This document shows positions 1 through 64,000 of a DNA stretch of 64,000 nucleotides, piece after piece; within the stretch, counting starts at the first letter, position 1, and every line of letters starts with the position of its first letter. Source of the DNA: Cystobasidiomycetes sp. EMM_F5 (Eukaryota); contig JBPGPT010000019.1 of assembly GCA_051047955.1 (NCBI GenBank), forward strand, positions 62,001 to 126,000, read 5' to 3'. A program made the position numbers and the translations under genes. The notes beneath the pieces are model-generated. The model saw only the letters and a program-made list of their open reading frames with translations, was not told the origin of the DNA and ran no database searches.

Positions 1-63
1 CTCGACGCCATCTGTCGCCAGCGGTACCAGCGGAAACAGAAGCGACGAGGACGAGGAGACCAT
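1..63 (-). CDS. RAM1: 5' end of a second protein farnesyltransferase beta-subunit gene (continues off the left edge)
   Basis: ATG at 63 reads MVSSSSSLLFPLVPLATDGVE; 58/63 nt identical to 19269-19331 (MASSSSSLLFPLVPLPTDGVE). Whether this copy is complete cannot be seen. Confidence 0.85.
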   Translation of the reverse strand, partial: MVSSSSSLLFPLVPLATDGVE

Positions 64-248
64 GGAATGATGCGGACTGTAGCAAAGATATGCAATGTAG
101 GACAGAAACGTCCAGCAGGGTCAAGGCAGCTCAAAACGCAGTCCTACGTGCCAACAAAGCCCGCTGATCGGCCGCAATGACCTTTTGTTCCACAAGAGCA
201 AGTTGAAAGCGTGCACCGGGAGAAAGTCTTCAAGGTCGTCTTACAGCA
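1..248. repeat. Direct repeat, left copy (RAM1 5' coding sequence plus upstream region), pairs with 19269-19523
   Basis: Colinear match by eye, e.g. catggaatgatgcggactgtagca, caatgtaggacagaaacgtccagca, ccaacaaagcccgctgatcgg, gcaatgaccttttgttccac; similarity fades after ttacagca. Confidence 0.95.
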
Positions 249-433
249 TAATTAGCACTGATAAATGGACTGGCTGTTGCAATAACAGAACTTGTCAAAT
301 GTGACTGGAGTTGCGCGTTTCCTCGCCTAATCCTTGATACAATCTGACAAGGTCCACAAGCGCAACGAAGGCTGCCTTCTGGGCTAATGCCTTGTTCTTG
401 CCCGTATAAGATTGTGACTTGCGAAACTAAAAG

Positions 434-650
434 TCAGATGCAGCCGCGACTTACGATGTATGCTGCTTGTGTCGGTTGACTGCTCGAAATCATTAGACGT
501 TCGTCCCATGTGATATATCTGGCACGTATGCAATAACATTCAAAGCTTCTGACTTTCTTGAAGGGTAGAGCGGACCCCGTTGACACCGTATTGTCGAAAG
601 CCATCCCACCGTAACGAAGCCTGCGAGTTAAAATGCCACTCATCGTCGTT
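434..650 (-). pseudogene. Inverted fragment of the cyclase-family gene at 3169-4462 (parts of two exons, the intervening intron and the next donor site)
   Basis: Reverse complement matches 3583-3798 with about 8/75 and 6/64 mismatches in the exon parts. Reads NDDEWHFNSQASLRWDGFRQYGVNG versus NDDEWHFNSQASSQWDGFRHYGVNG. No start or remaining exons. Confidence 0.85.
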
Positions 651-708
651 GTTAACGACCTCTCGTCCACATAATCTTACACGACATTGACAATGATTGA
701 CAATGGAG

Positions 709-2697
709 TCAACCGGAATATCTAAAATACCTATTCTGCTTGTCTGTGAGGTCCTGGAGACCGGTCGCCATCAAAATTTCCGCAGTAGGTACGTCTTCTG
801 CCAAAGTCGTAAGCTTATCGCGTCGGCGGTTTTCTGCAGCAGTCACGAAGTAGAAGGTAAGATATGTCGCTAGAAGTACCACTTGACATATGAGGACCGT
901 GAGAATGCCAGTTTGGTATCGAGGAGCCTCCCGGGAGAGGAAAGCTTGTGGTAAGCAGATATTGGAAACGCAATCTGGTTGCCAAAACATAAGCAGACAG
1001 TCTGCTCGCTATGGATCTCACTCACAACCCAAGAATACCATGGATATGACAGTCTGCCTCTTCGTAGCCCCTGTTATGTTTTGCCCAATCAAGCCGAGAA
1101 TTTGTCCATCTAAGTAAAGTGTCAATGATTTAAACGTCGCTGGATGTTGAAGCCATCAAGGAACGCTTACAGCCACTTCCAACGGCGTTCAATAGCGTAA
1201 TAAATACTGTCAGAAGCACTCTGTTCTCGTTGACGCCAGTTGGGGTAGTGTACAATACCGCGCCGGATGCCACAACGACACAGGTAACGCCAGCTAACAG
1301 CCACTGCGATGCGACGATGTAAGCCGGATGTAAGCCGGAAATGCTCTTTGCATATTTACCGTCTTTCTGTTTCTCCAGAACCGAGTTCTACTGGCCAAAG
1401 ACCCTATTGTAATGACTGTGATAGTCGCAACTGCCCAGGCGGGAATTTGTAGCAGCAAAGCCTTCAACTGTGTATATCCGAAGCCCTTGATGACAAGACC
1501 AGAGAAGTTGCTGAACAAAGACACTCCTGTCTGTTGCGTCATCATCATAAGAACAATCCTGCAGCGGAACTCGTTCAGAAAGGTTGGCAACTATCAGGTA
1601 TACGTTAACTCACATCCAAGCCTTAGGATCGGTAATGGCTTCCCAGACCTGCTCTTTTTTGAAGTGGGTCTCTTTTGTCCCTACCTGTGACTTCGCAATG
1701 CGTGCGACGGCGATTGCGCGTTGCCGCTCATTGAGCCACCACGTCTGACCTGGCCTGTCCGGTAGGTATATGAAGAGGAATCCCCCAATGACGACAGTAC
1801 ACGCTCCCAGAAGCACGAAAATATAGCGCCAATTTTGGAGAGCCGGATTCGCAATCGTGCCGAATCCGTAGTAGATGAGCAGGAACGGGATAGGCAAAAT
1901 GGTGTTCGCCAAAGTCCAGAGAGCAAACCTCAAAGGTTGCTCTTTTTGTGTGTAAAACCTTGCAGTGGTCGTCGTAAAAGCCGGAGCCATAGGGGATTCA
2001 AGCAAGCCCAGGAGGAAACGGCAAGCCGCCAGGCCGCCAAAATTCGTAACGCCCTACGTATGGAACGTGTTTGTCAGCCGAAAGGTGCGTTGTGTCGGCA
2101 ATGTGCCGTAGATCGCGTACAATCATCCCGAACATAGTTGCAGACCAAAGAACAAAAGCTACACCGGTGAAACGACCCACGTGATATCTTTGCAGGATCA
2201 AATTCGACGGGTCTAAGGAGTACTTAGAGGAGAAGTCGTGTCCCAAGTATTTGCGATTATGACCCACATGTGCCAAGAAGCAGACCAAAATACTGTCTTT
2301 TAACGTCAGGTATACTTCGATGTTGTAGAGCAGCATTCGCATGACCTTACGTATATTGTGACGGCCCATGAGTAGTCGCTTCCGACCAGATTCAGGTCTT
2401 TGTTCAATGTTAGGGTAGCGGCCGCACCAAGGCCTGATTTGTCTACAAGCTGAAAGCCACTACCGAGTGCCATAAGAGGCAGCAGGATCAAGTCCATTCT
2501 CCGGACGACTCTCCGCTCTTCTTCCGCTGTATAATGCAAATCTTGTCTGCGAGGATTTGAAGTCAGCGACCGCATTGCTATTGCACCGTTGCAGAACATA
2601 GATTTTACCCTTGCAGGGCTTGAGCATCTGCTGCATGCACATCGGCAAGAGGCGTTGGATCAACGGAAGTATGGTCGTCGCCCTTCCGTTCCGCCAT
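709..2697 (-). CDS. MFS transporter, allantoate permease (Dal5)-like anion:cation symporter; multi-exon
   Basis: YTAEEERRVVRRMDLILLPLM..QLVDKSGLG; FYTQKEQPLRFALW; WRYIFVLLGACT..YLPDRP..WWLNERQR; C-terminal AENRRRD..DLTDKQNRYFRY. Confidence 0.9.
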
Positions 2698-3168
2698 GCT
2701 GTAGGAAACGCCGTCCTTGAGTGAATCTGCCATTCCGTCTTGCGTTCGTGACGTTGTTAGAACTCGAGGAGGATCAGCAGGTAGAAGGATGTGAGCACCA
2801 CTGCAATGTCAGAGGAGGTAACGCATATGGCTTTTGTGAGCTGCATTGCAGTCCGGCTTTCATTCCGGGCGGTCAGGCACCTTCTACATATTATATACGC
2901 GCATATTGGTTGATGCTCACCGGTACCGGCAGCCGGAGGCTCGGACCATATGCCGTCCGCCAATGCTCGGAGCCTACTGCTGACGGAGTTGCCTATGTGC
3001 AAGTTTGTTGCGCGCATATCAGCAGGGATCCGGATTGACAGCTCGCACAGGCTTTCGCATTACCGTACAAGACTTTAAGTTGTCGAGCCACCTGCACCTG
3101 CTATGCTATCTTGCGCGCAGCTCTTGCAATATCTTACTTAGTCTGCTCATCGGGGAACAGTTGGCACG

Positions 3169-4462
3169 ATGCTGACAGTACCACAATACTATGATCTCAC
3201 TACCGACAAGCGGGGACCACCGGTACGGCCCTAGACAGAAGATTCAGCAGATCAGTGAGGACTAATCGCTGACTGCGCGCTGGCTTTGCGTGACCAGGGC
3301 AATGCTTGGGGCGTTTTCGGGCAACAAGACGATTTGGGTACCCTAGTACGGCCGTGCTGCGCTCGCACAGGAAGGAGACGGCTTCTGACAGTCTGCGCTG
3401 CACGCAAACCCTGACGATGACAGAATCACATCGACGACCAAGTCGTCAAGCATGCTGCGAGAAGCGAGATCCAAACGGGCCACCGAATCTCTTTAAGCCT
3501 TCCGATGGACTTTTTGCATCGCTGTGCGCCTGGACGAACTCCCTTCTCGAAGGTCACCATTTCCCGGGCCCCGAGAACCGTCAACGATGACGAGTGGCAT
3601 TTCAATTCGCAGGCATCGTCACAGTGGGATGGCTTTCGACACTACGGTGTCAACGGGGTGCGCTCATCCTTCAGGGAAACCAGAACCTTAGACGTTGATG
3701 CATTCGTGACCAGATGTATTACATGGGACGAACGTCCGATGATTTCGAGCAGTCGACCGACACAAGCAGTATACATCGTAAGTCGCTGCTGCATCTAATT
3801 CCTCCCCTTTGCTAAACGAGTAGTGCTCATGCAGATTTCAAGAACAGACTAGTCGGCCGCGGCGTCCTCGTAGACTGGTACTCGTGGTCACGACAGAACG
3901 GCAGCATAACACAGTTTCACGTACCGAACAACCCTAGTCATGTCTACAGTATCTCGGTTTCAGACATGATTGCAGTCCTCGATTGGCAGGGCACTGTCGT
4001 CAAGAATGGCGATATCCTCATTTTGAGGACGGGATGGTTAACACAGTATCGAGCGATGACTCTTGAAGCGCTTGACGAATACCACAAGCGCAAAGACCGA
4101 CAATGCACGATTGGGGCCGAGTTCAGCGAGGACTTGATGCGATGGCTCTGGGCGAGTCGGATTGCTTGCGTGGCATCCGACAACAAAAGCTTTGAAGCTT
4201 GGACGCCGGATGAACCTGGCATGCGGTTTCATGGTATGCTCATCCTGACGGTGCCAAGAACGTCGCATTGATGTTGAATGTTGATTTTACGCTAGAACGC
4301 GCGCTCGCAGGCTGGGGCATGCCCATTGGCGAGCTGTTTGACCTGGACGATTTGTCACAGCATTGCCGCAAGATCGCTCGGTATACCTTTTTCTTTTGCA
4401 GCATTGTCGTGGATGTTCGAGGGGCCGTCGCAAGTCCAGCTAATACCATAGCCATCTTCTAG
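3169..4462 (+). CDS. Cyclase-family (PF04199; kynurenine formamidase/isatin hydrolase-like) metal-dependent hydrolase, copy 1
   Basis: Spliced: GPP/GNAWGVFGQQDDLGTL; NDDEWHFNSQASSQWDGFRHY; LVGRGVLVDW; GDILILRTGW; VASDNKSFEAW; LAGWGMPIGELFDL; GAVASPANTIAIF*. Confidence 0.9.
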
Positions 4463-4889
4463 TAGTCAAGAGAGCATGCCCTCCTCGGCGCCGGATAAAA
4501 TGCATGTTCTTGCCAGGCGTGGACAAAGTTAGGCCAGAGGTGCGCTGCCTGCAAGTATGACTGGCAGTCCGTAAGTTGATGCTTTTGGCAAATGGGGCCA
4601 AAGCCGTCACCAGAAGTGTTAACAGTAAGCGCTTGAGTTCGTTCTGCAAGCCTCATGTGTGTTCTGCTACAGTCTCGTTTAACGAGATTTGCGAGATTGC
4701 GTCAAATCTTAGGGATACTAACGAAGACCACGGCCTGTAATCATAGTGACTAATGTTACGTTATGACTCTTGAGCTTCATCACCAGCACCAATGATAGAG
4801 TCTGAGCCAAATCGCAGTTCGGGAGCCGGTGTTAATGCTATTGCACGTAGATTGCAGCGACGCGCACCGTACAGAGCACTAATACAGCG

Positions 4890-6403
4890 TCATACCACGC
4901 GACTCGATGGCTGCCCACCCTCGACCATTTCCATCATGTAATCACACATCACTTTGCAGGTGTGGTCTCTGATCTCTTCGGGTGCTGCTCCAATGTGAGG
5001 CGATGCAACCAGCCTATCAGACGCTAGACGCCGCCCGTAATGCTCAATCGTCGGTGGCTCGACCTCCCAGGCGTCGATCCCCGCGCCTGCGATGGTACCG
5101 ACCTCGAGTGCCTCCAGGAGACTGAGAAGGCGAATGCAAGACCGCCATTAGCAATGAGATCTATCAGGCACTCTAGATAACCATCACGTACTCGTTCTCG
5201 TCGATAATTCCGCCGCGAGCAGTGTTGATGACGATCGCGGTTGGCCGCATGCTGCGAAATTCTTTCGCTGAAATGAGGCCCCGCGTACTGTCAAGCAGTG
5301 GAACATGCACGGATATGATGTCGCAAGCGGGGAGCATTTCCTCCAAAGAAAGCACGCGGGTATGGCGAATCGCCTTCCAAGGCTCCAGCGGAAGGTATGG
5401 ATCATACCTATACGGTGCCAGTACAGCGCGTCAACCGTAGCGCAGGTATTCCGAGCAGAGTAAGCAATGCTTACACCAGGATGTTACACGCAAAAGCACC
5501 TTGCATCATCTTTGCGTACATTTGACCAATGTTGCCTCCGCCAATGAGGCCCAACTGACAAAGTTACGGAAGTCAGTCAGCTTGCGCGCGCGGTCCGTCT
5601 GTCCAAGGATGGCTCACCGTCTTCCCTGTAAGTAAGACGCCCCTCTGACCGATGGCTTTCTGCACCGTGTCACCTGCCTTGATGCGTCTGTCGATCAATG
5701 ATAGCTGACGAGCGACAGTACAGGTCAAAGACATGGCAACTTCGGCTACGGCGACCGCCTAGATGGGCAGGCAATGTTCGTCAGGCCAAAGAGCACATTT
5801 AAGCTGGTTCTCTTCTACTCACGTTGACGCCTGGGCAATTCGTGACTATTATACCGCGTTCCTTTGCAGCCTCGACCGCTATTTTGTCATATCCAACGCC
5901 ATGCCGGGAGATGAACTTGAGCTTGGGACACTGAGCAATGTCTTGGGCGGTTACGCTGCTGGAGCCAACAAGAAGACCCTCCTGTGATCAGACACAAGCC
6001 TCCGTCAGCTACGCAGCCGTGTAGGACAGGCGACGAGAAGGCTCACCGCGTCTGTCCTCCAATTCTCCCAACCTGGATCGCCCGGTCCAACGAGCTCGAA
6101 CAACGAGCGTGCGTACGCCATGCCAGCTGGGGTAAACTTATCCAGCGCAAAGATCCGTGGCTTGTCACTTGTCGACGTAGCAATCACACCATGCGGGGCA
6201 GGGCGAATCCTCGGTCAGCTCGAACGAACGAACGGGCGGACGCGGGGCACGTATGCCCCAAGGATGAATCTGTCTCACGTATTACCAATGCTGCTCGTCG
6301 TTGCAGGCTTGCTGTTGCGTTTGGCGAAGTTGGCCACATGTCCATGACCATTTGCTCCATGTCCGTTCGGCGCACTCTGGACCGGCTTGTCGACACAAAT
6401 CAT
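4890..6403 (-). CDS. D-isomer-specific 2-hydroxyacid dehydrogenase (phosphoglycerate dehydrogenase/glyoxylate reductase-like)
   Basis: VGLIGGGNIG Rossmann motif; CDIISVHVPLLDSTRGLI; VINTARGGIIDE; AGIDAWEVEPP; ASPHIGA. Start inferred at acaaccATG (6403), followed by an intron. Confidence 0.9.
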
Positions 6404-7365
6404 GGTTGTTGCTCAAGGTGAAAACTTTGCTACGCGAATGATTGCTTGCTATGCTTCAAAGAGGTGGTTACGGTTACCAGCTTCCGTACAGATCAGCGAG
6501 CCCAACGACGACAGCGAAGTAGGAAAAGGTCAGGAGTGTTCGGGAACAGGCCTCTGCGTTGCCGGACTCCGGATCTTGCTGTCAGTAGACTGCATCACCC
6601 GCATGTTCACTGACGGAGGTCAACTGCGCGTCTCAAGCGGGTTGCCACCCGAACTGCCCAGGCATCCGGTCCTGGTCGAGGCGGGCAAACGGGTGCTGCG
6701 GCCACAGCACGGCATCATCGACTGCCTGACGCGCAGTAGTGAGGCCGTCGAAGTGGACAGGGACATCGGACGTCGTGAGCGTTGCCGCCGTTTTTTCTGC
6801 GGGGGGTCAATCCGATGAACGATGTGCGGAGATCAAGGCTTGCTAGCCTGCCCATCAGCGCTGTTACCTGCAGCCGTCCAAGCATGAACCCAATTCGAGC
6901 CAAACTACACTCGAAACAAAAGTCTCGACCTTGACTTTGTCTTTGCTAACAACGCTGAGCGCCTTGGGGCTGTCAGTCCCATCAAGCTAATCGCGCTATG
7001 CCGTTGTCCTCAGGGCTGGACTTGCGTGCAATCATGACAGCAAATCTCCCGCAATGCCAGTGCGGCATGGTACACTTGAACATCCCTTCAGCTGTGCCTT
7101 ACTTTCTCCCACTACACATAGCATGACTGACGGATGACGCTGTCTATCGGTCCAGCTGAAAGCTTTGTGTTGATCTAGAATTGCGGACCGTGATGAACTT
7201 TCTCAAGCGTATACCAGCCAGATACATCCTGAACGAGCCAACGGTGCCCGGTACCCGTGCACGGAGGTGTTGTGTGCGAAAGATGAACAAGACGGCACGA
7301 ATTGCGCAGACGCTGTTGACATACGCGGCCGGACTCGTCGAATGGTGTCGCAGAGACAAATTGTA

Positions 7366-8982
7366 CTACAGCACAGCGAGAGCATTCGCAGTGCTAGCGA
7401 CCCCTTTCGGAATGTTGAGCGGTGCAGCGGAAAACGCAAAGCTATACTTGCGGTGCTTGTGGCACTCCTCTGCCAGGTGTTCGAGGTCAAGCAACTCCAT
7501 TATGGGACAGCCCCAGCCAGCCAGTAGCACTTCGTGCAGACTTGTTCCTGCACGCTGCTTGGGTGGCCATGCCTCAAAAGCATTGGTGTCCCCGCCCACA
7601 ACCGAGAAGGACCGTTCCCAGAGCCAGCGAAGCGTTTTATCGCTTCCTTCGAGTCCTATGAAAGACCGGACTGTTCTCTGGCCCAAGGCCTGTTGCTCTT
7701 CCTCGCTCAATTGCTTATACTGCTTCGTAAAGCCGAAGCGGACCAGCAGTATATCGCCCACCTCGAACTGAATGCCTGGTCAGAATGAAGCACATGGGGT
7801 AGTTGAGACAGTGTAGATGGCGAGGCGGGATGAACAGCATTCAGTCGGTGCCCAGGCGTCCGCTCGGCTACCCACACGGCGACACGGGCTGCGCGATGCA
7901 CATCATCATTCACCTTGAGCAGATACCACCGCTTCGAGCTCGTCTACCGTGACACTCTGCGTCGAAAAGGCGTGTATGCTGATCCCCTGCCGCTCTGCCC
8001 AGCGAGCGTAGTCCAGAAGTACGCCGCGCCCAAAGATGCCTTTCCGTGCTTGATCTACGCGGAAAATGGTCATGATTTGCTAGCGAGCCAGCTGGCCGAC
8101 GTCATGAAGCCTTCAACACTACTCACTGGTAATGTCTAGTGCAAAGCCAGCGTCAGGTCCGGTAAAGTCCTTCTGTGTCTTGCCCATGTAGTACCTAAGA
8201 TGGCAAGACAGTAAGCCCACCGAGACCTGCTGTTGGAGAGATCGCGATAGTACTTACTGCAGCGTATCCTGGTACGGATAATGCCGCAGACCATCCATTT
8301 GGCTGGACGATTGCGTGTTTATGCTCACCTGCACGAAGACATGCACGGATCGTGCGAGCACACCGCAGACAATGTCAGTCAAGCCTCGCTACGTCCCTGA
8401 CGCCGAAATTGCGAACCTCGTCGTCGTTACAGTGACTGAACAGAATTGTGAAGACGGGTGCCGCACTCAATCGGATTAGCGTCATGCACGAGCGGGCTTC
8501 ACGTTGATACCACATACCCTCGATTCAGGATCTCATGCCCAAACTTGCGTCTAGCCGGGTTTAGTGGAGTAGGAGTATTCAAAGGCAGGCTAAAAGCAAC
8601 AACAATGCCGTAAGCCAAATTCGGGCTGCTCCGTTGATTGACGCAGAGGTAGTCGTAAGGCAGCGATTGCGTCAGAGGAGGAATGGCACACGGGGAACAC
8701 GTAGGCCTCGTCAACATGTCCCGTTCGTCGCAGAACGTTCACGCCGCGGTGTAGGGAACGTCGCGACTTCCATATATATATCGCGGAGCGGAACTCCACC
8801 CTAGCTTACTTGAGCGGACAGACTATGCCGTATTTGACCACTTGCGCCGCTGCTTTTGCCGTACTTTCGTTGAGCAAGTTCAGAGTCCCGAGCTCATCGT
8901 CGTCTCCCCACACGCCCCAGGCCGACCTGCGCGGATCTCCGCTTCGATATGGCAAATCATCGAAGTTGACAGGGCCCATCAT
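7366..8982 (-). CDS. Cyclase-family (PF04199) metal-dependent hydrolase, copy 2
   Basis: SAWGVWGDDDELGTLNLL; INTQSSSQMDGLRHY; GDILLVRFGF; VGGDTNAFEAWP; LHEVLLAGWGCPIMELLDL; GVASTANALAVL*. Confidence 0.9.
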
Positions 8983-9480
8983 GATAACTCGCGGACTACA
9001 GACCGGCAATCGTTGACGGATGTAAGTCTACGATGATTTGCACGAATTGAGTCTTCATTAATCGTTACGTAACTGCACAATGTGGGCGGCCGTGACATAC
9101 CGGGTCAGACAGACTCAAAATCGTCGCAGGATCACGTCCTTGGCGGGCGGACTGACGAATCGCTCTTCATACACACAGGGCCGACCTGAGAGATTGCTGC
9201 CGCAGGTCAACTCCCACGACACTGACGAGATCCGGCTGAGCCCATCGAGCCATGCCGTTTTACCTCACGGCATGTTGCTCCGGGCTCGTCGATTTTCCAT
9301 CCCGGCTTACTCTCCTGCCTAGAAGACCGGGGCGAATGCAGATGCACGCGAGTAGAGGCGCCCCGCTGCTACGGTTTCCTTTCTTTCCACACAATAGAAC
9401 AGAACAAAAGAACCGACCGTTCTTACCCTTTCAACCATTGCCCCGCATCCCTCTTCGCTCAAAATCAGCTGGCTACGACA

Positions 9481-11828
9481 ATGGCAAACACCCATGGCGA
9501 CATCGAAAAGTCGTCCATTGGAGAGAGCAAGGACGTTTACATTCACAACTACAAGGACGAAAATTCGCACCCAGAGCATGTTACTCAAGTCGAAGCTCGC
9601 CTCTCGGAATACGCCAAGCATATGTGTGTAGCTTCTGCGTCCTCTGACTGCACACCAGTTTCGCTAACGAGCCTCTACACTGCCCTTTACACTCGTCAGC
9701 GATGACATCGAGTTTACGGAAGAAGAGTCGAGACGTGTTGGACGCAAGATGGACATCAATCTGATGGCCTTGCTGCTTGGTCTTCAGATCAGCTTCTACG
9801 TAAGCCTAGATGAACCGTCGGTCCGTGCGGGTGTGCTTTCAGCTTTCTGACGCTTCGTCATCAGTTGGACAAGTCCAACATTGGCAATGCCAATACCGCC
9901 GGAATGAGCGTAGCGCTTGGACTCACTAGTGCTCAGTATACTGCACTCCTCACAATCTTCTACTGCGTGTACCTCTGCTTCCAATGGGTATGTGTCTGAG
10001 TTCGCCTCCACGACCAGTCGCTCATCTGGACCTCATTCGTGATATGCAGCAAGTCGTTCTCTTCAAGGTGTTTCCTGTTCATATCTGGGTTGCTTTCGCT
10101 GCCGTAGGCTGGGGAACTGCTTCCGTTGCACAAGTACGCGCTATTGATAGTCTTGGCGATCCGCACCTTTCTGAGCCATTCCCCACTTTTCACAGGCAGG
10201 CTGCCACAACTTCGCAGAGATCGTTGTGTGCCGAGTCCTTTTGGCCATTTTTGAAGCTGGTAGGTGACTTCGTCAATGCTCGCACGCCATCGAGTGTGGC
10301 CGGCTGAACTGTGGCTCGCTCGCTGCAGCTGTTGGGCCGGGTATTTCCTTGTACATTTCCATGATGTGGACTCGTGGAGAATACGGCTTCCGGTCAGCTA
10401 CATTACTGGAGTGTCGCACTTGAGGTACGGGGCTGAGAGACTTACGCAGATGGGCATTGTATCAGTGTGCCGCAGCACTCGGAAATTGCTTCGCTGGTGA
10501 GTGTCGTAGCACTTTGTGCTCCGAGAGATGCGAACTCAGTGCGAACGATTTTACGGCTACAGGTGCGCTTGCATATGGCTTGGTGCAGGCCAAGACCTCC
10601 CTTGCCCCGTGGAGACTAGTTTTTCGTGAGGAATGTCTTCGCAGGCGAAGATACTGGGAACTGATGAAAAATGCGCGTAACGACAGTGGTTGAGGGTCTT
10701 CCCACTCTCATCTTGGTACCTTTCCTGTTCTTCTGGCTGCCGGATGCTCCAGACAAATGCAGATGGTTCACAGAGCGTGAGAACCAAATCGCCAGAGCTA
10801 GGATTGAACGGAAAAGCGGCGATGCAAATGAGAAGCTCACCTTTGCGGGTTTGATTGAGTCTGCTCGGGATCCGTGGACGTGGTTTGCTGGTGAGTGATA
10901 CGAGATGGAGGCAGTCGCCGGAGTATGCACTGACTGTTGAGCGGGCAGGCGTCCTGCACTTTTTGGGCTCAACATCTTTCAATTCCATTGCCGTCTTCTG
11001 CAGCCAAATTGTGAAGGATATGGGATTCACCAGCATTAATGCGCAAGGTCTGCAAGCCCCGCCTTTCTTTATCGCTTTCGTTGTCGGCGTCGTAAGATAC
11101 AGCGTAATTATGGGCAACGAGACGCAGACTGACGTTGCTCCTGGCAGACGGCGGCGTACTTCAGTGATCGCGCGGGCAAAAGAGGGCCGTTTATCATTGT
11201 CGCTTCGATCTGTGGAGGTATCGGATACACTATATTGGTCGCGGTCCGCTCGTCGCAAGGAGCCAAGTACTTCGGAGTAATCCTCCTGGCATCTGGCGTA
11301 TATACTTCACAGCCCTTGATGTACGCGTGGTGCAGTAACAATGTCGCCACCAAGTCGAAGCGTGCTTTCGTGAGTAATGCTCGCGGCTTGAAGCAGGGAA
11401 GAGTAGCTGAGAATGCGGGCCCCCGTAGACAATGGCAATATTCTCGATAACTGGCCAATGCGGGTCAGTCCTTGGTACGAATGTTTACCCGAGTGCAGAC
11501 GGACCACTCTACATCAAGGGCAACTCTGTATGCGCTGGCGCATGCTACCTCACGGTCGTCATGACAATCGTCGGGATGCTGTATCTGCACAACAAGAACA
11601 AAAAGAAGGATGCGCTATACGGCAAGGTCAGCGCCTTCGATCTGTATGAACAATAACGAGGCCACGTCGCTGACAGAGCCGCTTTTCCCTCAGCCTGACC
11701 CCAATGCCGTTGTGGACGTCTCTATCCACGGAGAATCTAGTCCGCAATGGCGCTGTGAGTCGATTTCGCGTTGCCAACGTGGTCGTTTGCCAATCGAACT
11801 GACGCAATGCTGTCCAGTCATGCTGTAA
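9481..11828 (+). CDS. MFS transporter, Tna1/Dal5-like anion:cation symporter; multi-exon
   Basis: FTEEESRRVGRKMDINL; LDKSNIGNANTAGM..LGL..QY..LLTIFY; WLPDAPDKCRWFTERENQIA; AQGLQAPPF; GSVLGTNVYPSADGPLYIKG. Confidence 0.9.
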
Positions 11829-12510
11829 CTGCCTTGTCAGGCGTTGCCGTCGCAGTCAGTCAGTGCTGGTAAAGAATAAGTGCTACCAGTCTCAATTTCC
11901 AAACGCCAAGCAGCAACATATAAATCAGTCTTTAGCAGGGGAGGTTTGTCTGCGAAAGGCGAAAGGGAAACAGGTGCTATGTGTTTTTACGTCATTCGTT
12001 GTCTGGTCGAGCTGAGATGTGTATGTCAATGGTAATTTCGTGCGTCAACGTGGGCAAATGTGGTGCCTCAGCTTCGGAGACTACAGCCATCCCTAGACCT
12101 GTACGTTGTAAGTAAGCTGCGTACCACGTAATGCTGGCCGCAGCGGTAGCAACTGGGTGTCGTCCCATGCATTGGCTGATGCGGCCCGCCCCAGGTCCAG
12201 CTCTTGCAATTTGACTGCGACAAGGCGTGTCTATTAGGGTTGTCGCATATCGAAGACGGATTCTGGAGGGTGCCAGCATTGCGAACAACACAAAGTGACC
12301 TCTGCAGCCTCGACGAGGACCGCACTGTGTCCTTGAAAGCACTACCGCTATCGAAGATGTTATTCGGATCCGCCAGGCGCCCCCTGGGCTGCCTCCAGAA
12401 AATTTGAAGGTCGGACTACAATCTCCACAACGTCTTTGCAGTCGTCTGGCATGGCAGTTCTCCCGGTGGTGCTCTGTCGCCGTAGCTGATTGGCCAGAGC
12501 TGCAGCTAAC

Positions 12511-12603
12511 CCGGCATCCGCTGACCACGGTATAGTCCGGCATCCTTTCCTGCGGAGAGTGATGCCGGCGTCGGCAGATACCGTCTTGCTAGCCGCCATA
12601 TAA
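12511..12603 (+). promoter_or_regulatory. Candidate Zn2Cys6 binding array (three CCGGCATC) plus TATA-like box upstream of the aldolase
   Basis: CCGGCATC at 12511 and 12537, its reverse complement GATGCCGG at 12561, TATAA at 12599, ATG at 12716. Confidence 0.45.
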
Positions 12604-12715
12604 CAAGAATGTTTGGACAAACAACATTACCTCCATCCCGAGTTCTCGACAGCCGATCCCCCGAATTCTACATCGCGACAGCCAGCCCCTGTAGTCCAGC
12701 AGCAGACTTGAAAAC

Positions 12716-14008
12716 ATGTCACCGTCAATGGTTCCGACACCGCTGCGAGACCGGCTGGAAGCTGGTCAGCTAGCTATCTCACTTTCTGTCAGGCTCGTGT
12801 CGTCGGTGGAGATTGCGCAGATAGCGGCCACTGCTGGATGGCATGCAATACTTATGGATCTCGAGCACGGCGCGTGAGCATTCAATATCAAGCTAGGATG
12901 TCCGACTGTACCGGATACGTGCGGCTGACATTGCTGCACTATGACTACCCTGCTACTGAACTATTGGCCCGCGTGTTTAGGTTCTCTCTATATGAAGCCG
13001 GGCAACTTTGCGTAGCGGCGAATGCTGCTGGGGTCAGTCCTATTATCCGCGTACCAGAGAACACGTCTGGCTGGATCTCTCGCTCCTTCGACGCGGGTGC
13101 TCAAGCGGTCATCGTCCCACACATTGAAGTAGGTCGCAGCCAAAGCAGGACTCCCTTGTCTTTGAGCATGCTCTTCCAAGGCTCACTTGTCCGTACCATC
13201 ATCCTTTCGCAGACGGCCGAAGCAGCAGCACGTGTTGTTCGATACTCTCGCTTTCATCCGCGAGTACGTCCCGGCATCTTTACATGCGCACCAATACTTG
13301 CAACTGACGGGTTACCGGTTCGGTCTTCTTCAACCGTTAGGGCGAGCGCTCAGCTACCTACAGTCACCCGCTCCTCAAATTCAGTCCGGTGGCCGGCAAA
13401 ACGGCGACGGCGTTGGTCGACTCCAAGATCCTCGTGTTCTGCATGATAGAAAGCCGGCAAGGTGTCTCAAATGTCGAGTATGTCAATTGCGGGCCTTTGC
13501 CTTGCTACAGTAGGTAGTCGAGCTGATCGACTCTTGAATTGCGCTACGCTTAGAGCTATTGCTGCTGTCGAAGGAGTCGACGTCCTTCTCATCGGGTGTT
13601 CGGACCTGACTTTGGTGAGCGATGATTGTTTTTCGAAATTGGGGAGGGCTGACATTGCATTGATTGATACAGGATATGGACATACATCAGCAATGGGATC
13701 ATCCGGAACTCGATTCAGCCATCAAGCGTATATGCGACGCTGCCAAGAAGCACGGAAAGCACATCGGCCTGGGAGCACTTGGAGCACGCCCTGATCTCTT
13801 GGAGAAGTTTGGCGGCTACGGCGCACGGTGAGCCCTTTGTGAATCAATTGCTCTTATGTTCTACTGACGTCAGAGTGGACTCCGCGCGGTGTCAAATCTT
13901 AGCTTCATCATGGGCGCTGCCGACATGGGCTTGATTCTTTCTGGAGCAGCAAAGGCTGCGTCAAGCTTGGAGGAACTGAACTCGAGAATTACCGTCGTTG
14001 GGGTCTAA
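12716..14008 (+). CDS. HpcH/HpaI family class II pyruvate aldolase
   Basis: EIAQIAATAGWHAILMDLEHG; PIIRVP..ISRSFDAGAQAVIVPHIE; SRFHP..GER; FCMIES; IAAVEGVDVLLIGCSDLT. Confidence 0.9.
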
Positions 14009-14329
14009 ATGTGTTATTGTGAAATGTAGTACTAGACTTTTTGGGGGCTCCACCCGGTCAGAGTATGGCAGATGTGAAAGCGACCGTACCATGCACGCGC
14101 ACGATGTCAATGTGATCAGCGGCATGTGAGCAAACAGTCCATTTGGGCGCGTTCAGTCGTTTATCGGATCTTCCTCTTCTTGTTCAAAGGTCTGTGATGT
14201 TTACGATGCTGTGCAAATCGTGGCGGAAGGGATGCCGGCGGTCCCCATTGTCTCCACTTACGTGCAACCCGAGTCTTGTTTTCCTGGAAGCACGGACAAA
14301 TCTGTACATCTGCAGCGAAAGCGCTGACA

Positions 14330-17300
14330 ATGGAGGCGGAAGAGGGCAACGTACTGGGTACCGTGGGCGTCCGCCAGGCAGGCTCAACAGATGGCGGGGG
14401 CGGCAGGCGATATGCATTCGCGTGCAGCGGATGCAAGCGCCGTAAAGCACGTTGCGATGGGCAGCGGCCAGTGTGCACGAGGCGAGTTGGGCGCGAGGGC
14501 CACAATTGCAAAACGTAGCCGTCGCCGCAGACCACGACAAGATCTGAGACCTTTTGGGCTTTCCAGATGCGCTCGCCTAAAGGAGGAATGCTCATATGCG
14601 CCGTAAGCTATACCTTCTACTGTCCTCTTCCCGCTACAAACATGGTGAATGCAATCTGCCTGACTTCTGTGTCTACTATACACACCTGGCTTCTCGGAAC
14701 AGACTACCAGGCAAACAAGATAGCGTCGAGTGGTTGCGGGAGAAGCTTGAAGAAGCTCGCGCAACTATACGCAGTATGGCCGAGGCTGCCCAGAACGCGC
14801 CATCATCAGGAGCTGTAACCGGCACAGAAACGCCAATGTTCATCAGGTCGTCTGCAGGAACTCCCGATAATTCGCAGTCCATCGGCAATCGTCACAGCAG
14901 CGATGACCCTACAGAAAGTGTAGCTGAGTTGGTTCATCACAGTGAGCAAGCAGCCGCCCTTGTTCGAGTGCCGCGGAGAGTTGATTGTCATACAGTGAGT
15001 CTCGACGACGCTGGATCGTTACAGCATTACGGCACCAGTTCTCTGCTGTATCAGAAGCCATCGGAGACCATGGTCTCTGCCAAGTTGCTCATGCAAGCAA
15101 GGCAGACACCCGAAAGCGGGGAAACTTCGTCCGCACTGGCCAATCAGCCGGACTGGCAGAGTCTCGCTTACAGTACCTTGATGCTGCAAGAGCAACATAG
15201 CAATGCCGAGCGCCAGTGGCAGCTAGTGCAGACATACTTCACCTGGCTGAATCCGGTGAGGAGCGCATCGCTGAAGACATGTATCGTCTTAGACAGTCTG
15301 CTGAATGCGACTGCCATAGGAATTCAATATCGTGGTTCGCGCGGTGTTCTTCCGAGATATGGCTTTGTCTGGGCCATATTACAACCGGTTTCTGTTATGT
15401 TGTATCTGTGCACATGCGGCTAGATTCTCAGACGTCAACATGGATCTGGGCGGTATCCCTTCAGGCAAGGCTACCCCACCGATGTTCTGTGGCACCCAAG
15501 ATCTAGCCGAAGCCAAACAATTACTCATGATTGAGATGGAAAAGCCGACTTCGGTACCGACCATTCAAGGTCTGATGATCTTGGGATTGAGAGAGGCTGA
15601 ATGCGGAGGAACATCTCTTGCCTGGCTGTATATCGGAATGTAGGCCAATAGTCCGCTTTGTCATCCATTCCGCTATGCGTAGCTCGCTAGGCTCCTCTAA
15701 TATTTATACCGTAGGGCCTGGCGCATGCTGCGAGACCTCGGCCTCCACCTCGCCTCGAAAGCTCTAGGTTTGTGTCGATCTTTCTGTTACTTTACATGCC
15801 TTTTCTTATTTTGGCTTCAGCTGTCTATGGCGGCGTCGGCTTACCAGCGATGGACCAAGAAATACGACTACGTCTGTTTTGGTCGGCTTACTCAATCGAC
15901 AAATGCATTTCAATGGCATTAGGGCGATCACCCACATTCAACACCTGTGCGTGCATTGGGTAGCTCTTATGATTGGTCCGTGCTTACAGATTCTGCAGAT
16001 CAGCGACAAAGACCGAACATGATGAGTGAGCATCGCCTACTTTCGCAATAGAATGGCTTTACTTGACGCATTTCCAAGCCGATACAACGGAAGATGGCGA
16101 ATTATGGTCTCCTCTATCGATTGATGGGTCATCCCTACATTTCTTCGCAGCTTACCCAGGCTCGCCTGCATACAGTGCCAGCAATGCCCGTTATATGGCA
16201 ACATTGTGTATGGTAGGTGTAGAGTTCTTCATTTACACAAGACTGACGTGCGGTCCAGGTTGTATCAGATGTGATGCTGAAATTCTACATGCGCCGGCCG
16301 GATCTCAATCGTTCATTAGGTGAGCGAGTATCTTGTTGCGTTGGTAGTGGTTCGCTCAAGCTTGCGCAAAGACTTCTTACGCGATTCACAATTGAGATTA
16401 ACGTCTTGGTTCCGAGATTGGCCGCAAGCCATACGCTTTCCAGCTTCTGTCCATGTCGATTGCCCGCCTCCGCATATACTCTCTCTGAAGTAAGCCCAGC
16501 ATCTGATCGCAAGCTGTCATCTATCTCGTTTAACATTTCAAATTTATCGTACCGCAGTCTGCTTTACCGCGCTGCGACTATCTTGCTGCATCGACCATAT
16601 CTAGAGAACGATGAAAATGTTAGCTTGTCCGATCAGACCCGTGCGGCAATGCCACAGTCAATACGAATTGCAACCACCATGGCAGAAGAGATAGATATGC
16701 TCTTTGAATTGCATCGCCAATCGTGAGTTGCAACGAGCATTCTGCGAGCTTGCACCGCTACTTCTGTATTGACTATCCGTCTCATTACAGCTTCGGCTTG
16801 TGTCATTTGACGTACACAATGCTATATTGCTGTTATGCAGGAGCGAGCGTGAATGTCTTGGATTTTCTGACAGGAAGCAAGTTGGAGTCGAGTGCAGCTG
16901 CCGCGAGGTTAAGCCGAAGTTTACGAGTCTTGGAGAAAGGTGCTGGCCAATGTCCGACCCTCTTAGGAACGATACGAATCTTGAAGAGCAGGTTGCGCGC
17001 CGGCCCTAGCCTGGGCAAACGGGTGAGTGAGAGTCGCCGCGAGTTGACAGGCACGCGAACTGATCATATATGTCATAGGGACGATTGCCGGCTGACGAGT
17101 CGCCAGAGTCCGTTTCCAAGCGACAGCACATAGCAGAACAAAGACAAAGTGGTACAGCAATTCACATCGATTCTACGTCCATGCGGCTGGTCGATGGCGA
17201 CTATGCAGTACCGCAACAGGTCGCACAGGCTACTCCAAGCGAATCATCCGTGAGCTTACAACATCGTCTACCTCACCTCACATAAATTGTAGGCTACTAA

Positions 17301-17479
17301 AGGACATAATTTACCCTTTACAGGATTCCGAATGGGCATCAAATATCATGAGACAGGCTTTCACAGACCCTGCCCTTCAATCACCTTCATTATCTACTGA
17401 GACGCATCTGCATCCCCTGGGCCTGAAGGATCAGTCTTTCCTGCAAGGCGACGTCTTTGGTACGGGTATGATGATGTAG
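14330..17479 (+). CDS. Zn(II)2Cys6 transcription factor with fungal TF middle-homology region
   Basis: Spliced ACSGCKRRKARCDGQRPVCTRCARLKEECSY; later LVQTYFTWLNP, PTIQGLMILG, LRDLGLH, EIRLRLFWSAYSIDKCISMALGRSP. 3' end approximate. Confidence 0.9.
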
Positions 17480-17987
17480 GTTTCTCAGATTGCCGAAAGT
17501 CTTGCCTCTGACGTTTATGCACAAAAAGGCCGATGGGAACCCTCTGGGATATTGACAGCTATCTCTCCTATCAATCTGCTGAGTCTGCTTAAACACTTTT
17601 GCGATGTGGCAGCAATGAGAGCATGATCCTGCCTCCATCCACATACTTAGGGGTAGCAATGCCCATCAAACGTTGGCAAGCAGATTTGACGGCGACTTCC
17701 AGTCACTAATACTTTCATCGAATCGGCAACATGTGTCCACTTCCTAAGCCAATCACAGCGGCAAACGGTGGTTGCTCTAATATAATGCCGTACAGCCCTT
17801 CGAAGCCGACTTACACACTCAAGAATGGCTGGGCGAAATTGTGCAGGTGAAAGGGCAGGTGGCAGGCTTGTCTGGCTATTGCGAGTGCGCAGTCGCTTGT
17901 AGCCACGAGTCGAGTTGACCAGCCGTATGGCACAACGTCACGCTTGTAACACGTCTGCATGACGCCCTGTGGCTTTGCATGCCGCAG

Positions 17988-19331
17988 TCAAGTGCTATCC
18001 TGCACATACCGCTCACGCATGCGCAAGTTGCAAGCTTTCAGTCGAAAGGATGAGCGAAAATGTGTACAAAGCGGATCATTTTCGCGTATCGCCGTGCTAT
18101 TGAAAAGATCTGATTCGTCTTCCGGCCAGCCGGTAGCAGACTGTGACGTAGGTATTGACGCGTTTATCATTGCAAACAGTCCACCACACCACCATGAATA
18201 GCAACCATCCACGAGCTTATAGGAACGTCCTCGAAACCCGCCAGCTTCGATAGGAGAGCCTTGCATCGACAATGCCCATCGCAATAACAGCGGGACGTTG
18301 ATGGCTCTTCGAGCCTTACTTGACGGTTGTCCTGAGCCATAGTGTCCGTTCGTTTGCCCGTGCGTGGGCGCCAGAATAGTATTCGAGAGGTGTAAGGAAG
18401 GCGACGCTTGCAAAGCGAAATATGATGCGAAAGCGCAGAATGTGTATCCGCCGTGTGCTTCGCCTAGTGGGGCTGGGGACGCATTTGGAGTATAAGCAGG
18501 TGCAGGCTGAGAAGCTGCCGCCATGCCGCCTTCATACGTTTGACAGCTGGCGATGAAATCAGAAGTCCCTTTTGCCAGTTCCGGCGTTAAAATATTCAGA
18601 AGGACAGCAGTAGTTATTGCGCAATAACAGCCTCTACCACGTAGCCAAAGACTCAGTCTGTGTAAACGATTAGATGCATCCTGCGGGACATACCGAACAT
18701 CAACTTCGCCGCCTTTGTGCATGACGAATGATCCGTCCGCTTGTTTCAAAGTCAGCATCCAATTGTGAATAGCCTGTCTGTGTCGTGTATGTTAGGGTAT
18801 CTTAGACTACTGACCATTTGACATCATGCCTGCACACCTGTCTATCCAGTCCCAATCCTCGCTACCATCGCCAAGATAGCATAGTGCTGAGACGGTTGCA
18901 TAAGTTGGTGCCAAATGAGCCATCTGTCCTGGCCCTCCTCCAAATCCACCCTCTGTGGCATGATAGAAGCTCTTGAGCGTCGCGATAGCCTTCTTCCTTG
19001 TCTCCGCATCCAAACGCGTCCCAAGCAGAGCCAACGAATGCGCAACCCAGTAAACGAGCCACGGTCTAGATGCGTCCAGAGAGGTATATGGCGCCGGGAG
19101 GGGACTCAGGATACCTTTCAGCCATCTTATGTGCGCCTTTCGATTTAAGGCGAGCTCGTCTGTCCGCAACGGGACGGAGCTCGCTGGCTTTCCTGGCTGT
19201 GGGATGTACAGAGCCAACAGCTCTCGGATGACAGCCTCAGTCTGCGACTGCTCTTCTGTCGTTTCAGTCTCGACGCCATCTGTCGGCAGCGGTACCAGCG
19301 GAAACAGCAGCGACGACGACGACGAGGCCAT
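17988..19331 (-). pseudogene. RAM1: Farnesyltransferase beta subunit, 3'-truncated copy
   Basis: SLDASRPWLVYW, GGFGGGPGQMAHLAPTYA, GGEVDVRGCY, GEAHGGYTFC, GGFRGRSYKLVDGCYSWW. Homology stops near LFNSTAIRE (about 18080); I found no GGLxDKPxKxxDxYHTCY segment before the opposing TF gene. Confidence 0.7.
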
Positions 19332-19523
19332 GGAATGATGCGGACTGTAGCAGAGATTTGCAATGTAGGACAGAAACGTCCAGCACGGTCAAGGCAGCTC
19401 AAACCGCAATGTCATGCTGGATGCCGGCCAACAAAGCCCGCTGATCGGCTGCAATGACCTTTTGTTCCACGAGAGCCAGTGAAAGCATGCTCAGAAGATC
19501 GCGTTCAAGTTTGCGTTACAGCA
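19269..19523. repeat. Direct repeat, right copy (pairs with 1-248; may extend leftward through the truncated RAM1)
   Basis: Same match as the left copy, offset 19268 nt at the coding end. Confidence 0.95.
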
Positions 19524-19744
19524 AGGCGAACAACAGGCTCGGACACAACGATTTGCCGAATTCTGGCTGAATCTATGCTTGCCCAGGATGATCGTGCGAA
19601 TCAACTGTCAATGCTGATGTTTCCCACTGTCTCCGTACAGTACTTGCATAATTCTGTATTCTTGCTGGAATCAGAGATCTCACTCGACTTCCCCAATCGC
19701 TGATTGAGTGTGAAGAATGGGCCGCCGGCCTCGTTGCAACGCAA

Positions 19745-21186
19745 TCACAGAACCTTCGGTGCTGGCATCGGATCGTGTTCTGCCATAAACGTTTCCGGAT
19801 CTTCGTAGTGTCGGCACTCGAAGGCGACTTGGAAGTTCCTGTATAAATTCCTATAAAGGCGGTCGAACGCAAAGAGCGGATTTCTGTAAACAGCCAGAGT
19901 CTTCAGGAAGGGAAGTCGTTTCTGACCACCCTCGAAGAGGAAGTGCAGGCTGTGCGGATCTGCATAGCGATCGCGTATGATATGGAGTGTCTCTAAGGTT
20001 CGAAGCTGGAGAATATCCTCCGCATTGCCTGCCGGATCGTGGTAGTACAGCTTTCGCAGCGAGTGGCAGGCTCGCAGAATCAGGCTGCTGCATCCTCTCA
20101 GGCTAGGCAACCTTGTCCTTGGCATTGCATCGGACCCCTCAAGGTCACGTCGGAAAGCCGGGCGCTGATGCTGTTCCGCTTCAAGTGAAAGGCAGAGGAT
20201 TTCAATCTGCGGTGCTACAGCTACGACTGTAGAAATAAAGGCATCGCGCTCGAGGCCATATAGCCAGCTCAGACCGAGTTTTCGCAGGGTGCTACAGCAG
20301 ACAACAGTATCAGCCTGGTATCTTGTCGCCCAAGTGCAATCCGCATCACCCCCGTTGACTATTGAGGAGCCATTCAAAGTCTGTACTGGATAACGCACAG
20401 GCGTGCAAATGAAGAGATGTGAGTGCGAAGACTGGAAGAATGGTGGTATCTATGGTCTCAGGGTTGACTATTGCCTGAGATAACCTAAGACGCCGCAAAA
20501 GCGGGGCATTCGCAGCTAGTGCTTGTAAGCTCGCCGTGCGCTGGTAAGCATTGTACGGCCAAGAAGCGAGAAGCTCGGCGACGCATAGAGACGGCATGCC
20601 TGTCAGCATGGGAGCGGCTGCCTTGTCGTTGCCCACCATCGCTAAGGTGATCTGCCGGGCGTTGGCATACTTGCCTTCCGATGCAAATACAAGCTTAGCT
20701 TGTTCGGTAGCACGCAGTACGACTGAGGAGAGCGATCCACGGAGGTTGTATAGTTGATCCATCTTTCTGTATCGCTCGGCGTCCTCAAAGAACGATAGTT
20801 TGACATTTGTATACATCATCCTCAGGGAACTGTGGCGCCATACAGAATTGACGATGGATGCGCTGAACACAACCGGCCAATCAGTCAGCAGGTCAGGCCA
20901 CGTCTCACAGTACAGACGGACTCACGCGTAAAGATCAGCTGTGCTCGCCGGAGAAAGCCGCCATTGGCCTAGGTTGCTTCGCTCATCTTCGCTACCGTTG
21001 CGGTCAAACAGCGGCTGCCATTCGACCAGATGCACGAAGATGTTGTGCAGCAGCTCTGGCGTTTGCCATCGCATACCATAGTCGTCGGAACGATGGGTGT
21101 CTGTCGAAGCATTCTGACATTGAATACCTTGAGCGTGGATAGTCACAAGAGGATGGTAGTAAACTCACATGGCTTTCGTCGTCCAT
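19745..21186 (-). CDS. F-box-like protein with leucine-rich region, tandem copy 1
   Basis: WQTPELLHNIFVHLVEW..DLYA/ASIVNSVWR..MMYTNVKL resembles an F-box motif; LTSLHLHAC; LRKLGLSWL; PETFMAEHDPMP. Confidence 0.75.
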
Positions 21187-22072
21187 TCTCTCCTGCTCAC
21201 TTGCTCGTCCAACAATGTAGCGTCTTTTGCGCTGCTGGATGTCAGTTTCAGTCACTTCAGCTGGACCAATGCTGAGCGCGCGACTTCAATGGTGGCAGAT
21301 CATGCGGTGCTAGCACTGCGAGAGAGCCAACGTCGAGTGAGTTCAGGACTGTTCATGCTGGGTTGCGAAGGATATCGTTGACGCCGGCTTCCGCTGTTCA
21401 ACAGGTGCGACTCGTCTTCTCATGCCAACATTCATGACATTTGTGACCAGAGCTGGCGTTCATTCCACGCATCCATCGTTGATATTCATTCACAGCGACT
21501 GGCTGACTCGTCCTTGTGTTGGAAGCAAGCATGGCTGCCCGACTACTGATTTACTGATCCCTGACCTTGGACGATCTCGCTATCTCCACATTTCATGACT
21601 GAAGCATGGCCGCACCCGTCATCTGATGTTGACGCCGTCCATCTGCATCGCAGACGACAACTGCCTTGTTCATTGCATTGTTGCTGTGATGTCCAACTGT
21701 TGCGATCTAAATGATTGGTACTCGCACCTTGCCGTTTTGAATGCAGTAGAGCTCAGCATCTGTAAACGCGGTCTAATGTTACGGGTTGACTGTGACTGTG
21801 TCCACAGGACGGCAGACCCTCAAGGCGGCGTAATTTACACGAAAGTGTCGCCGCCAGCCAGGAAAACTACGTACCCACAGTGTGAAATCCGCTCAATCGT
21901 GGAGCTTCGTTACAGCGTGAACTTTATTACAGCACAGCTCGCATACTTCACACCTTACTTTCGTGCCGAATCAGTATCGTTTTGCATGCATTCTGTAACA
22001 ACACGCCGTCCGGCAGCAATGATCTATACTCCGACATATTCCAGCTTCAAAATTCGGCATAGCAGCTCACAA

Positions 22073-22107
22073 CCCTGTACTGTACCCTGTACTGTACCCT
22101 GTACTGT
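22073..22107. repeat. Minisatellite, about 3 x CCCTGTACTGTA
   Basis: ccctgtactgta ccctgtactgta ccctgtactgt read directly. Confidence 0.9.
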
Positions 22108-22337
22108 TTACATATTCAAATCGAGCTCGAATACCCCCTTTGCAGTACCTCATGGCCTTCTCAACCTAGACCTGTATCAACCAGCAGCAGGGCGACATAT
22201 TTGCGATAGCTCATTTCTTCATTGTTGATTCGACGCCTGCCCGTCTTCACTTTAAGCTCTGCTGAGTGCATCAGAGTGGCCGTATGAACAACCATCGCTG
22301 ACGCTGCGCCAGATGTATCGATCCTGACGAACTGTAC

Positions 22338-23802
22338 CTAGACGCTAGGCATGGGCATCGGGTCGTATTCCAGCATGAATGTTTCCGGAGTACCCATAGA
22401 ATGGAATTCCACATCGATACCGAAATCTTCAGCAAGGTATCGGTAGCGTGGGGTAAATCTGTGTGCGCGTGAAGAGCTGTGGATTACCAGTTTCCGCAGA
22501 GCTGAGAGCTGCTTCCTGCCATTCGTCCAGAGACAGTCCAGATTGGGCACATACTCATCGTGATCATCGAAAACATGCAAGATCTCCAACTCTTGAAGCT
22601 GGAGGAGATCTTGAACCTTCCCTGCAGTGTCATCATAATACAACGCCTTGAGGCGTGGGCAGGCGGACAAGATCACACCGCTGCAGCTGCTGAGACTCAA
22701 CAGGTCTTCGTCCGGCAAAGTCCCGTAGCGCTCCCAAGGCATTAGCTGGTACACTGGCAGAGTATATAATTGCGGCTCGAGCGCCAGACAAAGCACTTCG
22801 AGCTGCGACACGACGGGAACGACTGTGTTGACAAAGTCCTCCCGATGAAGTCCGTTGAGCCAGCTGAGGCCGAGATTACGGAGCCTGTCACGTATGTCAG
22901 CGGATTGCCTCTCAATATGGCTGTGTACGTACTGTGTCTGATTGCCAAGCAGCCATGCGAAGCAAGGTCCGGTGATAGCGCACTTATGCAGGTGCAGGGA
23001 TGTGAGGCAAAAGCTGGGGCTAGATTGGAGGTCGATGACTTCGGGGTTCAGTATTGCCCACGAGATCCGTAAGCGCAATAGGCGTAGAGCGCTCTTGGCT
23101 AGTGCTACCAAGCTGCATGTCCGCTTGTACATGAATAAAACAGGTCTGCCGTGTAGATCGCATGCTTGCAAGGTCTTCAGTGTTGCGATGAATGTAGCCA
23201 TTCTCGTATCGTCGTTTGTGCCCAACAAGACAATCTGTCGCAATCCGGCTGTGCATTCGGAACTCAGAGAGCCTGTGTCCGGCTCAGGGTGCGAATATTG
23301 GACTTTGAGATACCGCACTGAGCCTTCCAGAGCGTACTTTCGTGTGATTCCCAGTAGGTGCTCGACCTCATCATCCCAAGCAAGGGTTCTCGCAGTGTAC
23401 AGCAGCTTGAGTGCAACATGACGCCACTGTGTGCAGACAATAGACACACTGCGGATGCAAGCGTAAGCGACAATCAGCAGCCGTTCACTCAGACTTCCAG
23501 TGCTACTAGAGCGCCCTCACGCTTTCAGATCCTGCCTGCTACTGTCCGACAAGCGCCAGTGTCCAAGTCGCCTATGGTCTTCGTCTGACAGGTTGGGCGT
23601 TGCCAGCGTGAGCGTATGCCATTCAACCAAGTGCACGAAGATGTTGTGCAGAATATCTGTTGTCTGCCATCGTTCACGAGGATCGCTCAGACTGGCCGTG
23701 ATGGTGGAGACGGCCTGGCAGTCGAAGCGATATAGTCCAGCCTTCCGTCAGTCAACGAAGACTCTCCAAATCGCTCACACTCACTATGCCTCGTTCGTTC
23801 AT
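22338..23802 (-). CDS. F-box-like protein, tandem copy 2
   Basis: WQTTDILHNIFVHLVEW; SIVCTQWRHVALKLLY; LTSLHLHKC; LRNLGLSWL; PETFMLEYDPMP; same intron positions as copy 1. Confidence 0.75.
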
Positions 23803-25070
23803 GCTTGTCTGCTCGACTATGAATCTGCGCGCATCAATGACCGCGTTATCATGGTCTCCGCTAGTCACTCATGGCTGTCAGTTTGCAGTCACTTCAGCTG
23901 AACAGGTGTTGCATGCCAGTATGAGGGAAGGAGAGAGCAGCAGGGCACATCGAGTGGGAGCTCAGGCAAGTCAGAGTGGGTTTGGCAAAGAATATCGTTG
24001 AAGTCGGGTTGCGCTGTTCAACCAGAGGTGCTCCATTCTTTCGGGCTGACATTTTCATTGTTCCTGCAGGAGCAGCAATGGCTGACTGTTCCCATGCAAC
24101 TCACAACTGATGGCCATACGCACAGCATTGATTGCCTTTCCATTATGTTCAGATTTGCGCTGACGCCTGACTGCAATCATTAATCTCCGCAAAGCTGACA
24201 TTGACTCGCCATATGGCAATACTCGTCAAGAACCACAGGCGCAGTCCATAGTCGTCGCACCGGCCAACGCTCGCTTTATTGCTGTTACATGGACCTTTCG
24301 CGATCCTGGACTACAACGCCGCTCCAATCAAACTGTGGGCGTTACCTTCTCAGTCAGAACCAAAACCCTGTACGATACAGCAGCCTGACAAGTGTCGTGA
24401 CAGTGCGGCGTCCGGAGCGATACAAACTGGCGCAAAGTACAGCCACAAGAAGGTACGTGTAATGTCGTACACTTAGCGCACACGGCGACACTCGAAGCTT
24501 ATCAGGGAATGAGGTGCGAAGATTTCGGGTCTTCTACAGTAAATGACAATAGCCACTGCGGATCTTGCCTGACCCATCCTTAGCTTTGACTACTGCTTCG
24601 TCAGGGCGTGGCGTATCATCGCGTTACGCGTTCGAACACCAGACATCATTCGCGCAGCTTCACGTTGCTGGCTGCTGTCGGAGCACGGGCGGCAACGGAG
24701 CTGTGTCACAACGTCTTGTCATTATGTCTCATTCATCGTCCCAAACCAAATGCACATTTCCATCGCCACTTTTTAACATTGGCACTAAGAATGCAATCAC
24801 GGCACCGTGAAAGGTAGTGGAATACTGCAATCCCGAAATTTTGGTGCATGCAATGGGTTAAGCCCGCACGCGATTGCCCCGCCGGTCGAGGGTGAATTTG
24901 TTACACACAGCTACAACTGAACATTGTTCTTGGTCCGGCAAGCTGACCCTGCCGCCCAGGTGTATGGACCTGTTACGTAGAATCAATTTTGATTCACTAT
25001 CTTTGTGGTCCTACAGCCAGCCAGAAGTGGCTTGACTACGCCTGCAAAGGTGCTCCACCTCCGCATAGCA

Positions 25071-26560
25071 TTACTCTATAGGCGGCATGGGGAATCCGTC
25101 GTGATTGAGCATGAACGTGTTGGGGTCACTATTGCCTACTTCCTTGAACATAACGCCGACTTTTTCGTACAGGAAGAGGTAGAAGAGATCGTTGCCGAAC
25201 ATAAAGCCATTGTGAACTGTCAGACTTCGCAGCCTTGCCAGTTGTTTGCGACCATCCGTAAACAGAAAATTCAGAGTGCTAGGCGGCGTTCTATCTGTTG
25301 TGACAAACTCCAATTCTTCCAGTGTTTGAAGATGCAGGAGGTCTTGCAAATCGCCAGCGGGATCATCGTAATACAGAACCCTCAAATGCGTACACGAGCG
25401 AAGGAATCCTGCGCTTGCACCCTTCAAGCTGGGCAAGCCGAGATTTGGCATACCTTTAGCGCGTCTGGACGGCTGTGGATACATGCTTCGTCTGGGTTCC
25501 AACGCAAAACAAAGGAAATGAAGCTGGTCTGCGATGGGCAGCATGGCTTCAACCAGGCTTTCGCGATCCAGACCGTACATCCAGCTGATCCCCAGTTCCG
25601 CAGGCTATTCAAGAACAGTTAGCGAATTTCACACCGAAGAAGATCGCGGACGAACGCTTTCTGTCCGGCGAGCAGCGCCTTGAAAGTCGATCCATCGATA
25701 GCGCAGTAGTGTAAGTGGAGGGATGTAAGCTGAAACGACGGAGCGGTCGAAAGATCAATCCGACTTGTGTTGATGTATCCCTGTACAATTCGCAATCGCT
25801 GCAAAGTTACAGACGTGCCAGTCAGAGCTAGCAATGCGGTGGTCCGATCGAAGAGGAAATAGTGCTTCAATGTCGTAAAAGAGACTGCCTGTAGCTGCGT
25901 GAGCTTCTCCACAAAACTGCCTATCGTCTCGTCGAGCGGCACGTCCTCGTCGGAAGCATCAGCTGCGATCAACAGCTGGCGGAGATTAGTGCAGTAAGGC
26001 AGGAGCAACGGCAAGTTGCAAGCGTGTCCGTGAGATCCGTGCGGCATATCAACCGCCAAAACCCGCAGTGATCCTTGCAGATTGTATCTTGCGTTGAGCG
26101 TTGCGAACTGTACGACCCTAGCATCCGAGTCCAGCACCCAATATGTGTTCAGGAGCCTCAACGCAGCGAGTCGCTAGGCATGGCATACCGTCGAAGCTCT
26201 GAAAGCAGTTCCAATTTGCAGGATGGCGACAATGTCAGTCTCGACAAACGCCATGCACACAATTGAACACTCACGCAAGAAGCGCAGCCCTGCTCGCCCG
26301 GGTCAAGCGCCATCTTCTGCTCAGCGAAACATGGTCCAGCAAGTACGACTCGCGAACGCGCACTTCGAGGGCCTCCCAGTCGACCAGATGCGCGAAAACG
26401 GTGTGCAAGATCTCGGGCGTCTGCCAAAGCTGGGCGAGGCGTTCATTCAGATGCAAGCCATCCAGCAAGTCGGGCTGCGAACTGACTTTAGCGGACTCAT
26501 TTTGACTGAAGTGTGGAGACCTCGATGCCATCCCTGACTTACGAGCTCAAGGCTTGCCAT
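25071..26560 (-). CDS. F-box-like protein, tandem copy 3 (apparent 1-nt frameshift near 25598; possible pseudogene)
   Basis: WQTPEILHTVFAHLVDW; LTSLHLHYC; PNTFMLNHDGFPMP; frame breaks at the LRxLGxSW motif. Confidence 0.65.
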
Positions 26561-27470
26561 TGAAACCATCTCAACAAACGATACCGCATCTCTCCACGGG
26601 CATACTGAAGCGGATGTGAACAGAATACATGCTGCTCTTGCTCGTTGCGGTCGCTGAGTCCTCAGGTCGGCTTCAATCACTGACTGATGGGGTCTGACTC
26701 TGGCAACGGGTGTCAAACACTCATACGGACTTGTGGGATGCCTTCGTACTGCTCATATCTCGTCACTGTCGACTACCGCAGAGATGGAACTGCTGATTGG
26801 GGAGTTTTTAGTGTCAACCGCCTGCCAAATGGCTAGCGATAAGCTTCGATGCTACTACAACAGTAATTCATTGTCATTCTGATTCGAATGAAGACGTTAT
26901 GTCGTCGCCGAACTCGTTCTAATAGATTACGTATTGCCGTTGAGCGAATGGAGTGGAATGAAGCCCATCCTTTGATGAATCTGGATTGCTCCGCCATACC
27001 TGGCAACTTTCGCGCTCTATGGCACTCTCATTCTGTCCACATCTACAGCTGACTGATTACGTCACGCTAGGGCCTTCACACGACTTGCTTGTACCACTCA
27101 ACTCTAGGAAGTCTATCCTTTCCCAGGTGATTGCGCGTTTCATGCCAAAGCTTATACGCTGCTATCTCCACTAGAAGGGGGTTTTGCAGACCGCCTGAAC
27201 CAATTATACCAGCGTCACTTGTATATCGATCGTACGGATTGAGTCTGCGAAGCTCATGCGCCTGAAAGATCTGTTCTGCCATCGACGCCTCGCTGAATCC
27301 GTTGGCCTCGCCATTGACCAAAATGTCGTATTGGCCGGGCTTATCGTCGGGAAAGATGTGCGGACCGGCAGCCGCCGCTCTCTGTCGAGACGCACATGAG
27401 CGCCCTCACGAGTGCCATCTACAAGGATAGACTCTGCGGGTTGCTCTGAGGCGCGATATGAAGCCTCGCT

Positions 27471-28845
27471 CTACAGTATTGTAGGAGTTGGCATGCTGTC
27501 ATGCTCGGCCATAAAAGTCACCGGTGAATCCTGATGGACGTACTGATATTGGACGCCATAGTCTCGTTGAAGGCGCGCATAGAAGGCGTCATATCGGAAG
27601 TACAGTTCTCCGTAAACGATTAGCTTGCGTAAGGAACTGAGCTGCTTCTTGCCGTCTGCCCAGAGGAAATCAAGATACGGGGGCCTTGCATCTCCCGGAC
27701 ATACAATGTGTAGGATCTCCAGCTCTTGCAGTTGTAGAAGGTCCGCTAGGCGTCCATCGAGATCATCATAATACAATATTTTCAGGTTGCGGCACGATGA
27801 AAGTATAGATCCGCTACAGCCGCTGAGACTCCTGAACCGAAAGTGGTCCGGCTCTTGGCCGAGCTCCTCATCGATTCTGACCTCAGGATGGTAGGATGTC
27901 TCTTCTTTCATGGAAAGGCAAAGCACATCCAAATCGGATACGACAGGAAGAACAGCGTTGACGAAAGCTGCACGCTCAAGGCCGAACAGCCAGCTGAGAC
28001 CCAACTTTCGTAGCCTGTTGTCATCGTGAGCATGTTGTCATTGCTGTACGAAGCCACATACCATCTTTGGCTGCTCAACAGCCACGTGAATTCGCGCTCG
28101 TCTATCGCACAGCTGTGTAAATGTAGCGACGTGAGACGAAAGACCGGAGGATTTGTGACGTCGATGTGGCCTGTGTTGATCATCGCGTTACGGAGACTCA
28201 GACGCTGCAGGTGTGGTGCAGACTGAGTGATGGCCATCAGCAGTCGAGTGCGAACGAACAAGCTAAACTGGCTCGAGGCAACGATATCAGCATGACGCAG
28301 TTCCTTCATGGCAAGTACCAAAGGAGCACTTTCAGCGTCCATCACGTTCCCATGCAGCACGACCTGCTGCACAGCAGCGCAGTAAGCCGCAAGGGGTGTC
28401 ACATCCGAATAATGAATCCTGATGAAATCGAGAACGAGATGGCGAAACGTTCCTTGCAGATCGTATGCTTGCATGAGCTGTAACACGTCCTCGACCTCGA
28501 AGCTTGTCCGTATATGCGTTGTGGAGAATAGCATTTTGACAGCGACACTTCGCCATTGCTTGCACACCAGCGAAGCTCTGATTGCAGGAGGTGAAGATCA
28601 AAATCAGCCTGACAGTGCATCAGTCTCATAGTGCATCACGGAGTCGACACTTACGCTTTCAGCGCATCTCGACTGGCTTCAGTGATCTGCCACTGACCTA
28701 GCTTATCGCGCTCTTCCTCAAAGAGATCCTGTATGTGCTCGGGCGGCGCTTGCCAGTCGATAAGGTGCCCGAAGATGTCGTACAGAAGCTCTGGCGTCTG
28801 CCATGCTGGACATTGTCCTTGCGTCGTTGCAGACAAGACAGCCAT
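27471..28845 (-). CDS. F-box-like protein, tandem copy 4
   Basis: WQTPELLYDIFGHLIDW; ASLVCKQWRSVAVKMLF; LTSLHLHSC; LRKLGLSWL; PVTFMAEHDSMP. Confidence 0.75.
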
Positions 28846-29315
28846 GTCGTGCCTGTGCAACAACTGGACGCTGTCAGATTTCATTCAGTCACAGCTAGAC
28901 GGTGCAGGCGTGCACACCGCCCGGACTTACGAGATCTGCGCCCAGCTACGACACTTGGACTGGCAGTCTGACGGCAGTTTTCAGTCGATTTTGATGGCCA
29001 AGCGCTCGAAGAAAATCCTGCATGTCAATGTCGTTGGGATCTGGTCGGACAATACTGCGCGTTGAGCATCGTGGTACGCTGTCGGTGGTGATGATTGAGT
29101 GGGAGGCTCGCCGGGTAGAGACGGCAACTGCATGGCTTGAGCAGACAACTGACGGCTGACTCTGAGATACACGCGTCGAACTGACGTGACAGGTATTCTT
29201 GTCAAAGATCAAAAGCTGTCTGACTGAGTAGAAATTAGAGCTGTAGCGCCTTTCGTATGCGAATCAATCTCTTTCTTCTATTCTCGACAGCCATCTATAT
29301 TCTAACCGTCCCATC

Positions 29316-31589
29316 ATGGACAAAAAACTGACTTCCACTGGGACCGCTCTCACACAATTCCACGAACAAAACGTCGCAAATACAGCACGCCGTCTGCACA
29401 GCTCTCGAGCATCTCTGGACAGGCACCTGGACAAAAATCCCGGCCGTTACGATGATGTTAATGCTTCTTTAGACTACGAGCTGACAGGTCGAATCAACAA
29501 TGTCGCAGTGCATCACGATGCACACAACGAAGCAGTCGCTGGTAAAAGGATCTTCGAAGAGAATTTCATTCCCCTTCGAAAGCAGCATGAAGAAGCCTTC
29601 CCGATTCTCAGAGATAGTAAGTCTATTAGACAATCGGACACACGAATGTGCACCTACGCTTACATTCGAAAAGTCCATTATAATTAGCCTGCAGTCGAAG
29701 TCAAAGAATAATTGACGGGGATGCTGTCCGCGCTTACACAATGACTCCGGAAGGTGGATCTCGCAGTCGTGAAGAGGCATTTGGAGGCGGGCCATCAAAC
29801 ATGACTGTCCCTCAACTTAGCGAGAGGCCGAAACGTCGATATCAAGAACAACGGATGCATCTCAATCAGATCTCGGCGAGGCAGCTGAACGGCAGGGCTA
29901 AGCAGGAGGCTATCGCAGCCATCAACGCGAATTTGGGTAGGGCATCACGCAGTCGGCTGGAGGCGGACATGCTGACACACACGCTCGACAGCCGCTCTTA
30001 ATACACTATCCTCGCAGACAGCAAACGATGGGCGGAACGCTGCAGCTCATCCAGTCGATCGCAGCGTGCGTCGCAACATAACAGATACCGAAGCTCCGAT
30101 GAGATTGGTGGAAAGGACTCAAGGTCTCTTAGGCGGGCAGCGCATACTCAAGAAAATGGGCTACCTGGATGTAGACAGTTCTGATAATCTAGAAGCCTCG
30201 GAACAGCTGCTAGGATGTGCCCCAACAGTCGTCCCGGCACAATCGACGTACGTGTGGATGTATTCCAACCACTACGAAAAAGGCTGAAGCACTCCTTTGT
30301 AGATCGCACCATCCCAACGCGTGGTCTAGTACATTTGCAGGGAGGAATGGCTCGTCCAACACAATTAATATGGGTAGTTACAGCGTATCCAGGAGCAGCA
30401 GTGATGCGGCCTTTGCATTCGCCAAAGAAAAGGGAGTCAGCGACAATGTCAAAGCCCGTATCCTGAAAAGTAGTCACCCTAGTAAGCCGTGCTGCCGCAA
30501 ACAGGCGTATATCAAGCTGATGTAACGAATCCGATGGACACAGGCGCCGGATTAGGTTCTTCAGCCAACTTTTCTTCGCAAACATCGTATCCCTCTGCAT
30601 CAACCGGCAGCACTAGCTCTTCCGCCGGCGGGAATGCTTTTCCCGCACTAAATACAAAGTCGGCCGGTATGCCGAGTTCTTTTAGCACGAGCGCGCCCTA
30701 CGGGTTTCTGGGACCGTCATCATCATTATCATCATCGAGGCGCCAAGAGAAGAGCAGGGCACTGTCGCCTGATGTGATGGACGACAATGACTTCGACTTC
30801 AGCTTGCCCCCATTAAGCACAGAATTCACTTCTACGAATGGAAGATCCAGCTCATTTTTCAATTCTGGCGCATCTCCCGGATTCCAACCAGATGTTGATA
30901 GTCTCTCCCCTAGCGGTCCGAGCATGTCACACGGTACCTCGCTTGCGTCGAGTTCCCAGCGCACCGGTTCGCGGCAACCGTCTACCCGCTCATCAGGAAG
31001 CAGCTCTTTACTGTATCCGCTCAGCGGTAACGGTAGCATGGGATTCTCTCCGCTGGCCTCGCCGTTATCATCCCTTGACACGCTTCAAGTTCCCAGACGT
31101 TCGACATATTCAAACACTCAATTTTCAAGTTCGCGCGCCTCATCCAGTCGCAATAGATCTCAACAATCAACGACGCTCTCTTCGTCGAGCGACTTCCCCC
31201 TTTTCTCCGATGCACATTCAGAGCTTTCTGTTCCGCGTCCAAGAGCCAGGTCGATATCTTATCAGTCAGGCAGCAGTTACTCATCCTTGACGCCTGCGAT
31301 TGGCTCTTCGCTCTCCACAAATCTGCTGTTCGAGCCTTCGTATGCCTCAACTTCAACTTATACCAGGTCACGACTGCCTTCGTCGCCATGGCACTCCTCT
31401 ACGTACGGAGTGTTAGGGAACTCGAGTCTGTTGTCGAGCGGTTCATCACGCAGTAGGACATCGTCTATGAGCTACGAATCTTCCTACGACAGCTTTGCTG
31501 AGGGGTCGCGAGCACCAAGTCAACGCCACGTCCGTCATCGAGCTCTAAATGGGTCCCGGGGCGAAGCATTCTCGTACTCGTATGAATAA
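29316..31589 (+). CDS. Hypothetical multi-exon protein with long Ser-rich C-terminus
   Basis: ORFs at 29316, 29741, 30066, 30217 and 30489 join through canonical GT-AG introns; no family recognised. Confidence 0.6.
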
Positions 31590-31874
31590 CTATAAGCACA
31601 AGACAGAAGAGGACTCGTAAGACTAGGCCTGCAGATTAGCCGGTGGTGGAAAGCAGCTGCGAAGGCGTCATTCATAGCCTTGGGATTGAGGTTAGTTGGT
31701 ACAATGCAGACGTGATATTCTTGTAGCGTGTTGATAGTCCTTTATTGTGTAATAGAGACATGCTCCCGCAGAGTGAGCTGTGGACGACTGGATCGCTACC
31801 CAGCCCTGGCGATACTTTATCATTACAACCCACATGTGCGATGCTCTGACTGCTGATACTGCTCTGCCCGCGAC

Positions 31875-32936
31875 ATGAGAGTGCTGCACCCGCTGCTCCG
31901 GCAAGCTGCAGCTCTCGACCCGTATCAGATCCTCGCCGTCCCCAGATCTGCCAGCGCGCCCGACATCAAAGCGGCGTATCTCAAACTGGCCAAGCAGCAT
32001 CATCCAGATCTCCCGTCGAGCAGCAAGCCCTCCAAGTGCGACTTTACGGACATTGTCGCTGCGTTTGAGCTGTTGAAGGATCCAAAGAAGCGCAAGGCTT
32101 ACGATCTGTACGGCGTCGGTGCTGGCTCGGGATCATCGAGCGATGGGATCAATTATCAAAACATGCATAGGAACCCTTGGGGCAATCCAAAGAGCAGACC
32201 CTACAAGCACGCATACCAGAGAGGCCGATATCCTTCGTCCAGCTGGGACTACGGCCATTCCAAATCCACAGACTTCTACAGCCACAACACGTCAGAGAAC
32301 GGCGTCTACACATCGAACGTATCCTTCTTTTCAATCCTCGCCGGCCTGAGTCTGCTCCTCTACTCTGTACAATTCTGGAGACTCGCTCCGCCGCTGACCG
32401 ATTCATCGTCATCTTCCGCCGCGACATCGTCTGGTATACCAGGAGTCGGGCTACAGAGCTTCACAGCTATGGACCCGAGAGATGCTCCAATATACAAGAG
32501 TTCAAGTCTGATGAACCGAGATAAGCATCACGATCAGGCTAGCTCGGCTTTAGCTGCAGCAAGGCAGGACGCGCAGCGATTCGGTACTCTGCGCCGTGAC
32601 GGCATTAGGTATGCGCATGTCGCATATTGAAGCATCGGTTTCGCTGATATTTCCGTCATACTGCCTTACTATTTCAGGCGGCGAGTGCGAGAGAACTCCT
32701 TAGAAGCCATCGAATCTGGCCAGGCTCATACCGGTCACGATATCGAATCTTTCAATGATCTCATAGCCATCAACGAAGATCCGACACAGTATAAGCGTAC
32801 ACCTAGAAGCCTAGATGCTCAGCAACATCCCAGCTGGCTACAACTGCCGCGGCCAAAGGCCAAAGCGAGCAATAAAGATCAACCTCCGGACGGGGCGATT
32901 TCCGCGGAAAATCAAAGCAAGAGCGTCGGAGCATGA
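31875..32936 (+). CDS. DnaJ-domain protein with a predicted transmembrane segment
   Basis: DPYQILAV..DIKAAYLKLAKQHHPD..AFELLKDPKKRKAYD; hydrophobic FFSILAGLSLLLYSVQFW; one intron near 32610-32678. Confidence 0.85.
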
Positions 32937-33132
32937 AGTCGAGAAGCGAGGTCTCTATACGCATCGCATTGTCTCAAAATCACAATCAGTAAACAACCTG
33001 TAGCATACCGTGTGAATTAGCGTTTGCATTACTTGAGGACTTCTAATGCTACAGTGACGATTTAGCCATGCATGGCAACAACAGCTGCATGCGAGCATGC
33101 ACAAATGTAAATTCTGGACAATGTACTTAGTC

Positions 33133-36100
33133 TCACTCTGATTCTCCCTCCTCTGCACTCGTCGACAAGTCAATGACGACAGCCTCTCTTGCTTTCTTTG
33201 CTGCAGCCCGAGAGGGTCTACCATTACTAAATGCAGCCTCTGAACGGTTTGCGCTCGCTCGCACTCCCGTTCTTCGATTACTCTTACGTACGGATGCCCC
33301 GGACTCAGCTTCATCGGAAATCTCCTCATGAGCATCGTGATTTCCCCCATTTGAGCGGGTTTTCCGTGCAGCGGCTCGTTGAGGACGTCGTGATGCAACG
33401 GTGCTGGCCACTTGCTTGGGTGAATTGGATTTCACGGACTGAACTCGTGATCTACGTTGTGGAGCTGATGCCATCTGTTCACCATCAGAGTGTTCGCTTG
33501 CCGCAGAGTCGGAGTTCGATTGTTCCGGATCCGTGTCGTCTTTACTACCACCATCGTCCGGATCAGATTCCGCGCTTCCTGGTTTCCGCATCTTGCGAGA
33601 CCCGTTAAACTTTCCATTCGCACGGCGAAGTCGGACATTGCTCTGTGTTGCGTCATCATTTCCATGGTAGGACTGATCTTCGACTGGCTGTCCAAGGGAG
33701 AAAGAATCAAGCTGTATCCCTTCTCCAGAATTATCGGCGAATGAGGTGTTGCCATTGTCCAAAATGGATGGCACATTCATCTGATCTGTTATATTGACCT
33801 CGTTATACATATTCTGCGGCTCCGGCTCTGGCATGGGTGGCAATTCGAAATCTGGCGGTAATGCAAGTTGGCTTTGAGGATCTGAGACTGGAGGAAAGGC
33901 AGCACCACCGGGCACCGACGGGTGTAAGGCATCAGTATTGATGAAACCACCCTGCATGCCATTTGTCTGATCCAGCGGAGAAGCTGGAGCTGTATTGTCG
34001 GTAAGTAGCTTTTCGTCCTCGTCGAGTGCTTGAAGCTGAGAAACTGCCTCTTTCGAGTCTTCAGTACCGCTTGGACCAGCAGTAGACCCTGACTTGCTTG
34101 ATGATTTGCCCTTGTATTCTCCTTGAATACGGCTTCGAACTCGTAAGCCGATAATGAGTTTCTTCCAGCGCTTCAAGCAGCGTTCTCGCTTTTTGACGGC
34201 ATCCTTCTCCATGGCCGCGGTCTCAGCCTCCCAGTATGCCTCCAGAACCATGCCTTCGTTCTCTGCAGCCACCACGATACCGGAAACAACGGGTATTGCC
34301 CTCCTCTTGTGAAACTCGAAGCTTGTCACAGCTTCTGCAAAATCAATTCCGAGGTCTTTCGCCACCTTCCTAGCATTCTTGAACGGTATCTGCACGGCGC
34401 CTCGAGGTAACATATGTGGAGCGAAGAGGTCGAGATTCCCGTATGAATTCTTTGGTATAATCCCGTTGACGATAGGCGGGGGTATGACGAGTTCAGTCTG
34501 GCTGCACGAGTACAGACCCTGCATGATTGGCTCGTTGCCTTCTTGTTGTGCCATTTCTTGCATGCGCCGTTTGATGATTGTGACAGCGCGCTGCTTTACC
34601 ATTTTCATTGGCTGTTCGCCTTCCTTGACTGATCGACCTTCCCTCATCCAGCTTTCAGCAGACTTGACGTTTGTGACAGCCGCGCGCGGAAACACAGGTT
34701 CTCCTCTAAACAAGCCTAATTGGCGTGTTCGGGCTGGAATCACCTCTTCGCGCTTCAGATGCCGCTCGAGGACATACAAGAGATGTCCCTTGAATTCTTC
34801 AAGCTTTGCTGGCATAGGCTCGCTGTTCTGCTGCCTGGCAAGATCTTCATCCTCCTTGACTTCACGACCGAGTACAAAAGGCCTAGACCACGGTTTGAGA
34901 AGCTCGTCCCACCAATCCGGATCGTCCTTCTTGCGACTCTGTATCCGCATCTTCATTGTTCTGCCGACAAAAGAGCGAGCATAGCGTGGTGTAACGTCTT
35001 TGATGTATTGATCGACTTCGTACGCTACGACATAGAACAGCCGTCCATCGTCGAATTCGCCTTTTCGTGGCCGTATCTTGTTGCGCACAGGGTCAACTAT
35101 GATCCACTCTTGCAGTGATCGATTATATATTTCAGTCCAAAAGATGGGGATCTGAGCTGATGTGTCATCTGCAAGGAGATGCCGGACGTTCAGAGACTGA
35201 CTACTTTAAGCTACTCAACAGGTTCGCCTTACCGCCATCTACAGAACCTGCACGGCCTTGAACCATTTTCCGTTTCGCAAAGATAGACGCAACACTGTTC
35301 TTCTGGTTATTCTTGACTGGGGTAGCACCGCCTTTTGCGCTCGAAGCGTCGCCGGTATGGCCATTCGCCTGAGCGGTCCGCTTGAAGGCCTTGGAGGGCA
35401 TACTAGTCGGGATTTCGACCTCCTCGAAATCCTCTTCATCGTCATCATCGTCGTGATTCTCCTCCCCATCGTCTTCATCTAATGAACCTGCCTCGCTCGC
35501 TCTGGCCTTCCCTTTCCCTTTGACTTTCCCCTTTGCTTTGGCTTGAGTACCGTTTGCTCGTTTCCGTTTCTGACCAACTTGTATCGGCTTTGCATCGGTC
35601 GGCCCTTCTTGCTTCTTGACGGTATGAGCACTTCGGTAATCGATAACGGGCATGGCAAAGACGAGACGGGCGGGAATATCGAGGGATCTGCAGAGGCAAG
35701 TAAAGAGCTGAGCAGACACGTCTCGCGTTCCAGACATTCGGACTGCTCGTTTTGCCAAGCTCTGACTATTTCGTATGAGCTCACCCAGCTCTGCAGAAGC
35801 TGGTAATGGCAGTTTTGCCTTCTTTGTAGGCGAGGGAGCAGCTCGCTTTTTCCCTTTCGAGTCGGGGCTACTTGTAGCGTTGGGTGTTGCGAATGCTTCT
35901 GCCAGTAATCGCAGTTCCTCGTCCTCTGCAAACGGCATCATGAACCGAGTCCGGTCCTGAAGTGTCATCTCTGCTAGAATGGCGGTGAGTTCAGGGTGCT
36001 CGAGCGTCTCGAAGCCGTGAGGGGCTGCAAAGAGAGATTTAAGTATGTTGCCAGGGATAGGCTTATCCGGAGCCCCTTCTTCGATGAAGAAGTGATCCTT

Positions 36101-36604
36101 CCACCACGCTGTGAGGTGCCGTACTGCCGTCTCGAAAAGTCGGCTCCTGTCGTTTGGATTCGGATGAGTGGCTTTGCTGTATTCAAAGAAGCGGTTCTGA
36201 TGCTTCAGGGGACACTTTGACAGGAGACGTGCTTGCAGGCTGTGGTCGTTTAGCCAGCCGTTCCTGACATGACCGGCAATCAAGAGGCAAGCGGTATGGA
36301 CTTTGTGTAGTTCCAAGCGATGCGCACGAGCAAGAGCTGCGGCTACCGTAAAGCCAGCTGGACGTTTCCCGGTTCCTTTGCTCTTGCCACCTTTGGATAT
36401 GGTTGTTCTGGCCAGAGTGCTGCCTGGCTTTAGCATGACCTCGATACCATCTGCCTGCTCTGCTGCGGCCTTTGTGTCGACGGGGAGGGATGATGGCCCA
36501 GCTTGCGTATCGTTACCCTCAACGACCTCTTCCCACTCCATGCCATCGTCAGACTCGCCCGAACTCCCCTCATCGCGGCTCTTGTCGTTGTATGCAAAGT
36601 CCAT
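33133..36604 (-). CDS. RAD4: DNA damage recognition protein Rad4/XPC
   Basis: GTRDVSAQLFTCLCRSLDIPARLV; IKDVTPRYA; EFKGHLLYVLERHLKREE; IPKNSYGNLDLFAPHMLPRG; FAEAVTSFEF..AIPVVSGIVV. Confidence 0.95.
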
Positions 36605-36912
36605 TGTGGATGTGAAGGATGATTACAATGAGAGGGGGAAAAGCGGGTATGGGATGCGATTAGATGACTCCAGCTGAGAATTGGCCGGAGTTCTTGAACA
36701 ATGTCACAGCATCAGATTAATCCGGACTTTCATGAATGCAGCTTCCTCATTTGTAGCATGTTACAATGGCAGTCATGATGTAGCCATCCTTGTTGGGAGA
36801 TTCAAAGAGCAGTCAAGTCGCAGCGTCATCGTCGGATCGATTGCCGCAATCAGATATCAATCTTTACAAACGGCAACCAGGTTTCTAATACTCCAACCAC
36901 CGCCAATTTCTA

Positions 36913-38424
36913 ATGACTTCACCTGGACTGGCCAAAGCGCCGCTCCGTCTGATATGCCTGCCTCTGTGTCGGAAGCCAGAGCTCATATACTACTACGCCC
37001 ACAAACGGAGGGAGCCCCGGAGCCAGAGTAGCCAGTCATCGGAGGGCAAGGGCAAGCTGAGGCAGATGCTGGAAAGCAGAGAGGCAGTTACAGCAACGAG
37101 CAGCAGTTCGAGGGATGCAGGAGCGACACTGGGGTCGGGGCCAGGAGTTGCGAGTACGAGCACCCAGCAGGAGCACCAAGTCAGCTATGGACAGCAGATT
37201 GCGAGGAGGATATCCCAAGTGACGAGTGGGCTGGTGGTATGGGTTAATTCAAGAGTACTGGCTGAATATATGTTGATATCGCAGATTATGCTGGCGGAAA
37301 GTGGGAAGAATTGGGCAAGGCAGGCAAGGATACGTGGAAGTACAAGGCCTATGTGGGTAGTCACTGATAGATGTATTGAGAGGAATACTAACTCAACTCA
37401 CTCAGATGCGAGGCGAAAATCTAATGTAAGGCAACGTGCGGCGTTACAAGAGTGCAATTCTTATAACAGTATCACATATGTCTAGGGACCGGATAGAGTA
37501 TGAAGAATGGCTATTGAAGGCACTCGATGCCAGTACCGCACCCCGCTTACTCCGGAGAAGCAAGCCGAGCAGCTCAAGTAGTCCAACCGACGGCTCTCCA
37601 CAAAGTAGCAGCACTAGCGATATGCAAGTCGCAGAGCAGGTGCGTACTGCTGATTATGAAATGAGGCGATTGGCGCCTCACTCTTGAATCGACTCCCCAG
37701 GTCCCGCTCTACTTTCCGCCCTCCCTCTATGACAAATCTAGCGTGATGCAACACTTCTCTTCAATGCTGGACCACCGTGAACCACATCACAGCAGCCTGA
37801 TGAAGAAGTCGCTGGCTGTAGTCCGTAAGCAGCGGAATGATTTGTCTAAGATATCGGACTCCGTCATGACATTTGGTCGTGTTTAGCCTTTACAATCCCC
37901 TTTGCTCTCATTCCCATCGTCCCGAATTTTGTCAGTATTCTTTATACTACACTCCTTTTCTTCTCAACTGACCACATCGCTTCGAATCTACAGCCAATGT
38001 TTTACGTGTTATGGCGGGCCTGGTCACACTGGCGAGGTGGGCCTTTCCCCCAGTTTTCCCTTTATCACGCCAGTCGCTGAGGCTCATATCTCACATTCAG
38101 CTCTACAATCGTCGCAATACTTAAAAGGGCTACTAGAGCACGATCAGCTATCAGTGACGCCCAGCGATACCCTAGATGAGATTTACAAGAGCGCGCCTGG
38201 AAGTAGTGGAGAGAAGAGTAATGAGGATACTCCAAAAGTCTTGCTCACGCATGACATGGTCGATACGTTGATTAAGCGATTCGAGCTGGGCGATCAAGCG
38301 GGGGTGAGCTTCACGTCTACTACAAGTGGTTCTTGTATGCTAACACGATATCTAGGTCGACCTTAGGAGAGCCATCGCTCAGACTGAAGCTCGTTTGAAG
38401 TCCATTGCGGCGGACCCGAAGTAA
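36913..38424 (+). CDS. Mitochondrial K+/H+ exchange-related (Mit_KHE1, Ydl183c-like) protein
   Basis: LRLICLPL; DRIEYEEWLLKAL; FTIPFALIPIVPNF; PMFYVLWRAWSHWR; SQYLKGLL. Confidence 0.7.
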
Positions 38425-38712
38425 TGAAAGTAAGGCAAGCGGGTGCCCTCTCCGCTATACGTCCGGTCAACTAGAGTAGAGTTCCGGGCACCTAAAGTCC
38501 GCCCGGAAATGCATTAGAATGATACCAGACACTGTAGACTTTATCGCAAACACGCATTCGCAAGCAGTCGTAGCAAAAGTAGCAGGCAATTGATACCATT
38601 TGAGACCTCTCGATCATTGCTTCAAAGGTCTCGAAAGACCAACTCGGGCTCGCCTTTGCAACAATATGCGCTGCTTCGCCAACATGCCCATGTCCAGCAT
38701 GTCGGGCAGCCT

Positions 38713-41700
38713 ATGAACTTTCAGTGTTTCCAGCACTTGTTCCCATCCAGCGCCGACTCTGTGCAGGATATTGATTCGCAACTTGAGGTATACCGATACA
38801 AGGGCAATAGGAATGCGCCGGGCGGAGCTCAAGAGTCTGAGATAATAGATCTATGCGACGAAGAAGACGGCCGTGGTCCTCCCGGCCAGAGACTGCCGTC
38901 GTCAGCCAGGTCAACCCGTAATCGCACCCAAAGACGATATCATAGTCCTGAGCCGCCAAGCGAGCGATACTCGACAGCAACAAAGAGCGTCGTCAATCCA
39001 GAAACAATGGCGTTGGGCAACATGTCCAAGTTTAGACCCACGTCCGTACATCTCGTTGTGATGCCGGCCTGGATAGTTGCTGATGATAACTTCCCTTGTT
39101 GCACACTACATAGCGTGATCACGCCGACAGTGAGTTATTATATTCTCTTGCATCCCGGTATAATTTATTTGACACTGATGAACTCGTAGTGTCCTGAGGG
39201 TTGGGCGCAGGAGAAGGAGAACTCGGATGTTCCACGCACTATTCGCACGAGCAGTCGCGCCGCTGGTGGGACAAAGCCTTATGGACGGTCAAAGAATTCA
39301 TCTCTTCAGGGCGGCCTGATGGTCGGACACGATAATCTGTTTGAGGAGCGAGCCCCCGCACCCTCGGCAGACGCAGCTGCCAACCGTGCCCTTATGCAGA
39401 ACAGCGGGCAAAGCAAGAGTCTCCCAAGTTTTATGCTTCCAAGTGCGTAAAGTACACAGCATAATGATCGCATGAATGGTAGATTGATCTTTGAGTGAAG
39501 CAGCTGCTGGTCCTTCCGAGACAAAACAGACCAAGGCCGCACCCCGGACTGCAATCAGCGATGGACAATTTTACAGCTCGTCAAGTCGTGATGAACGTCC
39601 TGCTAAGAAGATTGACAACATGCGGTCTAGAGCTGAGGCCAACATCAAGGGCGCAGCCACGCGTGTGCTCGATAATGGGAAAGGCAAATCACGCGAAACG
39701 GAACCCATCACTGTAGATGCAAGCGATGAGGATGACATCAAATCCTACGACAGCGGCGAAAAGCCTGTGCGCGTCCATTCACAAGCGACAAATTCCGCCC
39801 AAAAGAGTATTCCGCATGGCAAAGTCAAACAGACTGTGAAGAAGATAAACGGCAGCAGTCACCATGACAGACCGGCAAGGGCCGGAAGTGATGCTAGCGA
39901 TGACTCGATGAAACTCCCCGACACCAAGCCCAAAACAGTGAAATTGCGGACATCTGGGAAGGCGCAGCTCATTATCGCATGCGAATGCAAGTTGCTGCAG
40001 GTACATAATGCCGTACTACATACAGGTCCACAACTCATCTACAACAATCGAGGGTCAGCATTTTCAGTACTCAACCGCGGTGAAAGTGTTTTCACATTTC
40101 CTCAAAACGACATCAAGGAAATTCAGATTACTTCTCCGGAGAACAATCAACTTCCGTCTATCAGCTTGCGGGTCGAGTGTACGGACGATCGAGCCGTCAC
40201 TGCGGTATGGACCGAGGGAGAATCGATCGATGGTAAGCAACAACAAGATTGGGAAGACGATCACCTGAGGGAGCTTTTATCGCCAGAAATAAAGATTTTT
40301 ATGCTACCTGGCGCATCACCGGCGCAGATACCTTCGTGGAAACAGATGCTACAACTTCTTAAACAGCAGGCGGTCACCAGCCAGGGCATGACTTCTTTCC
40401 ACACCATAACGTGCGTGTTGCTGCATATACGTCCATATTCCACGGTTGATTGGCATCTACCCTATAGAGACGCAGCATTCGAGCAAATTCAGAAGCGCGA
40501 GCTAAATTTCGCTCTTGACGGCTGGCCTCATATCCCTCAGAAGCTGAGAGAGCTGTCGTCAGAAGCAGCGCAAAAGTCACTGCACGCCTTGCAGCGACAG
40601 AAAGAACTAAGTTCGAAAGCGGCCAAAGGTCATAGGATTCTCGTGGGTGACGAGCGTACTGATTCCAAAGAGTATGTCGGGCACGTAATGAGACCGCCAA
40701 CATGCTCACGTGAACTCGCTCTATCGCAGATCCGACCGGATTAAACATCTTCAGCCTACAAAGCCGAACAGAAAGCGCCCAACCGCCGGTACCCGCGATC
40801 GGTCCGGAAGTACTTCATCATCTGCATCGGCGACTATACCTGTCGTTCAGTCCAGGCCATCTGGGCGTACGACTCGCTCTCGCACTTCCGCGATTGATCC
40901 ACCCTCCGAAGCGGAAAACGTACGAAAAGCCACGCCGGAACCGCTTACAAATCCGCAAGAAGTGTCCGTGTTTTGAATTCGGATGGTACAGATATCGCAG
41001 CTGAACTTCGCTTTCCGAAACAGAGTTCTGGTTTATCCACCCTCGGGTGTTGGTTCCGTGACAATCACAAAAGCTGATCTACGACGCTTGGACCCCGATG
41101 AGTTCCTCAACGACACTCTTGTTGAATACGGCATGAAGTACGTCTTCTCCGCGGATCATGCAAAGTGTGCTGAGACTGATAGTCTGACAGACACGTTTTC
41201 GCCGCTTTGCAAGCTACGGACGAGGTCCGCTTCTCCCAATCGCATCTCTTCAGTTCGTTCTTCTACAAGAAGCTGACAACGAAGACCAAGTGAGTGAGAT
41301 CAATATAGAAGACGACACGCGGTAACACCTGCCGAAGGACTAGTCCATATGCATACGCTAGCGTACAAAAATGGACCAATAAGGTTGACCTGTTTAGCAA
41401 GAAATACGTTTTTGTGCCAATCAACGAAAAGTAGCTTGAAATAGTGGCAAGGAGGTGATATCTGCTGACTGGTATCCTGCAGCTTCCATTGGTATTTGGC
41501 TATCATCATCAATCCCGCTCGGATATTGCAGCCTCCTCGACCCGAAGATCGCTACCATGAGCCAGTGGCTAGAAGGACTAGCATGCGGAACAAATCACCT
41601 TCCGGCATCGAGGACCCAGACACCCTGCAAGCGATCGAGAACAGCTTGTCGACGCACCCTGACGCAATCTCGGCGCTGGAAGGCTTGGCGCCTAAGTCAA

Positions 41701-43922
41701 AGTCTTCGAGTTCTTCAGACTCCGACGTAGCTTCAGCTGAAGCTAGAGTCGGATCACCGCTTCCGTCGAACGCCGAGAGGGCCAACGCGCCCAGGGGCAC
41801 GGAGACAGCAGAGAATGAGACGAGCTCGGACATGTGAGTGCGGCGTTTCTGGCGTGAGCAACAGACAATTGACCCTGTCTTATCATCCGGCGCTTAGGTG
41901 CTATATCGTCACTCTTGATTCTCTGGGCAGCACCCATCCGGCCGTCGTCAAGGCTTTGACACATTATCTTGTCAACGAAGCTACGGATAAGAAGGGCCTA
42001 AGCGTTGAAGCACTATCCACTGGCCCGGAAGCAATCAGAGGCTTTGCTCTGCAGACCATCTCGCAACCAAATTTTAGCGATTGCGGCTTGTATGTGATGC
42101 ACTTCGCCGAGGTTTTCAATCGACTGTCAGAGGATAGTCTTGCGACATTGATGGTACGCAGTTGGCATCGCTGCTCACACGATTCATCAGACTAACTTTA
42201 TTCTTTAAGGCGCATCCCCGCAAAAGGAGAACTACAGCACAAATTAACGAATTTTGGAACTCCGAGGGCGCCCACGAGCGTCGACGTCAGTTACGTGAGC
42301 AGGTGGTCGAGGAGTCTAAGTCATATCTGGCTTTCCGGAAGGAGCAAGACGAACAGGCGGCGCAAGCCAAGAAAGCCGCAAAAGAAGCTAAACTCAAAGA
42401 ATCGGCCCGCGATGGTACCAACCCATTATCAACCGATCACCCTAATGCGCAAACGTCGCCAAGTAGCGATGCGGAGTCTAGTGACGGCGAGTGCGTAATG
42501 ATTACGGGAGAGACCAAGCCCAAGCCAGCGACACCGAAAAAGAAAGCTGCGAAACGTAGGCGCATCGCGCAAGACGATGACGACGATGAGTCGGATCCGC
42601 TGTTGGTAAAGTCAAGTAGCAGAACATCAAAACCCTCCATCAAGGTGCAATCCCCACTGCAGGACGCCAAGACCGCTGGACTTGTGAAGTCAACCACATC
42701 TTCGAACAAAGAGGTGTCTCGGGAGCCTACATTCGATGTTGCCTCGCGAGGATCTATAAGTGATTCCGCGCAGGATGATTGGTCTGTTGATGCCGAGCCG
42801 AAAGTCTTGGATGTGGACATCGATGTGCGGCCGCCCAAAGTTCATCGTAGCGCAAGTCCTAATCTGGTGAAGCAAGCGAATGAGATGTCGCTGGATACTG
42901 CACCGTCATATTCGCCTGCCTCAAGCGGGACGGAAGACTCCGAAAGCGAGGATGGTGGTCTAATGCAGCTGATACCGATTCCGCGGAAGGAGCCGGATTA
43001 CGCCTTGCCGAGTCTTAATGACAGTGTTCCGCAGTCGACAATGCAGCCAGTGCAATCGCCAGCGCATGCCATTGCCCCACTCTTAATCCCGCAGCCTGCA
43101 CAAGCCGAAGCACCACACTCGCCTTTGGCTAGTCCCAGTGACAGTACAGCTAGTAGCGATGCAATGCAAGTCGATGCGAAGGAGAATGAGACATTTCAAT
43201 ACACTCTTGTGGTGGACCCGACCAAGAAGGCGTCCCAATCTGACGATGTCGTCGTGGTGAGCGATTCTCAAGGCAGCACCGAGGGGTACAGGCATATAAA
43301 GGCAGACTTTACCTCTTACAACGATGCTTCAAAGTCACAGAAGCCCAAGTCGCTACCTACAAAGCGTCCGGAATTCAACGATGTCCGAGCGAAAACCCCT
43401 GGTGTGGAGGTCGTAATCCCGAGTCCTCGTAGATCACAAATCGTTCAGCCCACAGATCCGTCCACGTATGCAGATTCGCGTACCGCCACACAGGTTATTG
43501 GTGTATTTCACGGCTCCGGCAAGCCACTGCGTGCTGAAGCAAAGCATCACCCAACGACGGAAGGGCGAAGGCAACCTGCGGATAAGGACGGTTTAGGCAC
43601 AGTGAATGACCCCTTGGATCTTGGCGATGACGATGACAGTCCTGCAGCTGAAGGGAGTCGGGTATCTGCACTATCTTCTGCTGCAAAGCACAAGGTGCGC
43701 GACAGAACCGTGGGCACATCACCGCGCTCACGGCATCGATCCTATAATACAACCAAGCATAGGTCTCCGCAACGCGCATTCGGCACCCCCTCGCTGACCC
43801 TTACCGAGGCTGTCAGAGACAATACGCATGTCCCACATCATCGATCGTCGCATCGGCATTCAGACTACTCTTCTATGCCACATGTGCAGTTTACAGGGAC
43901 TCACACCAAATTTTCGGATTGA
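38713..43922 (+). CDS. ULP2: Ulp2-like SUMO protease (peptidase C48) with long disordered flanks
   Basis: VLVYPP..SVTITKADLRRLDPDEFLNDTLVEY; FSSFFYKKL; KWTNKVDLFSKKYVFVPINE; HWYLAII; TLDSLG; QPNFSDCGLYV. Start approximate. Confidence 0.85.
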
Positions 43923-44296
43923 TCACATATTCGCCGGACCTGCCCTACAATCTTCTCTTCCTTGCCGCCTTCTCACGCTATGGCAGACCTATGACGCCTT
44001 GCATCCAGACTGTCAGTAAATCAGTATGCTCCATGTTGTCAACATTGATCCGATTTCGACGAGTCTTCCACTCGACGGGCCAAGTGCGATGGTTCCGATG
44101 GTAGTGTCGTTGTATATCAGTGCACCCTCTGTAGCATTACAAGCTGTATTAGTGTCATCCTGAATCTCTCTAGACGAGTTCGAATTAAGTAAACATTACC
44201 CGACTACAGAACACATCGGATGGCTTCTAACCTGTCAGACCGAGCCATGACTTGCACATAGCTGGCTCTTTCTGACTCTGAAGCTGGTCTGGAACC

Positions 44297-47200
44297 ATGA
44301 GCTCGCTCGATAAGCTCGGTGAGACCGCAATGCATTATACGCGCGTTTTGTAAGAAAGCACTGGCTGATGACGGGTCAAAAGGTATTCGAGGTATACGGT
44401 ACAGCTAGAGCTCCGTCCAAGATATGCGCTGACGGCGTAGTAGCTGATATTGATCTTGCTGAAAACGCGCTGCAGAGCCTTCGACACGAACGAGCTGAAT
44501 GTCATCCAATTCTACCATCCTCTCACCGTCATCGTTGGTCACAATGGCTCGGGCAAGACAGTGCGCGAGTGTCCGTTTGTCAGGATTTATCAGTGCTGAC
44601 ATGGACATCAGACCATTATCGAGTGCCTCAAGTATATCACCACGGGGGATATGCCGCCCAATACCCGTGGTGGCGCATTCGTGCACGATCCGAATGTGGG
44701 CACATCAAGTGAACGCGTATACCCGTTGAGGACTCATCGTTGCATTAACAGATGGCCGGAGAATCCGAGGTGAAGGCTGAGGTCAAGCTCCGCTTCAGCA
44801 ATACCAACAATGACCGCATGACGGCAACGAGACGGCTGCAGGTGACGAAGAAGAAGACTACTCTATCTCTTAAGACCCTGGAAGCTACTATTGCGTACAC
44901 CAACGACGAGGAAGACAAGACCAAGGTGAGTTCCATGCGGCGAAAGGCATTGCGGGACTGAAAGTTGCACCTTTCAGCGACGAGCTTTGTCCTCGCGGTG
45001 CGCTGATCTCGATGAAGAGATTCCCCGTCTACTAGGGGTCAGCAAGGCCATTCTGGAGAATGTCATCTTCTGTCATCAAGAAGAATCAAATTGGCCATTG
45101 TCGGAACCAGGCGTGCTGAAGAAGAAGTTTGACGACATATTTGAGGCAACCAAATACACAAAAGCTCTCGATCAGATAAAATCCATACGAAAGGACCAGG
45201 CGGCCGAGCTCAAGGTGGATAGGGAGAGGCTTATAGCCCTCAAGACTGACAGGGACCGCGCAACGAAGGTCGAGGGAACCATTGCCAAGTTGGAACGTGA
45301 CATTGCCACAAAGTCGATAGACAAAGAGAGAGTGGGTGAGGAGGTCTACGAGGTCACAAAACATGTCAAGCGTTTCTATGAGATGGGCGTCGAGCACAAT
45401 CGAATCCTGAATGAGGTGCAATTGCTGGAGAGTAAGAAGCTGAATTCCCAGGAGGCGTTACGCGATCTTCGCAAAACCTTCAAGGAGATCAGGGGGTCAT
45501 TACAGGATCTTCAGAAACAGAGAGACAATTTCGGCAACGACATCAAAAGCAAGCAGACGCAAAAACAAGGCTATATTCGCGATATTGATGCCGCCGAAGA
45601 GGATGTGTTGCAGACGCAGAAGCGATTGCAGAGACTGAACGCAGAGCGGGGAGGATACTCTGCCGATTTGCAAGTAGGTTGCACTTACCGACTATAGTAT
45701 TGAGCACCCTCTGACAGACTGCACAATAGCGTTTCGAGCAAGCTTTGTCAGATCGGGACAGCACGGTTAAGACGCTTGCGCTCCAATTTGACATCAAGGG
45801 CTTCGATGTCGATCCATTGGAAGAAGCACAAATTGCAGAGTTCGAGGACAGATTATCAACACAACTGCAGATAAGGAAGCGGGAATTAGAGGATTTACGA
45901 GTATGGATATTCTGTGCTTACGCCGCAAGCGCACGCTGACGGCCTGGACAGGAAAACGGCAAGAAAGCATCAGATGAGAAGCGGTCCATCATCAGTAATC
46001 TGGAATCGGATCAAAGAGCCCTTAGATCAACTCGGGAAGACCTTCGACGGCAGCAGACTCGGCTTGGTACTCGTCTGGATGAGTTGATTCTGCAAATTGA
46101 CAATTCTCGCAACAGCGAAACGGGCGTAGTGACTTTCAGGAGCACAATTGCCGACCTGCAGCAGCGACAGCGAAAGCTCAGCGATGATCTGCGAGCTAAA
46201 GAGCTCGACAAAGCGTTGCAGAATGACCGCACCAAGCTGAGAGGGTTGGAGAACAATCGCAATGGCTTGCACACCGAATTATCAGGCCTCAACCGACAAG
46301 CAGACACTCGAGCCAAACTCGCTCTCAAGCGCACAGATCTGACGAAGAAAGACGAGTCGGTCACATCCTTGTTAGTATGATTCGGACTGTGAACAGTGGG
46401 CTAGATAATGGCACATCTAACGAGATGGCCTGTCCGCAGAATCAAGACCAATCTCGAGAGTTTCAAGAAGCGCACAGGCGAAGAGCCGAGACGCGAGAGA
46501 ATGCTCGAACACGTGAAGACGCAAATCTCGTGAGTAGAGCCAAGTCATTTCCGCCAATGCGTCAATTCTGAGGCGCATCTCCGGCGTAAAGTACTACTGC
46601 AGACGAGATCGGACGAGTCGAGCGAGCATCTGCTGCTGCTCAACGCGACCTTAACCAGGTCGAAAGCCTGCTCACTCTCTTAAAGCAGCAAAAGACTGCG
46701 GCAGAGAAGGAAGCTGCTGGTAAATACTGGTCAAATTGTGGAAGTTTGAAGCTCACACTTTGTCTTCGGTACAATTAGGCATAGAAGCAAAAATCGAGGA
46801 AGAGACTGAAGGGCAGGAGTTGAGCAAAGCAATCGAAGAAGCAGAGCTGGAAATCAAGACTCGTCGAACGTGAGTATTGGCATTGTCCTGAGAGTCATTC
46901 TGCTAACGCATTTGGTTTATGTACAGCTCGATTGAGCAATTGAAGTCTGCAGTCCTATTCTACGAACGTGTTCTGGACTTTGGGCACAAGAAGGACGTCT
47001 GCGTAGCGTGTTCGCGACCGCTGCTACCTGACGATATGGCCAATTTTGATTCCTATGTATGACGACTCCGATCCGTATCAGGATCTTGACAGCTCACTGA
47101 GACAGCGCATTGCAGGTCAAGAAACAAATTGCAAGTAATCCAAAGAAGATCAAAGAGGAAGAGGCAGATCTGCCACAATGGCAAGCCATTCTGAATGGGC

Positions 47201-49335
47201 TTCGGAAACTTGAGCCCCTCGCGGGCAATTTGAAAAAGCTGAGAAATGAAACGATCCCAAAACACGAGGAAGATTTCGAACGTGCCAACACGAGACATCA
47301 AGGCGTCGTTGCACGGGCTGAGGAGGTACATTGACTCTCAATCTCGCATTTTGTTTGGTACAATTGACCATTGACCTGTGGCAGGCTTCCGCAAAAGTTG
47401 CGGATCTCAAATCCACTATGCGCGAATTGGAGTCCCTCAAGCTGGTGGCAGGCGATGTTCATCGTCTCAATAACGAGATGCAAGAGCTAGAAAACGAGAT
47501 CAAGCACCTCGAGCGACAGCTAGAGGCCAGCGGCTCGGCTCGGACTGCTGATGATGTGCAAGCAGAGCTCGAGAAGCTCGGCAACGAGATGTAAGCAGAT
47601 TGATGATCTATCATGGACTCAACATTTCGTTGAGTATTTCGTCGGAGACAGTGATCAAGTCAAGAGAGACATTGAGACACAACAAAGAGACAAGGACACC
47701 ATGCTGGAGAAGTTGAGGGCGTGTGAAGCCGAAATTCATTCCGCTACACTGTCCCTAAAAGGGGCTGAGGGCAAAGCGGAAGTGCGAAAAGCTGCCATCA
47801 AGGCAAAATCCGATGTTGAGGCAGAGAAGACGCAGCTTCAGGAAAGGATCGAGGGAATAGCAAAGACCGTACAAGAAACCGAGCCTGGCATCCAGAAGAA
47901 TAAGCGCGAGCTGAAAGATCTAGAAGAAGAGCAAAGGCACAAGGAGACAACGGCAAATAATACGCACAACACCATCTATCGTGGTCACGAGGAGCTTGAA
48001 AGAGCAATGCACGCTGTACGACGTGGCCGTCAAGTCGATGTGAAGGGCAAGCTCCGCAAGTGTGACGCCGAAATCAAAGACTTTTCCGCACAGGAGAAGG
48101 AGCAGCAGAACCGAGTGTCAGAGTTGCGTACCAATATATCGCAAATTGAGCGCGAAGAGAACGAGGCAGCAACCAATCAACGCAATGTCCTGGACAATAT
48201 ACGCGCACGCGAATTACAGGAAGCAATTGCGGGGTATGAGAGTGAGATTGCGAGCAAGGACATCGAGGGCGCAAACAAGGCCAAAGAGCACTTTGACAAG
48301 CACTACCGAGCAAGCAGTCAGAAATTGTCGGATCTACAGGCGCAATTTGCGAGAGTTGGCGGGGAGGTGGCCCTGATGGAAGCGAATCTTGCCGAACGAA
48401 AGGCGGAGATAGACACAGAGTACCGAGATGTTCGAAAGCTATACACGCGTCAGCTCATCAAAGTCAAGGTCCGTCGCATTACCGAAAGTCGGCTATTGCA
48501 TCGCGGCTGATGAGATGTGTACGAAGACGGCAGACTTTGCCATACAAGATTTAGAGAAGTACGGTAAAGCTCTAGACAAGTTAGTCGGATTCGATAATTT
48601 ATGGAATAGTCTGCTGAGGCTCGATATGCAGTGCGATCATGAAGTATCACGGGCACAAGATGATGGAGATCAATGACACAGCTCAAGCGCTATGGAACAA
48701 ATGCTATCAAGGCACAGGTGAGTGTATCACGCACGCAATTGCAAGCTACGCTCAAGCATCACCCGTCTCCGCACAGATATTGACACCATCATGATCAAAT
48801 CCGATAGTGAAGGAGCGACGAAAGTCGGAAACAGATCGTACAATTATCGGGTAAGTTTTGAGATCACACACCGACCGCTGTAGGGGACCCTCACGATGTG
48901 CAATGTACTCAGGTCGTAATGGTCAAAGACCAGGTCGAGCTCGATATGCGAGGCCGCTGCAGTGCTGGACAGAAGGTTCTTGCTAGTATCATTATTCGCC
49001 TGGCACTAGCGGAGTCTTTCGGCACCAATTGCGGCATTCTAGCTCTAGACGAGCCGACCACCAACTTGGACAAAGACAATATAGCTGCTCTGGCGGGAGC
49101 GTTGGCGGATATCATCAGAGAGCGACGTCAACAGAGTAACTTCCAGCTCATCGTCATCACCCATGACGAGGAATTCTTGACTGCTCTCGGCACTAGCGGC
49201 GCAATAGACAAGTATTGGCGCGTCAGTCGTAATCATCGCCAGAAATCGTGAGTATATCGGACCGACGTGACGCTTTTCCGAGCTGAAATTCTACTGCTTA
49301 GCACAATCGAACGCCAACGCCTTGATCAGCATTAA
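44297..49335 (+). CDS. RAD50: DNA repair protein Rad50 (MRX/MRN complex)
   Basis: [13 protein letters not shown]; Walker [27 protein letters not shown]; zinc hook [49 protein letters not shown]. Confidence 0.97.
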
Positions 49336-49450
49336 GGGCTATCGGCGACCCAAGCAAGCCTGACATAAGTGCTTTGAGTAGTGCATGAAGGTAATGGAAT
49401 GTTGTCGTAGTTCATACATCATCGCTTTGCTGGACATGACAGCAGACATC

Positions 49451-50720
49451 CTAGTCCGTTTGCATCCCAATACCACCTGATCTACCCTCCTTTGCGTTCT
49501 CCTCGTCACCTAGTCTCTGCACGCCTTTCAAATACGCTTCGACACCAAATGTCTCGTCGGAAGAAAGCCCCAAGCTGGCAGCTAGCGGGCCCAGAGCACC
49601 AGTTGTGAGTGCCTGGTCGAGGCTTCTAGCAGACTTGCGCAGCTCCGGCGAAGTCAAGATCTGACGCAAGCTTTCTACAGTATGCGGCACTGTTTCGCTT
49701 GCCGGCGGTAGGAACGGGTACAATGTCTCCGCAATACCCGGAGACGTCGATAGGAGATCGAGTAACCTGCTTGAGGATAGTATGTCTGCGAGTGAGACTG
49801 ATGCACGCTGTGGGGTTGATCCAAGTCCGCCTTGAGAAGGGTCAGCAGCCTGAGCGAGGAGTGCTTGCAGTTGCGCCATCTGTGATGCGGTCACATGTGA
49901 GGAGGATTGGGGAGTTGACGCTGAAGCGGCAGATGGCGCTGCCAAAGACAATTGAGCAGTCCTGTCGTGTCTGTGTGAGTGGATGCAATGCGTCAGACTC
50001 TGGACCGCGAGGAATGTGATGGGAGCCCGACTGCACGATTGCTAATTCCACAAACAACAATAGACACAAGTCGCGAGTAGATTACACGAGAAGCTCACGC
50101 TGATGAGGGTGCATCATCCATTGCCGCATCATCTTGTTGAGATGCAGATGTTGAAGGCCCTTCATTTCGGCTTGGTATCACGAGATCCGCCTCGCTAGCG
50201 TCCGGGTCGTCTATGAGCTGATTGATACGTGCGACATTTCTCGCATCTTGCGCTTCTTCGACATCCTGTAGCCAGTAGAAATGTCTTGCTGATGACGACG
50301 TAAAACGGAGGACGTAAATACGCCCGGAATTGGAGGGTATGGCTTGGAGAAGGGCATCGCCGGGAAAGAGAATGAGATCCTGTAGTTGAAGTAGTCAGTA
50401 TGGAGAGCTCAGAGTGACCCGCACGCCAATTCGATAAACGCGCTTCAATGGAGGTATTCGTTTCGATATTCTTGTATTGAACTGGAAACGGGCTGGCTAG
50501 TCAGTCCAACAGGGAACCGCCCATCAAAGGCTACACGTACATCGTAGCAAACCATCTTCTGGCGACTTTTCAAGGACGAGCAGCCTGTTGGATGACCGCG
50601 TCAGCTTGCCAATGACGCTGAGCCCGTATCAGCTTACCCTCTGGCGGGCAGCGGGTCCACCCAGTTTGTGCCAGCTCGCCGTTCACATCGCCCAGCCCGT
50701 ACGCTGATGAGCGGTGCCAT
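49451..50720 (-). CDS. RPN13: Proteasome ubiquitin receptor Rpn13/ADRM1
   Basis: VRAGRC..TNWVDPLPARG; DLILFPGDA; SGRIYVLRFTSSSARHFYWLQD; C-terminal LYPFLP..ILTSPE..LDQALTTGAL. Confidence 0.9.
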
Positions 50721-50893
50721 TGTTGATTATCCGTTTGAAATGGTCAAAAGCAAACAGATAGTCAGTTGAAATGTAATTAACAACCTGTCTTCACGCCAAT
50801 CTGGCATGTTCAGATGCTTCCAAGCTGAATCCTGACTGGCTATAGACAATAATGACCGCGTAATGCTCTGAATCCTGACTGCCGCTTCTAAAT

Positions 50894-52393
50894 ATGTCGT
50901 CGCCCAGCCGTCATGGAGCGGTCAAGTCCTCCGACAGCAATACGAGTGCAAACCCACCTGGCAGCACTCCGTCTGCGCAGTCCTTCATATCGGATCTCAT
51001 TGCCTCATCGCTGCCCACAACGACTGTGAATGGCGCAAAACAGGCATTGTCGCTGCGGACGACCACATCGCACTTCACGCGGTTCGTCCAGAAAGCGGGG
51101 CCCGTCTTTGCAGCCCAGGATGCTGTCGAGAAGGTATTTCGATGGCAAGACCCTCTGCAGACCATCTTTTGCGGCGCCGTATGGGCACTTTTGTGTCAGT
51201 CGCAATAATCTGCGTCATGGAGCAGCAATGGCTTACATTTTGCTGTTTCAGGTCTCTTTCCCCACCTCTTCCTATTGCTGCCCGGAATATGCCTAACCAC
51301 CATCCTGCTTGTCAATCATTCGCGCAGATTTCCTGTCCTGCCAACTAAGGGCCTTTCCAGCGGGCAGCCCACGACGAGCTATTCATACAGCAAGCCTCAA
51401 CCGCCTCCGTCTGGCCAGCCGCCTACAGAGGGATCAGTAGATTATCTTCAGAATTTACAAAACATCCAGGAGTTGATGGGCAGGGTGGCAGACATGACTG
51501 ATGCAGGACGCCGGCTGGTACCGTTTGTCAATTGGTCAAATTCCCGCGTTTCCTCAGTACTGCTGCAGATATCAGCTGCAAGTACACTTCTCATTGGCAT
51601 ACTCGTATACTTTGCCTTGCCGTATCTGGACATGCGATATGTCTTTATGCTGCTAGGCGAAGCTGCGCTAGTTGCAACCCATCCTTTCAGCCAATCGCTG
51701 ACACAAGGCATTGCCAAGTCCCCAGCTTACCAGCTGCGACTGTTACGTGTGAAGCAAGTCATTACCCAAATCTTAGCCGATGATGCTCTGCCAGATGAAA
51801 TCGTCTTGCCCGACAGCAAAGGCAATCAACGAACCATCAAGGAGATTGTCGTCATCGAAAGTGAACGGAGAGGGTTAGACGGTAGCTGGAGTACTGATGC
51901 TCTACGGCTAGGAAAAGACCCGCTTGCATGGCAAATACTGCTGGATGGCAAGGAGCACAAAAATCGCAAGAGCAGTTCTTCTATCGAGTCAGGCCAGGCC
52001 GGATCGACAAGTGAGAAGCAGACAATTTCATCGCCCACTTCTCCCATCTCGCGACACTCTACTGATGGGATTGTCAAGTTTGAGACAATTTCTCCGCCCT
52101 ACGGCTTTGTCTGGATTCCGAATGAAGCTTGGTATATCGATCGTCTCGGTCAATGGAACGGCCCGCCCGGAGTCGACGCCGACGGATGGGCATTCGAAGA
52201 CGCCGACGGCCATGCAATCACCGTCACAGTGTCCAATTCCGCCTCTTTTTCAAACAGCGACAAGACTGCTTCATCGACATCGGAATCTGATGCCAGTAGG
52301 AAGGAGTCTCCTCTGACGATAGTACCGGCTTCTGCAGCGGTGAGGCGTAGAAGATGGTGTAGACGTATAGTAAGTGTACCGACATATAGCTAA
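50894..52393 (+). CDS. Pex24/Pex29-family integral membrane peroxin with dysferlin-like motif
   Basis: FTRFVQKAGPVFAAQDAVEKVFRW; EGSVDYLQNLQNIQELMG; ESERR..W; DADGW; VRRRRWCR. Confidence 0.8.
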
Positions 52394-52601
52394 AGAGACG
52401 AGTGTAGCCTAGTCATTGTAGTGATGCATCGCCTTGCGGCCAGCGTAGTCTACTGTTATGTAAGTAGGGGCGACATCTTCAACGCTCACATATTCCACTG
52501 CGGCGGCTGGTGTTTCAAGTCACGTCAACGGTCTCTCATTGCCGGCAATGCGCTACATCAAAGGAGTGCATAAGAGACAATTCGCACTGATTTCTACGCT
52601 G

Positions 52602-54284
52602 TCAGCTCTCAATATGCGCAGGCTTCGTCTCGGACATCGCTTCATGGGCGATCCTGACCTGTGTCTCTTCTGTTTGGTGGTAAGATCGCGACTCTGCAGA
52701 TCCCTGCCCATACGGTGAAGATGTGAGATTAGCAGCCCAAGCCTGAGCGTTGGACGATGCATATACTTCTCCACGTATATGGTGCTGTGCAGAATGAATG
52801 GCGGAAGCTGGGCTGGGCTCTGGCTCCGGTTGGTAAGAAACGCTTCGAGAAGCGTAATCGTACAAGGCGGACACGAAAGCGTCGGGCCGTTTCGGTGAGC
52901 TGAAGTTACCAGACGAGCGACCAGTATGAGCGATTCTGGACTCTTGCGATGACATGGGATCCTGACTAGCAATACTGCCAGGAAACGAGGGCGATGGTTC
53001 AAGAGGAATTGGCTGTACAGCCGCGGTCTGCGCGTCTGTCCTCGATGTCAGCCACGACACATGGCCAGCAGAGTCGAGGGGCGGTGTCGCGAATGGACTA
53101 GCAACTGGCAAATCCTCATGCGATGCCTGATGTAGTGCCCTAGACGATGTCGAAGGGCCCCAATCTTCGCGCTGTCGACGGACAGACTGCGGCAAGACTG
53201 TTCTGAAAGAGGTAGGGAAGCGTACAGGTCGCGTGAAGGGCATGCCGGATGTGATTGGGCGCTCGTCGTGATCCGGTTGCTTCGCGATAGCAGAATTGAC
53301 TGGTTCGGCATAAGCGGAGTTTAGTCCAATCTCAGGGCTGTTCTGTGCAAGAGTGCTTGCAGGCGATGGAGACGGTCCGCCGCCTCCGCTAGCGCTAGAA
53401 CTAATGCCCGGCTGAAAATCGCGATGACCATGATTGTTCCATGAAGGCGAGTTAGAGGGCTGGTGAGAGTAGGGCAGTCCCGCCGTCGGGAGGGCATGCG
53501 AGTGGTATGCGTCGCTAGAACTGTACGTAGGAGCAGTATCCGGGCGCAAGCTTCGATACTGAAGATGTTCGCGCGATCGGTAGGTTCCCAATTCGTGCTG
53601 TAAGCGAGCAACCATGGCACGAAGATACTGATTGTCTTGCGATAGTCGATCTATAGTAGCTTGCATCTCCGCAGTGGCATCAGATTGATTTGCGTCGTAG
53701 CGTCTCACTCGCTCCTCCAGATCTTTCAGATACTAAGCGTGTACCCTTGATTAGCAACGACCGGATGACATTGTCAACTGACTCACCATCTGACGCCGCT
53801 GACGGAACTGTCTCTGAGCCTTCCTATTCTGTAGCGTGCGTTTCTGTATTGTGCAACAGCGAAAGGCATCTTCGATTACTTATCTTACCTCTCGCAGGTC
53901 ATCTACAGGTTCCTCAATGCTTACACTTATTGGTTGTACGCTATCTGTGGTATTGCTTGCAGCATGTGCCGCCGTCGTCTCCGGAGGAGAATCACTATCT
54001 GGCATATCATCCTGGATTCTTCGAGTTCCGACAGGATGATTCGGTACGGGGTGTCGAGATCCACCGGGCTGCGATGGGATGGTATGAGACGTCTCATAAT
54101 TTTGCTGCAAGTATCCGGTTGATGGTCCTGCTTGAGGCTGCTCGTACGCTTGGTTGTCCTGGTGACCAGAGAAATCGAGCGTTGCACCGGGAATCCCAGC
54201 CCCGTGCAGATTTGCAGCAGAATTACCTCGTCGAAACACTTCGCTACGAGCAAAGTGGCTTTGCCTGTATGCGTTGTCGCTCAT
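52602..54284 (-). CDS. bZIP transcription factor (Yap/AP-1-like basic region)
   Basis: Spliced LREKRTLQNRKAQRQFRQRRQMYLKDLEERV followed by a heptad region (LSQDNQYLRAMVARLQHEL); the basic region sits in a small exon not captured by the ORF track. Confidence 0.8.
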
Positions 54285-54995
54285 ATAGCTACCTAATTGC
54301 GAGACGTAGTTTCACTGGGGTCAGATACCGTCCTGGCAGAGCCGTCGACAGGCGATATCTCGGGCGTTTGGGACTGACGCAGAGTAATTAAAGACTGCCA
54401 GGGTACCTTTGGCAGTAAATGACAGCCGCCGCAAGTTGTCTCTCACTCCAGGATCAGATTGTTGTGTTTTTCCGAGATTTTATTACAGAATCAACCTGCC
54501 CGGAGGTGAGGGTATTACATGAGAGCTTGCGTATGTCTCTTAAACGGTGCCGTATGGGGCAAGGCTTTGCATTTGGGGAGTCCGACGGCGTATAGACGGG
54601 CCAGTATGAAAGAATGATGTTTGGCCGCGTCATTCTGAATGAGTCCGAGTTTGCGACTTTGCTCCACAACGGTCGGCACATGATGATTACGTTATTATCG
54701 CGTAATCAGCGCCGGCCCAGACGAAGCAAGGTGCGGGGTCAAAACCGCCATCGTCCGAAGCGGAATGCAGCAGTGACCGCGAGCGTCGCGGAAACAAGCG
54801 AAAAGCTGTTTGGAATCCCAACATGTGCGCGCTTGGGATTGCTGGTCACGTCAAGATGGATGGTTTGTGCAACAGCTCGCAACGGCTGAGACGGCTTTGT
54901 CTCGGCCGGTCACGACAGCTCGGCGGCCATGGGAACGGATGTGACTGACGAGTCTTTTACATCCTCGAAAGCGTGGTGAGCTTGTGTTCACCCTC

Positions 54996-57052
54996 ACCAC
55001 GGCAAGCACAAATGTACTTTCTGCGCTGGCGTTCTCGTTTTGCGACTGACTGTCAACGGGACATTTTCGCACATACTGAAAAAGCCCCACTTTACAGGAT
55101 TGAAATTCCAGAGTTCTTGAGTCTTCGCCAGATGGTCCGCACTACTTGCGGTGGGACATCGTGCGAAGATGTTTGGAACAGCCTTGTCTTTTCAGATTGA
55201 CATCGCGCTTTACCTTTGAAAAAGTGCAGAGATCCTGTTGCGGAAGGCTTTTGACGCAGATTTTGGCAATCTTTGCGATTCCAGCACGCGTTCGTGGGCT
55301 TTCAAGGATGACTGTGGACATGATCGATCGACATTCAGCATTGACCATTATATCAAGTAACGAGGCTGACCTTGAGTCGCTTGCGACTGGCATGCCAACC
55401 GACTTCTTGCTCTCGTAGCTCCAGGGCGATGTCCGTCCGCCGAATCTCGACAGCCACTATACTGTCAGCTACCTGCAAGCGACGCTTCTTAATTTCGGAT
55501 ACGTTTTGAATCAGTTCGAGACGTGCATCCTGACATGTCAAGAAACGTAAGGCGTTGTTACATCGAGATGTCAGCGATTTGCCACACCTCCATCCGGAAG
55601 CACTTACCTCTTCTTCTTTTCGCGCCTCAAGCATCTTTTGCAGCTTTTCAAAGGCCTCTCTGTCTCTCGAACGCGTTGCTGACTCTTTTCGACCGTCAAT
55701 AGCTGCTTGTACTTGATTCCACGAGGCTGCTATCATGTCGCGCATTGACAAGGAGGTCTGTGCGGCCTTTGCTTTGCCCGATGTTCGAATATGCGGAGGG
55801 CGCTCGGGTTCGGTCTGACTACGTTCTGCGACAAGGTTAAGTGGCCGAAGCGAACCTCCTTCCAGCCAATCGGTCTCTAATGTTGTGCGACGACCAGTCC
55901 GAGCGATCCGTCTCGACTTCGGCGAAGACGAAGGTGACTGTGCCTCATCGACCTCCAAAACAAGATTGGCATCGCCATTATGCACAGTCTCAATGGCTTT
56001 CTCATGCTGGACTGAATCGTGCTCGAGCTTGCGTTTCTTCTCTTTGCGTTCTTCGCTCCCTCTCTGGCTTGTTACCTCGTTCAAAGATGGGACATCTTGT
56101 TGACTCAAGACTTCCTCTCCACCCATCGATTCGAGAACCAATTTCGAGTGTTTCGGATGCGTGGTTACATTTCTCGCAAAGCATCCTGTCTCGGCGTCTC
56201 TGAGAGCAGTCGATTGACTCTTCTGCTTAGGAATACCCTTCTCCGCTGATGCAGCGGTGGCAGAAGATCTTGTAAGCGAAAGGCTTTCGCCTATGTCTTG
56301 ATGCTTTCGCTTGTTGGCAGAGCCAGGCATCGCGCGTCGTTGGCTGTCTCGAAGCTTTGGGCTTTCAACCCCGCTCGTGACGGACGCGGAGTGATAATGT
56401 TCAGCTCGAGGATTCGTTGCTTCCTTGTTGACTGCATGAGCAACAGGTTGAGAGCGATGGCCATGACTTTGGCCATTAGCGTCTGAAAGCCGGACAAGGC
56501 AGTCATTGTGGAACGGTTCAAACAATTGAGCGTAATATTTGAGAAAGAGTGGGCATTATCACGCCGTATAATCAATGTGGGAGAGAGAATGGAAGCAACA
56601 GTTAGCACTGCAACTCCGCCAATGTGCGACATATCGGAAGACTTGCGCACCTTGTTTACGCGTCTCGGAAAGGGTGGAAGCGTTGCGAGGAGAAGAGTGG
56701 GAGGTTCCTAGCTGAGTACGAGAGGTTACTACCGTAGACTCTGTGACATTTGTCAACTTGACGGATGCCAGCTTTGTTTTCGCTACCTCATTGTCGTTTA
56801 GCGTCTGCTGGCTTCATCGCAGCGACGCAAACCAGCTCATCAGCGTTCCAACCGCCAGCTGGCACTTATTAGGCAGTTAGAAGCACACCTCTCTGAAGCT
56901 ACAAGCAGCCCCGCACCACGACGACGTTGCTGCCGGATCTCATCTCGCGATAATGCGCGACCTGGCGTGAATGCTCGGACGGCCGTCGTTTCGGGCTGTA
57001 GGATACGGATAGGTGAGGCTGAGACCCAGTCATCGTCTTCGTCGTCAGCCAT
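54996..57052 (-). CDS. Hypothetical multi-exon protein, disordered with C-terminal coiled coil
   Basis: 390-codon ORF 55353-56525 plus flanking exons with canonical splice sites; ends uncertain; no family recognised. Confidence 0.5.
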
Positions 57053-57321
57053 TCTGGATAGGAGGGTTGCGGTGTTCAGTATGCGCTGGGTGGGCAGGTC
57101 CGTCAAGTTTGCCGATTCTCCACATTGCACGATGATACGTATTCAAGCGCTAAGCGTCTGAGCATTAACAGCACAAGTAGCATCGGATACAGCACTGAAC
57201 AAGTTATCCCTCTACATGTCTGTGACCGGTTCACAGATCTGTACGGTCTTCCGAAACATTTCCATCCTGCAGTGCGTGCGATTCTTTCTCTTTCCCGCTG
57301 TTGCTACTGTTGCTATCGATG

Positions 57322-59928
57322 TCATTGGTGCTGGTGTTGCTGATGTTGATGTTGAGATAGCATAGACTGCTGATACGCTTGCTGCAAGCCAGGCTGACCA
57401 TACTGCTGCTGCACAGCCGTTCGCTGACCGTAATCAGCACGAATGGATCCGATATTGTTTGCAGCTTGCTGTTGTTGCTGTTGCGACACTTGCTGCTGCT
57501 GTTGCATCATGCCGGGATTGGTCTGTTGTCCAGGCGGGCGGTAAAAATGGGCGGGATTGCTCATACTTGCGAGAGAATTGCTATATGAGCCTGTCATGGC
57601 ATTAGAGGGGTGTTGTGGAACTGGCAGAGACGGCGACTGCCGTTGCTGTTGGCCTGCGCCGTACTGAGAAGCCATCGCTGCCTGCTGCGAAGCTTGCTGT
57701 TGCTGTTGTAGCAAGCGTTGCTGCTGCTGCTGCTGTTGTTGCTGTTGTTGTTGCTGCTGCTGCTGTTGATGCTGCTGGTACTGAAATTGTGCCTGCAAGT
57801 GTGCCGAGTGCTGATTCTGTGCAGTATAGTCCGGCTTCTGGGACTGGTCGTTACCTGAACGTATGAGATCCTCTAGCAGTATATCAAGTCGCTCAGATGA
57901 GCCTGTTCCTTGCAGTGCGCTCTGTGTAGGCTGCTGTAGCTGCTGTTGGAGATGCGGTGGCGACTGAGCTGGACGTGTATCGCTAGTGCCGCTTGGAAGG
58001 CCAAATGGGACACTAGCCCTCATAGCGTTGACTGGAGACGCTGTCGAACCATTCGCAGACATACCATTATCCTGCTGTTGCGCCATCTGCTGAGTCGGCT
58101 GAGTAGCAGGGCTTGCAGGCAGCGAGCCAGAGTGCATTTTGCCTACTCTGGGCTTTCGAGTAGCTCTCTTTGAAGCATCGGTGTCTTCGTCGTACGCTGG
58201 ATTGAGACTATATAGTATGCCATTCTTCAAGAAACGACCTCTCTTGAACGCCTTTTGTAGCGCTTGACTGGCCGATGGGCGGAAATTCTCAGTCAAGGGG
58301 TATGCCCTGAAGTAGTGTATACGCTCAGCTGCGGCGTGCTGTAAATTCCTAATCAAGAGCTGTCATACTTACTGAGCCATCCATTGATATAGTGCTCCCG
58401 GTCTGGTACCCTGCGGATCACCGATAGCGGTACAAGCGGCAACGAGCATCTCCTCGTAGCTTGGCATGTCCCCCTTGGCCATGTTTGCGTTCATGATTGG
58501 GGTGGGATAGCCACTCGACATGTTATCAAAGCCGGCAGACGAAGTAGAGATATTGGCCAGATCTTGCATTGGCTCCATAGACATACTTTGGCTAATGGAT
58601 CCATTGCGGGAGCCGCGGGGTCGCCTGCCTGGTTTCCTGCCTGCTGATGCCCCCAACTGCTCGAACGGTTTGTCTTCGTCCACAACCTCGTCCTGCATGA
58701 CGAATTCATCATCCTCGCCAGAGTCCGAGCCATCGTCTGAGATAGCGTCAAGAACGTCAGCCGCTTTTCTCCGAGGCGTACGAGCGATTTCATCTTGCTT
58801 ACCTCTGTCAATCTCCGCTTCTGCTAGACGTGCAGCTTCGGCTTCTTCATCAGCTTGTTGCTGACGCTGAGCACGTATCCGTTCTTGACGAGCTGCCTCT
58901 GCTTCCTCGTTAGACTTTTGAATTATTTCCAGCCTCTTTGCACGGCGATCTGCATTCTCTGCTTCTGCAGCCGCACGAGCAGTACGCGCTCCCTCTAGTA
59001 CTTGATCGAGGTTGGCCGGAAAGACTCTGCTATCAGGATGCTGGGAAATGACTCGCTTGACGAGGGCCAGAAGATTTGCGTGCGTGAGGTAGCTCAACCA
59101 TTCATCTCTTGCTTCTTCTGGGTATTCTGAAGCCATTACACTTTCCTCGGCGTTTGGCAAGGCAATTTCTGCCAATTGCGTAGGCTGAGCTGCGCAGTTT
59201 CCACAAAACCAAGTCGAGCCTTCTTGGGCCACTACTTCCGGACTGACGGGAGGGTCATGGCATAACTGATGCCATCCAAAGTTGCACCTATCGCACAGGA
59301 CTATACGATTCGAGACGGGAGAGTTGCCTTGGTGACACTCGCTGCACATTGTACGGTCTGCAATGTTGACGGCTGTGTTTGCGTCTTGAGCTTTTGCGTC
59401 GACTCCAGAGACAGACCTCTTTCGCCTGCGGTGGACTACAACGATAACGAAGTTAGTTGGGTTCGCGACGGCTTAGGTTGTGGACATTGGTACCCACAAG
59501 AAGGCTTGGAGGTCGGCACAAACGTTTCTGGTTTCGTCACTCTGCGACCAGACCTCGTTTGTGCGGGCTCTGCTTTTCTTCCACGCTTCTTTGCGGGCTT
59601 TGCGCTGTCGTCGTCGGAGTCATTGTCGGATGTCGTGTCCCCTTCGAGCGGTCTAGACCATCTCTTTCGTGCTGATGCAGGCGCAATGCCAGCTCCACTG
59701 CCAGAAGCTGCACCTCGTTTGCCTCGAGTAGCATTCCCATCCGCATTATCCCCCTGCCTGGATGTGTTTGCGAGGTCGGCGTCCCCGGGTTCAGACAGAG
59801 GAGACGAGGCGGCCCTCGTCACGACGGCACCGTTATCAGCGGCCTGGAGAGGTCAATCTCAATGAGCCCTTTGCTTCAAAAGCTACTTGCAAACCACAAC
59901 ACCTCACCGGCACGGGTATACTCGACAT
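57322..59928 (-). CDS. PHD-finger chromatin protein with linker-histone H15-like winged helix and polyQ tail
   Basis: CSECH..IVLCDRCNFGWHQLCHDPP..WFCGNC; PSYEEMLVAAC..ALYQWM..YPLTENFRPSASQALQKAFKRGRF; Q-rich C-terminus. Confidence 0.8.
57695..57778 (-). repeat. CAG/CAA polyglutamine tract
   Basis: Run of tgc/tgt triplets on + strand encoding QQHQ(n)RLLQQQQQ. Confidence 0.9.
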
Positions 59929-60287
59929 TGTAAACCAGTCTCAGCTCGCAACGGGACGAGGGGTTGAGCGACAAATTGCGTCCAGCAGGGCAAATACAAG
60001 CTCGTCGCTCTTTTATTCTCAACTGGCTGCACCACTTTGCCAGTATCTCGTGCCCGGATTGCCGTTTCTTTCGTCTGTATAGTTCCTTGAGGCCGAGGGC
60101 AGCTGTGGGTTCCGGGGATGGCCTAGAAGTGAGAACAGAGCTGGAGCTGCACAGCTGGGAGGACAGCAGTCGAGTAGCCGGCAGCCTTGCAGTCCTCAGT
60201 CCAAGGTGGTTGCCCGTCTTTTTCAGACGGAATTTGGTGCAGGTTCAGACTGCGAATGGGACTCTCAGACCGCGCCCAACTCGTTGA

Positions 60288-61263
60288 ATGCTCGCAAAAA
60301 GCGCAATTAGAAGACTCGCAAACTACCGCACATTATCGTCCACAGCTGCCAGAATGGTGGGTGTCTTGTTGCTGGCTTTTAATGCTGGTTGCCCGACTGA
60401 TGTCGAGATGGTCCAGGGTGTCGAAGTTCAGAGCCTGTCGGCCGGCGACGGCAAGAACTTCCCAAAGAAGGGCGATACTGTGGGTGGTTATTTACCTTGG
60501 ACTGCTGTGGTTTTATTGCTTTGATTGGACTCGTTGCTGATTTATATCCCAACTCCGCCGTCGACGCCGTGACGTGACAGGTCTCGATGGTGAGGCATTG
60601 TCCAATACATATGTACGAAGCACAGACGGCTAATACTTACATCTTACTCTTGTAACGTCCCTCAGCACTACGTAGGAACCCGTAAGTGTCTCCCGAAATA
60701 AAAAGACATCTCCGACAATCAGAATAGCTAATCACTCACACCACCCTCAGTCCTCGACGGCTCCAAGTTTGACTCTTCCCGTGACCGCGGCAAGCCATTC
60801 CAGACCAAGATTGGCGTAGGCCAGGTGAGCTTTCCCCGATCCATCGCTTCAGCCACTGCATATGCTGACAATTTGAACAGGTCATCAAGGTAGGCACAAA
60901 TACAGACATCGAATAGGAGATACAGAGCCTTACTTGCTTCAAAGGGTTGGGATGAGGGAGTGCCCCAGCTTTCTCTCGGCGAGAAGGCCGTCTTGACCTG
61001 CTCGCCAGACTACGCCTAGTGAGTCATTGTGACTTCCCGATGATTTTCGCCGGACACTAACACATATTTCCAGCGGCGCACGCGGCTACCCACCGTAAGG
61101 CAGGACTCAGTCATGTATGTTAATCTTCTGACATCTCTCTTCCAGAGTCATCCCCGCCAATGCCACCCTCAAGTTCGAGTGAGTGCTCTCTACCCCTCTT
61201 TCACTACTTATCTGCACCTGCTGAATCATCAAACACAGGGTCGAGCTACTCAAGATCAACTAA
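60288..61263 (+). CDS. FPR1: FKBP12 peptidyl-prolyl isomerase, 10 exons, with upstream in-frame N-terminal extension
   Basis: Spliced [108 protein letters not shown]. Confidence 0.97.
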
Positions 61264-62157
61264 ATCATACTCTCACGGATGTCTTGACTGGATACGCTGC
61301 GCATCTGGGAGGGAGGCTTTTCTAAAAGCCCGTCTCTAAGTATCGGTAGCTAGCAATGTTCATGATAGATATTTAGAGATGTGTGTTATGCAAAGAACAA
61401 GCAAAGGCACATTATGCCATTAGATCTATCACTGAAAGCGGCTGCTCGAGTCTGCCATGACATCGGACGTGATTTTACATTGAAGGCTCCGAATCTTGAG
61501 GCCGCGACGAAGACAGTCTGCGTAGTGTGTTTACTCTACCAAAGGACTTGCAGGACCATTTCAGACCATACCATGCCCCAGCTTGTGCCCGCCTGCGTAA
61601 CATCGTCCGACAATATCGCCCAACCTGGAGCTTGATTCCCACCTAACCCAGGCTCTTGGTCTACTGTCTGCTTTCTGGCGACCCTGTACGACCGGAGCGG
61701 CCTCTTCGAATCGTCCGAACTCAGTGCTGTCTGAGCTGGCGGACTGCGCTACGTCTGGTCGACCCCATCTACGCTCTTTATTCGACGAGGAATTCGGTTT
61801 TCTCGTTTTCAGAAACCCAGACGAACCCTGCAGTAGCATTGCAGGGCATACGACTACTCGGTCGCTGTACTAGACACCATACAGTCATCGTTACCCGCTG
61901 AAAAGCGGGAGATATCTGCGAGGTTAGCCGCTGGCAGTCAGCGCTTCCCAGCATGTTGTTGACCTGCATGCTCAGCCAGAGGCTTCACTGCAACGCAAAG
62001 ACCTGCAGATCTTTGAAAGCAAGATCAACAGCGACGAGCAGACAGCCCCACAAATTTCATCAACGTCTAGGTGGCCAGTTCTTTCGACTTTCTTGGTGAA
62101 AGGAGTGGAAACGGCTACCCAGACAAAGCACTTGGATACACACGCCAGTGGACCAGC

Positions 62158-63161
62158 ATGTTCTTTGCTGTGAGGGCTCTTGAGATGCCAGACAGTATTA
62201 CATGAGCGAACGCATTGTTCGCTGACATGCGGTTTTGTACGTGCGTATTCCTCGCAAATATATGTATCGAAATGCTCCCCGGCCACTCTTTACGTAGAAG
62301 GAGCTCTCGCACACCATCAACCTCCATCCGTCATACTTTGGACCGCAGACTGATCTATACCTCAAGAATAAACTGCATGCCGATGTCGAAGGGACATGTT
62401 CTGGCCGACTTGGCTTCATAATTGCTGTTCTAGCCGTGCGCATCTGGAGTCTCCGCGCAGTATTACACATGATGCTGAAGACTATCTGGCTTGCTTTGTC
62501 TCTCGCGTCGTCATGCAGGTTCTCAATGTCGGTGCAGGGACGATACAGCCCGGCACAGGCATGGCACAATTCATAGTCCAATACAGAGCCATCGTCTACA
62601 AGCCCTTCAAGGATGAAGTAGTCGATGGCACAGTCACAACTGTCAACAAGGTTCGTAGTGTGCAGTCTCTGATAGCGAGACGTGTTTTGGGTAGCATTGA
62701 CTCTTGTTCATAAACCCAGCTTGGGTTTTTTGTCGAAATTGGCCCTCTGAGCGCCTTTGTTGCGCACCAGGTATGTTCAACTTACAATACTTTGATGATT
62801 ATCAAGCTCATTATTCGACACGACGGTAGTTGATACCAGCGGATTTACGGTTTGATCCAAATGCGAATCCGCCCTGTTTTAGCAGCAGCGAAGAGCAGAT
62901 AACTATAGAACGCAATTCTAGAGTACGCTTAAAAATTGTGGGAACGCGAGTGGATGCTACCGAGATTGTAAGTCTATCCTAGCCAGGCAGCATACAACTT
63001 GTGCTGACGGTCAATGGTGCAATACCCTAGTTTGCGATAGGTGCGTTTTCGTGTCTTTCATGAATGTCCTCTACCGATATCGAGCAATTCTAACGTCTGC
63101 TTTGTATCTGCTTTCGCCAGGCTCCATTCGAGAGGATTATCTAGGGTTAATACAAGCGTGA
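62158..63161 (+). CDS. RPB7: RNA polymerase II subunit 7
   Basis: [82 protein letters not shown]. Confidence 0.95.
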
Positions 63162-63651
63162 CGGAACTGCTGTATGATGCTGTACAACACACAAACAAAA
63201 AGCGCGAGAGAAGACGCGCATAGGGATGCCAATCGTTATTGCGCGACATCTACTTAGAGGGTCGCCAACATCAGTTCAGTCCGTAGTCGACATTTCCGAT
63301 GGGCATCTCGAGGCCTGGCCAGGCGGCCTTTAAGCAAGACCGGCTTCGGAGTTCTGCAATCGCGTTCTTTGGGTGGCATGTGAGCTCGAGTGCAGGCTGT
63401 ACGTAACATCCAGAACGCTGTCGCCGTGTTGTAGGAATACAACCCATGCGCAACCCGCGTAAAAGCGCTTGACTCTCCCGTAGATCTCTAGACTGTGCCC
63501 ACACTTGACAATTCGCACCGTCTCCGCCTTGTTTGCTTGGATTTCCCTTTTACTTGGCCATCATCGTTTGCCGTTTGCCACTTCCACGTCTTGCATTGGC
63601 TCGACACCAATATACATTTCCTGACTGCTGAGCTGTGAGGCTGCCCACAAT

Positions 63652-64000
63652 ATGCGCTGGTCGACGTCTGCGGGACGGTACAGGCCGCCGTCGCTGCAAT
63701 CTATACTGCCGTGGCTCTTTCTGCTGGCGCTGCGTCAGTTTGGACTGCAGATTGCGCAGCTTGATGCGAAAAAGCTGAGACTTTCTGACGTTTTCAGAGC
63801 TGCTACACCAAGTACACGCTGCGGACAGCAAGCCAGACGTGGCCCATACGCTGTTCAAGAATCTCCCGACTCGCATAATCTACTTTGAGGATACGAGCGT
63901 AAGCGCGTTTAGGGTGTCTTCAAAGGCAGGCTGAAGAGAGTCTTATGTTCTATGATCCCACAGGTCATTCTATACCACGACGCAGCAGACAGAAACGTAT
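63652..64000 (+). CDS. VPS10: 5' end of vacuolar sorting receptor Vps10/sortilin (runs off right edge)
   Basis: Hydrophobic leader, then spliced KPDVAHTLFKNLPTRIIYFEDTS/VILYHD, resembling fungal Vps10 N-termini. Confidence 0.6.

Follow-up and report, generated by a model that had tools for sequence, protein, structure and literature searches.

The closest described counterparts of the hydrolases considered here are the esterase MGS0169 (5IBZ) and the trans-dienelactone hydrolase of Pseudomonas reinekei MT1, which, in the published comparison, share the motif Gln-x3-Gln-x-Asp-x3-His (PMC5341072). MGS0169 is reported there to retain weak isatin activity, its kcat/KM as an esterase being about 1000-fold higher than that for isatin hydrolysis. 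Kynurenine formamidase (KynB) and isatin hydrolase have the same fold and carry His at the first two motif positions. At the pathway level, the likeness that we propose is to the Dahms-type, non-phosphorylating routes for sugar acids outlined in PMC12994016 (lactonase, dehydratase, 2-keto-3-deoxy aldolase), and to GarL, YfaU, and HpaI, the common points being lactone opening, a 4-hydroxy-2-oxo acid, retro-aldol cleavage to pyruvate, and a carboxylate carrier of the major facilitator superfamily (MFS). For the movement of gene blocks, the available descriptions include the Cryptococcus 'Identity Island', a multigene block introgressed between close basidiomycete yeasts that left duplicated sequence behind and for which both donor and recipient have been sequenced (PMC3861523), and the Starship elements, which move large cargo into fungal chromosomes (PMC10104507, PMC11623301).

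Here we describe a block of seven genes in a 64,000-nt stretch (hereafter, the window) of contig JBPGPT010000019.1 of Cystobasidiomycetes sp. EMM_F5. Scavenging of a 2-hydroxy-lactone or ester, combined with entry of the block from a related lineage mediated by the farnesyltransferase-beta gene RAM1, appears to be the best joint explanation of its features, with an even chance of being correct.

Gene content and architecture of the block

The features of the locus are as follows (window coordinates).

1..248, minus strand: part of direct repeat A that lies in the window, holding the RAM1-A promoter and the 5' end of this intact gene
436..651, minus strand: inverted CYC1 relic, 187/217 identical to 3582-3796
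709..2697, minus strand: MFS1, transporter, 507 aa, 8 introns (MFS_1, E 1e-11)
3169..4462, plus strand: CYC1, PF04199 metallohydrolase, 321 aa, 5 introns (Cyclase, E 5e-11)
4890..6403, minus strand: DH, D-2-hydroxyacid dehydrogenase, PGDH-like, 371 aa, 6 introns
7366..8982, minus strand: CYC2, second Gln-motif PF04199 hydrolase, 317 aa, 6 introns
9481..11828, plus strand: MFS2, second carboxylate-type MFS transporter, 508 aa, 13 introns
12716..14008, plus strand: ALD, HpcH/HpaI-type pyruvate aldolase, 271 aa, 6 introns
14330..17479, plus strand: TF, Zn2Cys6 transcription factor (Zn_clus and Fungal_trans), 767 aa, 13 introns
18086..19523, minus strand: direct repeat B, the RAM1 promoter with codons 1-375, ATG at 19331
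2698-3168, 6404-7365, 8983-9480, 11829-12715, and 14009-14329: five intergenic regions, candidate regulator sites

All seven scripted gene models, with 57 introns in total, splice to an open frame, so the genes originally predicted are indeed found at their place, in their orientation, and over their span; the divergent pairs, expected to lie about 0.5 kb apart, are separated by 471 and 498 nt. The families were assigned by Pfam on single exons (MFS_1, Cyclase, 2-Hacid_dh_C, HpcH_HpaI, Zn_clus, and Fungal_trans), with several scores below the curated cut-off because the exons are short. The public protein record P0293 is the same as ALD over the exons searched, and P0173 the same as DH over the exons searched, with five internal junctions shared and different ends. 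As predicted, no oxygenase or PKS/NRPS, and no further gene, was seen inside the block, and Rfam returned no RNA match in positions 1-30000. The block thus has the organization of a metabolic cluster, with enzymes, carriers, and a regulator adjacent and no unrelated gene interposed. None of the three other PF04199 and two other HpcH genes of this genome has another cluster-protein match within about 10 kb (one of them adjoins an unrelated MFS gene), indicating that the grouping in the block exceeds chance. The inverted relic next to MFS1 covers parts of CYC1 exons 3-4 together with introns, that is, the middle of the gene; codon comparison with CYC1 shows 8 silent differences and 6 replacements, and the motif Gln and His are lost.

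Hydrolases, dehydrogenase, and aldolase

The original prediction took KynB and isatin hydrolase as the enzyme models for CYC1 and CYC2, and the catalytic motif does not support this choice. Both proteins contain Gln-x3-Gln-x-Asp-x3-His (residues 97-107 in CYC1 and 94-104 in CYC2, where Met replaces the usual Trp), with Gln replacing the first two His of the KynB/isatin hydrolase motif; the Asp, His, and Glu ligands are kept. Counterparts of the substrate-site residues Arg87, His286, and Glu299 are present as well, placing both proteins, by sequence, among the Gln-motif ester/lactone hydrolases, although identity to MGS0169 and trans-dienelactone hydrolase is only about 30% and the block enzymes differ in being eukaryotic and in occurring as two divergent copies. 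For a fungal relative of 46% identity, 5IBZ was the only PDB entry matched by sequence (E 1e-27), whereas KynB and isatin hydrolase gave no match at E<=1 for the full-length fungal relative. A fold search with the model of another relative (P0008, not CYC1 or CYC2 themselves) likewise ranked 5IBZ best (E 4e-30), with isatin hydrolase at 2e-12 and KynB at 3e-10. In four of six plasmid regions, bacterial relatives adjoin lactone-related genes. Given the absence of the His motif and the presence of the Gln motif in both proteins, ester or lactone hydrolysis is a better guess for CYC1 and CYC2 than KynB/isatin-type activity. Our literature search found no published natural substrate for fungal Gln-motif PF04199 hydrolases.

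The two hydrolase-transporter modules had also been called twins, a label that does not survive comparison: CYC1 and CYC2 are 36% identical, and MFS1 and MFS2 24%. CYC1 groups with a Periconia protein (support 99/97), and CYC2 belongs to a clade (99/99) with the hydrolases of three metagenome loci, L037-L039. A single clade of CYC1 and CYC2 was rejected (p-AU 0.029) in a test on 26 of about 150 hits that were picked by CYC2 similarity, with the group named after the first tree had been seen. CYC2, the gene of which holds a 19-nt micro-exon (8417-8435), has 1476 relatives at E<=0.001, the best 70% identical; a homolog search with one CYC1 exon retained none of 165 candidates at E<=1e-10, a threshold that was too strict.

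DH contains both Pfam domains, the NAD-binding loop, and the Arg/Glu/His triad of the D-2-hydroxyacid dehydrogenases. It is not SerA, scoring 228 bits against an equivalog cut-off of 454 and lacking the regulatory domain; its single-sequence fold (pLDDT 33) was unusable. ALD is an HpcH/HpaI family member, matched by 21 PDB sequences (E<=0.001; lowest E 3e-16) and with His, Arg, Glu, and Asp motifs at residues 48-51, 75-78, 154-157, and 179-183, to which we presume the usual catalytic roles apply. The annotated model of ALD, P0293, reaches 46-68 bits against the GarL, HpaI, and RhmA equivalog cut-offs of 369-441. Because DH and ALD both score far below every equivalog cut-off, the family does not fix the substrate of either; both reactions are reversible.

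A candidate lactone route and related loci

Taken together, these assignments are compatible with a route, for and against which we see the chances as roughly balanced, whereby a 2-hydroxy-lactone would be imported, opened, oxidized, and cleaved to pyruvate and an aldehyde. MFS1 and MFS2 would import a small aliphatic 2-hydroxy-lactone or ester, or its open acid; CYC1 and CYC2 would open the ring to give a 2,4-dihydroxy acid; DH would oxidize C2 to produce a 4-hydroxy-2-oxo acid; ALD would split the latter into pyruvate and the aldehyde; and TF would induce the whole set. Candidate substrates are of the alpha-hydroxy-gamma-butyrolactone or 3-deoxy-aldonolactone types, and the two hydrolase/transporter pairs might feed two related substrates into a single redox-aldolase tail. 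Such a route needs neither an oxygenase nor a dehydratase, and neither is present in the block, whereas the standard non-phosphorylating routes, as described, employ a dehydratase (PMC12994016). Unlike those routes, the block also lacks a sugar dehydrogenase, the predicted lactonase belongs to PF04199, and the oxo acid would be supplied by a 2-hydroxyacid dehydrogenase. One of the bacterial plasmid regions differs, too, in having a dioxygenase, a cycloisomerase, and a maleylacetate reductase, all missing here. The sequence evidence supports the predicted self-contained block for uptake, hydrolysis, redox, and aldol cleavage, with its own regulator and a probably non-aromatic substrate.

We take MFS1 to be a Dal5-like anion:cation symporter that transports carboxylates, and MFS2 is presumably Tna1-like; Dal5-type carriers accept ureido and peptide substrates too. 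The best subfamily model for MFS1, on one exon, was the D-galactonate transporter, below the cut-off. The presumed Dal5-like nature of MFS1, along with the fold shared with isatin hydrolase and KynB and the weak isatin activity kept by MGS0169, would also suit nitrogen scavenging, in which CYC1 and CYC2 would cleave an N-acyl compound or a cyclic amide or imide and the freed hydroxy acid would pass to DH and ALD. We consider this unlikely: CYC1 and CYC2 lack the His motif, the block has no amidase, aminotransferase, or deaminase, and, of the two characterized Gln-motif enzymes in the published comparison, one is an esterase and the other a lactone hydrolase (PMC5341072).

Part of the linkage that the original prediction would expect in other genomes is seen in distant fungal contigs, as a core of cyclase, regulator, and MFS. 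Among 80 metagenome loci, only 31 of which reach 8 kb, the three closest to CYC2 (L037-L039) each carry a regulator related to TF, and two of the three also an MFS2-like gene, the third ending before that gene could appear. Because L038 and L039 are near-identical, the CYC2/TF/MFS2 trio rests on two independent lineages. TF matches the L038 and L039 regulators at E 1e-59 and 1e-56, versus 8e-19 at best for three paralogs from its own genome, and MFS2 is 31-34% identical to the L039 MFS versus 24-25% to the two own-genome paralogs tested. The gene that comes next in L039 encodes a fused citramalate-lyase homolog (9ERQ/9EVF, E 1e-65 and 1e-20), which also begins at the end of L038. This undescribed fungal MFS-Zn2Cys6-cyclase-CmlAB module thus resembles the block in that related genes for a cyclase, a regulator, and an MFS adjoin one another, and differs in gene order, in the citramalate-lyase homolog in place of DH and ALD, and in the lack of a second cyclase/MFS pair; judging by sequence, the L039-type arrangement would be one of a hydrolase followed by a pyruvate-releasing cut, as proposed for the block. 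A weaker MFS1-cyclase pair occurs in L053. ALD was matched in none of the 80 metagenome and none of 80 prokaryote loci, and DH in none and four, respectively; the complete seven-gene set was not seen in either collection. Scanning the metagenomes with the six sequences nearest to CYC2 gave 163 pattern matches, none confirmed, and a search of this genome for AtuA returned no match, the control being equally silent. The prediction that this is not a described fungal pathway is borne out by the literature searched, in which we found no HpcH + cyclase fungal gene cluster; subscription journals and supplementary cluster tables, outside that search, could hold one.

The separate ancestries of CYC1 and CYC2, the occurrence of each module alone elsewhere (L037-L039; L053), and other local duplications nearby would be expected if the block were not one pathway but two or three unrelated modules collected at a rearrangement-prone spot. 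We rate this improbable, in view of the single regulator for all genes, the seven intact frames, chemistry that links up without gaps, and the motif CGG[CT]AT, present in each of the five intergenic regions. These regions contain 11 CGGCAT half-sites among 131 CGG triplets, a modest signal given that an equally good best P was obtained with 25 of 1000 random sets of regions; in the outside loci, it is borderline (6/61, P 0.053). The six-Cys motif of TF itself is completed by one GC-AG intron at 14482. Spaced CGG pairs, two patterns of which occur in 4/4 promoters, were rejected as a common regulator site because 19 of 500 shuffles give as many, and 8-10-mers shared among the cluster promoters were not above shuffles.

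RAM1 repeats and the proposed arrival of the block

The 17.8-kb block is flanked by 1.43-kb direct repeats of RAM1 (closest in the PDB to Cryptococcus FTase beta, E 2e-58) that are 94% identical over 1440 columns and unique in the genome. Repeat A starts 1182 nt before the window (G000:C101:60818-62248), and RAM1-A is intact (ATG at 63; full ORF, 516 aa). RAM1-B is 3'-truncated; it lacks 140 residues at the C terminus, among them the zinc-binding His, and its conserved Asn331 is changed. The original prediction had missed these repeats, which say more than any other feature about the origin of the block.

RAM1-A and RAM1-B differ by 36 silent and 17 replacement differences. The resulting dN/dS of 0.145 is below the 0.5 expected for a copy that had never been functional (P 3e-5, or 4e-6 with the variable loop left out), suggesting that RAM1-B diverged while still functional. 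Less easily reconciled with this picture are the two introns of RAM1, in which 3 of 120 sites differ, fewer than predicted from the dS of 0.14. The GC3 of the cluster (0.53-0.62) is host-like (0.49-0.63 in host genes), in agreement with a near donor; a distant or bacterial origin was rejected, given the 57 introns, this GC3, and nearest named relatives that are fungal, at 42-46%. Gain of the block from a related lineage via RAM1 homology fits best with the indirect dN/dS signal. Under this scenario, a mosaic of the old modules CYC2-TF-MFS2 and MFS1-CYC1, plus DH and ALD, would have entered the chromosome next to RAM1 from a donor about 14% diverged at silent sites, and the direct repeats, one copy intact and the other truncated, would be what recombination through RAM1 homology left behind. 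A crossover chimera in RAM1-B (dN/dS 0.045 in the 5' part and 0.45 in the 3' part) was not adopted, the split fading under trimming from 3 of 2000 permutations with all codons to 203 of 2000 without the variable loop and the last six codons.

The low dN/dS is likewise predicted if no transfer occurred, that is, if a local RAM1 duplication produced two long-functional copies and the cluster later inserted between them, cutting copy B, or if the cluster always lay beside RAM1 and the duplicate decayed late. Several local duplications in the region and the host-like composition are compatible with such an origin, which we regard as possible although somewhat doubtful: it requires two events, along with long retention of a redundant gene for a subunit that is otherwise single-copy, and the repeat ends coincide exactly with the block borders, one lying no more than about 190 nt from the ATG and the other in the middle of an exon. 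An assembly mis-join is made unlikely by the k=31 unitig predicted between the repeats, the length of which, 18,183 bp, is exactly that listed for a public contig encoding P0295, a protein also encoded in the window; this agreement supports both block junctions. That contig is equally compatible with an extrachromosomal circle or a two-haplotype sample, and a circle would yield the identical unitig; nevertheless, a circle or second haplotype with a RAM1 fragment, put in tandem by the assembler, is very improbable because the longest identical tract between the RAM1 copies is 109 nt, phasable by common reads, and no second copy of 1-21000 exists elsewhere in the assembly.

Acquisition through RAM1 homology recalls the 'Identity Island', except that the block is one metabolic unit bracketed by a duplicate of one essential gene and that transfer is proposed here from the recipient sequence, whereas both partners are sequenced in the Cryptococcus report (PMC3861523). 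Unlike Starships as described (PMC10104507, PMC11623301), the block has no recombinase gene, and its flanks are 1.43-kb gene duplicates rather than short target repeats. Indeed, no tyrosine recombinase or transposase was found among 50 ORFs scanned, the seven genes filling the block, and there are no terminal inverted repeats at its borders.

More speculatively, the block might represent an undescribed dehydratase-free fungal 2-hydroxy-lactone pathway, and the first natural role for fungal Gln-motif PF04199 enzymes, that moves between related basidiomycete yeasts without a transposase, with the RAM1 duplicate serving as a recombination handle for pop-in, circular pop-out, or crossing into cluster-less haplotypes, one intact RAM1 always being kept. 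The seven genes look like an apparently undescribed uptake, ring-opening, and pyruvate-yielding route for a small lactone. By setting two Gln-motif PF04199 hydrolases next to a dehydrogenase and an aldolase, the block narrows the possible substrates to a few that can be tested, and the distant module that ends in a citramalate-lyase homolog offers a second handle on the function of these hydrolases. The flanking RAM1 pair would provide a datable footprint of a metabolic cluster entering or leaving a basidiomycete-yeast chromosome without a mobile element.

Gene models and enzyme families of the cluster

The host genome (G000; 18.3 Mb, 253 contigs) is assigned to the Cystobasidiomycetes, which are basidiomycete yeasts, by its intron-rich genes and by the class given in two matching protein records (P0173 and P0293). 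The window (G000:C101:62001-126000) contains a block of seven genes that were modeled by hand-guided splicing with a script, in the following order:

709-17479, spliced models: MFS1 (minus strand, transporter), CYC1 (plus, PF04199 cyclase-family hydrolase), DH (minus, D-2-hydroxyacid dehydrogenase), CYC2 (minus, PF04199 hydrolase), MFS2 (plus, transporter), ALD (plus, HpcH/HpaI-type aldolase), TF (plus, Zn2Cys6 regulator)

As originally predicted, this is a seven-gene block: all seven genes yield open frames, with 57 introns in total (GT-AG except for one GC-AG), and Pfam confirmed the family assignments at the exon level; the divergent intergenic gaps are 471 nt and 498 nt. Two CYC2 introns (7776-7913, 138 nt; 8590-8809, 220 nt) are unusually long, with those of the other six genes spanning 46-107 nt. 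None of the remaining cluster proteins has a match within ~10 kb of the 3 other cyclase and 2 other HpcH genes of the genome; among 128 ORFs chosen by length from these five regions are amidases and housekeeping genes, along with an FAD oxidase, a single MFS that is unrelated, and a 3-hydroxyacyl-CoA dehydrogenase domain.

DH is a PGDH-like enzyme without the regulatory domain (228 bits, against a PGDH cut-off of 454), 44-46% identical to Sordariomycete proteins and 38-43% to Kwoniella proteins; matches in the rest of its own genome reach only 33-45%. ALD retains the HpcH catalytic motifs and matches the HpcH, GarL and YfaU structures, while scoring far under every equivalog cut-off. Among plasmids, ALD is matched best within a Rhizobium region that has genes for tartrate dehydrogenase, L-threonate dehydrogenase and 3-oxo-tetronate kinase. 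The public records P0173 and P0293 are identical to the cluster-encoded DH and ALD over the exons searched; the start, last exon or intron choice is not the same as in our models (4764-6130; 12728-14008), and the P0293 model is probably mis-spliced, with a conserved helix dropped. In a Fusarium record (P0280), a close DH relative is fused to a fungal transcription-factor domain, hinting that DH and regulator genes are adjacent in that Fusarium; this domain has no match to TF at E<=1e-4.

Hydrolases of the Gln-motif type and a partly conserved three-gene core

KynB and isatin hydrolase, the models initially adopted for the hydrolases, have a His motif that is absent from both CYC1 and CYC2, where a Gln-x3-Gln-x-Asp-x3-His motif is found instead. 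In PMC5341072, the Gln motif is ascribed to MGS0169, a metal-dependent esterase, and to trans-dienelactone hydrolase; MGS0169 hydrolyzes p-nitrophenyl acetate ~three orders of magnitude above isatin and requires Arg87, His286 and Glu299. Counterparts of these Arg, His and Glu are present. For a fungal relative that shares 46% identity with CYC2, the sole PDB sequence match at E<=1 is 5IBZ. When a second relative was modeled with AlphaFold (pLDDT 91), its structural match to 5IBZ had an E of 4e-30, compared with 2e-12 for isatin hydrolases and 3e-10 for KynB. We consider amide hydrolysis by CYC1 and CYC2 improbable. Lactone-related neighbors occur in 4 of the 6 plasmid regions examined around bacterial relatives, with 2 lacking them and none of the 6 containing an HpcH gene:

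Plasmid region 1: gluconolactonase family and flavoprotein
Plasmid region 2: carboxymuconolactone decarboxylase family
Plasmid region 3: muconolactone isomerase
Plasmid region 4: dioxygenase/enolase-family/maleylacetate reductase set

Elsewhere in the host genome, a cyclase gene lies right behind a 3-hydroxyacyl-CoA dehydrogenase-like ORF (L012:3436-5500, in G000:C239), and the same pair is present on a Roseomonas plasmid, adjoining muconolactone isomerase; another cyclase of the CYC2 clade is followed by an FAD-linked oxidase (L011:55-3134, in G000:C221).

The two cyclase/MFS modules had been described as twins. However, CYC1 and CYC2 are 36% identical and MFS1 and MFS2 24%; in trees, CYC2 clusters (support 99/99) with environmental sequences and with proteins of Aspergillus and Rhodosporidiobolus, CYC1 groups with a Periconia protein (99/97), and constraining CYC1 and CYC2 together was rejected (p-AU 0.029, for 26 selected rows and a group defined only after a first tree).

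Neighborhoods of fungal-type cyclases were scanned in 80 metagenome loci (the best 80 of 500 confirmed). TF matches occur in three of these 80, the same three that are closest to CYC2 (31-32% identity over 440-484 residues; E 1e-56 in locus L039 and 1e-59 in L038), compared with a best E of 8e-19 for three own-genome paralogues and 2e-8 for a control regulator adjoining another cyclase (L053). L038 and L039 also encode an MFS, that of L039 being 31-34% identical to MFS2 (24-25% for two own-genome paralogues); because the host genome is rich in this family (35 matches), MFS orthology is less sure. Since L038 and L039 are near-identical, the conserved core represents two independent lineages. 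Co-localized homologs were found for TF, CYC2 and, less surely, MFS2; arguing against conservation of the whole set, ALD matches were found in none of the 80 metagenome loci (the best 80 of 500, of which only 31 reach 8 kb) and none of 80 prokaryote loci, and DH matches in none of the same metagenome loci and 4 of 80 prokaryote loci. That the block consists of unrelated modules and not of one pathway seems to us unlikely. An aldolase exon with the same protein sequence but different intron flanks (P0294) is found in other assemblies; therefore, a relative carries the aldolase gene.

In L053, the cyclase gene is divergent from an MFS gene whose product is 34% identical to MFS1, and the cyclase is placed near CYC1 with weak support (84/93). 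In L039, the cyclase gene is followed by one in which the two citramalate-lyase subunits (PDB 9ERQ/9EVF) are fused; this gene also begins at the end of L038. This fungal single-gene fusion of subunits A and B (L039:10475-12349) lies by the Gln-motif cyclase, regulator and MFS, and is followed by cupin and fumarylacetoacetase-family genes. Two CGG-N7-CCG boxes, located upstream of the cyclase and MFS genes, are the same in L038 and L039 and are candidate sites for their regulator.

A putative lactone route

The putative substrate, a gamma-lactone that carries a 2-hydroxyl but no substituent at C3, would be opened to a 2,4-dihydroxy acid, which the D-2-hydroxyacid dehydrogenase would oxidize to a 4-hydroxy-2-oxo acid. 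HpcH aldolases act on acids of this type, and cleavage would yield pyruvate and an aldehyde. We consider the case for such a route evenly balanced: the families, the intact active-site motifs and the three-gene core elsewhere are observed, and the chemistry is inferred. Lactone opening and 2-hydroxy oxidation would explain why both an oxygenase and a dehydratase are lacking; in contrast, the standard routes, as presented in PMC12994016, employ a dehydratase, which has no counterpart in the cluster. The proposed route parallels the L039 layout, a hydrolase followed by a pyruvate lyase. CGGCAT accounts for 11 of the 131 CGG triplets in five intergenic regions of the cluster, a result equalled by 25 of 1000 random region sets over 352 patterns, which is only suggestive of a shared regulatory signal.

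RAM1 direct repeats and the origin of the block

The cluster is flanked by a direct repeat identified by self-comparison (1440 columns, 94% identity), both copies of which contain RAM1 (farnesyltransferase-beta), a gene found nowhere else in the genome:

1182 nt before the window start to 248: repeat copy A, RAM1
18086-19523: repeat copy B, RAM1

RAM1-A is whole (516 aa), whereas RAM1-B ends after codon 375 and is missing the C-terminal zinc-binding His. Over the 375 codons, there are 36 silent and 17 replacement differences (dS 0.14, dN/dS 0.145; P 3e-5 for dN/dS <0.5, and 4e-6 with a variable loop removed). The dN/dS expected of a copy that was nonfunctional from the outset is ~0.5, so RAM1-B was a working gene for most of its history; four late changes at residues common with Cryptococcus indicate that some decay has followed. 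Of the replacement changes, 13 of 17 fall in the last 105 codons (18086-18480), a clustering that is not robust without the variable loop and last codons. In the introns (18633-18693 and 18777-18837 versus copy A), only 3 of 120 sites differ compared with 14% of silent coding sites, fewer than the silent divergence would predict.

Within the block, at 188 nt from the left junction, lies an inverted CYC1 relic (216 bp); neither a recombinase nor a transposase was observed. For the stretch between the repeats, a k=31 unitig of 18,183 bp is predicted, and a public contig carrying the window-encoded P0295 is exactly as long, from which we infer an independent read assembly holding both junctions, although a circle would match equally. 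The simplest reading, which we moderately favor, is that the block was gained from a lineage ~14% diverged at silent sites, via recombination through RAM1; the nearest precedent found is the Cryptococcus Identity Island (PMC3861523). The main rival, a local RAM1 duplication with both copies long kept, is compatible with the selection on RAM1-B, and seems to us possible but distinctly less probable. The GC3 of the cluster is equal to that of the host.

Right of RAM1-B (19745-28600, minus strand), four tandem diverged F-box/LRR-like genes, with segments 31-60% identical, are a local family expansion. Some 6.5-11.9 kb before the window (L006:8100-10000 and L005:1-3500), tandem genes encode Cys-rich proteins that are small, look secreted and contain internal repeats as well as a Lys-Arg site; two of the copies are 77% identical over 1.4 kb.

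The open literature searched contained no description of a fungal cluster combining HpcH and cyclase genes, and none of its papers that mention trans-dienelactone hydrolase deals, judging by title, with a comparable fungal cluster. The block is a real variant of the fungal catabolic gene cluster that this literature does not describe; its enzyme assignment is corrected here, its core is conserved in part, and its integration footprint is unusual.
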